Position numbers and translations under genes: made by a program
Sequence record: NC_047809.1
Length of the DNA: 37,775 bases
Source of the DNA: Escherichia phage vB_EcoP_K
Strand: one strand, 5' to 3'
In this document: one piece after another, positions 1 through 37,775 of the stretch
How the letters are laid out: each line of letters starts with the position of its first letter
Numbering within the stretch: position 1 is the first letter of the stretch
The notes under the pieces: model-generated
Database searches by the model: none
Told to the model about the DNA's origin: nothing
What the model saw: the letters and a program-made list of their open reading frames with translations, nothing else

Positions 1-217
1 TAAGCGTAACACATCTACTGGGAAGGCTGAGGTTACTAGTGGAGCACAGCACACTCAGGCTCTGAACCGTGCACAGCGTAAAGCTGTATACGTCAAGAAT
101 GCTGCCCCGGCAGGTGCTGCTGCCGCTGCTAGCTTGTCTGCTGAAGATTTGGTTGCTGCTGTTCGTGCAGTGATGGCTAATGACATTAAGCCGACTGCAA
201 TGAAACCTGCTGAGTAA
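1..217 (+). CDS. 3' end of an ORF (72 codons, codons phased from nt 2; stop 215-217); probable C-terminal segment of the major capsid gene whose 5' part lies at 36788-37775
   Basis: Open frame ...GKAEVTSGAQ...AAPAGAAAAASLSAEDLVAAVRAVMANDIKPTAMKPAE*; sits immediately upstream of the tail tubular A gene as the capsid gene does in T7-like genomes; summed length 329+72 codons is about the size of an SP6-type capsid. Confidence 0.5.
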   Translation, partial: KRNTSTGKAEVTSGAQHTQALNRAQRKAVYVKNAAPAGAAAAASLSAEDLVAAVRAVMANDIKPTAMKPAE

Positions 218-225
218 TACCTATG

Positions 226-258
226 CCCTATCTACCTTGCGTAGGTAGGGTTCTTTTT
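226..258 (+). terminator. Rho-independent terminator after the capsid gene (T7 T-phi equivalent)
   Basis: 9-bp stem CCCTATCTA / TAGGTAGGG (one G-U), 7-nt loop CCTTGCG, followed by TTCTTTTT; immediately after stop at 215-217. Confidence 0.7.
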
Positions 259-271
259 GTTAGGAGGGTTC

Positions 272-1009
272 ATGCCTGTAATTAGACAAACCAGTAAAGT
301 AGGTCATATGATGGAAGATGTGGCCTTCCAGATTATTGATAGTAAGCTGGAAGCGGTAAACTTGTGTATGCGAGCTATTGGTCGTGAGGGTGTGGATTCT
401 CTCGACTCAGGTGACTTGGACGCAGAAGATGCAAGCAAGATGATCGACATCGTATCCCAGCGATTCCAGTACAACAAAGGAGGTGGCTGGTGGTTCAATC
501 GTGAACCAAACTGGCAGATTGCACCTGATACCAATGGTGAAGTCAATCTACCTAACAACTGCCTAGCAGTATTGCAGTGTTATGCTTTGGGTGAGAAGAA
601 AGTACCCATGACTATGCGAGCAGGTAAGCTCTACTCTACATGGAGTCATACCTTTGATATGCGTAAGCATGTGAATGCTAATGGTATGATTCGTCTTACC
701 TTACTTACCTTACTTCCATATGAGCATCTACCTACTAGTGTAATGCAGGCTATTGCCTATCAAGCTGCTGTAGAGTTTATTGTGTCTAAGGATGCAGATC
801 AGACTAAGCTAGCCACTGCACAGCAGATTGCCACTCAGCTTCTAATGGATGTGCAATCAGAACAAATGTCACAAAAGCGATTGAATATGCTTGTGCATAA
901 TCCTACGCAGCGTCAGTTCGGTATTATGGCAGGTGGTTCTCAGAATGCACCTGCTTACTCTCATTCACCATATGACAGTTGGGCACTTCGTCCGTGGGAG
1001 GATCGTTAA
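272..1009 (+). CDS. Tail tubular protein A (T7 gp11-like)
   Basis: AGGAGGG upstream of ATG 272; product has ...IGREGVDSLDSGD...GGGWWFN... resembling the N-terminal region of T7 gp11; position between capsid and gp12 homologue. Start uncertain (272 or 308). Confidence 0.65.
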   Translation: MPVIRQTSKVGHMMEDVAFQIIDSKLEAVNLCMRAIGREGVDSLDSGDLDAEDASKMIDIVSQRFQYNKGGGWWFNREPNWQIAPDTNGEVNLPNNCLAVLQCYALGEKKVPMTMRAGKLYSTWSHTFDMRKHVNANGMIRLTLLTLLPYEHLPTSVMQAIAYQAAVEFIVSKDADQTKLATAQQIATQLLMDVQSEQMSQKRLNMLVHNPTQRQFGIMAGGSQNAPAYSHSPYDSWALRPWEDR

Positions 1010-3408
1010 TGGAAGTACAAGGTTCATTAGGGAGGCAAATCCAAGGGATTAGCCAGCAACCACCAGCGGTACGTCTTGATGGCCAATGTACGACTATGGT
1101 GAACATGGTCCCTGATGTAGTGAATGGGACTCAATCCCGCATGGGTACAACTCACATTGCTAAGCTCTTGGATGAAGGTACAGATAATATGGCAACGCAC
1201 CATTATCGCAGGGGTGAGGGGGATGAAGAGTATTTCTTCACCTTAAAGAAGGGGCAAGTGCCAGAGATATTTGATAAGCATGGACGCAAGTGCAATGTCA
1301 CCTCTCAAGATGCACCTATGACCTACCTTTCTGAAGTTGTTAACCCTAGGGAAGATGTGCAATTCATGACTATAGCTGATGTTACTTTTATGCTTAACCG
1401 TAGGAAAGTGGTTAAAGTTAGTAATAGGAAGTCACCTAAAGTTGGAGATAAAGCCATTGTGTTTTGTGCATATGGTCAATACGGTACATCTTATTCTATC
1501 ATAATTAATGGAACTACAGCTGCTAGTTTTAAAACACCAGATGGGGGAAGTGCAGAACATGTTGAACAAATACGAACGGAACGTATCACTTCTGAATTGT
1601 ACTCCAAGTTGCAGCAATGGAGTGGTGTGAATGACTATGAAATACAAAGAGATGGTACGAGCATATTTATAAAGAGACGCGATGGTAAAAGTTTCACAGT
1701 AACAACTACCGATGGTGCAAAAGGTAAGGACTTAGTGGCTATCAAGAATAAAGTTAGCTCTACTGACCTACTCCCTTCTCGTGCGCCTGCTGGTTATAAA
1801 GTACAAGTGTGGCCTGCTGGCAGCAAACCTGAGTCTCGTTACTGGCTGCAAGCTGAGCCTAAAGAGGGAAACCTTGTGTCTTGGAAAGAAACAATAGCTG
1901 CTGATGTATTACTTGGGTTTGATAAAGGCACAATGCCTTACATTATTGAACGTACAGGTATCATCGACGGCATAGTTCAATTCAAGATAAGACAAGGTGA
2001 TTGGGAAGATCGTAAAGTAGGGGATGACTTGACTAACCCTATGCCCTCTTTTATTGATGAGGAAGTACCCCAGACAATAGGTGGAATGTTCATGGTGCAG
2101 AACCGCCTATGCTTTACAGCAGGTGAAGCGGTTATTGCTTCTCGTACATCATACTTCTTCGATTTCTTTCGTTATACGGTTATCTCTGCATTGGCAACTG
2201 ACCCATTTGATATTTTCTCAGATGCTAGTGAGGTCTACCAGCTAAAACATGCAGTGACCTTAGATGGCGCTACCGTGTTGTTCTCTGATAAGTCACAATT
2301 TATACTGCCAGGCGATAAGCCTTTAGAGAAGTCAAATGCATTGCTTAAGCCTGTTACAACATTTGAAGTGAACAATAAAGTGAAGCCAGTAGTAACGGGT
2401 GAATCAGTAATGTTTGCCACTAATGATGGTTCTTACTCTGGTGTACGAGAGTTCTATACAGACTCTTATAGTGACACTAAGAAGGCACAAGCAATCACAA
2501 GTCATGTGAATAAACTCATCGAAGGTAACATTACCAACATGGCAGCAAGCACCCATGTTAACAGGTTACTTGTCACTACCGATAAGTATCGTAACATAAT
2601 CTACTGCTACGATTGGTTATGGCAAGGAACAGACCGTGTACAATCAGCATGGCATGTATGGAAGTGGCCTATAGGTACAAAGGTGCGAGGTATGTTTTAT
2701 TCTGGTGAATTACTTTACCTGCTCCTTGAGCGAGGAGATGGCGTATATCTGGAGAAGATGGACATGGGTGATGCACTAACCTACGGTTTGAATGACCGCA
2801 TCAGAATGGATAGGCAAGCAGAGTTAGTCTTCAAGCATTTTAAAGCAGAAGATGAATGGGTGTCTGAACAGCTTCCTTGGACTCCTACTAACCCAGAGCT
2901 TTTGGATTGCATCTTAATAGACGGATGGGATTCATATATTGGTGGTTCTTTCCTATTCAAATACAACCCCGGTGATAACACCTTGTCTACAACCTTTGAT
3001 ATGCATGATAGCCACGTAAAAGCGAAGGTTATTGTTGGTCAGATTTACCCTCAAGAGTTTGAACCAACACCTGTAGTTATCAGAGATAGGCAAGACCGTG
3101 TATCCTATATTGATGTACCTGTTGTGGGGTTGGTTCACCTTAATCTTGATATGTATCCTGATTTCTCCGTGGAGGTTAAGAATGTGAAGAGTGGTAAAGT
3201 ACGCAGGGTGCTAGCGTCAAACCGCATAGGTGGCGCTCTCAACAATACAGTAGGTTATGTTGAACCGAGAGAGGGTGTCTTCAGATTCCCACTGAGAGCT
3301 AAGAGCACTGATGTTGTTTATCGTATTATTGTAGAGTCACCTCACACATTCCAGCTTCGTGATATTGAGTGGGAAGGAAGCTACAATCCAACCAAAAGGA
3401 GGGTCTAA
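1009..3408 (+). CDS. Tail tubular protein B (T7 gp12-like), 799 aa
   Basis: Start ATG overlaps gp11 stop (TAATG) with GGGAGGA upstream; N-terminus MEVQGSLGRQIQGISQQP resembles T7 gp12 N-terminus (..GGISQQP..); size and synteny. Confidence 0.85.
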   Translation: MEVQGSLGRQIQGISQQPPAVRLDGQCTTMVNMVPDVVNGTQSRMGTTHIAKLLDEGTDNMATHHYRRGEGDEEYFFTLKKGQVPEIFDKHGRKCNVTSQDAPMTYLSEVVNPREDVQFMTIADVTFMLNRRKVVKVSNRKSPKVGDKAIVFCAYGQYGTSYSIIINGTTAASFKTPDGGSAEHVEQIRTERITSELYSKLQQWSGVNDYEIQRDGTSIFIKRRDGKSFTVTTTDGAKGKDLVAIKNKVSSTDLLPSRAPAGYKVQVWPAGSKPESRYWLQAEPKEGNLVSWKETIAADVLLGFDKGTMPYIIERTGIIDGIVQFKIRQGDWEDRKVGDDLTNPMPSFIDEEVPQTIGGMFMVQNRLCFTAGEAVIASRTSYFFDFFRYTVISALATDPFDIFSDASEVYQLKHAVTLDGATVLFSDKSQFILPGDKPLEKSNALLKPVTTFEVNNKVKPVVTGESVMFATNDGSYSGVREFYTDSYSDTKKAQAITSHVNKLIEGNITNMAASTHVNRLLVTTDKYRNIIYCYDWLWQGTDRVQSAWHVWKWPIGTKVRGMFYSGELLYLLLERGDGVYLEKMDMGDALTYGLNDRIRMDRQAELVFKHFKAEDEWVSEQLPWTPTNPELLDCILIDGWDSYIGGSFLFKYNPGDNTLSTTFDMHDSHVKAKVIVGQIYPQEFEPTPVVIRDRQDRVSYIDVPVVGLVHLNLDMYPDFSVEVKNVKSGKVRRVLASNRIGGALNNTVGYVEPREGVFRFPLRAKSTDVVYRIIVESPHTFQLRDIEWEGSYNPTKRRV

Positions 3409-4133
3409 TGGCTATAGGTTCAGCCGTTATGTCTGGTATGTCTTCTCTAGGTAGTATGTTTGCAGGTAGCGGTGCAGCAGCCGCTGCTGGAGGTACTGCC
3501 GCAGCAGGTGGTGGAGGTTTACTAGGTTCCGTGGGAGGTTTCCTAAGTGGTTCCACTGGTGGCTTCTCCAATGCAGGCTTGCTTAGTGCAGGTATGCAAG
3601 GACTAGGGCTTATAGGTAATCTTTTTGGTGGAAGGGATGAAGCCAAAGCTATGAAGAAGGCTCAGGAGGAGCAATGGCGGCAGCAGTTAATTGCTACGCA
3701 GGAGGCATACAAAACAGTAGCAGATGCAGAACGCTCTGCTGCTAAACAGTACCATGCAGACGCAATAAGCAATCAGGCTTCACTACTACAGCAGCGAGCA
3801 CAGGTTGCATTACTTGCAGGTGCAACTGGTACTGGTGGTAACTCTGTGTCTTCTATGCTGAATGATTTGGCAGCAGAGGGAGGGAGAAACCAGAGTACAA
3901 TTATTGATAACTATGAGAATCAGAAGATTAATTTCACCAACCAGCTTAAGTCCATTCAACGCGGTGGACAGATGCAGATGCGTGAGTTTAAGAAGCCTTC
4001 TGCCGTAAGTACCTTGGTTCAAGGTATTCCAAGTCTTGCATCTGCCTATGTAATGGGTAGCAAGTCTGGTATGGCTTTAGGTAAAGCTTTAACTGATTCT
4101 CGTACATATTCATCTGGAACAAGAGGTATTTAA
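3408..4133 (+). CDS. Internal virion protein, glycine-rich N-terminus (gp13/gp14-position)
   Basis: ATG overlapping preceding stop, AAGGAGGG upstream; Gly/Ala-rich hydrophobic N-terminal third; synteny between gp12 and the large internal virion proteins. Confidence 0.5.
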   Translation: MAIGSAVMSGMSSLGSMFAGSGAAAAAGGTAAAGGGGLLGSVGGFLSGSTGGFSNAGLLSAGMQGLGLIGNLFGGRDEAKAMKKAQEEQWRQQLIATQEAYKTVADAERSAAKQYHADAISNQASLLQQRAQVALLAGATGTGGNSVSSMLNDLAAEGGRNQSTIIDNYENQKINFTNQLKSIQRGGQMQMREFKKPSAVSTLVQGIPSLASAYVMGSKSGMALGKALTDSRTYSSGTRGI

Positions 4134-7081
4134 TGGCAATTGAGCGACAAGCAGTACAAGGTCTGCCACAAGTGCAGGCCACTTCTCCTAATGTCATGAC
4201 CTTTGCACCTCAGCAAGTTGGAGGTGTGGAGGCTGGCGTAGCTTCTACCTCCGGTAGTCGATTTATCGAAGACCTTATTCGAGCAGCCAGCAGTGTAGCT
4301 GATGTTACCACTGGTATCCTTAATCAGAAGATTGAGGAAGATAAGGTTGTTCAAATGGAACGGGCATATAATGGATTAATGCCCTCTGAGGATGCAACTC
4401 GTGGTGGCGCTCGTGCTAACATGCTTGTCAAAGCTCAACTGCTGGCTAATGATGAAGCAGCACGAATGAAAGACATGGCTACTCGTTTCCAAGGAACGGA
4501 TGACGAGTGGACACAACTCATGGTCGATTCTCGTAATGAGATGCAGAATAAGCTGTTCCAGCAATACCCAGAGTTGCAAGGTGACAAAGATACTATGCGT
4601 ATGGTCACTAATGTCTTCCAAGAACAGCAGCCTCAGATTTGGGCTACACGAACCAAGCATAAACTTGACCGTGAACAAGCAGACCGTGAGGATACCTTTG
4701 ACGGGCGAGTGGCTTCTACTTGGGATTCTAATATTGACCCTGAGGCCTCTGGCTATGCTTTACAGGAACGAATCCGCGAAGGTCTGACTCAAGGATTACT
4801 ACCTGAACAGATGTACAAGAAGTTAGTCCAGCGGGCAATTTCACTTGCACAAGGTGGGGATGTTAGCATGGCTGAAGCCCTGAAGTATGTGAAGGACGAT
4901 AAGGGCGTTTCTGTTTATGCTAAGAATCCACAGCTTATCACAGCCATCACTAGTGGTAATGCAGTTTGGGCTAGGAATAATGTAGCTGATGTAACTCGTA
5001 TGTCTTTCGAAGTTAAAGAATCATACCTTGCAGGCGATTTAACTGATGAAGAATTATTGGAACGAGCACAGCACATTAATAATCTGACAGGTAACTCTGT
5101 CTTCTCTAATCCAGAGCTAGAGGCACTGATGCGCCAACGGGCTAAGCAGAATGCAGAGCTAGGTGCAATGCAGGATATGCGACGTGAGCTTTACTCCGAC
5201 CGCCTGACTGGCTTCCAAGGTAAGACTGATAAAGAGAAGAAGGCTTACATTGATGTTATCAAACAGGATAGCCAACTTTATGCAGACCAGCAAATCAAAC
5301 AACGTGGCTTGGACCCTTACAGTCAAGAGGCTGAAGCTATTCGTGGTGCAGTGGAAGTGCAGCGCCTGCAATTCATGAACTCCAAAGGCTTAGTGGATGA
5401 TACCTTTGAGTCTCGTATCAAAGCCATGGAATCTATGCTATCTCCTGAGCACTTTGCCAAGGGCGAACCACAGGAGTTGATGACTATTCGTCAGTTGTGG
5501 GAACAGTTGCCAGAAGAGAGCCGAGGTGTCTTTGGTGACACGGTGAATGGCTACATGGATAACTACAACACTGCACTACAAATGGGAGAGACACCTTTGC
5601 AGGCTGCAAGGTTTGCGCGTGAAGCACAGCAGAAATTCTCTCGTACTGAGAAGGAAAACAAGAAGTTCAACTCAGCTATTGGAGATGCACTGGATGAGGT
5701 ATCTGGTGCTGGCTGGTTTGATGGTAAAACCGAAGTGTCAGACTTAGGTAAAGCTATTGCGGAAGAAGAGTTACGAGCTAAGGCCAATATGCTGTGGTCT
5801 AGCGGTATGCGTAACATGGATTCTATCAAGAAGGCTTTAATTACTTGGGGCAATAAACGCTACACTCAATCAGAGGATGCAAAGACTTCAGGTGGCTATT
5901 TCATTAAAGGTGATTACACTTCTGCATCTGATATGCTTATGTCAGTTGGGAAAGGTGTAAACCCTACCGATGTCCCTCTGGCGCTTGGTAGGTATGTAGA
6001 AACACAGATGCCAGAATTGAAGAAGGAGCTTCAAGAGTGGGAAACTAAGGATGATGTGTACATTGATTACAATGAACAGAAAGGAACTTTTGTGATTCGT
6101 GCTGGTGCAGCAGGTCGCCCTCTTTCTGGAGTAATCCCTGTAACTTCTTTGGATACCACTTCACTACTGGATTCTGCCTATCAGAAGAAAGTAGAAGAAC
6201 GAGACAAAGGCGAGTATGTTCATCCCTATCGTACAGGTATCGGTGCACAAGAACCAATGCCAGCTAAGCCAACTGCCAAAGATATTGGTAAATTTGGACT
6301 AGCTAACTTCCTCATGTCTTCTGCTTTTGCTTCTGGTGAGAATCTGCCTTCTAACTTCGAGATTAACTATCGAGGTAATATGCAACAATTCTATGACAAG
6401 CTAGCTATGGATGAGAATAAAGATAAAGTTGGCTTTAATAAGGCAACTGGAACCTTTACTCCATATAAAGACGCTCACGGTGAGTCTATCGGTTACGGTC
6501 ATTTCTTAACGGAAGAAGAGAAGCGAAACGGGTATATTAAGATTGGCGATGAACTAGTTCCCTATCGAGGGTCTATGTCTCAGCTTACAGAGAGTAAGGC
6601 TCGCGCTCTTATGGAGCAAGATGCTAAGAAGCATGTGCCTCCTACTCGTGACTGGAAGATTCCGTTTGACCAGATGCATCCTGCACAGCAACGTGGCTTG
6701 ATGGATTTAACCTACAATTTAGGTAAAGGTGGAATCCAGAACTCACCGCGTGCTCTTGCTGCATTCAAAGCTGGTAAACTTACGGAAGGCTTTATCGAAA
6801 TGCTGGGTACTGCATCTAGTGAAGGTAAACGTGTTTCTGGCTTACTGAAGCGACGTGCTGAGGCTTACAATATGGCATCTGCTGGTGGTGTGCCTAAGAT
6901 TACCGAAGTGGAGACTCGTGAAGATGGCTCCATGTGGGTTAGATTTGGTGGCCCTATGCCAGCAGGTTCTGTCTCGGCATGGACTCATAAACTTATTGGC
7001 GCGGATGGTTGGTATCAGGTTTATGATGCTGCACCTACCAAGTTAGCTAAAGATTCTAAGGTAGGTAAAGTTAAATTGTAG
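4133..7081 (+). CDS. Internal virion (ejection) protein with C-terminal lysozyme-like muralytic domain, 982 aa
   Basis: Residues ~778-900 (nt ~6464-6830) carry YKDAHGESIGYGH...LMDLTYNLGKGG...ALAAFKAG resembling T4/P22-type lysozyme motifs (YKDTEGYYTIGIGH; ..IFNIGKSAFAGS..); size and position typical of podovirus core proteins. Confidence 0.7.
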   Translation: MAIERQAVQGLPQVQATSPNVMTFAPQQVGGVEAGVASTSGSRFIEDLIRAASSVADVTTGILNQKIEEDKVVQMERAYNGLMPSEDATRGGARANMLVKAQLLANDEAARMKDMATRFQGTDDEWTQLMVDSRNEMQNKLFQQYPELQGDKDTMRMVTNVFQEQQPQIWATRTKHKLDREQADREDTFDGRVASTWDSNIDPEASGYALQERIREGLTQGLLPEQMYKKLVQRAISLAQGGDVSMAEALKYVKDDKGVSVYAKNPQLITAITSGNAVWARNNVADVTRMSFEVKESYLAGDLTDEELLERAQHINNLTGNSVFSNPELEALMRQRAKQNAELGAMQDMRRELYSDRLTGFQGKTDKEKKAYIDVIKQDSQLYADQQIKQRGLDPYSQEAEAIRGAVEVQRLQFMNSKGLVDDTFESRIKAMESMLSPEHFAKGEPQELMTIRQLWEQLPEESRGVFGDTVNGYMDNYNTALQMGETPLQAARFAREAQQKFSRTEKENKKFNSAIGDALDEVSGAGWFDGKTEVSDLGKAIAEEELRAKANMLWSSGMRNMDSIKKALITWGNKRYTQSEDAKTSGGYFIKGDYTSASDMLMSVGKGVNPTDVPLALGRYVETQMPELKKELQEWETKDDVYIDYNEQKGTFVIRAGAAGRPLSGVIPVTSLDTTSLLDSAYQKKVEERDKGEYVHPYRTGIGAQEPMPAKPTAKDIGKFGLANFLMSSAFASGENLPSNFEINYRGNMQQFYDKLAMDENKDKVGFNKATGTFTPYKDAHGESIGYGHFLTEEEKRNGYIKIGDELVPYRGSMSQLTESKARALMEQDAKKHVPPTRDWKIPFDQMHPAQQRGLMDLTYNLGKGGIQNSPRALAAFKAGKLTEGFIEMLGTASSEGKRVSGLLKRRAEAYNMASAGGVPKITEVETREDGSMWVRFGGPMPAGSVSAWTHKLIGADGWYQVYDAAPTKLAKDSKVGKVKL

Positions 7082-7095
7082 TACCTAACTCAAGG

Positions 7096-7117
7096 CTTGT
7101 CTCACATGTGAGACAGG
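7096..7117 (+). promoter_or_regulatory. Conserved palindromic stem-loop, copy 1 (CTTGTCTCACATGTGAGACAGG), possible terminator or RNA processing site
   Basis: Near-perfect inverted repeat 15 nt after stop at 7081, followed by TCTTTAT; same motif recurs at 21711, 22888 and 27950. Confidence 0.45.
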
Positions 7118-7145
7118 TCTTTATGATAGGCACTATGGAGGAACT

Positions 7146-10100
7146 ATGGAACAAGATATTAAGACTAATTGGGCTGGATATGTCCAGTCTACTCCTGAGC
7201 CGTTTTCTATTGAGGCGGCTCCGGTATCGGCTCCTACGATACGCCAGCGTAATGAGTTACAAGAGCAAGTTCTTGAAGCCAAAGCTGATGCGGACATCTT
7301 AGGTGCTGTAGGTGCTGCCTTCCAGAATGAATGGTTGGCATTTGGAGGTAAGCGATGGTATGACCGTGCCACTGCTGATTTCACACCTCAACCTGACTTT
7401 GAAATCCAACCGGAGCAACGTGAAGCTCTTCGCTTCAAATACGGCACGGATATGATGCAGACAATCATTGAGGGTGTTCGTTCTGAGGATGAATTGAACT
7501 TCCGTATTCAGAATGCTGATGAAGACCTTGAGCGTAATAAACGTATTGCGCAGGCTGGCTGGGTTGGCTCTGTGGCAACGATTGGTGCTGCTGTGCTCGA
7601 CCCTGTTGGCTGGGTTGCCTCTATTCCAACCGGTGGTGCAGCTAAAGTTGGGCTTGTAGGCCGTGCTGTGCGTGGTGCTATCGCCGCTGGCGTGAGTAAT
7701 GCCGCTATTGAATCCGTATTGGTCCAAGGTGACATGACTCGTGATTTAGATGACATTATGGTGGCACTAGGCTCGGGCATGGCGATGGGTGGCGTTATCG
7801 GCGCTGTAGCGCGTGGTAGGGCCACTAAGCTCAGTGAGCAAGGGGATGACAGAGCGGCAAGCATTGTGCGCAGTGCAGACGCAGGGGACCGCTATGTGCG
7901 TGCTGTTGCTGATGACAGTATCGGTGCGATGCGTGTTAAGGGTGAAGAGGTACTCACTGAGGGTGCATTCGATATCTCTAGCAAAGGTGAAGATTTGCTG
8001 AAAACCCTACAGCGGGAAGGTAATGCAATTGATATGACACCTCGCCGCTGGGCCGGAACTATGTCTGCCCTTGGTACTGTCGTGCACTCCTCTCAGGATG
8101 CAAGTGTACGTGGTCTTGGTGCTCGCCTGTTTGAGTCCCCGCAAGGCTTAGGTGCACAGAAGGCATCGGCTAGTCTCATGCAGAATACTAACTTGAATCG
8201 TCTGAAATCTGCTGATATGAACCGTTTCAATGATGGGTTCGATTTATGGCTCAAAGAGAATAATATCAATCCGGTTGCAGGTCATACTAACTCTCACTAT
8301 GTGCAGCAATATAATGAGAAGGTATGGGAAGCTGTACGCATCGGTATGGATGAGTCTACGCCTAAGTCTATCCGTATGGCAGCAGAGGGGCAGCAAGCTA
8401 TGTATCGAGAAGCCTTAGCTTTACGGAAGAGCTCTGGTGAAGCTGGGTTTGAAAAGGTTAAAGCAGATGATAAGTACATGCCTGATATTTTTGACAGTAT
8501 GAAGGCTCGTCGTCAATTTAGTATGCACGATAAGGAGGACATCATTGAGCTATTCTCTCGTGCATACCAGAATGGTTCTCGTAAGGTTCCAAAGGAAGTG
8601 GCTGATGAGATTGCACGTGCACAAGTAAACCGTGTTGTGGATGCCACTCTGACAGGACGTATGAGTTTCGAAAAGGCTATGTCTGGTCAGACTAAAGCAG
8701 AGTATGAAGCAATAATGCGCAAGGCAGGCTTCAGTGATGAAGAAATTGAAAAGATGGTAGAAGCTCTTGATAATAAAGAAACCAGAGATAATATCTCTAA
8801 CCGAGCTAAGATGAGTTTAGGCTTAGATGTTACTCAAGAGTACAATGGCATTCGTATGCGTGACTTTATGAATACTAACGTGGAAGAGTTGACAGATAAC
8901 TACATGAAGGAAGCGGCAGGTGGTGCTGCCTTGGCTCGTCAAGGTTTCTCTACCTATCAGGCTGCACTTAATGCAATTGACCTTGTAGAGCGAAATGCAC
9001 GAAATGCAGCTAAAGATACAAAAGCACACGCACAATTTGAAGCGGAGTCTGCTAAGATTCGTCAATCAGAGCCTGATTACAAGAAGGCACAAGAGAAGAT
9101 TGAAGAGTTAAAGAAGCGACTTAAATTGAAAGAGAAAGATGAAGCAGCGGGTCTGGCTATTGATGAAGAAATCCGTCAGATGCGAGAAGGGCTTCGCTTA
9201 ATTATGGGTAAATCTATCGATGCAGACCCACAGGCTTTATCTACTAAAATGCTGCGTCGTGGTCGTGATATTACAGGTGTACTTCGCTTAGGTCAGATGG
9301 GCTTCGCACAGCTAGGTGAACTTGCTAACTTCATGGGTGAGTTTGGTATTGCTGCAACCACTATAGCTTTAGGTAAGCAATTCCGCTTTACATCTAAGGC
9401 TTTGCGGAGCGGTGATGGCTTCTTCCGAGATAAGAACTTGGCAGAAGTAGAGAGGATGGTAGGTTACATTGGTGAGGATAACTGGCTAACAACCAAGGGT
9501 GCACGTCCAGATGAGTTTGGTGATGTAACCACAGTAAGAGGGATGATGGCTCACTTTGACCAATCCATGAACTCAATACGTCGTGCTCAAACCAACCTAT
9601 CACTCTTCCGCATGGCACAGGGTTCTCTGGAGCGAATGACCAATAGGCAAATAGCTTTGTCTTTCATTGACCACCTTGAAGGCAAGAAGATTATTCCTCA
9701 GAAGAAACTGGAGGAACTTGGTCTTACTCAGGAGTTCATGACTAACCTACAGAAGCACTATGATGCTAACTCTAAAGGTTCTGGCTTGCTTGGCTTTGAT
9801 ACAATGCCTTATGCCATGGGTGAAACTTTAGCTAATGCTATTCGTCGTAAGTCAGGTCTAATTATCCAACGTAACTTCATTGGTGATGAAGGTATCTGGA
9901 TGAACAAAGCACTAGGTAAGACATTTGCACAGCTTAAGTCATTCTCTCTTGTATCTGGTGAGAAGCAATTTGGTCGAGGGATTCGCCACGATAAAATTGG
10001 TCTTGCTAAGAAGACAGCTTACGGGTTTGCTTTGGGTTCAATAGTGTATGCGGCAAAAGCCTATGTGAACTCTATTGGGCGAGAAGACCAAGATGAATAT

Positions 10101-10454
10101 TTGGAAGAGAAGTTATCGCCTAAAGGGTTGGCCTTTGGTGCAATGGGTATGATGAGTACAACTGCTGTATTTAGTCTAGGTGGAGATTTCTTGGGTGGCC
10201 TAGGTGTTCTACCTTCTGAGTTAGTACAATCCCGTTATGAGGCTGGCTTTCAGACTAAGGGTTTGATAGACCAAATACCACTAGTAGGTGTTGGTCAAGA
10301 TGCATATCGTTTAGCAGATTCTATAACTAAATATGCAGAGGGTGATACAGAAGGTGTAGATGTGGCACGTAGGGCTTTACGCTTAGTGCCTCTAACTAAT
10401 GTAATAGGAATCCAGAACGCATTGCGTTATGGCTTAGATGAACTGGAGGATTGA
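7146..10454 (+). CDS. Large internal virion/core protein (T7 gp16-position), 1102 aa
   Basis: GGAGG 5 nt upstream of ATG; long mostly alpha-helical, charged protein directly downstream of the lysozyme-domain core protein; synteny with T7-like ejection proteins. Confidence 0.6.
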   Translation: MEQDIKTNWAGYVQSTPEPFSIEAAPVSAPTIRQRNELQEQVLEAKADADILGAVGAAFQNEWLAFGGKRWYDRATADFTPQPDFEIQPEQREALRFKYGTDMMQTIIEGVRSEDELNFRIQNADEDLERNKRIAQAGWVGSVATIGAAVLDPVGWVASIPTGGAAKVGLVGRAVRGAIAAGVSNAAIESVLVQGDMTRDLDDIMVALGSGMAMGGVIGAVARGRATKLSEQGDDRAASIVRSADAGDRYVRAVADDSIGAMRVKGEEVLTEGAFDISSKGEDLLKTLQREGNAIDMTPRRWAGTMSALGTVVHSSQDASVRGLGARLFESPQGLGAQKASASLMQNTNLNRLKSADMNRFNDGFDLWLKENNINPVAGHTNSHYVQQYNEKVWEAVRIGMDESTPKSIRMAAEGQQAMYREALALRKSSGEAGFEKVKADDKYMPDIFDSMKARRQFSMHDKEDIIELFSRAYQNGSRKVPKEVADEIARAQVNRVVDATLTGRMSFEKAMSGQTKAEYEAIMRKAGFSDEEIEKMVEALDNKETRDNISNRAKMSLGLDVTQEYNGIRMRDFMNTNVEELTDNYMKEAAGGAALARQGFSTYQAALNAIDLVERNARNAAKDTKAHAQFEAESAKIRQSEPDYKKAQEKIEELKKRLKLKEKDEAAGLAIDEEIRQMREGLRLIMGKSIDADPQALSTKMLRRGRDITGVLRLGQMGFAQLGELANFMGEFGIAATTIALGKQFRFTSKALRSGDGFFRDKNLAEVERMVGYIGEDNWLTTKGARPDEFGDVTTVRGMMAHFDQSMNSIRRAQTNLSLFRMAQGSLERMTNRQIALSFIDHLEGKKIIPQKKLEELGLTQEFMTNLQKHYDANSKGSGLLGFDTMPYAMGETLANAIRRKSGLIIQRNFIGDEGIWMNKALGKTFAQLKSFSLVSGEKQFGRGIRHDKIGLAKKTAYGFALGSIVYAAKAYVNSIGREDQDEYLEEKLSPKGLAFGAMGMMSTTAVFSLGGDFLGGLGVLPSELVQSRYEAGFQTKGLIDQIPLVGVGQDAYRLADSITKYAEGDTEGVDVARRALRLVPLTNVIGIQNALRYGLDELED

Positions 10455-11416
10455 TGAGTTATACTTTCACAGAACATATAGCCAACGGTACGCAAGTAAC
10501 CTATCCCTTTAGCTTTGCTGGCAGGGATAAAGGCTATCTTCGTGCCTCAGATGTGATAGTGGAATCTCTTCAAGGTAACACTTGGATTGAGATTACATCT
10601 GGCTGGCAATTAACTGGTACGCATCAAATCACTTTTGATGTAGCACCCGTTGCAGGTTTGAAGTTCCGTATTCGAAGGGAAGTACAAAAAGAATATCCAT
10701 ACGCTGAGTTTGACCGTGGTGTTACCTTGGATATGAAGTCTTTAAATGGTTCTTTCATTCATATACTGGAGATTACACAGGAGTTACTTGATGGGTTTTA
10801 TCCAGAAGGGTACTTCATTAAGCAGAATGTAAGCTGGGGCGGCAATAAGATTACTGACCTAGCTGATGGTGAGAATCCAAAAGATGCAGTAAATAAATCA
10901 CAGCTAGATGCTATCGACAAGAAGCATACTGATTGGAACTCTGCACAAGATATAGAGATTGCTGGTATTAAGAGAGGAATGGTGTCTGGTGTATCTCATC
11001 GCACTATTCCTTGGTATATGGTCGCCTCCGGTGGAGAGCAAATCATTCGACCACCTTACTCATTTGATGATGCTATGGTGTTTATAAACGGTGTATTCCA
11101 GCATGAGCTAGCAGGTGCAGTATCAGTGGGGTATGATGTTATAACCCTGTCCGAGCCATTACAGGCTGGAGATGAAGTTTATGTGCTTATCGGTAGTCGC
11201 TTAACCCCACCTACAAGTGCGGATACTATCCTCTTTACACAAGCAGTGATTGAAGGTACACAATCTATCGACATTGTAACGGCTTTCCAACGTCTTGATG
11301 TATATTTGGATGGACTGTATCAACCTAATAATACTTATGAAATCGTAGGCTCTACTATCACTTTCAGTGAGCCATTGCCTGAGTGTGTCGTAAGTATGAA
11401 GTTACAACTAGTGTAA
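10454..11416 (+). CDS. Tail-fibre adaptor protein with T7 gp17 N-terminal-like domain, 320 aa
   Basis: N-terminus MSYTFTEHIANGTQVTYPFSFAGRDKGYLRASDV resembles the tail-attachment N-terminal domain of T7 tail fibre; no long fibre shaft; same arrangement as the adaptor of K1E/K1-5/SP6-type phages whose tailspikes are encoded at the right end. Confidence 0.7.
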   Translation: MSYTFTEHIANGTQVTYPFSFAGRDKGYLRASDVIVESLQGNTWIEITSGWQLTGTHQITFDVAPVAGLKFRIRREVQKEYPYAEFDRGVTLDMKSLNGSFIHILEITQELLDGFYPEGYFIKQNVSWGGNKITDLADGENPKDAVNKSQLDAIDKKHTDWNSAQDIEIAGIKRGMVSGVSHRTIPWYMVASGGEQIIRPPYSFDDAMVFINGVFQHELAGAVSVGYDVITLSEPLQAGDEVYVLIGSRLTPPTSADTILFTQAVIEGTQSIDIVTAFQRLDVYLDGLYQPNNTYEIVGSTITFSEPLPECVVSMKLQLV

Positions 11417-11425
11417 GGAGGTGCA

Positions 11426-11620
11426 ATGATTAACTCCGAACTGGTAGATAGTGGTGTGAAGCTGGCGCCACCTGCATTAGTATCAGGTGGGTACTTCCTC
11501 GGTATCAGTTGGGATAATTGGGTGTTAATAGCAACATTCATTTATACCGTGTTGCAAATTGGAGACTGGTTTTATACCAAGATTAAACTATGGAGGAGGA
11601 GCCATGAGCGTACACAATAA
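11426..11620 (+). CDS. Holin, T7 gp17.5-like (class II)
   Basis: TAAGGAGGTG RBS; 64 aa; ..LAPPALVSGGYFLGISWDNWVLIATFIYTVLQIGDWFY.. aligns in pattern with T7 gp17.5 (..AAPIVGTGVADV..WFYVAAIAYTVVQIGAKV..); located between tail-fibre gene and small terminase as in T7. Confidence 0.7.
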   Translation: MINSELVDSGVKLAPPALVSGGYFLGISWDNWVLIATFIYTVLQIGDWFYTKIKLWRRSHERTQ

Positions 11621-11903
11621 ACATGCAGCTACGGAAGACGAGGTTGGCATTCTACATGGTGCTATTACCAAAATCTTTAATAAGAAAGCACAGGCAATAC
11701 TGGACACTATAGAAGAAGACCCAGATGCAGCACTGCATTTAGTCTCTGGTAAAGACATTGGAGCTATGTGTAAGTGGGTTCTTGATAATGGTATTACCGC
11801 TACACCCGCTGCACAGCAGGAGGAGTCCAAGCTATCTAAGCGCCTCAAGGCTATCCGAGAGGCATCAAGTGGCAAGATCATCCAATTCACTAAGGAGGAT
11901 TGA
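11604..11903 (+). CDS. Terminase small subunit (T7 gp18-like), 99 aa
   Basis: GGAGGAG RBS before ATG 11604; small acidic helical protein immediately upstream of and overlapping the large terminase gene. Confidence 0.6.
   Translation: MSVHNKHAATEDEVGILHGAITKIFNKKAQAILDTIEEDPDAALHLVSGKDIGAMCKWVLDNGITATPAAQQEESKLSKRLKAIREASSGKIIQFTKED
11695..11717 (+). promoter_or_regulatory. SP6-class phage RNAP promoter (inside the terminase small subunit gene)
   Basis: CAATACTGGACACTATAGAAGAA; core identical to other copies; predicted +1 G at 11712. Confidence 0.6.
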
Positions 11904-13801
11904 TGGCTAAGGCAAGAGAATCACAAGCGGAGGCTCTTGCCAGATGGGAGATGCTACAGGAGTTACAGCAGACTTTTCCGTATACGGCGGAAGGTTTGCT
12001 TCTCTTTGCAGATACAGTTATCCATAACTTGATTGCAGGCAACCCTCATCTGATTCGTATGCAGGCCGATATTTTAAAGTTTCTATTCTATGGACATAAA
12101 TATCGCCTCATCGAAGCGCCCCGTGGTATCGCTAAAACTACACTATCAGCAATCTATACTGTTTTCCGTATCATCCATGAACCCCATAAGCGTATCATGG
12201 TAGTATCCCAAAACGCCAAGCGAGCAGAGGAAATCGCAGGTTGGGTAGTTAAAATCTTCCGTGGCCTAGACTTTCTTGAGTTTATGCTACCGGACATCTA
12301 CGCAGGGGACCGTGCCTCAGTTAAGGCATTTGAGATTCATTACACCCTACGTGGCAGTGACAAGTCGCCTTCTGTGTCTTGTTACTCAATCGAAGCAGGT
12401 ATGCAGGGTGCGCGTGCAGATATCATCCTAGCAGATGACGTTGAGTCAATGCAGAATGCTCGTACAGCGGCAGGACGTGCCTTGCTTGAGGAACTGACCA
12501 AGGAGTTTGAATCTATTAACCAGTTTGGTGATATTATCTACCTTGGTACTCCTCAGAACGTAAACTCTATCTACAATAACCTACCTACTCGTGGTTACTC
12601 TGTTCGTATCTGGACTGCACGTTATCCCTCAGTGGAGCAGGAGCAATGCTATGGTGACTCCCTTGCACCTATGATTGTGCAGGATATGAAGGACAACCCA
12701 GCACTTCGCTCAGGGTATGGCTTGGATGGCAATAGTGGTGCACCTTGTGCACCTGAAATGTATGATGATGATGTGCTGATCGAGAAGGAAATCTCGCAGG
12801 GTGCGGCTAAGTTCCAGCTTCAGTTTATGCTTAACACTCGCATGATGGATGCTGACCGCTATCCACTACGCCTGAACAACCTCATCTTCACTTCATTCGG
12901 TACAGAGGAAGTCCCTGTGGTGCCTACATGGAGCAACGACTCTATTAACATCATTGGCGATGCACCGAAGTATGGCAATAAGCCTACAGACTTTATGTAT
13001 CGCCCTGTGGCCCGACCTTATGAGTGGGGTGCTGTTACCCGAAAGATTATGTATATTGACCCCGCAGGTGGCGGTAAGAACGGGGATGAAACGGGTGTGG
13101 CTATCGTCTTCCTGCACGGCACATTCATTTATGTGTATCAGTGCTTTGGTGTTCCGGGAGGATACCGCGAATCGTCCCTGAATCGCATTGTGCAGGCCGC
13201 AAAGCAGGCAGGTGTTAAAGAGGTATTCATTGAAAAGAACTTTGGTCATGGCGCGTTTGAGGCCGTTATAAAGCCATACTTTGAACGAGAGTGGCCTGTG
13301 ACTCTGGAGGAAGATTACGCCACCGGACAGAAAGAGTTGCGTATCATTGAAACACTAGAGCCACTAATGGCGGCCCACAGGCTCATCTTCAACGCAGAGA
13401 TGGTCAAGTCTGATTTTGAGTCGGTACAGCACTATCCGCTTGAACTACGCATGTCATACAGCCTTTTCAATCAAATGTCGAACATCACGATTGAGAAGAA
13501 CAGCCTACGACACGATGACCGCTTAGACGCTCTGTATGGCGCTATACGGCAATTAACTTCTCAGATAGACTATGACGAGGTTACACGGATTAATCGCCTC
13601 AGAGCGCAGGAGATGCGCGATTACATCCATGCTATGAACACACCTCACCTCCGTAGGGCAATGCTCTATGGAGATTATGGCACTGAGCGAAGAGTAACCA
13701 ACACTTCCGTGGCTATGCAGCAAAGAGTATACGGTCAGAATTACAGGAGTAAATCGGCAAGCAGAAATACACTTTCTGCAAGGATTTCAAGGACTTATTA
13801 A
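11903..13801 (+). CDS. Terminase large subunit (T7 gp19-like), 632 aa
   Basis: Start overlaps upstream stop (TGATG); ATPase region ..RLIEAPRGIAKTT.. and ..IILADDVES..; C-terminal nuclease-like region; size and synteny. Confidence 0.9.
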   Translation: MAKARESQAEALARWEMLQELQQTFPYTAEGLLLFADTVIHNLIAGNPHLIRMQADILKFLFYGHKYRLIEAPRGIAKTTLSAIYTVFRIIHEPHKRIMVVSQNAKRAEEIAGWVVKIFRGLDFLEFMLPDIYAGDRASVKAFEIHYTLRGSDKSPSVSCYSIEAGMQGARADIILADDVESMQNARTAAGRALLEELTKEFESINQFGDIIYLGTPQNVNSIYNNLPTRGYSVRIWTARYPSVEQEQCYGDSLAPMIVQDMKDNPALRSGYGLDGNSGAPCAPEMYDDDVLIEKEISQGAAKFQLQFMLNTRMMDADRYPLRLNNLIFTSFGTEEVPVVPTWSNDSINIIGDAPKYGNKPTDFMYRPVARPYEWGAVTRKIMYIDPAGGGKNGDETGVAIVFLHGTFIYVYQCFGVPGGYRESSLNRIVQAAKQAGVKEVFIEKNFGHGAFEAVIKPYFEREWPVTLEEDYATGQKELRIIETLEPLMAAHRLIFNAEMVKSDFESVQHYPLELRMSYSLFNQMSNITIEKNSLRHDDRLDALYGAIRQLTSQIDYDEVTRINRLRAQEMRDYIHAMNTPHLRRAMLYGDYGTERRVTNTSVAMQQRVYGQNYRSKSASRNTLSARISRTY

Positions 13802-13823
13802 TTACCGGACACTATAGAAGGAA
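13801..13823 (+). promoter_or_regulatory. SP6-class phage RNAP promoter
   Basis: AATTACCGGACACTATAGAAGGA; predicted +1 G at 13818; overlaps the end of the terminase gene. Confidence 0.7.
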
Positions 13824-13961
13824 GGCCCAGATAATAAGAGAAATAACAAGGATAATATAGGTTAACCTAGGTTATATAGGTATGCCTTAGTATGGGTGTA
13901 CTCCTGTACACCCTATTCCTTACTTCCTTACTATACTTACATAATAGGAGAGAGAGAGAGA

Positions 13962-14261
13962 ATGTCTAATAGTTATAGTACACAACCCCTTACAGGTAAG
14001 TCTGCTCGTAAGCAGATACAACCTGTGAGTGAAGCCCTGATACTTCCTGTAGTTTACGAGGACACTGTTGAGAAGAAAGGTGATGTTATTAATGATGCCA
14101 CCAAATCAGGTAAGCAGAAAGGGGCCATGGTGTGTCTTGATACACATGCTAACCTGGTTATTGCTATCGCAGTTGATGGCAAAGAAGATTCCAATTGGTT
14201 GACAGCTAATAAAGCGGTCACTACTATTACCCCCAGCTTAAGAGGAGAGTTACATGTCTGA
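13962..14261 (+). CDS. Hypothetical protein, paralogue 1 of a tandem pair (99 aa)
   Basis: ATG preceded by GGAGAGAGAGAGAGA; shares ..SGKQKGAMV..L.IAIA.. block with the next ORF. Confidence 0.5.
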   Translation: MSNSYSTQPLTGKSARKQIQPVSEALILPVVYEDTVEKKGDVINDATKSGKQKGAMVCLDTHANLVIAIAVDGKEDSNWLTANKAVTTITPSLRGELHV

Positions 14262-14547
14262 ATATGGAACCACAGGTACTGTTACTGGTCAGGCTTTTCG
14301 AGTAAAAACTGTACAAACCACTGCAACGGCAATCCCTTTGCCTATTGTTGCTGAAGCAGACCTTAAGAAGAAAGATCATCCTATCAACATTAAACACCTC
14401 TCTGGTAAACAGAAAGGCGCCATGGTTGCTGTAGAGAAAGCAGACCAATCCTTGTACATCGCTATTGCACGTGGGAGTGAACCCACCGACAAGTGGGATG
14501 CAACTACTATGAAGTCGGACCCTGTAACACCTGCGGCTGAATTGTAA
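14254..14547 (+). CDS. Hypothetical protein, paralogue 2 of a tandem pair (97 aa)
   Basis: RBS AGAGGAG; shares ..K.INIKHLSGKQKGAMVAVEKADQSLYIAIA.. with the preceding ORF; 8-nt overlap with it. Confidence 0.5.
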   Translation: MSEYGTTGTVTGQAFRVKTVQTTATAIPLPIVAEADLKKKDHPINIKHLSGKQKGAMVAVEKADQSLYIAIARGSEPTDKWDATTMKSDPVTPAAEL

Positions 14548-14561
14548 AGACGAGGTCAATA

Positions 14562-14906
14562 ATGCTTAACAAACACTTCAAGCGCCGTGAGTTCGCTTGC
14601 CGTTGTGGGTGCGGTACATCCACAGTAGATGCTGAGTTACTACAGGTAGTCACAGATGTACGTGAGCACTTTGGTGCTCCTGTAGTTATTACTTCTGGAC
14701 ACCGCTGTGCTAAGCACAATGCTAATGTGGGAGGTGCTAAGAACTCCATGCATCTTACTGGTAAGGCTGCTGACATTAAGGTACAAGGTATTACACCTTA
14801 CCGTGTGTGGTCCTATCTAACAGCACGCTACCCCAATAAATATGGCATTGGGTCTTATCCTAATTTCACCCACATTGATGTAAGAGAGGGATGTGCACGA
14901 TGGTAA
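14562..14906 (+). CDS. Endolysin, zinc metallopeptidase of the M15/LAS type (probable L-alanyl-D-glutamate or D-Ala-D-Ala peptidase)
   Basis: 114 aa with ..SGHRCAKHNANVGGAKNSMHLTGKAADIKV.. and ..FTHIDVRE.. (H-x6-D and distal H zinc ligands typical of LAS peptidases, as in T5 endolysin); followed by membrane protein and spanins. Confidence 0.75.
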   Translation: MLNKHFKRREFACRCGCGTSTVDAELLQVVTDVREHFGAPVVITSGHRCAKHNANVGGAKNSMHLTGKAADIKVQGITPYRVWSYLTARYPNKYGIGSYPNFTHIDVREGCARW

Positions 14907-15014
14907 GATGTATTGAATGGTGCGAGCGCATGGTTGCTCAAGCTGCCGAGGGTGGCAACTATGATGACTGGAAGGACTACTCGGACTTATTAGCTCAATG
15001 GAAAGGGAGATGTA

Positions 15015-15164
15015 ATGAAAAAGCTGTTTAAGTCTAAGAAAGTGGTAGGTGCACTGGTTGCACTGGTGATTGCTCTTGTTTCTGTAGGTCTTGGCGTAGA
15101 CCTAGGTGAAGGTACTGAAGGTTCCGTCACTGACGTGGTATGCCAAGTAATCACCTGTGAATAA
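15015..15164 (+). CDS. Small membrane protein (49 aa), possible second holin/antiholin or lysis accessory protein
   Basis: AAGGGAGA RBS; MKKLFKSKKVVGALVALVIALVSVGLGVDLG.. single predicted TM helix; position between endolysin and spanins. Confidence 0.4.
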   Translation: MKKLFKSKKVVGALVALVIALVSVGLGVDLGEGTEGSVTDVVCQVITCE

Positions 15165-15378
15165 GGTGCTAGAGGTGGTAGCAGGTCTTATTGGCCTGCT
15201 GCTTGCCGCTAAGAAGAAGAAGGAAGAGAAGGAGGCACAAAGTGAGGCGAATCATGCTAGCGACAATCCTGCTGATTGGTTCGCTGATCACTTCAGGGTG
15301 TCAGACGGCGTTACCAGAGAATCCAAAGGTGAAGCCTCTGAAGCCGACGCTTACGGCAGTCTACGAGGTGGACGATAA
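15157..15378 (+). CDS. Putative i-spanin-like protein (Rz-position), unusually short (67-73 aa); start codon uncertain (GTG)
   Basis: N-terminal hydrophobic segment VLEVVAGLIGLLLAA followed by charged region; contains the start of the o-spanin ORF in another frame. Confidence 0.3.
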   Translation: MNKVLEVVAGLIGLLLAAKKKKEEKEAQSEANHASDNPADWFADHFRVSDGVTRESKGEASEADAYGSLRGGR

Positions 15379-15451
15379 AGTCTGCTTCAGTAAGCCTGAC
15401 GCTACAAAATTAGGTATGTACATTCTCTCGCTAGAACGCGGGTATAATTAA
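15254..15451 (+). CDS. o-spanin (Rz1-like outer-membrane lipoprotein), 65 aa
   Basis: GAGG 6 nt upstream; signal peptide MLATILLIGSLITSGC with lipobox-like ITSG|C; short proline-rich mature part (LPENPKVKPLKPT); starts inside and extends beyond the i-spanin candidate (overlapped architecture). Confidence 0.5.
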   Translation: MLATILLIGSLITSGCQTALPENPKVKPLKPTLTAVYEVDDKVCFSKPDATKLGMYILSLERGYN

Positions 15452-15480
15452 TACATAGTTTATGTATCAGTGTCTTACGA

Positions 15481-15503
15481 TTTACTGGACACTATAGAAG
15501 AGA
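15481..15503 (+). promoter_or_regulatory. SP6-class phage RNAP promoter (tailspike operon)
   Basis: ATTTACTGGACACTATAGAAGAG; predicted +1 G at 15498. Confidence 0.75.
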
Positions 15504-15581
15504 TAAGATAGTGCCGTTCTTTTGAGCGGCCTATTACTAGCCAATCTTCATAGGGAGGGTTGGGAAGTAATAGGAGAGTAT

Positions 15582-15917
15582 ATGGCTAAGTTAACTAAAC
15601 CCAAGACAACTGGCTTACTACATAGAGATACTGTACTAGCTACATTATTGGATAATTTACTATCTAAAAGGCGTGTTACATTTGAAGGTGTAGTTCCAAG
15701 TGAAGATACTAAAATTGAGATAGAAGTACCTGCAACAGGAGATTTAGATTCTTCGTGGGCATCACTTGTATCATTAAGTACACCTACACTTTGTACAGCT
15801 TGGATTACTAAAGTGTCAGATACTAGATTAGAAGTACATGTATTCCATACAGCACAAGTTGAAATAGACATAGATGTAGATGTTTACATTCTAGGTAAAC
15901 ACATTGTCAGTGCGTAA
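15582..15917 (+). CDS. 111-aa ORF upstream of endosialidase; probable remnant/adaptor-binding N-terminal module of a second tailspike
   Basis: AGGAG RBS; from recollection, phage K1E carries a 111-aa ORF at this position similar to the N-terminus of the K1-5 K5-lyase tailspike; not verifiable here. Confidence 0.5.
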   Translation: MAKLTKPKTTGLLHRDTVLATLLDNLLSKRRVTFEGVVPSEDTKIEIEVPATGDLDSSWASLVSLSTPTLCTAWITKVSDTRLEVHVFHTAQVEIDIDVDVYILGKHIVSA

Positions 15918-15984
15918 GCACTGCTTTTCGCGCAACTTTTCTTAAAGGTTATCATGATGGTAGCCTTTCAGAAAAGGAGGTTAC

Positions 15985-18420
15985 ATGATTCAAAGACTAG
16001 GTTCTTCATTAGTTAAATTCAAGAGTAAAATAGCAGGTGCAATCTGGCGTAACTTGGATGACAAGCTCACCGAGGTTGTATCGCTTAAAGATTTTGGAGC
16101 CAAAGGTGATGGTAAGACAAACGACCAAGATGCAGTAAATGCAGCGATGGCTTCAGGTAAGAGAATTGACGGTGCTGGTGCTACTTACAAAGTATCATCT
16201 TTACCTGATATGGAGCGATTCTATAACACCCGCTTCGTATGGGAACGTTTAGCAGGTCAACCTCTTTACTATGTGAGTAAAGGTTTTATCAATGGTGAAC
16301 TCTATAAAATCACGGATAACCCTTATTACAATGCTTGGCCTCAAGACAAAGCGTTTGTATATGAGAACGTGATATATGCACCTTACATGGGTAGCGACCG
16401 TCATGGTGTTAGTCGTCTGCATGTATCATGGGTTAAGTCTGGTGACGATGGTCAAACATGGTCTACTCCAGAGTGGTTAACTGATCTGCATCCAGATTAC
16501 CCTACAGTGAACTATCATTGTATGAGTATGGGTGTATGTCGCAACCGTCTGTTTGCCATGATTGAAACACGTACTTTAGCCAAGAACGCACTAACCAATT
16601 GTGCATTGTGGGATCGCCCTATGTCTCGTAGTCTGCATCTTACTGGTGGTATCACTAAGGCTGCAAATCAGAGATATGCAACAATCCATGTACCTGATCA
16701 CGGACTCTTCGTTGGTGATTTTGTTAACTTCTCTAACTCTGCGGTAACAGGTGTATCTGGTGATATGAAGGTTGCAACAGTAATAGATAAGGACAACTTC
16801 ACGGTTCTTACACCTAACCAGCAGACTTCAGATTTGAATAACGCTGGAAAGAGTTGGCACATGGGTACTTCTTTCCATAAATCTCCTTGGCGTAAGACAG
16901 ATCTTGGTCTAATCCCTCGTGTCACAGAGGTGCATAGCTTTGCTACTATTGATAACAATGGCTTTGTTATGGGCTATCATCAAGGTGATGTAGCTCCACG
17001 AGAAGTTGGGCTTTTCTACTTCCCTGATGCTTTCAATAGCCCATCTAATTATGTTCGTCGTCAGATACCATCTGAGTATGAACCAGATGCGGCAGAGCCA
17101 TGCATCAAGTACTATGACGGTGTATTGTACCTTATCACTCGTGGTACTTGTGGCGATCGACTAGGAAGCTCTCTGCATCGTAGTAGAGATATAGGTCAAA
17201 CTTGGGAGTCACTAAGATTTCCACATAATGTTCATCATACTACCTTACCTTTTGCTAAAGTAGGAGATGACCTTATTATGTTTGGTTCAGAACGTGCAGA
17301 AAATGAATGGGAAGCAGGTGCACCAGATGATCGTTACAAGGCATCTTATCCTCGTACCTTCTATGCACGATTGAATGTAAACAAGTGGAATGCAGATGAC
17401 ATTGAATGGGTTAACATCACAGACCAAATCTATCAGGGTGACATTGTGAACTCTAGTGTAGGTGTAGGTTCGGTAGTAGTTAAAGACAGCTACATTTACT
17501 ATATCTTTGGTGGAGAAAACCATTTCAACCCAATGACTTATGGTGACAACAAAGATAAAGACCCATTTAAAGGTCATGGACACCCCACTGATATATACTG
17601 CTATAAGATGCAGATTGCAAATGACAATCGTGTATCTCGTAAGTTTACATATGGTGCAACTCCGGGTCAGGCTATACCTACCTTCATGGGTACTGATGGT
17701 ATTCGTACTATTCCTGCTCCACTTCACTTATCAGGAGAGGTAGTTGCCGCAGATATGACTGTCGAACACCTTACCCTGAAGGCAAGTACAAGTGCTAATA
17801 TTCGCTCAGAGATGCTGATGGAAGGTGAATATGGGTTCATTGGTAAGACTATACCAACGGATAACCCAACTGCCCAACGTGTCATCATCTCTGGTGGAGG
17901 GGGTACAGCAGCAGATACCGGTGCGCAAATTACCTTACATGGAGCAGGTTCTAGTACTTCTAGACGCGCAGTATATAATGCCAATGAGCACTTGTTCCAA
18001 AGCGGGGCTATCATGCCATACAATGATAACGTGTATCCTGCTGGCGGCCCTCGTAATAGATTCACTACTATCCATCTTACAAGTGACCCTATTATTACGT
18101 CTGATGCCACTCATAAGTATGGATCACAAGGTATTGATGAGGGTGTACTAAAGGCATGGGGCAAGGTTGCCTTCAAGCAGTACAAGTTGATTGGAGAGAT
18201 GTCTAGTGGTGTGCATCACACTCACTTTGGTGTATTGGCACAAGACATTGTAGCTGCTTTTGCATCCGAAGGGTTAGATGCAATCGACTTCGGCATTGTC
18301 TCCTTCGAAGAAGGTCAGTTTGGTGTTAGATATAGTGAAATCTTAATCTTGGAGGCTGCTTATACTCGTTATCGTTTAGACAAGTTAGAGGAGATGTATG
18401 CCACTAATAAAACCAGTTAA
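15985..18420 (+). CDS. Endosialidase (endo-N-acetylneuraminidase) tailspike with C-terminal intramolecular chaperone domain, 811 aa
   Basis: AAGGAGG RBS; sialidase Asp-boxes SGDDGQTWS and SRDIGQTWES; C-terminal ..GVHHTHFGVLAQDIV..FGVRYSEILILEAAYTRYRLDKLEE.. typical of the autocleaved chaperone domain of phage endosialidases; 811 aa is the size I recall for the K1E enzyme. Confidence 0.9.
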   Translation: MIQRLGSSLVKFKSKIAGAIWRNLDDKLTEVVSLKDFGAKGDGKTNDQDAVNAAMASGKRIDGAGATYKVSSLPDMERFYNTRFVWERLAGQPLYYVSKGFINGELYKITDNPYYNAWPQDKAFVYENVIYAPYMGSDRHGVSRLHVSWVKSGDDGQTWSTPEWLTDLHPDYPTVNYHCMSMGVCRNRLFAMIETRTLAKNALTNCALWDRPMSRSLHLTGGITKAANQRYATIHVPDHGLFVGDFVNFSNSAVTGVSGDMKVATVIDKDNFTVLTPNQQTSDLNNAGKSWHMGTSFHKSPWRKTDLGLIPRVTEVHSFATIDNNGFVMGYHQGDVAPREVGLFYFPDAFNSPSNYVRRQIPSEYEPDAAEPCIKYYDGVLYLITRGTCGDRLGSSLHRSRDIGQTWESLRFPHNVHHTTLPFAKVGDDLIMFGSERAENEWEAGAPDDRYKASYPRTFYARLNVNKWNADDIEWVNITDQIYQGDIVNSSVGVGSVVVKDSYIYYIFGGENHFNPMTYGDNKDKDPFKGHGHPTDIYCYKMQIANDNRVSRKFTYGATPGQAIPTFMGTDGIRTIPAPLHLSGEVVAADMTVEHLTLKASTSANIRSEMLMEGEYGFIGKTIPTDNPTAQRVIISGGGGTAADTGAQITLHGAGSSTSRRAVYNANEHLFQSGAIMPYNDNVYPAGGPRNRFTTIHLTSDPIITSDATHKYGSQGIDEGVLKAWGKVAFKQYKLIGEMSSGVHHTHFGVLAQDIVAAFASEGLDAIDFGIVSFEEGQFGVRYSEILILEAAYTRYRLDKLEEMYATNKTS

Positions 18421-18553
18421 GCAAGCTGCTGTACTCCAGAACACAGAAGAGCTTATTCAATCAGGACGTGACCCTAAGCAGGCATATGCCATTGCCAAGG
18501 ATGTTCAACGTAGAGTATTGAGTAAGACCTCTGCATCGTCTGCGAAGCAGTAA
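18398..18553 (+). CDS. Possible small ORF (51 aa) overlapping the 3' end of the endosialidase gene
   Basis: ATG with GAGGAG upstream; MPLIKPVKQAAVLQNTEELIQSGRDPKQAYAIAKDVQRRVLSKTSASSAKQ; no homology assessable. Confidence 0.25.
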   Translation: MPLIKPVKQAAVLQNTEELIQSGRDPKQAYAIAKDVQRRVLSKTSASSAKQ

Positions 18554-18613
18554 CACTTAGTCTGCACAAGGGCTGGCTTAGGTTGGCCCTTAGTGCAACC
18601 CAAAGGAGGTTTG

Positions 18614-18769
18614 ATGATTTGGATTCATACTTATGGAGTCGGCCCATTCAAACGTAAGGTACTCAGGAAGATACATGACACTGAAGAGTCTGCACTGGCT
18701 AGCCAGAAGGTTCTTGGTGGAACTGTACAGGCTTACCTGAAGCAACCCAATGGATTCGACTTAGTGTAA
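18614..18769 (+). CDS. Possible small ORF (51 aa)
   Basis: AAAGGAGG RBS 5 nt upstream of ATG; MIWIHTYGVGPFKRKVLRKIHDTEESALASQKVLGGTVQAYLKQPNGFDLV. Confidence 0.35.
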   Translation: MIWIHTYGVGPFKRKVLRKIHDTEESALASQKVLGGTVQAYLKQPNGFDLV

Positions 18770-18829
18770 TCAAATGAGGTAACATGAAAGACCTACTGTT
18801 AGCCCTCTTATGCACAGCATGTATCTATG

Positions 18830-18887
18830 GCCCACACCCTCATGCCCTGTCAAACGCTCAGGAATGGCCCTAAAACGGCCTGTGTAA
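18830..18887. repeat. 58-bp direct repeat, copy 1
   Basis: GCCCACACCCTCATGCCCTGTCAAACGCTCAGGAATGGCCCTAAAACGGCCTGTGTAA; identical copy at 19266-19323. Confidence 0.9.
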
Positions 18888-19025
18888 CAATAGATACAGA
18901 GCTAGGATAGGCTAGATTGGCTAGGTTTAGGGTGTTCCTCCTACTGCATCTTATCACTATTACCTACTCTCAGCGGTCTACCGACCGCGACCTAATTGCA
19001 TCTTATAGCTTTAGCTATGCAATCA

Positions 19026-19160
19026 CTAAGGTCTGGCACTAAGACTAACTAAGGTACACTACTAAGTTGATACTAAGCTAAGCACTAAGGCTTTAACTAA
19101 GGCAACCCACTAAGGCTAACCTAAGCCATCCATCAAGGAATAACCTAAGGTACACGTGAG
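19026..19160. repeat. Array of about 11 degenerate heptamers (A/C)CTAAG(G), genome-terminus-like
   Basis: CACTAAGG, AACTAAGG, TACTAAG.. recur at short irregular spacing; analogous to the CCTAAAG-type repeats of T7 genome ends; four more copies at 19325-19420. Confidence 0.7.
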
Positions 19161-19183
19161 CGAGTGAACGGAGCGCAAGCGGA

Positions 19184-19239
19184 GTGAGGAGCAGTGAGTG
19201 AGGAGCAGTGAGTGAGGAGCAGTGAGTGAGGAGCAGTGA
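19184..19239. repeat. Tandem repeat, 4 x 14 bp (GTGAGGAGCAGTGA) plus partial copies
   Basis: Exact tandem copies visible in GGAGTGAGGAGCAGTGAGTGAGGAGCAGTGAGTGAGGAGCAGTGAGTGAGGAGCAGTGAGTGAAGCG. Confidence 0.9.
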
Positions 19240-19265
19240 GTGAAGCGTAGCGAAACGAACAGATA

Positions 19266-19323
19266 GCCCACACCCTCATGCCCTGTCAAACGCTCAGGAA
19301 TGGCCCTAAAACGGCCTGTGTAA
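19266..19323. repeat. 58-bp direct repeat, copy 2
   Basis: Identical to 18830-18887; copies are 436 bp apart and bracket the heptamer and tandem-repeat region. Confidence 0.9.
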
Positions 19324-19583
19324 GCCCTAAGCGGTTGCACTAAGGCAATCACCTTGTCCAATACTAAGGCGCGCCCTAGCGCTTCCTAGGTGTTCTCCTT
19401 GTGCAGCCACTAAGAGCAGACCTCGGCAAGCCCTAGGCCACCCGTCGAGCTTCCTGCGGCAGCAGGTTGAAGACGGACCAGCCCAGCCCAATTCCCAAGC
19501 CAACCGCAGCGCGTTTAAATAGTCACGGGCAAGAGTGCTACATAGTGCAACGTAAAGTATTAGGCTCAATATGGGTCACGTGT

Positions 19584-19706
19584 ATGATGCCTATTGGCTA
19601 TACTGATACAGAGGCTATCTTCTGCACCGAAAGGGATGCAAAGAAGTTTATCTCTAAGCGTAGAAAAGCTGACTCTTACCAACCCAGAACTATTAAGGTG
19701 AACTAA
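19584..19706 (+). CDS. Short ORF reading into the primase start (open from 19467; start ambiguous), possible 5'-truncated gene remnant
   Basis: Frame open for 79 codons ending TAATG overlap with primase ATG; first in-frame ATG pair at 19584 lacks a clear RBS. Confidence 0.25.
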   Translation: MMPIGYTDTEAIFCTERDAKKFISKRRKADSYQPRTIKVN

Positions 19707-21694
19707 TGGCTATTATTAATAACATCCCGTGCCCTGCCTGCCAGAAGAATGGACACGATAAATCCGGCAATCATCTCATGATATTTGATGATGGTGCTGG
19801 CTATTGTAACCGTGGTCATTTCCACGATAACGGCAAGCCTTACTATCATAAGCCAGATGGTGGCATCGAGATCACCGAGTTGCCTATTACTGGCAATATC
19901 AAATATACACCTTCTCAATTCAAAGAGATGGAGAAGGAAGGGAAGATAAGCGACCCTAAGTTACGCGCCATCGCACTTGGTGGCATGCGTATGAAAGACC
20001 GATGGGAGGTCATGAATGAGCAAGAAAGGGCAGACCAAGAAGCAGAGTGGAAACTTGATGTTGAATGGTTCCTCACGCTTAAGCGTAAGAATCTTGTTTC
20101 CCGACACATTCGCGGCGACATTTGCGCATTGTATGATGTACGTGTCGGACACGATGAAGAGGGTAGAGTCTCACGGCATTACTATCCACGCTTCGAGAAA
20201 GGTGAACTAGTAGGCGCTAAGTGTCGCACATTACCTAAAGACTTTAAGTTTGGTCATTTAGGTAAACTCTTTGGTATGCAAGATCTTTTCGGGATGAATA
20301 CTTTGTCTCACGTGTTAGACAAGGGAAGACGAAAGGATCACTTGCTCATTGTCGGCGGCGAACTGGATGCACTAGCAGCACAGCAAATGCTCCTTGATTC
20401 TGCCAAGGGTACTAAGTGGGAAGGCCAGCCTTACCATGTATGGTCTGTCAATAAAGGTGAGTCTTGCCTTGAAGAGATAGTACAGAACCGTGAACACATC
20501 GCCCAATTTAAGAAGATTATATGGGGTTTTGATGGAGATGAGGTAGGGCAGAAGCAGAATCAGCAAGCGGCTCGCCTGTTTCCTGGCAAATCCTATATCC
20601 TTGAATACCCTTCTGGTTGCAAAGATGCTAACAAGGCATTGATGGCTGGCAAGGCTAAAGAGTTTGTTGATGCTTGGTTTAATGCCAAGTCATCTGATGA
20701 AGTCTTTGGTAGCCATATTAAATCTATCGCATCTCAAAGGGATAAGCTCAAGGCTGCACGTCCAGAGCAAGGGCTATCATGGCCTTGGCCTAAGCTGAAC
20801 AAGGTAACGCTAGGTATTCGTAAGAACCAGCTTATCATTGTAGGTGCAGGCTCTGGTGTAGGTAAGACTGAGTTCCTCCGCGAAGTGGTTAAACATCTTA
20901 TTGAAGAACATGGTGAATCTGTAGGCATCATTTCTACAGAAGACCCGATGGTCAAGGTGTCCCGTGCTTTTATCGGTAAGTGGATTGATAAGCGCATTGA
21001 GTTACCGCCAACCAATGACCCGAAAGAAGACGGATACCGTGAGGTGTTCGACTATACTGAGGAAGAGGCTAATGCCGCCATTGATTATGTAGCTGATACA
21101 GGGAAGCTGTTTGTAGCTGACCTAGAGGGTGACTATTCTATGGAGAAGGTAGAGCAAACTTGCCTAGAGTTTGAGGCTATGGGCATTTCTAATATCATCA
21201 TTGATAACTTAACGGGGATTAAATTAGATGAGCGTGCTTTTGGTGGGAAGGTTGGTGCACTTGATGAATGCGTCAAACGAATTGGTACTATCAAAGATCG
21301 ACATGCGGTTACGATTTTCCTTGTCTCTCACCTTACACGTCCTCCGGCAAACCGTACCCAACACGAAGAAGGTGGCGAAGTTATCCTTTCTGACTTCCGA
21401 GGCTCAGGCGCTATCGGATTCTGGGCATCTTACGCCTTGGGGATTGAGCGTAATACAAGAGCTGAAACGCTTGATGAAAGGACTACCACGTACATCTCAT
21501 GTGTCAAAGACCGCGACCAAGGTATCTACACTGGAACCAAGGTCATGCTTAAGGGTGACATTCAAACCGGACGTTTAATGGAACCACAAGCTCGTACTAA
21601 GTCATTTGATACAGGTGAAGCAAGGCAACAAGAAGTACCTGATTTACCAGACACTATAGAAGGGACTAACTTCGATGAAGAAAGTGAGTTCTGA
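19706..21694 (+). CDS. DNA primase-helicase (T7 gp4-like), 662 aa
   Basis: N-terminal zinc-binding CPACQKNGHD...CNRGHFH; helicase Walker A GAGSGVGKTEF; acidic C-terminus ending ..FDEESEF as in T7 gp4. Confidence 0.9.
   Translation: MAIINNIPCPACQKNGHDKSGNHLMIFDDGAGYCNRGHFHDNGKPYYHKPDGGIEITELPITGNIKYTPSQFKEMEKEGKISDPKLRAIALGGMRMKDRWEVMNEQERADQEAEWKLDVEWFLTLKRKNLVSRHIRGDICALYDVRVGHDEEGRVSRHYYPRFEKGELVGAKCRTLPKDFKFGHLGKLFGMQDLFGMNTLSHVLDKGRRKDHLLIVGGELDALAAQQMLLDSAKGTKWEGQPYHVWSVNKGESCLEEIVQNREHIAQFKKIIWGFDGDEVGQKQNQQAARLFPGKSYILEYPSGCKDANKALMAGKAKEFVDAWFNAKSSDEVFGSHIKSIASQRDKLKAARPEQGLSWPWPKLNKVTLGIRKNQLIIVGAGSGVGKTEFLREVVKHLIEEHGESVGIISTEDPMVKVSRAFIGKWIDKRIELPPTNDPKEDGYREVFDYTEEEANAAIDYVADTGKLFVADLEGDYSMEKVEQTCLEFEAMGISNIIIDNLTGIKLDERAFGGKVGALDECVKRIGTIKDRHAVTIFLVSHLTRPPANRTQHEEGGEVILSDFRGSGAIGFWASYALGIERNTRAETLDERTTTYISCVKDRDQGIYTGTKVMLKGDIQTGRLMEPQARTKSFDTGEARQQEVPDLPDTIEGTNFDEESEF
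21642..21664 (+). promoter_or_regulatory. SP6-class phage RNAP promoter (within 3' end of primase-helicase gene)
   Basis: ATTTACCAGACACTATAGAAGGG; two mismatches to the consensus upstream half; +1 G at 21659. Confidence 0.6.
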
Positions 21695-21710
21695 TTAGTG
21701 TATTTATCGG

Positions 21711-21734
21711 GCTTGTCTCACATGTGAGACAGGC
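21711..21734 (+). promoter_or_regulatory. Conserved palindromic stem-loop, copy 2 (GCTTGTCTCACATGTGAGACAGGC)
   Basis: 17 nt after stop at 21694; same core as 7096, 22888, 27950. Confidence 0.45.
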
Positions 21735-21771
21735 TCTTATTAAGTATATATTAAATAACTGGAGATTGATT

Positions 21772-22455
21772 ATGTATAAATTAGTATTGAATGCAGGTGA
21801 TTATGTTCGTAACATCAATGAAGCCTCACGTCGTTATCGTTGCCGTGGTGTAGTGGATCGTATAAGTGAGAACATGTATCATGTAGAATATGAGGATGGT
21901 ATTAAGGCTTCTTACCACAAGAAAACAGCACATAAATATCTTGAAAAGATTGTAGAGATAAACAATCAATGTAAGTGCATACATGATGAGGTTTGCGATA
22001 AATGTGCTCGCCAGATGCTTAAGAATTTCCTAGCTCCTCTTTATTATGGTGCTGGTCCTCAAACACTAGCAGAGTACATGGCAGAAAAGAAAACCACACT
22101 CAAGAAAGAGCGTCGCAATGTAATCACTGGTAAGACTCAAAGTGAAATGATTAAGCAATGTGGCACTGCATTAGGTGTTACACAGTTCAATACTCGTGCA
22201 TTGGGTAAATCCACAGGGCAAGCTATGGTGAAAATTGGTGAAGCTATGATGCACCCAAATGTGCCTGTGCGAATCTTGGATGTTGACCATGCAATCACAG
22301 AGCATGGCACACCACGGCGTGTAGCTAATAATCATTTCGCCGACACTATAGAAGGTATTATTCGTAAGCAAGGGTTGAAGGGTCTTCACATCTTAAATGG
22401 TGAAGAATTACTGTACCTACCTATCGTTACTGAAGAAACCTACGTGAATATCTAA
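21772..22455 (+). CDS. Hypothetical protein, 227 aa
   Basis: GGAG 7 nt upstream of ATG; coding-like composition; contains Cys/His cluster CKCIHDEVCDKCARQ; no recognisable family. Confidence 0.5.
   Translation: MYKLVLNAGDYVRNINEASRRYRCRGVVDRISENMYHVEYEDGIKASYHKKTAHKYLEKIVEINNQCKCIHDEVCDKCARQMLKNFLAPLYYGAGPQTLAEYMAEKKTTLKKERRNVITGKTQSEMIKQCGTALGVTQFNTRALGKSTGQAMVKIGEAMMHPNVPVRILDVDHAITEHGTPRRVANNHFADTIEGIIRKQGLKGLHILNGEELLYLPIVTEETYVNI
22334..22356 (+). promoter_or_regulatory. SP6-class phage RNAP promoter-like site (within gene 21772-22455)
   Basis: ATTTCGCCGACACTATAGAAGGT; conserved core GACACTATAGAAG, three mismatches upstream. Confidence 0.5.
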
Positions 22456-22485
22456 GGAGTTAATCATGACTAAGGTATTAATTAT

Positions 22486-22683
22486 ATGCGTGGACCTCAT
22501 AAATGCTATGCAGTTGTAGCACCAGATGGTGTCAAGACATATGGTACTTCAAAGGGGTTTGCATTAATAGGTGCCAGTCTTAGTGCAAGTTTTCAGATGG
22601 AACTTTTCGGTCATTGGACTGAAAAAGAGTTCCGTGAGGAGTTTAATGTAATCGGCAGCTTTATGGTGAAACATGCAAAATAA
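22486..22683 (+). CDS. Hypothetical small protein, 65 aa
   Basis: ORF with coding-like composition; weak RBS; a 17-codon ORF with a strong RBS (AAGGAG, ATG 22467) lies just upstream. Confidence 0.35.
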   Translation: MRGPHKCYAVVAPDGVKTYGTSKGFALIGASLSASFQMELFGHWTEKEFREEFNVIGSFMVKHAK

Positions 22684-22882
22684 ACACAGTCTTAAGATGT
22701 TTGATGGTCACGAAGACCTGCAAGCACAAATTACTAACCAAGCCTTCCTGTTTGCACAGTTAACTATGGCTGAAGCAAAGAAGAATAGCCTGACGCGCGA
22801 GCAAGTTATCAAAGAGGCAACTTGGGAGCCACACCAAGGCAAATACATGGGCCAGAAATTAACTGTAACACGCAGTCGATAA
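22673..22882 (+). CDS. Hypothetical small protein, 69 aa
   Basis: ORF overlapping the previous stop; followed directly by palindromic stem-loop copy 3. Confidence 0.35.
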   Translation: MQNKHSLKMFDGHEDLQAQITNQAFLFAQLTMAEAKKNSLTREQVIKEATWEPHQGKYMGQKLTVTRSR

Positions 22883-22887
22883 GTAAA

Positions 22888-22915
22888 GGGTTGTCTCACA
22901 CGTGAGACAGCCTTT
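22888..22915 (+). promoter_or_regulatory. Conserved palindromic stem-loop, copy 3 (GGGTTGTCTCACACGTGAGACAGCC) followed by TTT
   Basis: 6 nt after stop at 22882; stem extends to about 11 bp. Confidence 0.45.
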
Positions 22916-23033
22916 CATCATATTGATTGGAGGTGCATTATGCCACGTGATTATGATTCTGATTGGGATTTCCAAGATTCAATGAACTCAAAACCTGAAC
23001 GTTCAGATGACTACTACGAAACAGAGGCAATGT

Positions 23034-23252
23034 ATGAAAGCTATTAAAGTCAGTAAGGTTTGCTCTTGCGGTAAAGGTTATCGCAGTCGTATTGATGGTA
23101 AGTGTGGGCATTGCAGGTCTAAGAAAGAGGCTGCTTTGTTTGATAAGTACCACAATGAATTAGCATATAACTATCCTCATCTAACACCTAATTCTTTATT
23201 AGGACTTGGTTATAGGGTTAAATACTTTGGAGCAATCTATGAAATCAATTGA
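23034..23252 (+). CDS. Small zinc-ribbon-like protein, 72 aa
   Basis: CSCGKGY...CGHCRSKK (CxC..CxxC); GAGG upstream; overlaps DNAP start by 14 nt. Confidence 0.4.
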   Translation: MKAIKVSKVCSCGKGYRSRIDGKCGHCRSKKEAALFDKYHNELAYNYPHLTPNSLLGLGYRVKYFGAIYEIN

Positions 23253-25785
23253 TTGGAAGAAGGAAGCAGAAGGCCGCATCTTAGTGATGGATTCTGAGGC
23301 TAAAGGCCTGCTGGATGCTATCCGATATGGCCACCGCGAAGATGTGCACATCATTTGCTGCATGGATTTGCTTACTACAGAGGAGTTCCTCTTCTTTGAC
23401 CCATACGAGATGCGTGACCCTGAAGCAAGAGAACGCCTAAAAGAATGGGAAGGCCATCAAGATGGAACATTGGTTGACGGTGTTAACTTCCTTAAGCACT
23501 GCGAAGCCATCGTCTCACAGAACTTCCTAGGGTACGACGGCCTTCTATTTGAGAAAGCATTCCCTGATATCTGGAAAGGCTTTAACTATACCGAGAGACG
23601 CGGCAAGGGCAGACTCCGCGCTGACCTGTGTCCGGTACGCGTCATGGATACGCTGGTCATGAGTCGCCTGTTAAACCCCGATAGACGCCTCCCTCCGCAA
23701 GCATACGCCAAAGGCATGGGTAACGTAGCCCCTCACTCAATTGAGGCGCACGGCATTCGTATAGGCCGTTATAAGCCGGAGAACGAGGATTGGTCTAAAC
23801 TAACTGACCACATGGTACATCGTGTACGCGAGGACGTGGCGATAGGCCGTGACCTATTCCTCTGGCTATTTAACGGAGAATGGACGGAGCACAAACGCCG
23901 TGGCGTGAATAAACGCACTGGCCTAGGTATTGAGACAGCCTTCCACATGGAGTCCATTGTGGCGCTGGAGATGAGCCGTCAGGCCGAGCGTGGATTCCGT
24001 CTGGATATAGATAAAGCATTAGCACGATGCGAGGAATTGGACGCTAAGATTGATGAGACAGTCGCAGCGTTCCGTCCGCACATGCCTATGCGTATCAAGT
24101 CTAAACCTTTTAAACCGGAAGAAAAGAATGAAGTATGCCAACGCGCAAATGAGTATGGAGCTAGCAACAATATACCTACTGTCCTTGACCCCTCTCACTT
24201 TCTTCACGCAGAGAGACGAGGAGATCGCAAGACAGTATGGAGTGTCACTACTAAGTCTGGTGATTGGTCGGCTAGCGTCAAGAAAGACTTTCCTCACCTT
24301 AGAGGAAACCGTAATGACACGCCAAGCATCAAGTGGATTGGCGCTTACTCGCCTGTTACTTTCGAAGAGATTCCCTTGGGTAACAGGGATACAGTTAAGC
24401 AAGTGCTCTATGATTATGGATGGAAAGGTGTTGAATTTAACGATACCGAGCAAGCGCATCTCGATGAGCATGGCGTATTACCCAAGCCTTGGAGTGGGAA
24501 GATAAATGAAAAGTCCCTTACTTTATGGCAAGAGAGAGCCGCACGTGAAGGTAAAACAGTCCCTGATTGGTGCTTGGGTATCGCTGCATGGTACATACTC
24601 GTATCCCGTCGTGGTCAGATCCTCAACCGTGGTGACGTTGAAGCCTTCGACCAGAAGGGGGTGTGGCCTTCGCAAGCTGGTATACGAAAGTGTCGCGGCC
24701 TTGTACCTGTAGCATTTAACAAGGAGTTAGGAATCAATGCGCAGCAATACTACGAAAGGTACGGATGCTGGCCTACGTCAGACAAGGATGACGGAGAATG
24801 GCGTGTGCCAGCTATTGCTATTAGTATTGGAACTTCTACGTTCCGTATGCGTCATCGTAACGTGGTTAATATTCCTGCCCGTGGTTTGTATCCTTTACGT
24901 GATTTATTCATAGCCGGTAAAGGTAAGCTAATCCTTGGTTGTGATGGTGCTGGTCTTGAACTACGTGTACTGTCTCACTTCATGAATGACCCTGAATATC
25001 AAGATATTGTACTGCATGGTGACATTCACACCCATAATCAAATGAAGGCTGGTCTTCCTAAGCGTGACATGGCGAAGACATTTATATATGCCTTCCTATA
25101 TGGGTCTGGTATAGCTAACCTTGCAGCAGTATGTGGTGTTACTGAGGAAGAAATGGAGGAAGTTGTGGCAAGATTTGAGGTTGAACTACCATCTCTTGCA
25201 CGTCTTCGTGAGAATGTTATCGCACAAGGTAACAAGTTTGGCTACCTACAAGCACCTGATGGTCATTGGGGTCGCATCCGTATGTCTGGTGGTGAACTTA
25301 AAGAGCACACTATGCTTAACGTACTACTCCAGATGACTGGTTCTCTGTGTATGAAATACGCATTGGTCAGAGCGTTTGCAGTGATGCGCAAGGAAGGTGT
25401 GGCCTTAGATAGCATGGGAAACCCTTGCGGTATAGCTAACGTGCACGATGAAATCCAGATGGAAGTCCCTGAAGATGAGGTCTTGTATCTCAACTACGAC
25501 TTGCCTTTCACCTTAGAAGGGTTCGAAACAGAGAAGGCTGCTGTGAAAGCAGTGTTCGATGCAGAGGAGAAACGTGTTCATGTGGATTCTGAAGGACGTA
25601 TGTGGTCTGCTGCAAATCTCGTTAGTGTTGATGCTGATGCTGGTGTACTTCATTGCCAGCGTCGTTATCACCGTGCAGGGCATATCATTGCCGATGCAAT
25701 GACTTGGGCAGGTCAGTACCTGAAGATGCGTTGTCCGATGGCAGGTGAGTATAAGATTGGTGCAAGTTGGAAGGAAACACACTGA
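23239..25785 (+). CDS. DNA polymerase, family A (T7 gp5-like), 848 aa
   Basis: GGAG 6 nt upstream; 3'-5' exonuclease-type motif ILVMDSEAKGL; polymerase motif B ..RDMAKTFIYAFLYGSG.. and motif C ..VHDEIQMEV.. Confidence 0.9.
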   Translation: MKSIDWKKEAEGRILVMDSEAKGLLDAIRYGHREDVHIICCMDLLTTEEFLFFDPYEMRDPEARERLKEWEGHQDGTLVDGVNFLKHCEAIVSQNFLGYDGLLFEKAFPDIWKGFNYTERRGKGRLRADLCPVRVMDTLVMSRLLNPDRRLPPQAYAKGMGNVAPHSIEAHGIRIGRYKPENEDWSKLTDHMVHRVREDVAIGRDLFLWLFNGEWTEHKRRGVNKRTGLGIETAFHMESIVALEMSRQAERGFRLDIDKALARCEELDAKIDETVAAFRPHMPMRIKSKPFKPEEKNEVCQRANEYGASNNIPTVLDPSHFLHAERRGDRKTVWSVTTKSGDWSASVKKDFPHLRGNRNDTPSIKWIGAYSPVTFEEIPLGNRDTVKQVLYDYGWKGVEFNDTEQAHLDEHGVLPKPWSGKINEKSLTLWQERAAREGKTVPDWCLGIAAWYILVSRRGQILNRGDVEAFDQKGVWPSQAGIRKCRGLVPVAFNKELGINAQQYYERYGCWPTSDKDDGEWRVPAIAISIGTSTFRMRHRNVVNIPARGLYPLRDLFIAGKGKLILGCDGAGLELRVLSHFMNDPEYQDIVLHGDIHTHNQMKAGLPKRDMAKTFIYAFLYGSGIANLAAVCGVTEEEMEEVVARFEVELPSLARLRENVIAQGNKFGYLQAPDGHWGRIRMSGGELKEHTMLNVLLQMTGSLCMKYALVRAFAVMRKEGVALDSMGNPCGIANVHDEIQMEVPEDEVLYLNYDLPFTLEGFETEKAAVKAVFDAEEKRVHVDSEGRMWSAANLVSVDADAGVLHCQRRYHRAGHIIADAMTWAGQYLKMRCPMAGEYKIGASWKETH

Positions 25786-25901
25786 TGGACAGGTTTGATA
25801 TTGTTTGCCTATTCTCCACCTTCTTTCTTATATTCCTTATGCTTGCTTGCTATGGAAGTATGCGATTAGATATACCTGATGAAGAGGAGGGTTACGATTG
25901 A
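25785..25901 (+). CDS. Possible small membrane protein, 38 aa
   Basis: ATG overlapping DNAP stop (TGATG); hydrophobic core CLFSTFFLIFLMLACYG. Confidence 0.3.
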   Translation: MDRFDIVCLFSTFFLIFLMLACYGSMRLDIPDEEEGYD

Positions 25902-25999
25902 TGCAGGCATCTTTTATTATTCTTGGAGTCATATTATTTATGGTAGTATTCTGGGCTTTCTCTGGCATTGACCCAGATTGTGATGGTAACTACGACTGA
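25901..25999 (+). CDS. Possible small membrane protein, 32 aa
   Basis: ATG overlapping preceding stop; hydrophobic FIILGVILFMVVFWAF. Confidence 0.3.
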   Translation: MQASFIILGVILFMVVFWAFSGIDPDCDGNYD

Positions 26000-26008
26000 G
26001 TTATACTC

Positions 26009-26030
26009 AAGGTCACTTACGAGTGGCCTT
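26009..26030 (+). terminator. Stem-loop (8 bp, one G-U) after the small ORFs; weak terminator candidate
   Basis: AAGGTCAC TTACGA GTGGCCTT followed by T-poor tail (TATGAA); so low confidence. Confidence 0.3.
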
Positions 26031-26067
26031 TATGAATAACTTATTCCTACTTATTTAGTCTAACATG

Positions 26068-26090
26068 ATTTACTGGACACTATAGAAGGA
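26068..26090 (+). promoter_or_regulatory. SP6-class phage RNAP promoter
   Basis: ATTTACTGGACACTATAGAAGGA; +1 G at 26085. Confidence 0.75.
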
Positions 26091-26154
26091 AAGCCTAGGT
26101 AATCTAGGTTTATAAGGTAGTATAGGTAATTAAATAAATATAGGAGATATAAAT

Positions 26155-26532
26155 ATGTCTATGGTAACTACTCTGGTATTCGTGGCTCAATACTTTCGTG
26201 GTCTTGCTAATAAGTTCAAGTCCAAGGCTATCAAAGCTATTGAGGCTCGCATCGAAGCAGTACAGGCAGAGCAAGTTAAAGTTGAAGAACATCGTAGTTC
26301 TCAAATGATTGACTGTCATAACCGCTACTATGCATCTCGTGATGAACTAAATGCACGTCAAGTCAAAGAGGTAGAAGATATGCTGGCACGTCACCAGCAA
26401 GAGCGTGACAGCCTGAAAGCTGAATTTGAAGAGAACAAGGCATCAATTGCTCTTGTAAATCAAGCTGCATCTGACAGCCTGAAGAAAGAGATTGTTATGC
26501 TGGAAATAGAACTGGACAACTTGACTAAATAA
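26155..26532 (+). CDS. Hypothetical coiled-coil protein, 125 aa
   Basis: Strong AT-rich leader with GGAG; heptad-like charged sequence (..IEARIEAVQAEQVKVEE.., ..EIVMLEIELDNLTK). Confidence 0.5.
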   Translation: MSMVTTLVFVAQYFRGLANKFKSKAIKAIEARIEAVQAEQVKVEEHRSSQMIDCHNRYYASRDELNARQVKEVEDMLARHQQERDSLKAEFEENKASIALVNQAASDSLKKEIVMLEIELDNLTK

Positions 26533-26538
26533 GGAGTT

Positions 26539-26838
26539 ATGATGGAAGAAGTGATTCAAGCTAAACATTTAGGTATCATCTTTCGTGATCTAGAGCAGCG
26601 TAAAGTTGCAGGTCACACTCGTCTGGCTAAAGAAGACGATACAGCAATCACTACTGTGGAACAAGCAGATGCCTATCGTGGTCCAGAGTTTACTCAAGGT
26701 GAAACTTGTCATCAATTGAGCCTTTCACTTTGTGACACTATGGCTAGTGTAAATGTACAAGAGGTTGAAGATGGTGAATGTGTTAGTTATGTCTACCCTC
26801 TCGATACTATTGCACGTATTAAGGTAGTTCATAAGTAA
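26539..26838 (+). CDS. Hypothetical protein, about 98 aa
   Basis: AAGGAG upstream of ATG 26539/26542; coding-like composition. Confidence 0.5.
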   Translation: MMEEVIQAKHLGIIFRDLEQRKVAGHTRLAKEDDTAITTVEQADAYRGPEFTQGETCHQLSLSLCDTMASVNVQEVEDGECVSYVYPLDTIARIKVVHK

Positions 26839-26859
26839 TTACTGGACACTATAGAACAA
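26837..26859 (+). promoter_or_regulatory. SP6-class phage RNAP promoter (variant AGAACAA downstream)
   Basis: AATTACTGGACACTATAGAACAA; +1 G at 26854. Confidence 0.7.
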
Positions 26860-26915
26860 TAGGTCGGCTTAGTTCGGCCTATGATTGTGTAGTGTAACAA
26901 TAGGAGACTAAATAA

Positions 26916-27722
26916 ATGGCACGTGGTGATTTTGATTTTGGTGCTCAGGTTACTAAAGCTGAAGGTAAAGTATTTAAGAACCCTGAAGTTGGTGATCATG
27001 AAGCAGTAATCTCTGGCATCATTCATGTTGGTTCCTTCCAAGATATCTTTAAGAAAGGTAATACCACTGAAGTTAAGAAGCCAGCAAACTTTGTTCTTGT
27101 TAAGATTATCCTGATGGGTGACGACGATAAGAATGAAGATGATTCTCGCATGGAACAATGGATGGCTGTGCCTCTGAAGTCTGGTGATAAGGCAACACTG
27201 ACTAAGTTCCTGAATGCAGTTGACCCTAAAGAGTTGCTGGGTGGCTTCGATGATTTTATCGGTGAATGTCTGACTGCAACTATGTTTGGCTCTGGCGACA
27301 AGAATGATGATGGTACTTTCAAGTATGTTAACTGGAAAGGCTTTGGCGGTATGCCTGATAAGTTGAAGAAGCTTGTACTGGCTCAGGTAGAAGAGGAAGG
27401 TCTGTCTATGACAGGTCATATCACCTTCGACAAGCTGACCAAAGAAATCCTTGATGACATCCCAGCTAACTTGGTACGTCAATACTTCCTGAACGAGACA
27501 CCTCGTGGTAAGAACCTGTCTGTTGCTGGCTCTCACGTAGAAGCTATTATCAAAGCTGCTCGTGAAGAAGACCCTGAATGGAAGAAGGCTAAGAAGAAAG
27601 ACGAGGAAGATGCTACCCCAGCTAATCGTAAATCTCTGGATACTGGTGAGTCTGTTCCACAGGAAGTACCTGAAGCAGAAGATACTCCTGCACCGGAGAT
27701 GGATGAGGACGCGGAATATTAA
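26916..27722 (+). CDS. Probable ssDNA-binding protein (T7 gp2.5-like), 268 aa
   Basis: Position in replication module; highly acidic C-terminal tail ending in an aromatic residue (..PEMDEDAEY), the hallmark of T7 gp2.5; high-expression codon usage. Confidence 0.5.
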   Translation: MARGDFDFGAQVTKAEGKVFKNPEVGDHEAVISGIIHVGSFQDIFKKGNTTEVKKPANFVLVKIILMGDDDKNEDDSRMEQWMAVPLKSGDKATLTKFLNAVDPKELLGGFDDFIGECLTATMFGSGDKNDDGTFKYVNWKGFGGMPDKLKKLVLAQVEEEGLSMTGHITFDKLTKEILDDIPANLVRQYFLNETPRGKNLSVAGSHVEAIIKAAREEDPEWKKAKKKDEEDATPANRKSLDTGESVPQEVPEAEDTPAPEMDEDAEY

Positions 27723-27731
27723 GGAGAAAGG

Positions 27732-27950
27732 ATGAAAGTACAAATAGTAACCCTGCACTGCAAGAAAGGAATTACAACTCTTGGCGGCAACACTTTTCAC
27801 TCCTTCTCTGAAGGGGACACATATGCCGACCTGCACTACATCTGGCGCGACGGACAGCACGTGGTGAACTACAGCGACCCAGCTACGGGGAAACGCCACG
27901 GCGTATCGCTTCCGGCGCATGACATTGCTCAGGTGAACACAGTTTTATAA
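27732..27950 (+). CDS. Hypothetical protein, 72 aa
   Basis: AAGGAGAAAGG RBS; coding-like. Confidence 0.45.
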   Translation: MKVQIVTLHCKKGITTLGGNTFHSFSEGDTYADLHYIWRDGQHVVNYSDPATGKRHGVSLPAHDIAQVNTVL

Positions 27951-27970
27951 AGTCTCACGTGTGAGACAAA
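27950..27970 (+). promoter_or_regulatory. Conserved palindromic stem-loop, copy 4 (AGTCTCACGTGTGAGACAA)
   Basis: Begins 2 nt after stop at 27950; same core as other copies; a phage promoter follows 13 nt downstream. Confidence 0.45.
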
Positions 27971-27982
27971 TCGGTGTCCGGT

Positions 27983-28005
27983 ATTTACTGGACACTATAG
28001 AAGAG
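27983..28005 (+). promoter_or_regulatory. SP6-class phage RNAP promoter
   Basis: ATTTACTGGACACTATAGAAGAG; +1 G at 28000. Confidence 0.75.
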
Positions 28006-28055
28006 AAGAATTTTAATCGGCGATAATGCCATAACCAACAAAAGGAGAATTTAAT

Positions 28056-28427
28056 ATGTTCAAGATTGAAACTATCGTAAACCGTGTTGTTAAAGGTGCT
28101 GCTCTGGTATCCGTTGAGTCTTTCATTATCGTCGATGAAGCTGATCAACTGGTAGCTGGTACTAAGGCTTACGATACCCGTGAAGAAGCTCAGGCTAAGA
28201 TTGACAGCATGGGTAACTTCGCTGCTGGTCTGGAGTTCGCTCGTGCTTGCTTCCCTGAGCAGGCTGACAAAGCCCAGATCGGTAAGGCTAACATCGTAGC
28301 TGAATATCTGGATTGGATTGCTGCTGGTAAACCAGTGAAAGAAGTCAAAGCTGCTGAAGAAGCTGAAGCTCCGGCAGTAGAAGTGTCTGCACCGGAAGCT
28401 CCGGTTAGCGAAGAGGAAGAGTTTTGA
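28056..28427 (+). CDS. Highly expressed acidic protein of unknown function, 123 aa, acidic C-terminal tail ending in Phe
   Basis: Strong RBS AAAAGGAGAA; E. coli high-expression codon choice (CTG, CGT, GGT, GAA); C-terminus ..APEAPVSEEEEF; own promoter upstream and hairpin plus T-run downstream. Confidence 0.6.
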   Translation: MFKIETIVNRVVKGAALVSVESFIIVDEADQLVAGTKAYDTREEAQAKIDSMGNFAAGLEFARACFPEQADKAQIGKANIVAEYLDWIAAGKPVKEVKAAEEAEAPAVEVSAPEAPVSEEEEF

Positions 28428-28486
28428 TAATAGCAGGTGTAGCCTCTGTTAGTCCTAGTTGACTATCACGCTCACCTCATCTAATG

Positions 28487-28518
28487 CCCTGTCTGCCTTA
28501 GTGTAGGCAGGGTCTTTT
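28487..28518 (+). terminator. Rho-independent terminator candidate
   Basis: Imperfect stem CCCTGTCTGCC / GGCAGGG with loop, followed by TCTTTTG, 60 nt after stop of the 123-aa gene. Confidence 0.45.
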
Positions 28519-28544
28519 GCGTAATAGTTATTGGAGAATGAATT

Positions 28545-28817
28545 ATGCCGACTATTGAATCTCGAATTGAACTGGACATTAGCTACAATGCAATCACCAG
28601 ACAGTATATTGGGGTTGCCTATGATTACAAAACTGGTGAGAAGCTAGTGGAGGTGAGACAATGGGATGACTATTGGTTAAGACAGAACCTCCATGATGCG
28701 GTGTCCTCCTTCTTGAAGGAGTGGCCTACATGCGACCAAACTTCGACTTCGGAGCTACAGTATCGGAAGACAATAATCTCATCCTGTGGCCGACTGAAGG
28801 TAATCGAATCGCTTTAA
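28545..28817 (+). CDS. Hypothetical protein, up to 90 aa, overlapping the exonuclease gene start
   Basis: GGAGA RBS upstream of ATG 28545; 97-nt overlap with the next gene in another frame makes the 3' part or the exonuclease start uncertain. Confidence 0.35.
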   Translation: MPTIESRIELDISYNAITRQYIGVAYDYKTGEKLVEVRQWDDYWLRQNLHDAVSSFLKEWPTCDQTSTSELQYRKTIISSCGRLKVIESL

Positions 28818-29758
28818 TAGATGCCGATATGTTGCCTTACATCGTCGCGTATACAATCAGCGACATGACTTATGTACGAGCCACAACTCGTGTTAAGTCA
28901 GGACAAGTCCCATCAATCAAAGATACGCCTGAGTGTAAGCAAGCGTGTGACCGTGTGAACTCCTTGCTTAACTCTTGGGTGTATGCAGCAGAATGTGATG
29001 CAGCTAAGTTATTCATGACGAAATCAGAAGCTAACTTCCGTGTCCGCCTAGCATTCACCAAGCCTTATAAAGGTCAACGTAAGACCGAGAAGCCTCCATT
29101 CTTCTATGAATTGCGAGAGCATCTCTTAGAGGTTCACGGTGCAATCTTGGCAGATGGAGAGGAAGCAGACGACCTCATGAGTATCGCACAATGGGACAGC
29201 CACCGCCGCTTCCAGCAAGATACAGGTAACGAGTTCCCTATCGGTAGTCCAGAGCATAAAGCATTCTCTGATACTTGCATCGTTTCCTTGGATAAGGATT
29301 TGATGATTGTTCCCGGTTGGCATCTACAGCCGGGTCAAGAGAAGAAGTGGGTAGAGCCTATGGGCTGGCTTGAGCTACGCCGTAAGGCTAATGGGCAAGT
29401 CAAAGATCTAAAAGGTGCTGGCCTCATGTTCCACTATGCACAGATGATTATCGGTGATGATATTGATAACTATGCTGGCATACCAGGTCGTGGTGCTAAA
29501 TATGCCTATGATCTTCTCAAAGATTGTAAGACAGAGAAAGAGTTGTACATGGCAGTGCTGGGTGCTTACAAGGCTAAGTTCGGGCATGGACAAGTTAAGA
29601 TTAAGAATTACCGAGGTGGTTATCGTATCGGCAAAGCCTTTGACCTGATGCTTGAATGTGGTCGCCTAGCTCACATGGCTAGATTCAAAGGTGATATATG
29701 GCGAGCCGATAAGAACCCAATCTTGTGGGGAGATGATGCGGAATGGTTAGCAAATTAA
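28721..29758 (+). CDS. 5'-3' exonuclease (T7 gp6-like), 345 aa
   Basis: ..NRIALIDADMLPY.. and ..GDDIDNYAGIPGRGAKYAYDLL.. correspond in pattern to T7 gp6 (..GILVMDGDWLVF.., ..KGDITDGYSGIAGWG..). Confidence 0.8.
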   Translation: MAYMRPNFDFGATVSEDNNLILWPTEGNRIALIDADMLPYIVAYTISDMTYVRATTRVKSGQVPSIKDTPECKQACDRVNSLLNSWVYAAECDAAKLFMTKSEANFRVRLAFTKPYKGQRKTEKPPFFYELREHLLEVHGAILADGEEADDLMSIAQWDSHRRFQQDTGNEFPIGSPEHKAFSDTCIVSLDKDLMIVPGWHLQPGQEKKWVEPMGWLELRRKANGQVKDLKGAGLMFHYAQMIIGDDIDNYAGIPGRGAKYAYDLLKDCKTEKELYMAVLGAYKAKFGHGQVKIKNYRGGYRIGKAFDLMLECGRLAHMARFKGDIWRADKNPILWGDDAEWLAN

Positions 29759-30144
29759 AAGCATCGGAGGTGGCAGCTTATAAGAAGGAATTGCTGGATA
29801 AGCAAGGCTGGAAATGCCCTCTGTGTGGCGGCAGTCTCAAAGCTGTCACACCTGTAAACCGTGTACTTGACCATGACCATGAGACAGGATTCTGCCGCGC
29901 TGTTGTATGCCGAGGCTGCAATGGTGCGGAAGGGAAGATTAAGGGTGTTATCTCTGGTTATGGCAAGGCAGGTAATAACCGTTACTTCCAGCTTCAATGG
30001 TTAGAACGACTGTATGAATACTGGAAGTTACATAGTACGCCTCAGACAGATAAGTTATATCACAAACATCAAACGGAGGCAGAGAAGCGCGAGGCTAAGA
30101 ACCGTAAGGCACGCCTTGCTTATGCAAGAAAGAAAGGAGTATGA
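29743..30144 (+). CDS. Endonuclease VII-family Holliday-junction resolvase, 133 aa
   Basis: CPLCGG...DHDHETGFCRAVVCRGCN zinc-binding and H-N-H-like core typical of T4 endo VII family; position after exonuclease. Confidence 0.6.
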   Translation: MVSKLKASEVAAYKKELLDKQGWKCPLCGGSLKAVTPVNRVLDHDHETGFCRAVVCRGCNGAEGKIKGVISGYGKAGNNRYFQLQWLERLYEYWKLHSTPQTDKLYHKHQTEAEKREAKNRKARLAYARKKGV

Positions 30145-30145
30145 T

Positions 30146-30577
30146 ATGGACTGTATAGACCACGGGCATTATAAATGCTTAAATCAATTAGGTTACTACA
30201 GGTCGTGGCATAAACCTAGTAAGAGGTTACAATTACTTCATCGCGTGGTCTATGCAGAGCACCACGGCCTTTCTATAGAGGATATAAAGGATGTAGCGAT
30301 TAGACACACTTGTGATAATGCAAGGTGTATAAACCCTGCACACTTAATATCTGGTACACAGCAGGACAACATACAAGATATGATAGATCGAGGCAGACGT
30401 GCTAGCTTTGCAGGAGAAAATAATAATCGTGCTAAACTAACTTGGGATGTTGTACGTGCTATCAGGGCAACATATGTTGCTAATAAGAAAGGTGAGAGGT
30501 TACGACTAGCTAAGCTATATAATGTCTCACCTGCTACCATTAGTGATATTGTAAGCGGGAGGGTTTGGAAAGAATAA
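30146..30577 (+). CDS. HNH homing endonuclease (free-standing), 143 aa
   Basis: AAAGGAG RBS; ..LHRVVYAEHHGLSIEDIKDVAIRHTCDNARCINPAHL.. (HNH_3-type His-Me finger) plus C-terminal DNA-binding-like region ..NNRAKLTWDVVRAIRATY.. Confidence 0.8.
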   Translation: MDCIDHGHYKCLNQLGYYRSWHKPSKRLQLLHRVVYAEHHGLSIEDIKDVAIRHTCDNARCINPAHLISGTQQDNIQDMIDRGRRASFAGENNNRAKLTWDVVRAIRATYVANKKGERLRLAKLYNVSPATISDIVSGRVWKE

Positions 30578-31584
30578 TGGGTAAGATTAGAAACTTGTTT
30601 ACTAATAAGGAGGTAGAAGAAGCAGTTGAAAGTGCAAAGCAGGATGATGGCACTATCAACTATCGCCTGATGGCGTCTATTCTCTCAGATAACACACACG
30701 GGACTACAGTTACAAGGCAGCTTGCAAAGTATTGGGCCAAACAATTTGAAAAGCGGAAGAAGAATGGCGAGGCGTATGAAACCTTGGCTATTGCGAACCG
30801 TGCTATCAAAGAAGAACGTAAGCTCAGGACTCCTGACCGCTACGAGGATTTGGCTATTGTACCATTGCCTGACTCGCCTCATCGAAGTGTACTGGTAATA
30901 CCTGACACCCATGCACCTTATGAGCATCCAGATACATTAGAGTTTCTGGCAGCGGTGGCAGCACGTTACCGTCCAGACACTGTAGTTCATCTTGGTGATG
31001 AGGCGGACAAGCACGCACTTTCATTCCATACGTCAGATCCTAATCTGGATTCGGCTGGTATGGAGTTAGAGAAGGCTCGTATCTTCATGCGTAAATTACA
31101 TAAGATGTTCCCTGTAATGCGCATCTGCCACTCTAATCATGGCTCCTTACATTTCCGTAAGGCCAGTGCTCATGGCATCCCTGTGCAATACCTGCGCACA
31201 TACCGTGAAGTCTTCTTCCCGCAGGGAGGTGGCGACCAGTGGGACTGGCAGCATACGCATGTACTTGAGCTACCTAATGGTGAGCAGGTGGCGTTCAAGC
31301 ATCAACCTGCTGGCGCTGTCCTAGCAGATGCAGCACATGAGCGCATGAACTTAGTGTGTGGTCACTTGCATGGGAAGATGTCGGTGGAGTATGCACGTAA
31401 CACCCATGAACAGTATTGGGCTGTGCAGGGAGGCTGTTTGATTGATGAGTCATCTCGTGCATTTGCCTATGGTCGTGAGTCCAAATACAAGCCAGCATTA
31501 GGTTGTGTGGTTATTCTGGAGGGTGTGCCGCACATTGTCCCGATGCAGACCAATAATGACAATCGCTGGATTGGTAAGATTTAG
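30577..31584 (+). CDS. Calcineurin-like metallophosphoesterase, 335 aa
   Basis: Ordered motifs PDTHAP (DxH), HLGDEAD (GDxxD), SNHGS (GNH[DE]-like), GHLHG (GHxH); start could also be TTG 30565. Confidence 0.7.
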   Translation: MGKIRNLFTNKEVEEAVESAKQDDGTINYRLMASILSDNTHGTTVTRQLAKYWAKQFEKRKKNGEAYETLAIANRAIKEERKLRTPDRYEDLAIVPLPDSPHRSVLVIPDTHAPYEHPDTLEFLAAVAARYRPDTVVHLGDEADKHALSFHTSDPNLDSAGMELEKARIFMRKLHKMFPVMRICHSNHGSLHFRKASAHGIPVQYLRTYREVFFPQGGGDQWDWQHTHVLELPNGEQVAFKHQPAGAVLADAAHERMNLVCGHLHGKMSVEYARNTHEQYWAVQGGCLIDESSRAFAYGRESKYKPALGCVVILEGVPHIVPMQTNNDNRWIGKI

Positions 31585-31601
31585 TTGACACTATAGAACA
31601 A
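31579..31601 (+). promoter_or_regulatory. SP6-class phage RNAP promoter (variant)
   Basis: ATTTAGTTGACACTATAGAACAA; +1 G at 31596; overlaps stop of the phosphoesterase gene. Confidence 0.65.
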
Positions 31602-31652
31602 AGGGTAGGTATTAGCTTGCCCTTGATTGTATAGTGAATGGAGGAATTAATT

Positions 31653-32123
31653 ATGTCAAAGATTTATATTGGCGAATACGTCGTACGCCGTGCAGCTTAC
31701 CGAGATGCCTTCTGGAATAAACTGTGTGAAAGCCTAGACAAGAAACCAGATGGGGTATTCAAAGTATCCCGTGCAGAACCTAATTATAACTCTATCATGT
31801 TAGAAGGTGTTGAGAAGCGCGAATGGTATGCACCTTACTTCAAGGTTGTTGACTCATTGCAAGGTGAAGATCCTAGCACGTTGGACAACAATATGGTTAC
31901 TAAGCCTAAGCACTACGAGTTCTTCGATGGGGTAGAGGCAATCACTATCATTGCTCGTAGTATGACCGAGAAGCAATTTGCTGGATATTGCATGGGTAAT
32001 GCTTTGAAGTATCGTCTGCGTGCAGGGAAGAAATTCAACACGGAAGAAGATCTGAAGAAAGCAGACTACTACAAAGAGCTATTCCAGAAGCATCGTCACG
32101 AATGTATTGATGAGGATATTTAA
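31653..32123 (+). CDS. DUF3310-like phage protein, 156 aa
   Basis: GGAGG 6 nt upstream; ..KPKHYEFFDGVEAI..GNALKYRLRAGKK..EDLKKADYY.. matches my recollection of the DUF3310 signature common in T7-like phages. Confidence 0.45.
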   Translation: MSKIYIGEYVVRRAAYRDAFWNKLCESLDKKPDGVFKVSRAEPNYNSIMLEGVEKREWYAPYFKVVDSLQGEDPSTLDNNMVTKPKHYEFFDGVEAITIIARSMTEKQFAGYCMGNALKYRLRAGKKFNTEEDLKKADYYKELFQKHRHECIDEDI

Positions 32124-32124
32124 T

Positions 32125-32298
32125 ATGGAAGGTAAACTATATAGAGGGTACTTCGGTAACTTATATAGAGTAAGCCCTCTTGGTTTTGTATTGACCTCCA
32201 ATGATGAAGGTGCAATGTGGTTCCTAAGTGCCTATGGTTCTGACTTAGCATACTTTAAAGAGGCAATATTTAAAGGTGTGATGAAGGAGGTGAAATGA
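32125..32298 (+). CDS. Hypothetical small protein, 57 aa
   Basis: ATG 2 nt after previous stop, GAGGA upstream; overlaps ligase start by 4 nt. Confidence 0.4.
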   Translation: MEGKLYRGYFGNLYRVSPLGFVLTSNDEGAMWFLSAYGSDLAYFKEAIFKGVMKEVK

Positions 32299-33242
32299 AT
32301 ATCTTCCAATTCCTAGGTCTTCCAGAAGACCACCGCAATCACCCATTCATGCTGGTGAAACATCGCGGTGAAGTACCTGAGAAGAAATTAACTTTTCCAT
32401 GTTATGCACAGGTAAAACGAGATGGGATATTTAGTGCTGTGGTTGTTCGCAACGATGGTGTCGTTGGTGTCTTTGGACGCACTGGAAAGAAACTGGCTAA
32501 CACGGAAACCTTGGAAGAATCTTATTCAGCTTTCCCTACTGGCATTTATCTCGGCGAGTTGCAATCTATGGCTGTTGATGTCTACCTTGAAGCACTTTCT
32601 GGAGTAGTTAACCCTAATCGCACAGAGCCACTTGATTTCATAGGCCAGCAGATTAAAGACAACCTGTATATTGACTTCTTCGATATGTTAACTATTAAGG
32701 CATTCCATGATGGATTCACTGATGTTTCTTATCTCAAACGTTACGATGCTTTACATCGTCGCATCGGCGCTCATCTTAGCGGGTACAACGCTATCCTTCC
32801 TATTACTCCTTGCCATAATGAGCGAGAAGTTGAAGCGTTTGCGCAAGAGCAAATAGACGCAGGCCGAGAGGGTGCTGTGTTTAAACTGGACTGTGATTAT
32901 GAAGCAGGCCACAAAGGTTATCGTCAGACTAAAGAAGTCCGTAAGGTAACTTATGACCTTACTTGTATTGGCTTTGAAGAAGGCAAAGGTAAGTACAAAG
33001 GTAAGGTAGCTAACCTCATTTTCAAATGGAAAGGAGGCAAGACAATCAAAGCTATGTTAGGTAAAGGGTGGACTCATGCAGATGCAGAACAGATGTTCCA
33101 CGATATTAAACACGGTGGACGATTGAATGTCATTGGTAAAATCTTTGAAGTAAAAGGTCTTCAGGATTCAAGCAAGGGCAACATTCGTCTGCCCAAAGCT
33201 GGAGAATTAAGACATGACAAAGATGAACCAGATTTCTTTTGA
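32295..33242 (+). CDS. ATP-dependent DNA ligase (T7 gp1.3-like), 315 aa
   Basis: GGAGGTG RBS; adenylation motif I VKRDG (KxDG) near the N-terminus; size. Confidence 0.8.
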   Translation: MNIFQFLGLPEDHRNHPFMLVKHRGEVPEKKLTFPCYAQVKRDGIFSAVVVRNDGVVGVFGRTGKKLANTETLEESYSAFPTGIYLGELQSMAVDVYLEALSGVVNPNRTEPLDFIGQQIKDNLYIDFFDMLTIKAFHDGFTDVSYLKRYDALHRRIGAHLSGYNAILPITPCHNEREVEAFAQEQIDAGREGAVFKLDCDYEAGHKGYRQTKEVRKVTYDLTCIGFEEGKGKYKGKVANLIFKWKGGKTIKAMLGKGWTHADAEQMFHDIKHGGRLNVIGKIFEVKGLQDSSKGNIRLPKAGELRHDKDEPDFF

Positions 33243-33429
33243 TAGCATGAAGGCAACTCGTGCAGTTGAGGTAGCAGAAGCTATCTTTGAAACTTTATCC
33301 TGTGGCATGGAAGTGCCATATACCTTACTAGCTGATGCAGAAGAGCTTGGTCTTTCTGTAGAAGCTATCCAAGAGAAGGTTGAAGAACTCTATGGTACAG
33401 ACGAAGAAGAAACCGACGATTTCATTTGA
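33214..33429 (+). CDS. Hypothetical acidic protein, 71 aa
   Basis: ORF overlapping ligase 3' end; acidic C-terminus ..EELYGTDEEETDDFI. Confidence 0.4.
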   Translation: MTKMNQISFDSMKATRAVEVAEAIFETLSCGMEVPYTLLADAEELGLSVEAIQEKVEELYGTDEEETDDFI

Positions 33430-33558
33430 GGGTATGGAGATGCTTGAGATGATTCTCAAGCCTTCTTCTCCGAAGGTGACTAAGACTCACGAAGAATTAA
33501 TCGTAGATGAAGTGAAGCGTTACATTATGGATTGTGTTAGAGCACAACTGGTGGTCCA

Positions 33559-34020
33559 ATGATACGTCCAGCTTCATTCCTAGATATTCCTGAGATTATA
33601 AACCTTGGGAATAAATATGTGGAAGAGGAAGTCAAGGTTGTAGCCCACCACTCAGCCTCATGGAATGCAGAACAAAGCGCACATAACCTTTGTGCATCTC
33701 TTAGTAGAGAAGATTTATTCCTATGGGTTGCTGTAGATGAAGGGCAGATTGTAGGTTTTCTGTGGGCTGGCTATCACGAGTTAGCCCCTTGGACACCTGT
33801 AAGAGTTGCATCTGACATTCTCTTTTATATTGTACCAGAGAAGCGAGGGGCACTGCTCGGTATGCGCCTCATCAAAGCCTTGAAGCAATGGGCTAACGAT
33901 AGTGGGTGTTCCGAGGTTCGCCTGTCTATCGCTTCTGGTATTAATGAAGAACGTGTCGGACGTATGTATAAGCGACTTGGCTTTGAACAGTTTGGCACTG
34001 TGTATAACCTGAAGTTCTAA
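33559..34020 (+). CDS. Putative GNAT-family N-acetyltransferase, 153 aa
   Basis: ..GQIVGFLWAG.. beta-strand followed by ..IVPEKRGALLGMRLIKAL.. (acetyl-CoA-binding motif A-like) and ..RMYKRLGFEQFG.. Confidence 0.5.
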   Translation: MIRPASFLDIPEIINLGNKYVEEEVKVVAHHSASWNAEQSAHNLCASLSREDLFLWVAVDEGQIVGFLWAGYHELAPWTPVRVASDILFYIVPEKRGALLGMRLIKALKQWANDSGCSEVRLSIASGINEERVGRMYKRLGFEQFGTVYNLKF

Positions 34021-34029
34021 GGAGATCAC

Positions 34030-34239
34030 ATGGGTATTGTAAAGAAAGCATTTAAGGCTGTCGGTCTTGCTCAAGATGCACCGCGTATTGAAGCCAAGGT
34101 TCCTGCTCAGCAGCTTGAGCGTAAGCCTGAGACTGAAGCTGAAGATATACAGATTGGTGCAGGTGGTGATGATGCGACTGCATCTGCAAAAGGTAAGCGC
34201 GGGCTTGTCCGTCCGGTAGCTTCTAGCTTGAAGGTGTAA
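34030..34239 (+). CDS. Small virion-associated-type protein upstream of portal (T7 gp6.7/7.3-position), 69 aa
   Basis: GGAGA RBS; small charged protein immediately upstream of the portal gene. Confidence 0.4.
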   Translation: MGIVKKAFKAVGLAQDAPRIEAKVPAQQLERKPETEAEDIQIGAGGDDATASAKGKRGLVRPVASSLKV

Positions 34240-34240
34240 T

Positions 34241-35791
34241 ATGAAACAGAGCACAGATTTGGAGTATGGAGGTAAGCGGTCTAAGATACCTAAGCTATGG
34301 GAGAAGTTCTCCACTAAACGTAGCTCTTTCCTTGATAGGGCGAAGCATTACTCCAAATTAACCTTGCCCTATCTGATGAATGACAAAGGTGATAACGAGA
34401 CTTCGCAGAACGGATGGCAAGGTGTAGGTGCTCAGGCAACTAACCACCTAGCCAACAAGCTAGCGCAAGTGCTATTCCCTGCACAGCGCTCCTTCTTCCG
34501 TGTAGACCTAACTGCACAAGGTGAGAAGATTCTTAATCAGCGTGGCCTGAAGAAGACAGAGCTAGCTACTATCTTTGCTCAAGTGGAAACACGGGCAATG
34601 AAAGAGTTAGAGCAACGTCAATTCCGGCCTGCTGTAGTAGAAGCATTCAAGCATCTTATTGTTGCTGGCAGCTGTATGCTATACAAGCCGAGCAAAGGTG
34701 CAATCAGTGCAATACCAATGCATCACTACGTAGTTAACCGTGATACCAATGGCGACCTGTTAGACATTATCTTACTGCAAGAAAAGTCCTTGCGTACATT
34801 TGACCCCGCTACCCGTGCTGTGGTAGAGGTGGGCTTGAAAGGTAAGAAATGCAAGGAAGATGACAGCATTAAGCTGTACACACATGCTAAGTATCTTGGT
34901 GAGGGTTTTTGGGAACTCAAGCAATCTGCTGATGATATCCCTGTTGGTAAGGTAAGTAAAATCAAATCAGAAAAGCTACCATTTATCCCGCTAACTTGGA
35001 AGCGAAGCTATGGTGAGGATTGGGGTCGTCCTTTAGCAGAGGATTACTCCGGTGATTTATTCGTTATCCAATTCCTGTCTGAAGCAGTTGCCCGTGGTGC
35101 TGCACTGATGGCAGATATTAAGTACTTGATTCGTCCGGGTGCTCAGACTGATGTTGACCACTTTGTTAACTCTGGCACTGGTGAGGTTGTTACTGGTGTA
35201 GAAGAAGACATCCATATTGTACAGTTAGGTAAGTATGCAGACCTCACACCTATTAGTGCGGTTCTAGAGGTGTACACTCGCCGTATCGGTGTCGTATTCA
35301 TGATGGAGACGATGACACGCCGTGATGCCGAACGTGTTACTGCTGTAGAGATCCAGCGAGATGCGTTAGAGATTGAGCAGAACATGGGCGGTGTATATTC
35401 CCTCTTTGCTACTACTATGCAATCGCCAGTAGCGATGTGGGGTCTGCTGGAGGCAGGTGATTCATTCACTAGTGACCTAGTTGACCCTGTGATTATCACA
35501 GGCATTGAAGCATTAGGGCGCATGGCTGAACTGGATAAGCTGGCAAACTTCGCTCAGTACATGTCACTGCCTTTGCAATGGCCTGAGCCTGTCCTAGCTG
35601 CTGTGAAGTGGCCTGATTACATGGATTGGGTACGTGGTCAAATCTCTGCTGAACTGCCATTCCTTAAATCGACTGAAGAGATGGAGCAAGAACAGGAAGC
35701 GCAGATGCAAGCACAGCAAGCACAGATGCTTGAAGAGGGTGTGGCTAAGGCCATTCCGGGTGTAATTCAACAAGAACTTAAGGAGGCGTAA
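34241..35791 (+). CDS. Portal (head-tail connector) protein, T7 gp8-like, 516 aa
   Basis: N-terminal ..RSSFLDRAKHYSKLTLPYLM.. resembles T7 gp8; size; followed by scaffold and capsid genes. Confidence 0.85.
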   Translation: MKQSTDLEYGGKRSKIPKLWEKFSTKRSSFLDRAKHYSKLTLPYLMNDKGDNETSQNGWQGVGAQATNHLANKLAQVLFPAQRSFFRVDLTAQGEKILNQRGLKKTELATIFAQVETRAMKELEQRQFRPAVVEAFKHLIVAGSCMLYKPSKGAISAIPMHHYVVNRDTNGDLLDIILLQEKSLRTFDPATRAVVEVGLKGKKCKEDDSIKLYTHAKYLGEGFWELKQSADDIPVGKVSKIKSEKLPFIPLTWKRSYGEDWGRPLAEDYSGDLFVIQFLSEAVARGAALMADIKYLIRPGAQTDVDHFVNSGTGEVVTGVEEDIHIVQLGKYADLTPISAVLEVYTRRIGVVFMMETMTRRDAERVTAVEIQRDALEIEQNMGGVYSLFATTMQSPVAMWGLLEAGDSFTSDLVDPVIITGIEALGRMAELDKLANFAQYMSLPLQWPEPVLAAVKWPDYMDWVRGQISAELPFLKSTEEMEQEQEAQMQAQQAQMLEEGVAKAIPGVIQQELKEA

Positions 35792-36711
35792 TGTCTTTCT
35801 CATTTACTGAACCGTCAACCACTCATCCTATTGCTGAAGACAATCCGGTAGAAACCAAGGAGGTATCAACTGATGCTACTACTAATGATGTTCATGCTGA
35901 TACTAGCACTAATGTACAAGATGACAATGCTAGTACACAATCTGCTGAAGACACCAGAGGAGAAACTTCTGGACAACCTTCAGAAGCGAGAGACAATGAC
36001 GGAGAGAATGGTGAATCTAAGCCAGATGATACCACGACCGACACTGAGGAAGTGCAATACTTCTTCGGAGACTATGAAGTAACAGTAGATATACCACAGG
36101 ATGTTACTGATAGCCTTAAAGAGAAAGGTATTGATGCTAAGCAGGTTGCCAAGGAACTCTATGCCAAAGATGGCAAGTTTGAGCTGTCTGATGCAACCAA
36201 GCAGAAACTGTATGATGCTTTTGGCAAGTTTGCGGTAGATGCTTACCTGTCAGGCCTTAAGGCTCAAAATGAAGCCTTCTTCCTAAAAGAAGCCAACGCA
36301 GCTAAAGAGTTGGAAGCAGCTAATACCCAACGCTTCTCTGATGTTTCTAAGGAAATTGGTGGTGAAGAAGGGTGGTCCCGTCTTGAGGCGTGGGCACTTG
36401 AAGCGCTGTCTGATGACGAACTAATGGCATTCAATGCGGTGATGGGATCTGGCAACCAGTACCTTCAGCAATACGCTGTGCGTGAACTGGAGAGCCGCCG
36501 TAAGGCTGCACAAGGTGATGACAAGCCAAGCCTGATTGAACCATCTGCACCTGCTGCCGCATCAGAAGACAACGGCCCACTCTCGCGTGAGCAGTACCTG
36601 CGTGAGATGATGACCCTTAGCTCTCGCTTCGGCACAGACAAGAAAGCTGCTGCTGAGTATCAGGCTAGACTGGATGCTCGCCGCCGCGCTGGTATGGCTC
36701 GCGGACTTTAA
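35791..36711 (+). CDS. Scaffolding protein (T7 gp9-like), 306 aa
   Basis: Start overlaps portal stop (TAATG); very acidic, helical protein between portal and capsid genes. Confidence 0.65.
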   Translation: MSFSFTEPSTTHPIAEDNPVETKEVSTDATTNDVHADTSTNVQDDNASTQSAEDTRGETSGQPSEARDNDGENGESKPDDTTTDTEEVQYFFGDYEVTVDIPQDVTDSLKEKGIDAKQVAKELYAKDGKFELSDATKQKLYDAFGKFAVDAYLSGLKAQNEAFFLKEANAAKELEAANTQRFSDVSKEIGGEEGWSRLEAWALEALSDDELMAFNAVMGSGNQYLQQYAVRELESRRKAAQGDDKPSLIEPSAPAAASEDNGPLSREQYLREMMTLSSRFGTDKKAAAEYQARLDARRRAGMARGL

Positions 36712-36716
36712 TCAGT

Positions 36717-36739
36717 ATTTACTGGACACTATAGAAGGG
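36717..36739 (+). promoter_or_regulatory. SP6-class phage RNAP promoter (capsid promoter)
   Basis: ATTTACTGGACACTATAGAAGGG; +1 G at 36734; followed by 5' leader hairpin GGGAGAAATGTCTCCC (36737-36752) and strong RBS. Confidence 0.8.
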
Positions 36740-36787
36740 AGAAATGTCTCCCTAAATTATCAATTTGATTTATAAGGAGGTTTATTA

Positions 36788-37775
36788 ATGTCTACACCGA
36801 ATACTCTGACCAACGTTGCAGTCTCCGCTTCCGGTGAGGTAGACAGCCTGCTCATTGAGAAATTCAATGGTAAGGTAAATGAGCAGTACCTGAAAGGTGA
36901 GAACATCATGTCCTACTTCGATGTTCAGACTGTTACTGGTACTAACACGGTAAGCAACAAATACTTGGGTGAAACAGAGTTGCAGGTTCTGGCACCGGGT
37001 CAGTCTCCGGCTGCAACCTCTACTCAGGCCGATAAAAACCAGCTGGTAATTGATGCCACTGTTATTGCTCGTAACACCGTTGCACACCTGCATGATGTAC
37101 AGGGTGATATTGACAGCCTGAAACCTAAGCTGGCTACCAACCAAGCTAAGCAGCTTAAGAAGATGGAAGATGAAATGCTGATTCAGCAGATGCTGCTGGG
37201 TGGTATTGCTAACACTCAGGCTAAGCGTACTAACCCTCGTGTGAAAGGTCATGGCTTCTCTGTCAACGTGGAGGTCAATGAAAGCGAAGCACTGGTTAAC
37301 CCGCAGTATGTAATGGCGGCTGTAGAGTTTGCTCTGGAGCAGCAGCTTGAGCAGGAAGTAGACATCTCTGATGTAGCTATCCTGATGCCGTGGCGCTACT
37401 TCAACGTACTGCGTGATGCAGACCGTATCGTTGACAAGAGCTACACCATCAGCCAGTCCGGTGCAACCATTCATGGTTTTGTTCTGTCTTCTTACAACTG
37501 TCCTGTTATCCCGTCTAACCGCTTCCCTAAATTCTCTCAGGGTCAGAAACATCACCTGCTGTCCAATGAAGACAACGGTTATCGTTATGACCCGACCGCA
37601 GAGATGAATGGTGCTATCGCTGTACTGTTCACATCTGACGCTCTGCTTGTGGGTCGTTCTATTGATGTAACCGGTGATATCTTCTATGAGAAGAAAGAGA
37701 AGACCTACTACATTGATACTTTCATGTCTGAAGGTGCAATCCCTGATCGATGGGAAGCAGTGTCTGTTGTGACAA
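36788..37775 (+). CDS. Major capsid protein (T7 gp10-like), 5' portion; runs off the window end (329 codons)
   Basis: AAGGAGG RBS 7 nt upstream; high-expression codon usage; C-terminal part ..GAIPDRWEAVSVVT resembles the end of the T7 10A fold (..GLRPEAAGAVVFKV); not in the ORF track because no stop codon falls in the window. Confidence 0.85.
   Translation, partial: MSTPNTLTNVAVSASGEVDSLLIEKFNGKVNEQYLKGENIMSYFDVQTVTGTNTVSNKYLGETELQVLAPGQSPAATSTQADKNQLVIDATVIARNTVAHLHDVQGDIDSLKPKLATNQAKQLKKMEDEMLIQQMLLGGIANTQAKRTNPRVKGHGFSVNVEVNESEALVNPQYVMAAVEFALEQQLEQEVDISDVAILMPWRYFNVLRDADRIVDKSYTISQSGATIHGFVLSSYNCPVIPSNRFPKFSQGQKHHLLSNEDNGYRYDPTAEMNGAIAVLFTSDALLVGRSIDVTGDIFYEKKEKTYYIDTFMSEGAIPDRWEAVSVVT

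Follow-up and report, generated by a model that had tools for sequence, protein, structure and literature searches.

A rearranged terminal-repeat module in the deposited genome of Escherichia phage vB_EcoP_K

Podophages related to K1E (AM084415) and SP6 (NC_004831) carry an exact direct terminal repeat (TR), 288 bp long in K1E and 174 bp in SP6, which in both ends in GGGCTA and is followed by TCTGTT. By analogy with T7, such a TR would let replicated genomes join into concatemers, on which the phage RNA polymerase would pause at ATCTGTT and terminase would cut both TR edges, yielding unit genomes with a TR at each end. ATCTGTT starts at the last TR base in K1E (288) and SP6 (174) and one base past the 160-bp TR in T7 (161); it is a class II pause/termination signal, the function of which has been demonstrated for T7 RNA polymerase only. 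On the gene-sense strand of intact relatives, the last late genes are followed by right-end unique sequence and the TR with ATCTGTT at its inner edge, after which come a short spacer, an array of CTTAG heptamers, a conserved block, a host-type early promoter and the early genes including that for RNA polymerase.

Baig et al. (2017) described vB_EcoP_K (KY295897) as a genome of 38,025 bp with 46 CDSs that is devoid of RNA polymerase, the 1.1 protein and Ocr; RNA polymerase is missing from vB_EcoP_K in their Table S2, too. The published length equals that of the window analysed here—the whole stretch of 37,775 nt in record NC_047809.1—plus 250 bp, the 250-bp TR having been inferred solely via BLAST against K1E (Baig et al. 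2017). Libraries were made with Nextera XT and vB_EcoP_K was given as a single contig at 263x (Baig et al. 2017; ENA samples ERS1810218 for vB_EcoP_K and ERS1810214 for vB_EcoP_B). According to the authors of PhageTerm, Nextera-type libraries lose terminus information; the present data are thus unsuitable for terminus calling, and the read-start check suggested in the initial annotation would fail on them.

Homology to the left genome end of K1E

Between 18827 and 19513, the window contains a module that is homologous over its whole length to the left genome end of K1E. Window positions 18888-19513 match K1E 622-40 on the minus strand (87% identity), and the TR homologue within them (19264-19513, minus strand, 250 bp, corresponding to K1E TR nt 288 down to 40) is matched by both K1E TR copies, nt 40-288 and 45003-45251, at 87-91% identity. 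The repeat annotated in mutPK1A2 (286 bp) is homologous to the same 250 bp. A left-end unique block at 18888-19025 (minus strand, K1E ~485-622), which includes GGTCTACCGACCGCGACC (18975-18992) and the dyad GCATCTTATAGCTTTAGCTATGCAA (18998-19022), is near-invariant among K1E-like phages out to SP6, which likewise keeps the heptamer array and the boundary motif. Homology of the entire block to genome ends of characterised relatives shows that its repeat landscape is not a product of chance: the region is the TR/packaging module of a K1E-like podophage (SP6 group, Vectrevirus) in rearranged form. The likeness to T7-like terminal repeats and concatemer junctions proposed in the initial annotation therefore stands in so far as this is a heptamer-rich TR region of an SP6/K1E-like phage, but not as a simple join. 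Such a feature is of a known kind, the ordinary TR region of K1E/SP6-like phages; it is the record itself that is anomalous.

All of the features listed earlier are real, with small corrections. The roughly 15 CTAAGG-type heptamers correspond to 15 CTAAG cores in 18990-19420, all on the plus strand, with A or C preceding 14 of them and G following 8; CTTAG does not occur on the plus strand of that interval. CTAAG density is 34.8 per kb here versus 1.8 per kb elsewhere. Eleven cores form the heptamer array proper at 19026-19149 (minus strand, hence CTTAG when read in native gene sense; 11.9 nt apart on average), which is conserved in K1E, mutPK1A2, SHAK7704, SP6 and the sister phages B (vB_EcoP_B) and C, and the remaining four lie at 19327-19414 inside the TR. 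The exact 14-bp tandem array holds up with corrected limits of 19182-19243 (minus strand, unit GAGTGAGGAGCAGT, period 14, 4.4 copies, 100% matches). Since its copy number differs among the window, B and K1E (1.4 copies each), and C and SHAK7704 (none), it is a variable-number repeat, expanded here by 42 nt relative to the otherwise near-identical B; apart from this expansion, only three substitutions separate the region from B. The flank at 19380-19500 is indeed GC-rich: at 62%, against 45% for the window as a whole, it ranks within the top 0.2% of 121-nt windows. The octamer GGCGCGCC is present once, at 19368-19375, although it is not a conserved element because K1E, C, SHAK7704 and mutPK1A2 read GGCGTGCC there; the only AscI site is at 19368. 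Besides GGCGCGCC and the GC-rich tract, the TR homologue contains four CTAAG cores and one copy of the direct repeat (19263-19323). An Rfam search returned nothing beyond a sub-threshold match to a miRNA family (E = 0.63), and minus-strand ORFs of 80-81 aa that have no Pfam match were taken as spurious. Queries for exact matches to the primase/helicase and endosialidase proteins found no entry.

The 58-bp direct repeats at 18830-18887 and 19266-19323, previously read as bracketing the region, are exact and belong to a fuller repeat of 61 nt (18827-18887 and 19263-19323, 436 nt from start to start) with one mismatch (18829/19265). As a bracket they are not natural. The second copy is the inner end of the TR, while the first, on the minus strand and equivalent to K1E 229-289, is an extra copy that is absent at this place from all relatives, 45 of which carry a single 61-nt element per TR. 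Accordingly, the 58/61-bp repeats are not the terminal repeat.

The module is reverse-complemented with respect to all flanking genes, and this is so in this window only: in K1E, B, C, D, R, SHAK7704, KY435490, mutPK1A2 and others it lies on the opposite strand relative to the genes. The strand assignment of the genes in the window was checked and an error excluded, and none of the phage records searched for colinearity with 18500-19700 covers more than 57% of that length. The putative class II signal of T7-type RNA polymerases, ATCTGTT at 19258-19264 on the minus strand (AACAGAT on the plus strand), is consequently turned around as well. As part of TATCTGTT (minus strand, 19258-19265, the sole copy in the window) it is preceded by A, C or T, as such signals are, but it is orientation-dependent and faces against all transcription rather than along it, given that ten promoter cores and all genes are on the plus strand.

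Furthermore, the module is incomplete. Missing from the window are the outer TR nt 1-39, which carry the left terminus TCTCGCC..., the conserved CCCCATATGGGG and the CCCCATA(T)GGG(G) element common to T7, SP6 and K1E, as well as ~110-150 nt of right-end unique sequence (B 22631-22781). Homology to the established TR of a relative and a same-strand heptamer array adjoining the repeat both mark the region as a TR region, whereas a complete repeat with its outer terminus and right unique sequence, placed in gene sense between late and early genes, is lacking. The region is thus very probably an inverted, truncated K1E-type end module that contains no working junction.

Breakpoints and missing early region

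Three junctions delimit the rearrangement. At the left boundary, motif R1 (18821-18830, plus strand, GTATCTATGG) is the last native right-end sequence, and junction J1 (18827-18835) consists of a 9-nt overlap, ATGGCCCAC, common to this right-end sequence (B 22790-22782) and the reverse-complemented TR inner end (ATAGCCCAC). J1 replaces the C-terminal half of a small plus-strand ORF (18784-18873), which reads MKDLLLALLCTACIYGP|HPHALSNAQEWP here and ends in MKDLLLALLCTACIYGPLLVYLYLAGIILV in vB_EcoP_B. Past the extra 61-nt copy, junction J3 (18887/18888, ...GTGTAA|CAATAGATAC) joins K1E 229 to K1E 622 with no microhomology and leads into motif R2 (18888-18897, minus strand, CAATAGATAC, the reverse complement of GTATCTATTG). 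Junction J2 (19513/19514, ...GCAGCGCG|TTTAAATAGTC) fuses reverse-complemented TR nt 40 to K1E 7213, i.e. B 15855, with 1 nt of microhomology.

GTATCTAT occurs in the window only at 18821 (plus strand) and 18890 (minus strand), on either side of the extra copy, such that R1 and R2 form a 9/10 inverted repeat around it; in B, the TR region has the two GTATCTAT copies on either side of it as direct repeats. That these sites flank the extra copy shows the breakpoints to be non-random. The R2 site is also disrupted in the library of sister phage B, and the GTATCTAT(G/T)G motifs resemble the TATCTGTT pause/cut signal. A flip in the assembly graph between inverted repeats was ruled out, both 61-nt copies being direct, as was homology-driven misassembly or recombination as the cause of the inversion, R1 and R2 being native direct repeats and the overlaps no longer than 9 nt. 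Likeness of R1 and R2 to the Nextera mosaic end or adapter, judged by eye, reaches at most ~9 of 13 bases, too weak to account for breaks. The exact J1, J2 and J3 strings had no match in a viral contig collection, and nothing similar turned up in collections of plasmids and complete E. coli genomes. Among metagenome contigs, J2 gave one 20-mer match (WNFW01167226.1), a chance hit, as BLAST detects no similarity between this contig and the window.

K1E 623-7212, i.e. 6.1-6.6 kb with the early promoter, the early genes and RNA polymerase, is absent (the early block of B is 15856-21959). Neither tblastn with K1E gp7 nor blastn with the K1E and B early regions gave a match in the window, which shows no tblastn or blastn trace of gp1-gp8 or RNA polymerase. 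Instead, J2 is followed by a 3′ remnant of gene 8.5 (19515-19705, plus strand; residues 10-72 and the stop codon, without start codon or promoter) and directly thereafter by the primase/helicase gene (19706-21694, plus strand). Scanning 18400-19800, which lies just ahead of the primase gene, for sigma-70 promoters detected no promoter-like site, with 1.5 expected by chance, so that the TTGACA within the 61-nt element has no convincing -10 partner; a terminator scan of the same interval gave one weak terminator-like hairpin, at background level. Ten GACACTATAG phage-polymerase promoter cores are retained ahead of middle and late genes, all on the plus strand, and a longer promoter consensus has 8 matches versus 0.04 expected by chance. 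The terminase is T7-type (Pfam PF22530), and the single-subunit RNA polymerase of its own that an autonomous member of the Autographiviridae encodes is not found in the window. With the module backwards, stripped of its outer 39 bases and adjoining a gap where RNA polymerase belongs, the deposited genome as written cannot be a working, autonomous phage genome.

Origin of the rearranged record

Telling real rearranged DNA from an assembly-only artefact would take the sequencing reads. At a probability of roughly 45%, we favour the view that the junctions existed in real DNA and that the record represents a non-autonomous defective derivative of a vB_EcoP_B-like phage, which would have dominated the sequenced vB_EcoP_K stock. 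Such a genome would have arisen by breakage at the two motifs and head-to-head rejoining, plus deletion. In the window, the segment from TR nt 40 to K1E 622 stands inverted between the sole pair of GTATCTAT(G/T)G motifs in the genome, accompanied by 52-61 nt of filler copied from the TR inner end, and a contiguous ~6.8 kb is missing across the other inversion junction. The filler gives rise to the '58-bp repeat pair', and the missing block held TR nt 1-39, the remaining right unique sequence, the early promoter, gp1-gp8 and RNA polymerase. Set against a defective interfering genome, which lacks essential trans-acting genes but keeps cis-acting signals, the picture is mixed: RNA polymerase, which is essential, has been lost together with the early promoter, and promoter cores persist along with most of the TR module, but that module is truncated and inverted. 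A minority helper phage encoding RNA polymerase would probably carry the defective genome.

The smallest k used by SPAdes is 21. The junctions share just 9, ~0 and 1 nt, which is below this and any assembler k and makes a de Bruijn misjoin unlikely. Against a real defective genome stands the expectation that it should propagate poorly, because it is without TR nt 1-39, where the left terminus lies and CCCCATA(T)GGG(G) is found, and without the normal left cut site. In addition, the end expected to enter the cell first has no inward-pointing promoter once the TR is flipped, which, from T7 biology, should block transcription-driven DNA entry. The lack of J1, J2 and J3 matches in the viral contig collection also speaks against it. 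A more specific version, in which an RNA-polymerase-less genome is packaged and dominates the stock, and in which site-specific breaks after both GTATCTAT(G/T)G motifs allowed its TR module to turn around, appears unlikely. A literature search on the T7 'pacB' packaging signals returned only PacBio-related papers.

Alternatively, the rearrangement may be a product of assembly and finishing, a competitor that we hold to be only slightly less probable. The true vB_EcoP_K would then be normal and B-like, its ~44-kb genome having both early genes and an ordinary concatemer-junction region; the short-read assembly would have broken near the terminal region, a sub-kilobase contig would have been mis-oriented, the filler would stem from gap filling and the early-region contig would have been dropped. 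A small contig placed the wrong way round would show up as just such an inverted segment with an assembly break on either side, and finishing joined contig ends with Ns that were then replaced from remapped reads (Baig et al. 2017). Errors are visible in records that this pipeline produced: that of vB_EcoP_B contains (A)20 twice, duplicates 39 nt and carries an orphan 27-mer exactly at motif R2—with J3 no more than 1 nt from this artefactual insertion, and with B itself the sole match of the 27-mer among E. coli and phage records—and the vB_EcoP_K record is short of one base at circle closure, which leaves a frameshift in the capsid gene. The TR of SHAK7704, another circular assembly, is garbled, and Elek et al. 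(2023, PMC10438801) documented spurious ~79-bp repeats near TRs in short-read, SPAdes-based assemblies for 7 of the 10 T7-like phages that they studied. An artefact would also dissolve the paradox of a plaque-forming SP6-like phage without RNA polymerase: the plaques and one-step growth curves obtained with vB_EcoP_K (latent period 6-8 min, burst ~30; Baig et al. 2017) mean that viable phage was present in the stock, and the assembly contains no early region for it. Yet, a unique 6-kb region at ~260x vanishes only if its contig is discarded, whereas the authors report a single contig; true read pairs could not have suggested J2, as it joins sequences natively 6.6 kb apart; and the same pipeline delivered full-length genomes for the sisters B, C, D and R.

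The view of Baig et al. (2017), according to which vB_EcoP_K is an autonomous SP6-like phage that naturally lost RNA polymerase and early genes and hence grows more slowly, is highly improbable. It accords with the growth of the stock and with the absence of the gene from the assembly, but the ten phage-polymerase promoter cores still precede middle and late genes, 18400-19800 upstream of the primase gene offers no host-type promoter, the early promoter region appears from our reading of the sequence to be deleted too, and the TR is inverted and without its outer end. Nor has the genome been rewired, as the remainder is 99.8-100% identical (in most 500-nt bins) to the RNA-polymerase-encoding phage B. 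Finally, the initial supposition amounts to an ordinary concatemer junction in a circularly closed assembly, at which the 58-bp repeats would mark the joined genome ends. It would suit the homology that K1E and SP6 show at their TR and left end, as well as the fact that short-read assemblers do collapse TRs into a circle, but is refuted by orientation and breakpoint mapping: the site runs against the genes in this window alone, is devoid of TR nt 1-39 and of right unique sequence, continues at K1E 7213 with primase directly following and the early region gone, and repeats an element that is single per TR in 45 relatives, the real TR being 250-288 bp.

The loss of RNA polymerase has been invoked to explain the slower growth and poorer therapeutic performance of this historic therapeutic phage (Baig et al. 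2017). Because the genome deposited as KY295897 cannot be autonomous, this reasoning rests on either defective DNA or a mis-finished assembly, and reference collections and taxonomy built on KY295897 inherit the problem. If physical, the rearrangement constitutes a rare natural experiment on the cis sequences that a T7-type phage needs. Were a packaged defective genome with site-specific breaks at the two motifs confirmed, it would be the first defective-interfering-type genome described for a T7/SP6-like phage and a natural deletion map, implying that K1E nt 40-622 suffice in cis for replication and packaging in either orientation; it would also point to a secondary cleavage site for terminase, another nuclease or gyrase.

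Comparison with known systems

The assembly artefacts described by Elek et al. (2023, PMC10438801) resemble the present case in an unexpected short repeat near the direct TR, short-read assembly with SPAdes and the company of other finishing errors; they are, however, simple extra repeats of ~79 bp, whereas the window combines an inversion, a loss of ~6 kb and motif-specific breakpoints. With defective interfering or cheater viral genomes the window has in common that it is shortened, that an essential trans-acting gene (RNA polymerase) is missing while promoters, structural genes and most packaging sequences persist, and that it is apparently abundant in a serially propagated stock; it differs in the truncation and inversion of its packaging module, which would be expected to impede maturation and DNA entry. 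To our knowledge, no genome of this type has been described for the Autographiviridae, and a literature search for one in this family found none.

With the T7 concatemer junction, the K1E-type module has in common a short exact TR starting with TCTC..., a CCCCATAGGGG-type element around nt 25-40, ATCTGTT on the inner edge of the TR and, just inside and after the TR, a 7-mer array with ~11-13-nt spacing, whose counterpart in T7 is the CCTAAAG array. Beyond these motifs there is no sequence homology, the heptamer being of the CTTAG rather than the CCTAAAG type; moreover, the pause signal of the window opposes transcription and the outer TR element is missing. The closest match remains the left end of K1E and SP6, with the same TR inner end (...GTGGGCTA|TCTGTT), CTTAG array and conserved block containing GGTCTACCGACCGCGACC. 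The window departs from this left end in that the module is reverse-complemented, TR nt 1-39 are missing, the inner 61 nt are present once more, three 14-mers are added and primase comes next, in place of the early promoter and early genes.

Identity and layout of the record

Sequence comparison places the window among the K1E-like podophages of the SP6 group (genus Vectrevirus). Positions 1–18610 are colinear with K1E (AM084415) 25531–44850 and positions 19513–37775 with K1E 7213–25484, so that the window represents a closed circle, its end meeting its start within the major capsid gene. At this closure (37775/1), one C is missing compared with the sister phage vB_EcoP_C; the capsid ORF has 354 codons as deposited and 405 with the C restored (K1E gp31, 401 aa). 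The missing base, probably a finishing error, fits the 87% capsid alignment length given for K_27 in Table S2 of the original paper (PMC5582158). That paper lists vB_EcoP_K (KY295897), a sister phage, with 38,025 bp and 46 CDSs, without RNA polymerase, 1.1 protein, Ocr or homing endonuclease, and puts the terminal repeats (TRs) at 250–289 bp as inferred by BLAST (Baig et al. 2017, PMC5582158). The TR-homologous stretch in the window measures exactly 250 bp.

Identity to the sister phage vB_EcoP_B (KY295891) is 99.8–100% in most 500-nt bins. The sole long stretch diverging from B, C and K1E alike is 3501–4000 (ORF 3369–4133, gp34-like internal virion protein; ~86% identity), meaning that more than a deletion separates the phage from the sequenced B isolate. 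The large terminase gene (11900–13801, 633 aa) is uninterrupted, as in B; a homing-endonuclease gene divides its counterpart in K1E and the sister phages C, D and R (gp40A/40.5/40B).

An inverted and truncated end module

The repeats described in the initial annotation are indeed there: a direct repeat pair, exact over 58 nt within 61 nt carrying one mismatch (18827–18887 and 19263–19323), a perfect 14-bp tandem array of 4.4 copies (19182–19243) and a GC-rich 3′ flank (19380–19500; 62% GC, top 0.2% of windows). The roughly 15 heptamers correspond to 15 CTAAG cores (19026–19414), every one on the + strand and none reversed, at ~19 times the background density. The octamer GGCGCGCC occurs once, at 19368, and is not conserved among relatives.

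The TR measures exactly 288 bp in K1E and 174 bp in SP6 (NC_004831), ending in both with ...GGGCTA, followed by TCTGTT. Base-level mapping along the + strand of the window shows native right-end sequence up to ~18826–18835, where a first junction, J1 (18827–18835), has a 9-nt overlap, ATGGCCCAC. There follow the reverse complement of K1E 289–229, corresponding to the innermost 61 nt of the TR, up to a zero-overlap junction, J3 (18887/18888), and then the reverse complement of K1E 622–289, which carries the heptamer and 14-mer arrays as well as a block whose conservation extends to SP6. Next comes the reverse complement of TR nt 288–40, which ends at a junction with a 1-nt overlap, J2 (19513/19514), beyond which the window resumes at K1E 7213 with the final 63 codons of gene 8.5, followed from 19706 by primase/helicase. 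By this mapping, the second copy of the 61-nt repeat is simply the TR inner end and the first is an extra copy, present at that place in 0 of 45 relatives, so the pair does not bracket the region as initially proposed. Among the relatives' records, those with two copies are mostly linear and have one copy per TR; several have the 61-nt element ending at their last base.

The 14-mer is present in 1.4 copies in B and K1E and in none in C and vB_EcoM_SHAK7704 (OR594181), compared with 4.4 in the window, and is thus a variable-number repeat. SHAK7704 is an 'UNVERIFIED' circular record with a 148-bp tandem duplication inside the TR (7300–7680), a truncated right end and a feature table offset by ~8.1 kb from the sequence, placing, for instance, 'primase/helicase' over the TR region. 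A ~140-bp block (18888–19025), which in intact relatives separates the heptamer array from the early promoter, is near-invariant in K1E-like phages out to SP6, in contrast to the diverged TRs; within it, GGTCTACCGACCGCGACC and a small dyad stand out (18975–18992 and 18998–19022), and the block is a candidate cis-acting site for packaging or origin function.

All relatives examined carry the homologous block on the other strand with respect to their genes, and no record exceeds a 57% colinear match to 18500–19700. Four upstream CTTAG cores (18556–18760) point opposite to the region's 15, as expected for an inverted segment. Absent from the window are TR nt 1–39 and ~110–150 nt of the unique sequence at the right end (a full count on B, 22631–22781, gives 151 nt). 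Besides the left terminus, the lost TR portion carries a CCCCATA(T)GGG(G) element; T7, SP6 and K1E (nt 1–48 compared) all start with TCTC and carry this element at ~nt 25–40. The conserved outer-TR element is exactly the part that is absent. ATCTGTT, the class II signal for pausing or termination by T7-type RNA polymerases, begins at the final TR base in K1E and SP6 and one base past the TR in T7; in the window (19258–19264, minus strand), its orientation is wrong. As a functional junction, the locus is therefore deficient in completeness as well as in orientation and position.

The early region, K1E 623–7212 (B 15856–21959), left no tblastn or blastn trace in the window. It contains gp1–gp8, the RNA polymerase and a host-type early promoter (read by eye). 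Yet ten SP6/K1E-type promoter cores, GACACTATAG, remain ahead of middle and late genes, all on the + strand (11703, 13808, 15488, 21650, 22342, 26076, 26845, 27991, 31587 and 36725), the longer consensus giving eight matches against 0.04 expected by chance; an eleventh K1E core (6832) falls in the missing block. The genome is thus wired for an enzyme that it does not encode, while its remainder is nearly identical to the RNA polymerase-encoding B. As published, vB_EcoP_K cannot be an autonomous phage.

Breakpoints and proposed rearrangement

The position of the breakpoints is non-random: the window's only two occurrences of GTATCTAT, at 18821 (+) and 18890 (−), immediately flank the additional 61-nt copy. 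The corresponding pair in B is arranged as direct repeats, GTATCTATGG and GTATCTATTG, which enclose the TR together with the right unique sequence and the left unique block. The simplest description is an inversion of the segment between both motifs, with a 52–61-nt filler copied from the TR inner end, and a single contiguous ~6.8-kb deletion across the other inversion junction. Since direct repeats cannot give rise to an inversion by homologous recombination or slippage, what is left is breakage at both motifs with head-to-head joining, or a non-biological origin. The B record has anomalies within 1 nt of the J3 position (21939–22047): two (A)20 runs, a duplicated 39-mer and a 27-mer, ATTCCAAACGTGAAGGGGAGAAAAAGG, matching no other phage or E. 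coli record. C, D and R are normal there.

Origin of the structure and known systems

We give a real, defective DNA species a probability of roughly 45%. K was reported as a single contig at 263x (PMC5582158). The junction overlaps are far below any assembler k, J2 joins sequences 6.6 kb apart that true read pairs could not suggest, and the four sister phages assembled normally in the same workflow. Ranking second, an assembly or finishing artefact is a serious competitor. By analogy with T7, a truncated, flipped TR should block maturation and cell entry in the T7 manner, together with a leading end that, as written, has no inward-pointing promoter. An artefact is also suggested by the closure frameshift in K, the junk sequence in B, the N-joining step in finishing and SHAK7704 as another garbled circular assembly. 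Furthermore, the K stock forms plaques (PMC5582158), and spurious repeats are documented near the direct terminal repeats (DTRs) of T7-like phages in SPAdes-type assemblies (PMC10438801). PhageTerm is of no help here because the libraries are Nextera. Of the initial reading, the likeness to T7-like terminal-repeat regions stands, but a plain junction of merged ends is very improbable for a locus that is inverted, truncated and devoid of the early region; an autonomous phage without RNA polymerase is scarcely credible given the retained promoters.

In the literature, vB_EcoP_K appears in the original paper alone, without remark on an inversion (PMC5582158). The element belongs to a known kind, the DTR and concatemer-junction region of SP6/K1E-like phages. 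Its architecture parallels that of T7, whose CCTAAAG array corresponds to the heptamer array, and the terminase is of the T7 type. New here is the finding that, at this locus, the vB_EcoP_K record is inverted, truncated and non-autonomous and has its breakpoints on a unique motif pair.

Follow-up and report, generated by a model that had tools for sequence, protein, structure and literature searches.

The small protein gp18 of Escherichia phage vB_EcoP_K, with its gene between those of gp16 and the 5'-3' exonuclease, carries the same kind of acidic C-terminal tail with an aromatic end as the phage's primase-helicase and gp16. Our tentative reading is that gp18 is made in abundance and acts as an accessory to the replication module, with a tip that may dock on a receptor common to the helicase and gp16, likely the DNA polymerase; this reading draws on analogy with phage T7. 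The first-pass annotation of the window (the whole 37,775-nucleotide stretch of NC_047809.1 that was analysed) had placed acidic, aromatic-ended tails on these three proteins, and all three tails are present (Table 1). It had also described gp18 as the third protein of this type. The tail on gp18 is real, but gp18 is not necessarily the last in the series, as the DNA ligase ends in DEPDFF and may be a fourth tail-bearer.

The gene 18 product corresponds to gp18 of K1E and K1-5, to SP6 gp20, and to PHROG 4429, whose profile matches it over its full length (residues 1-123, E = 2.3e-58) and is also matched by all 22 distant members of the family. The gene region is 97-99.9% identical in K1E-like phages, where it is annotated as 'hypothetical protein', and the protein is 97-99% identical to its counterparts there; in PMC4837284 it is labelled 'Unknown'. 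A literature search returned no paper on the gp18 protein, and the SP6 and K1-5 genome papers (Dobbins 2004; Scholl et al. 2004) may already mention the tails. A scan of positions 27700-28800 against Rfam gave no RNA family. The gp18 family is found in phages of many proteobacterial hosts. Among phage records, gp18 is present in 211 and gp16 in 214, with the same genus distribution, and the order polymerase...gp16-(gp17)-gp18-exonuclease is conserved among SP6-like genomes. We propose that gp18 is a core replication-module protein of SP6-like phages (Molineuxvirinae, Colwellvirinae, and relatives).

Table 1. Positions in the window of gene 18, its expression signals, the parts of its product, and the other proteins discussed.
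Feature	Position	Strand	Details
Primase-helicase (gp9)	19706-21694	+	C-terminus ...NFDEESEF; annotated so in K1E
DNA polymerase (gp13)	23206-25785	+	Candidate receptor by T7 analogy; without acidic tail
Promoter before gp15	26068-26090	+	2 mismatches to consensus
Promoter before gp16	26837-26859	+	3 mismatches to consensus
gp16, 268 aa	26916-27722	+	Conserved core and acidic tail; C-terminus ...EMDEDAEY
Gene 18 phage-RNA-polymerase promoter	27983-28005	+	ATTTACTGGACACTATAGAAGAG; perfect consensus, 0 mismatches to the copy at 15480
Gene 18 Shine-Dalgarno	28042-28047	+	AAGGAG, 8 nt 5' of ATG; read from sequence
Gene 18 ORF	28056-28427	+	123 aa; C-terminus ...APEAPVSEEEEF
gp18 N-terminal folded domain, residues 1-95	28056-28340	+	Predicted from AF2 model m51112f9093cf and conservation
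gp18 acidic Ala/Pro/Glu/Val linker, residues 96-117	28341-28406	+	Predicted flexible; low AF2 confidence
gp18 C-terminal tip SEEEEF, residues 118-123	28407-28424	+	Putative docking motif, from conservation
Gene 18 stop region			TGA, then in-frame TAA TAG; only triple in-frame stop within the window
Gene 18 terminator	28486-28519	+	Hairpin GCCCTGTCTGCC-TTAGTG-TAGGCAGGGT, then CTTTTG
ATP-dependent DNA ligase	32295-33242	+	C-terminus ...RHDKDEPDFF, D-[F/Y] type

The coincidence of the two tail features in these proteins exceeds what their separate frequencies predict. On the plus strand of the window, 14 of the 130 ORFs of at least 30 aa end in an aromatic residue and 8 have at least four acidic residues among the last eight; both features occur together in four ORFs, where 0.86 would be expected (hypergeometric P = 0.005). 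These four are the helicase, gp16, gp18, and the ligase, all of which belong to the replication module. An aromatic C-terminal residue is found in 8 of the 52 T7 proteins, and tails of this type are found there on gp2.5 and gp4 only. In all 19 phages compared, gp18, the helicase, and gp16 share the tip type, with the helicase tip ending in Phe or Tyr in every one, and the polymerase and the exonuclease never have it. The ligase C-terminus is Asp-Phe or Asp-Tyr in 12 of 16 related phages.

Past residue 95, gp18 has a net charge of -9, which is also the family median, and residues 101-123 have a pLDDT of 58-62 in the AF2 model. Across the family this part of the protein, linker and tip together, ranges from 13 to 32 aa and is not alignable. 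The tip EEEF was found in 120 of 120 close relatives, and alignment A1 shows no variation at S118, E120, E121, E122, or F123. The aromatic residue comes last in 16 of 22 sequences and next to last in another 2 (18/22 together); this set comprises the window protein plus 21 distant ones, each representing a cluster at 50% identity and sharing 29-75% identity with the window protein. Since the tip has been kept while the linker diverged beyond alignment, sequence conservation supports the view that the tail behaves as a selected docking element and not as a chance feature. The tip is not indispensable, as it is missing in 3 of the 21 distant representatives and in the gp18 of Proteus phage PM 116, an isolated phage. 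The three representatives are all singleton contigs of about 1 kb, the only contigs found to carry such members, which are absent from IMG/VR; on two of the three, the gp16-like ORF upstream retains its own tip.

These data also bear on the idea that the tail is a non-specific acidic 'bristle' for solubility or charge balance, in which the terminal aromatic residue has no docking role. The Ala/Pro/Glu/Val composition of the linker is typical of generic flexible spacers, and a few family members lack the aromatic residue, both of which would suit such a role. However, aromatic ends are uncommon in T7 and in the window alike, the tip persists in close relatives and the aromatic residue at or near the end in most distant ones despite an unconstrained linker, and the gp18 tip co-varies with that of the helicase. 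A mere bristle is thus highly improbable.

Co-variation of the tips was assessed in the 19 phages by label shuffles, in which phylogeny was ignored. Within-phage tip similarity exceeded the shuffles for gp18 and the helicase (p = 0.0015) and for the helicase and gp16 (p = 5e-5), and was not significant for gp18 and gp16 (p = 0.14). Tyr-ended gp18 occurs only in MJG and ZK1, phages of two different subfamilies, which make up two of the three phages in which both the helicase and gp16 end in Tyr (p about 0.018). Within this set, gp16 has residues past the aromatic one in Nerthus and Achelous only, and gp18 has them likewise in these two phages. The penultimate residue is more variable in gp18 (E, D, T, A, S) than in the helicase and gp16, where it is a near-invariant Glu. 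A scan for polymerase residues that switch alongside the Phe-to-Tyr tips gave nothing convincing, and the polymerase, helicase, and ligase residues convergent in the two all-Tyr phages lie in variable columns only.

A tail of this kind could also be directed at the host. The tip of E. coli SSB (...DDDIPF) combines an acidic run with a terminal Phe and its free carboxylate and is read by many partners, and proteobacterial SSB tips are conserved as ...IPF. By its predicted fold, gp18 is not an OB-fold tetramer of the E. coli SSB kind. The gp18 tail might mimic this tip or another acidic host tail and titrate its readers (nucleases, helicases, or restart factors, for example), or the gp18 domain might inhibit a host factor. 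The acidic stretch, terminal Phe, and free carboxylate would follow the hub logic of the SSB C-terminus, a high abundance would fit a stoichiometric inhibitor, and a family that spans many proteobacterial hosts is to be expected if the host target is conserved. However, the gp18 tip lacks Ile-Pro, and its variation follows the phage rather than the host, matching the phage's own helicase tip even through two independent switches to Tyr. Gene 18 also lies inside the replication module and is inherited with it, and none of the PADLOC defence or anti-defence models matched gp18 at E up to 1. Inhibition of a host factor, one of the roles suggested in the first-pass annotation, is weakened by the co-variation of the gp18 tip with the phage's own tails, and we consider an action on the host improbable.

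gp18 is apparently very highly expressed, judging from its promoter, ribosome-binding site, triple stop, terminator, and codon index. Phage promoter matches number six in the window against none expected from shuffles, and transcripts from the promoter before gp15 would also read through gene 18 up to its terminator. In related phages, the promoter element upstream of gene 18 is found again elsewhere, often before the major capsid gene, and sites of the AGGAG type precede most gp18 homologues. The terminator stem is G+C-rich and comprises 11 bp (28486-28513, dG -17.8 kcal/mol); an equivalent hairpin followed by a T-run lies at most 60 nt past the gp18 stop in 15 of 16 related phages, with dG from -16 to -23 kcal/mol. 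The promoter, ribosome-binding site, and terminator candidate that had been claimed for gene 18 were recovered, and the unit of promoter, gene, and terminator is kept in 15 of 16 phages of two subfamilies. The claim of high-expression codon usage was also borne out, since the optimal-codon fraction (E. coli) of gp18 is 0.76, the highest of the 26 complete genes in the window; the partial capsid gene, with 0.70, would rank second. The top four fractions among the complete genes belong to gp15, gp16, gp17, and gp18. In T7, gp2.5 and capsid protein 10A rank first by the same index (0.69 each), which indicates that it tracks abundance there.

The tail of gp18 follows a domain for which the AF2 model predicts a long beta-hairpin (strands 3-13 and 16-26) and then three helices (42-51, 53-65, and 71-89), with a block-averaged pLDDT of about 88-95 for residues 1-90 and 82 for residues 91-100. 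An earlier AF2 run with close relatives only was poor (pLDDT 61), and the fold searches used the later model. The domain contains the conserved motif GKANV(I/V)A.YL.W..GKP, and ten residues (K37, A45, G58, A64, K77, A78, N79, A82, W87, and G91) recur in 90% or more of the distant relatives. Over distances at which the polymerases share 53-64% identity, the domain itself shares 49-54%, compared with 33-52% for gp16.

The conservation of this domain is important for the question of whether gp18 acts through its tail alone. As a pure decoy or timer, gp18 would be made in such excess that its tails fill the receptor and push off those of the helicase and gp16, which might, for example, shut down or remodel replication late in infection; the domain would be a mere carrier. 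Very high expression from a capsid-type promoter and the motif type common to gp18, the helicase, and gp16 would be in line with this role, and a further argument for it is that the T7 tails compete for shared sites on their polymerase (PMC10359462 and papers cited there). However, a domain with a near-invariant motif that is conserved like replication enzymes is unexpected in a mere carrier, and the tail is the less conserved part of gp18. Because the domain is so conserved and is retained in lineages without the tip, the pure competitor proposed in the first-pass annotation is disfavoured, and we give it a low probability.

Searches with the domain found no match in Pfam, NCBIfam, or PADLOC, and in PHROGs they found the unannotated PHROG 4429 alone. 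gp18 matched nothing in the PDB by sequence or profile, and its profile matched nothing in the T7 proteome. The fold search gave no significant structural match, including none to a DNA-binding family. Clear homology to a protein of unrelated known function had been named in the first-pass annotation as a refuting result, and these searches turned up none. Membership of DUF1508/YegP (UPF0339) was considered and rejected, as gp18 showed neither a PF07411 match nor profile similarity to a bona fide member. A relationship to the T7 gp2.5 family (PF21265) was also rejected, with no Pfam match and an hhalign probability of 0.2%.

No SSB was identified by homology in the window. gp16 is a putative SSB by its architecture only (size, position, and tail). 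It found no match in Pfam or among PDB sequences, the profile-profile comparison of its family with the T7 gp2.5 family gave a probability of 0.35%, and a relationship to gp2.5 or any T7 protein is ruled out at the sequence and profile level. The earlier 'SSB-like' label for gp16 is thus without homology support.

An alternative is that gp18 is itself a small, abundant nucleic-acid-binding protein, such as an atypical SSB or an architectural protein, whose tail would regulate DNA binding and recruit partners like the tail of gp2.5 or E. coli SSB; the 'missing' SSB of SP6-like phages could then be gp18, gp16, or both. A domain with an acidic tail, a terminal aromatic residue, and top expression is the profile of T7 gp2.5; no SSB in the window is recognizable by homology, and gp16 is unrelated to gp2.5. 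The conserved K37, K77, N79, and W87 could make a binding surface, and fold matches were obtained in BFVD to small podovirus entries named 'single stranded DNA binding protein', although with E about 0.27 these are far from significant. An argument against DNA binding from the net charge of the domain was considered and dropped; the gp18 core (-3, 12% K+R) and the DNA-binding core of gp2.5 (-3, 14% K+R) are equally charged, so charge cannot exclude DNA binding by gp18. However, the predicted core of a beta-hairpin and three helices is not the OB fold of gp2.5-like SSBs, neither fold nor profile searches connected it with DNA-binding families, and gp16 is nearer to gp2.5 in size and keeps its tip more strictly. 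On balance, this nucleic-acid-binding reading of gp18 appears unlikely.

The likeness of gp18 to T7 gp2.5 lies in its design. Both have a folded domain and a disordered, strongly acidic tail with an aromatic last residue (Phe232 in gp2.5, where D231 and F232 are invariant in 16 homologues), and gp2.5 is likewise expressed at a very high level from a phage promoter of its own and ranks at the top by codon index in T7. In gp2.5, binding to the T7 DNA polymerase and helicase goes through the acidic tail and its terminal Phe (PMC10359462, PMC4124056, bioRxiv 10.64898/2026.02.22.705581). In contrast, gp18 is half the size of gp2.5, has a predicted non-OB fold, and shows no sequence or profile similarity to it. 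The tail of T7 gp4 (...DTDF) has the same motif type as that of gp18, and the helicase homologue in the window ends in DEESEF; gp4 is a hexameric motor whose tail keeps polymerases at the fork, whereas gp18 has no recognisable enzymatic domain. In gene position, between polymerase and exonuclease, and in size (about 100 aa), gp18 resembles T7 gp5.5. This abundant small protein binds host H-NS. Unlike gp18, gp5.5 has a non-acidic end (...TVREVF) and an ordinary codon index of 0.52, and the two proteins share no sequence similarity. The ribosomal stalk proteins P1/P2 and bL12 also consist of a domain, a flexible acidic linker, and a mobile tip that fishes for partners. Their three-part design is like that of gp18 by analogy only; the sequence and the cellular system are unrelated.

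In our preferred reading of gp18 as a replication accessory protein, the 95-residue domain would carry the protein's own activity or binding surface, and the linker makes up the disordered acidic tail of 13-32 residues except for its last few. The tip, of the form acidic-acidic-x-Phe/Tyr-COOH, is like the helicase and gp16 tips in kind. Since gp18 shares its tail type with these two proteins, it probably docks on the same replication partner, and its tip would most likely plug into the same receptor, composed of a basic surface and an aromatic pocket. From the analogous tails of T7 gp2.5 and gp4, this shared receptor is probably on the phage DNA polymerase, in which case gp18 would be tethered to, or exchanged at, the replisome. 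The analysis shows the domain architecture, the conserved tip, its co-variation with the helicase tip, and the signals of high expression; it leads by inference to three further steps, namely docking of the tip as such, a receptor common to the three proteins, and its identity as the polymerase. The C-terminus of gp13 (...ETH/DTH) is conserved and not acidic. In an alignment with T7 gp5, gp13 has an insertion of about 130 aa where gp5 has the thioredoxin-binding domain; this thumb insertion is larger, rich in basic residues, and not alignable with that domain. The basic patch at the front of the T7 polymerase (KWKRR) is absent from these polymerases in the alignment.

A broader and more doubtful proposal is that the replisome is organised by a C-terminal 'acidic-[F/Y]' code with one hub, probably the polymerase, and at least three, perhaps four, clients. 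These would be the primase-helicase, gp16, gp18, and perhaps the DNA ligase. Here gp18 would be an unrecognised subunit with a new fold, present at capsid-like levels, for which T7 as the textbook example of such replisomes offers no counterpart. Its role could be that of the missing SSB or architectural protein, or it could serve as a factor for processivity or exchange; to our knowledge, SP6-like phages have no sliding clamp.

In sum, coordinated DNA replication has its minimal model in the T7 replisome, whose protein contacts depend on two acidic tails that end in Phe. In a large sister group of phages (K1E, K1-5, SP6, and many more), a third protein, and perhaps a fourth, bears such a tail; the group includes many phages of Klebsiella, Salmonella, Vibrio, and Pseudomonas that are under consideration for therapy. 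Homology gave no SSB for these phages, and gp18, which matches no described function or fold, appears to rank among the proteins expressed most strongly during infection. An error would cost little, as gene 18 is already known as a 'hypothetical protein'. If the gp18 tail docks as in T7, gp18 would be a missing piece of the replisome, and deletion of a single residue would provide a simple experimental handle on it.

Across the 1.2 kb round gene 18, identity to Escherichia phages of the K1E/K1-5 group (Vectrevirus, Molineuxvirinae, Autographiviridae) is 97-99.9%, and the window as a whole represents most of a K1E/K1-5-type genome in permuted form. The gp18 of K1E/K1-5 corresponds to SP6 gp20. 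It is labeled a hypothetical protein in the K1E record and nearly all related records and a putative ATPase in one, and has been tabulated as "Unknown" (PMC4837284). In the K1E annotation, DNA polymerase (gp13) lies some way ahead of the series gp15, gp15.5, gp16, gp17, gp18, gp19, the 5'-3' exonuclease (gp20), endonuclease VII, phosphoesterase, kinase, and ligase. The PHROG of gp19 is annotated as "DNA repair protein"; its gene and the beginning of the exonuclease gene, as listed, share about 97 nt in different frames, and the K1E annotation contains a similar overlap of 88 nt. The long ORF antisense to gp16 and gp17 is probably a spurious by-product of codon usage, because the annotated genes of related phages all lie on the + strand.

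Features of the window in and around the gene 18 region
Feature	Position	Strand	Remarks
Primase-helicase (gp9)	19706-21694	+	end ...NFDEESEF
DNA polymerase (gp13)	23206-25785	+	candidate tail receptor by T7 analogy
Suggested high-output expression block	26068-28519	+	within the replication region
Stacked phage promoters	26068, 26837, 27983	+	all feed terminator 28486-28519
Antisense ORF	26829-27920	-	363 aa; antisense to all of gp16 and gp17
gp16	26916-27722	+	end ...EMDEDAEY
gp18 promoter	27983-28005	+	23 nt; perfect copy of that at 15480
Gene 18 ORF	28056-28427	+	123 aa, end ...APEAPVSEEEEF
Gene 18 stop	28425-28433	+	TGA TAA TAG
Terminator	28486-28519	+	11-bp G+C-rich hairpin and T-run, dG -17.8 kcal/mol
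gp19	28545-28817	+	90 aa
5'-3' exonuclease (gp20)	28721-29758	+	
ATP-dependent DNA ligase	32295-33242	+	end ...RHDKDEPDFF
Small ORF at ligase gene end	33214-33429	+	71 aa; PHROG 5860; acidic tail ...DEEETDDFI

The first-pass annotation had described gp18 as the third protein, after the primase-helicase and gp16, with an acidic tail ending in an aromatic residue, and all three tails are present as described. Such tails terminate 4 of the 130 +-strand ORFs in the window, against 0.86 expected (P = 0.005), and all four belong to replication proteins. Ligase makes the fourth; in 12 of 16 related phages its terminal pair is D-F or D-Y, placed a few residues past a conserved RHDK, and it may be a further client of the C-terminal docking code. 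The 71-aa ORF that overlaps the ligase gene end also encodes an acidic tail, with Phe second to last. In T7, only gp2.5 (the SSB) and gp4 (the primase-helicase) carry such tails. The acidic tail of gp2.5 contacts both polymerase and helicase, and deletion of Phe232 abolishes the polymerase contact and leaves ssDNA binding unaffected (PMC10359462; PMC4124056; bioRxiv 10.64898/2026.02.22.705581). D231 and F232 of gp2.5 were invariant in 16 homologues.

The AlphaFold2 model of gp18, built from a diverse alignment, had a mean pLDDT of 85, with block averages of about 88-95 over residues 1-90 and a low-confidence tail from about residue 93. The predicted fold comprises a long beta-hairpin (3-13, 16-26) and three helices (42-51, 53-65, 71-89). 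Relatives are few: 24 clusters were found among 1.84 billion cluster representatives, nearly all of about 110-127 aa. Their domain is conserved (30-81% identity to the window protein in the cluster alignment, with the motif GKANV(I/V)A.YL.W..GKP) and is followed by a tail of 13-32 aa, tip included, that is rich in Ala, Pro, Glu, and Val and has a median charge of -9. The linker part of this tail is unalignable; the tip beyond it is conserved across the family alignment. All 120 close relatives end in EEEF, though their linker contains substitutions and indels. Phe is the last residue in 16 of 22 sequences (the window gp18 and 21 distant representatives) and the penultimate one in two; of the others, three lack the aromatic and one is evidently corrupted at the C-terminus. 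Judged from these alignments, the combination of free linker and fixed tip is as expected of a tethered docking motif; a non-specific acidic bristle is less well supported as a reading of the tail and very improbable.

The domain itself matched no model in Pfam, NCBIfam, or PADLOC and no PDB entry by sequence or profile. PHROG 4429, a family without an assigned function, takes in all members. A Foldseek search of the model against the PDB returned nothing at E up to 0.001, and the sole return from BFVD was an uncharacterised family member. A likeness to DUF1508/YegP failed on testing, and kinship with T7 gp2.5 was rejected at the sequence and profile level (0.2% probability in a profile-profile comparison with the gp2.5 family). 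The label "SSB-like" earlier given to gp16 derives from size, position, and tail; gp16 had no detectable similarity to gp2.5 or to anything in Pfam or the PDB, and homology turned up no SSB in any part of the window. In NCBIfam, gp16 drew a weak match with a family of phage replication initiation proteins (E = 0.0017, far below the cut-off). The gp16 and gp18 genes co-occur, being found in 214 and 211 phage records, respectively, with the same genus distribution.

Tips were compared in 19 phages from Molineuxvirinae, Colwellvirinae, and unclassified relatives, whose hosts include Escherichia, Erwinia, Pectobacterium, Klebsiella, Edwardsiella, Vibrio, Aeromonas, Pseudomonas, Marinomonas, Shewanella, and Ralstonia. 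Synteny of the replication-module genes was kept among the compared phages. An acidic run capped by Phe or Tyr closes the helicase in all 19 and gp16 in 17; in the other two, the Uliginvirus phages, the Phe of gp16 is followed by "GE". Within this set, extra residues after the aromatic of gp16 occur in Nerthus and Achelous only, and gp18 has extras there too. The polymerase (ending in DTH or ETH) and the exonuclease never carry such a tip among the phages compared. When the five residues ending at the aromatic were compared, with p values from label shuffles that ignore phylogeny, likeness within phages exceeded that between phages for helicase-gp16 (p = 5e-5) and gp18-helicase (p = 0.0015); for gp18-gp16 the excess was not significant (p = 0.14). 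Only two of the 19 phages have a Tyr-ended gp18, namely Aeromonas phage MJG (tips GASY / EATY / DAAY) and Klebsiella phage ZK1 (ESEY / GAEY / AEEY); their subfamilies differ, and only one further phage shares with them a Tyr at the end of both helicase and gp16 (p about 0.018). Taken together, the likeness of tips within phages, the Tyr switches, and the Nerthus and Achelous extras are moderate evidence for a single co-evolving site, on whichever protein it lies, that is recognised by the helicase, gp16, and gp18 tails alike. That the gp18 tip mimics that of the host SSB, or that gp18 is some other host-directed inhibitor, is less well supported and unlikely.

In the polymerase, about 130 aa are inserted within residues ~250-400, at the place taken in T7 gp5 by the thioredoxin-binding domain (76 aa). 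The insertion is rich in conserved basic residues (ERRGDRKTVW ... VKKDFPHLRGN) and does not align with the T7 domain. The front basic patch of T7, KWKRR, is absent from this polymerase in the alignment with gp5, and a scan for convergent residue changes in the two all-Tyr phages yielded nothing useful.

The expression signals attributed to gp18 by the first-pass annotation were borne out. The gene has its own promoter, one of six phage promoter matches in the window (none expected by chance), a strong RBS (AAGGAG, 8 nt upstream of the ATG), and a terminator behind it. Its E. coli optimal-codon fraction of 0.76 is the highest of 26 genes, on an index calibrated on T7, where gp2.5 and the major capsid protein rank top. 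The four top fractions among the 26 complete genes are those of gp15, gp16, gp17, and gp18, and the partial capsid gene (0.70) would rank second. This suggests a high-output expression block running from the first stacked promoter to the terminator. The triple in-frame stop of gene 18, the sole one in the window, is consistent with very high translation; doubled stops end 8 of 22 homologues. A strong hairpin with a T-run (dG -16 to -23 kcal/mol) lies within 60 nt after the gp18 homologue in 15 of 16 phages, and in most of them a promoter-like element, repeated elsewhere in the genome, lies upstream, typically by 60-70 nt. In Era103, Vp670, PP1, KL01, and phiY2, the other promoter copy is directly upstream of the major capsid gene. 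That two subfamilies have kept this self-contained promoter-gene-terminator unit speaks for production of gp18 at a very high, probably stoichiometric, level. In both build and expression gp18 mirrors T7 gp2.5, and the two cores have equal charge (-3), so charge does not speak against the main rival reading, in which gp18 would itself bind nucleic acid as a small SSB-type or architectural protein. We consider this rather unlikely; it is compatible with tail docking.

The domain of gp18 keeps about 50% identity where gp16 keeps about 35%; its conservation is on a par with that of polymerase, helicase, exonuclease, and ligase and points to a constrained function of its own. The tip is occasionally missing. 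Of ten matching Proteus phage records, only PM 116 (11001-11420) shows a 3' rearrangement of the gp18 homologue, which has cost the gene its final ~16 codons, tip among them, and the terminator as well. This isolated phage carries a naturally occurring tail-less allele. The three distant members lacking the aromatic come from singleton metagenomic contigs of about 1 kb, in which no alternative reading frame restores it. Two of these contigs, L019 and L020, extend far enough to show the upstream gene, and there the gp16-like ORF has retained its aromatic tip (DDSKDF and DEDEEF) although the gp18-like ORF behind it has none; the gp18-like tail of L020 is Lys-rich, not acidic. The tail is thus a usually retained, but not indispensable, means of delivering the function of the domain. 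Independent constraint on the domain and dispensability of the tail in these exceptions argue against a mere decoy, and a gp18 acting purely as competitor or timer is less well supported and improbable.

In sum, we tentatively regard gp18 as an abundant replication accessory of SP6-type phages, in which an orphan domain would be tethered through a flexible acidic linker to a docking tip. This tip may share its receptor with the tails of helicase and gp16; by analogy with T7, that receptor would be the DNA polymerase. Gene 18, as an uncharacterised gene, and the docking principle, from T7, were already known; T7 has no counterpart of such a small tail-bearing component. Although the original SP6/K1-5 genome papers may contain an earlier remark on these tails, what is new is a dedicated, conserved small protein of apparently capsid-level abundance and unrecognised fold that carries a putative docking tail.

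Follow-up and report, generated by a model that had tools for sequence, protein, structure and literature searches.

Between the endonuclease VII and metallophosphoesterase (PE) genes of Escherichia phage vB_EcoP_K (phage K) lies a small gene for an HNH protein, and its presence there raises the question of whether it is a mobile homing endonuclease gene and, if so, how much DNA moves with it and how long it has occupied this site. Phage K, a Vectrevirus (K1E/SP6 group; Autographiviridae, Molineuxvirinae), comes from the Smith and Huggins set of therapeutic phages specific for K1 (PMC5582158), and the sequence analysed here, referred to as the window, is the whole stretch of 37,775 nucleotides in record NC_047809.1. 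Homing endonuclease genes of these phages have been mentioned in passing (PMC5582158), and the literature searched contained no description of the cassette structure, linked PE allele or decay series at the endonuclease VII-PE locus. The reading preferred here, which we regard as quite probable, is that the open reading frame (ORF) encodes a free-standing HNH homing endonuclease (His-Me finger, HNH_3) that spreads by intronless homing together with a co-converted, presumably cleavage-resistant 5' segment of PE. The features on which the argument draws are as follows.

29743-30144, plus strand: endonuclease VII gene, the left flank (Pfam Endonuclease_7, 1.6e-12).
30133-30139, plus strand: Shine-Dalgarno sequence AAAGGAG used by the HNH gene, identified by sequence and homologous to that preceding the PE start in HNH-less genomes.
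30146-30577, plus strand: HNH endonuclease gene (143 aa; ATG at 30146, TAA at 30575-30577), with an N-terminal His-Me/HNH_3 core and a C-terminal helix-turn-helix (HTH)-like domain.
30140-30803, plus strand: heterologous cassette of the HNH gene and PE codons 1-76, 664 bp in place of about 234 bp in HNH-less relatives (blastn break-points).
30577-31584, plus strand: metallophosphoesterase (PE) gene, the right flank and presumed target (335 aa; calcineurin-like; Pfam Metallophos; PHROG 221, 6.8e-105).
30577-30804, plus strand: HNH-linked allele of PE codons 1-76 (PEn*), with about 50% amino acid identity to the HNH-less allele (tblastn).
30805-31206, plus strand: extended linked haplotype inside PE, 98.6-100% identical to the HNH-bearing phages G9 and PDP21P6 (segment-wise and sliding identity).

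The HNH gene sits within a DNA-metabolism operon and is packed closely against both neighbours. The endonuclease VII TGA occupies 30142-30144 and the HNH ATG starts 1 nt later, 6 nt past the end of the GGAG, and at the other end the HNH stop overlaps the PE start codon (ATG at 30577) in the sequence TAATG; in K44 the corresponding stop/start overlap is 8 nt. A longer in-frame ORF from 30014 also appears in the ORF list, and the start at 30146 is supported because all homologues begin M-x-CIDHG. LL11, K1E, 6948 and SP6 have nothing between the two flanking genes, which overlap by 8 nt, and the endonuclease VII of these HNH-less phages ends in ARKKEVKVG*, compared with a shortened ARKKGV* in the window. 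Comparison of the junction with PDP21P6, K44, LL11 and K1E found that HNH-less genomes read ...AAGAAGGAGGTTAAAG TTG GGT AAG..., a Shine-Dalgarno sequence and then the PE start, while the window reads ...AAGAAAGGAGTATGAT ATG GAC TGT..., and therefore the HNH gene was placed between the Shine-Dalgarno sequence and the start codon of PE. As read from these junctions, the HNH gene took over the ribosome-binding site of PE, and PE translation is now predicted to be coupled to the HNH stop. The original prediction, made from the letters of the window, of a complete HNH gene lying tightly between two conserved genes is thus confirmed by the 143-aa frame, the 1-nt gap and TAATG overlap, and a Pfam HNH_3 match above cut-off; its further statement that the gene has its own ribosome-binding site holds in that AAAGGAG at 30133-30139 precedes the ATG, but this element is the homolog of the PE signal in HNH-less relatives.

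The encoded protein is identical to AQN31927.1 and YP_009789154.1 (annotated as 'HNH endonuclease' and 'endonuclease', phage vB_EcoP_K). Near-identical entries exist for phages B, C, D, R and G9, the orthologues being 97-99% identical and at the same locus. The phage K protein differs from that of phages C, D and R by a single residue change, V51A, which is private to the window copy and lies beside the conserved IRHTCDN block. No HNH paralogue was found within the window.

Assignment to the HNH class comes from profile searches, involving matches to Pfam HNH_3 (PF13392; 31.7 bits vs a cut-off of 24.8, E 1.2e-7, aa 30-75) and to the 'HNH endonuclease' families PHROG 6254 (6.5e-26) and PHROG 59 (3.2e-24); a search of NCBIfam gave no family for the protein. 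The nuclease core spans about aa 30-80 and contains a Cys/His zinc-loop signature, with a sub-threshold match (24 bits vs a cut-off of 27) to PF05551, the I-PpoI-type zinc-loop family; it is followed by an HTH-like domain at about aa 85-138, matching phrog_517 ('HTH DNA binding protein') over aa 85-138. In an alignment of homologues down to 34% identity, H32, R33, H54, C56, D57, C61, N63, H66 and N75 are invariant, and the window copy keeps all 24 invariant columns. The catalytic His, metal-binding Asn and structural Cys/His residues are present, the role of each being putative. AF2, given a shallow alignment of 7 sequences, produced a mediocre model (mean pLDDT 72.6) that contains strands at 51-54 and 67-70 and a helix at 72-81, with block pLDDT values of 76-86 across core aa 31-70 against the whole-model mean of 72.6, and a C-terminal three-helix bundle at 100-137 (pLDDT 83-89). 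Foldseek of this model (pLDDT 72.6) against the PDB gave nothing at E ≤ 0.001; the matches, all at E ≥ 0.25, included short local ones to I-PpoI in the zinc-loop region (E about 2) and homeodomain-like ones at the C-terminus. A PDB sequence search at E ≤ 1 likewise gave no relative, its sole match being a spurious encapsulin. Because the model is mediocre and no Foldseek match is significant, fold membership rests on sequence, and a beta-beta-alpha-metal fold is consistent with the data but not proven.

The wider family of HNH_3 + HTH proteins is very large, and clusters formed at 50% identity number 110,492 at E ≤ 1e-3, 20,745 at E ≤ 1e-10 and 6 at E ≤ 1e-30; the phage K protein looks like a member of an HNH lineage specialized for the PE 5' end inside this family. 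Many of the best-scoring relatives (P0037-P0045 and others) are proteins of 300-680 aa with 2-7 tandem matches to the 143-aa HNH protein, and could represent either HNH+HTH units joined end to end or gene calls that were fused.

The distribution of the gene is sporadic. When 3 kb spanning the locus was used as query, 93 phage records matched, and the HNH cassette is present in 8 of them (≥80% query coverage), which represent 6 Vectrevirus isolates: G9, PDP21P6 and phages B, C, D and R, with duplicate deposits for two of the last four. The remaining matching records align as two pieces with the HNH region missing. Phage K shares 99.8% identity over the locus with phages B, C, D and R, and SP6, K1E, LL11 and 6948 lack the HNH gene in flanks that are otherwise 90-98% identical. 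Outside Vectrevirus, an HNH gene with 89% identity occupies this locus in the Klebsiella phages K44PH129C1 and Koku. Drulisvirus phages (e.g. Minorna and KpV71) have a 56% identical HNH gene directly upstream of PE and overlapping its start; there too it is sporadic (17 of 258 records at ≥80% query coverage), and comparison with the HNH-less ZH5 places the insertion likewise between the Shine-Dalgarno sequence and the PE start. A 60% identical relative lies between endonuclease VII and PE in a phiKMV-like 43.7-kb contig. An ENA scaffold of 69,814 bp (L074) also carries an HNH-bearing Vectrevirus-like locus, and, with genomes of this group at about 44 kb, is possibly a concatemeric or chimeric assembly. 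The variable presence anticipated by the original prediction is therefore borne out, with SP6, K1E, LL11, 6948 and most of the 93 records lacking the gene and 8 records having it, and close relatives do not all share an identical HNH gene at this position.

The inserted unit is larger than the 432-bp ORF, which had been taken to be the insertion; the ORF stands, but the unit actually replaced is the 664 bp of 30140-30803. In sensitive blastn searches, homology to LL11, K1E, 6948 and SP6 ends at 30139 and restarts at 30804-30806, and the boundaries in the Klebsiella lineage are essentially identical (K44 2486-3159 vs L028 2258-2501). On the PE side, the cassette therefore includes the first 76 codons, which begin MGKIRNLFTNKEVEEAVESAK... 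in the window and LGKLRSLYKDSEVLDAIEQAT... in LL11, K1E and 6948, being about 50% identical, while the PE proteins are the same from codon 77 on (KEERKLRTPDRYEDL...). In tblastn searches, PEn* was found at ≥97% identity only in HNH-bearing Vectrevirus records, at 85% in the HNH-bearing K44PH129C1 and Koku, and at ≤63% elsewhere. The association was mapped by tblastn across about 60 loci from GenBank, IMG/VR and metagenomes, and every locus with an HNH gene between endonuclease VII and PE carries PEn* (the window, C, B, G9, PDP21P6, K44, Koku, L013, L014, L033, L065, L068-70, L072 and L074-79), whereas all of the approximately 28 HNH-less loci carry the LL11-type allele (61-99% identical to LL11 and 45-53% to the window). 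Additional metagenomic loci agree with this association. The HNH-less alleles of the segment (PEn) are conserved at 83-99% across Vectrevirus, Zindervirus and Klebsiella phages. No PEn* with a clean HNH deletion was present among the searched loci, which contained frameshifted remnants only. The suggestion that the gene marks recombination thus gains a concrete form, in that no locus with the HNH gene was without a foreign allele of PE codons 1-76. Cassette GC content (41.6% vs 45.1% for the window) falls at the 14th percentile of equal-sized windows, and was rejected as an uninformative sign of recent foreign origin.

Linkage extends further into PE in a looser form. PE nt 1-228 are always HNH-linked, and nt 229-630 are so in some phages (G9 and PDP21P6); within the latter segment, nt 421-630 of the window are just 78-82% identical to HNH-less Vectrevirus, with L018 at 88.6%. 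The remainder of PE does not segregate with HNH, nor do the endonuclease VII alleles on the other side, G9 and L013 having the LL11/window allele and PDP21P6 the K1E allele. The haplotype at 30805-31206 looks like a variable-length co-conversion tract, and one-sided tracts of this kind would result from repair that begins at a PE-side break and has to run back across the HNH gene.

In the mechanism that we propose, the enzyme would nick or cut the HNH-less allele in or beside the 5' part of PE during mixed infection, and recombinational repair from the HNH-bearing genome would then copy the HNH gene and PE codons 1-76, sometimes up to about 630 nt of PE, the outcome being intronless homing with marker exclusion. 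With its strong divergence (about 50% amino acid identity), the PE allele that travels with HNH would presumably escape cutting. Crossovers that are resolvable only at the edges of heterology would explain the identical boundaries across phage lineages. It is from the pattern of sequences that we infer that the enzyme is active, that it has a target site, that the linked allele resists it and that homing takes place. A search for the recognition site through synonymous-site conservation of HNH-less PE alleles gave no clear peak in codons 1-76, its maximum falling outside the heterology at codons 85-108 (about 30829-30900 in the window), where synonymous-codon identity among nine divergent alleles peaks at 0.71-0.80 vs a background of 0.40-0.66. 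This peak, to the right of the cassette boundary, could represent recent gene-conversion homogenization or a constraint at the nucleotide level.

Other kinds of mobile DNA were considered and rejected. The HNH gene is intergenic, with the endonuclease VII and PE ORFs intact on either side, and an Rfam search over the whole window found no family, group I and II introns included; an intron-encoded endonuclease of the group I type is rejected on these grounds, and the gene is free-standing, intergenic and intron-less, as originally described. A transposon is likewise rejected, there being no terminal repeats or target-site duplications around the cassette; the only direct or inverted repeats are short chance ones, none of them flanking 30140 or 30803. 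A scan for sigma-70 promoters and terminators gave chance-level matches, with no sign of an autonomous transcription unit.

The suggestion that the insertion is recent does not survive comparison of the alleles. Synonymous divergence (dS) among HNH alleles at the locus is 0.12-2.1 within Vectrevirus and 1.1 relative to the Klebsiella-phage copies, several lineages are frameshifted, and GC content is unremarkable. Intact HNH copies are under purifying selection, with dN/dS relative to the window of 0.10 for G9, 0.06 for L013, 0.07 for K44 and L033 and 0.11 for PDP21P6 (0.06-0.11 overall). At least five independent frameshifted copies occur, and all of them retain PEn*. The HNH gene of phage B has a 2-bp TA deletion that truncates the protein at aa 124; that of L068 has a 1-bp deletion at nt 186 (the truncated protein occurs on 9 contigs), to which L069 adds a second deletion; L070 has a 1-bp insertion at nt 320; and L077-79, from three samples, have +1 at nt 145 and -1 at nt 322. 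Homing endonuclease genes classically go through such a life cycle, in which intact copies are kept by purifying selection and decay recurs. Judged from these sequences, the HNH element is old and polymorphic rather than one recent arrival. The divergence of the cassette between E. coli and Klebsiella phages (dS 1.1) is similar to that of the backbones, and recent horizontal movement between the two lineages is therefore not demonstrated.

The surroundings of the cassette are themselves variable. In several relatives (L023, L027/L052, L032/L053, L040, L054, L068 and L069), a second, distant HNH_3 gene (38-43% identical) lies between the exonuclease and endonuclease VII genes, at about position 29743 of the window. 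In genomes with this upstream HNH gene, endonuclease VII is strongly diverged (56-69%, vs 88% in relatives that share the backbone but have no HNH gene); in K1E and PDP21P6 the endonuclease VII allele is diverged (about 70%) with no HNH gene upstream. On the 3' side of PE, the region 31612-32290, where a DUF3310 'nucleotide kinase' gene and a small ORF precede the ligase gene, is strongly mosaic among close relatives, with kinase products of 112-191 aa at 56 to 100% identity to the window and breaks in blastn homology at 31611, 31880 and 32127-32291. Within PE itself, aa 1-76 have no Pfam match, and the motif (V/I)TRQLA(K/R)YW, present in both alleles and as YRQMVKYW in Drulisvirus, suggests a small domain, possibly helix-turn-helix, ahead of the metallophosphatase core.

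Further away, the terminase large-subunit gene (11903-13801) is uninterrupted in the window (junction at about 13069-13073), while that of phage C is split by a homing endonuclease gene of about 750 bp (8899-9647 of the phage C record), a presence/absence polymorphism in the same phage group. The K1E terminase is likewise split, according to the phD2B genome announcement (PMC4246154). Some features of the window concern the record itself. Its ends (positions 1 and 37775) close on each other, with the major capsid gene split across them and positions 22733 and 22735 of the phage C record adjoining. Of the early region of phage C (44,970 bp), about 6.5 kb with the T7-type RNA polymerase (RNAP) gene and ocr is missing from the window, and a piece of about 560 bp (18888-19513, in the region 18785-19705) is inverted relative to its neighbours. 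The missing early region fits the paper by Baig et al., in which RNAP, 1.1 protein, Ocr and a homing endonuclease are listed with the genes of phage R that are 'divergent' from phage K (PMC5582158). The phage K record is probably an incomplete or misjoined assembly, and not a viable RNAP-less phage.

The same evidence can be read in other ways. The gene might be a domesticated accessory nuclease, retained for its benefit to the phage and not homing, with roles, for example, in DNA processing alongside endonuclease VII, exonuclease or PE, or in degradation of host or competitor DNA, and with linkage to the PE allele reflecting functional co-adaptation. Strong purifying selection, the same pre-PE position with translational coupling in three phage groups, and the location inside a DNA-metabolism operon would all fit such a role, but most close relatives manage without the gene, at least five independent frameshifts persist in full-length genomes, including isolate B, and the family belongs to the enormous and typically selfish HNH_3+HTH class (110,492 clusters at E ≤ 1e-3), so that this reading is judged unlikely. 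Baig et al. place isolate B with the best-performing therapeutic phages (PMC5582158). It is less probable still that the window copy is an inactive relic, i.e. an intact ORF for a recently dead homing endonuclease that is heading for decay. Its frame is full-length, all 24 invariant columns are kept, the Shine-Dalgarno sequence and coupling are intact and one residue differs from the phage C/D/R protein, against which stand the repeated decay among relatives and the private V51A change beside the conserved IRHTCDN block.

Little credence at all is given to the idea that HNH is a passenger of module shuffling, adjoining by chance one variant of a naturally hypervariable PE N-terminal domain. 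The neighbourhood is indeed mosaic, with divergent alleles of endonuclease VII and the nucleotide kinase that have no adjacent HNH gene, but the HNH/PEn* association is complete in two backbones, HNH-less PEn is well conserved (83-99%) across Vectrevirus, Zindervirus and Klebsiella phages, and the second, unrelated HNH site between exonuclease and endonuclease VII repeats the pattern of an HNH gene with a divergent allele downstream. A more speculative proposal, to which we attach low probability, is that HNH and the 76-residue PE N-domain are two co-adapted parts of one module, and not a selfish gene accompanied by hitch-hiking DNA; with its conserved TRQLA(K/R)YW helix, this N-domain looks like a small DNA-binding domain. 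If true, HNH would have stayed at the PE Shine-Dalgarno/start site across at least three Autographiviridae groups (Molineuxvirinae, Drulisvirus and the phiKMV-like contig) through cooperation or mutual control between HNH and the PE N-domain, e.g. by recruitment of PE to HNH-made nicks or by an immunity-like interaction, and the cassette would serve in phage-against-phage competition, carrying an immunity determinant at the protein level.

Homing with co-conversion, the preferred reading, has well-studied counterparts. Free-standing T4-type endonucleases show a one-sided co-inherited flank extending from the cleavage site in a neighbouring gene (PMC2988022, PMC2790892). The phage K gene resembles the T4-type SegF, SegG and SegB (GIY-YIG) and MobE (HNH) in being intergenic and sporadic and in having co-inherited DNA on one side only, starting from a presumed PE cleavage site. 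It differs from these Seg/MobE enzymes in its setting (Autographiviridae), in having no detectable sequence relationship to the Seg proteins, and in that its linked flank is a deeply diverged allele (50% amino acid identity) and not a set of scattered polymorphisms; moreover, activity, site and biased inheritance were shown by experiment for the T4-type enzymes, whereas the phage K case is comparative only. The order of an HNH core followed by a C-terminal HTH is shared with the I-HmuI-like HNH endonucleases (Bacillus phage SPO1/SP82 introns; Skunavirus), from which the phage K gene differs in being free-standing rather than intron-encoded and in having a Cys/His zinc-loop signature in the core. 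Homology to I-HmuI was not detected, with no PDB chain match at E ≤ 1 and no I-HmuI among the 50 best Foldseek matches listed. In phage genomes, HNH endonucleases group according to where they are inserted, and those of Skunavirus include members that have been shown to cause marker exclusion (PMC12724721).

The HNH annotation and the scheme of intronless homing with marker exclusion were thus already known, and it is by comparison that we infer the mechanism at this locus. The present comparison adds how far the unit reaches (30140-30803, and more loosely linked DNA to about 31206), its constant pairing with a foreign allele of the PE 5' end, the takeover of the PE ribosome-binding site by the HNH gene, the several decayed copies, and an HNH-PE association that is conserved across phage subfamilies. 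The mobile element is of an ordinary kind with an unusually clear footprint, and does not represent a new type of system. In coliphages specific for K1 and used in therapy, the locus is a natural case that shows cleanly how a homing endonuclease shapes local mosaicism, with one allele of a conserved DNA-metabolism gene dragged through different backbones, fixed break-points, and a visible series of invasion and decay. The 143-aa protein is a candidate small site-specific nuclease whose target would be easy to map. The cassette accounts for one divergence block among the Smith-Huggins phages, and points to a place at which non-reciprocal DNA exchange would occur between Vectrevirus phages that co-infect from a cocktail.
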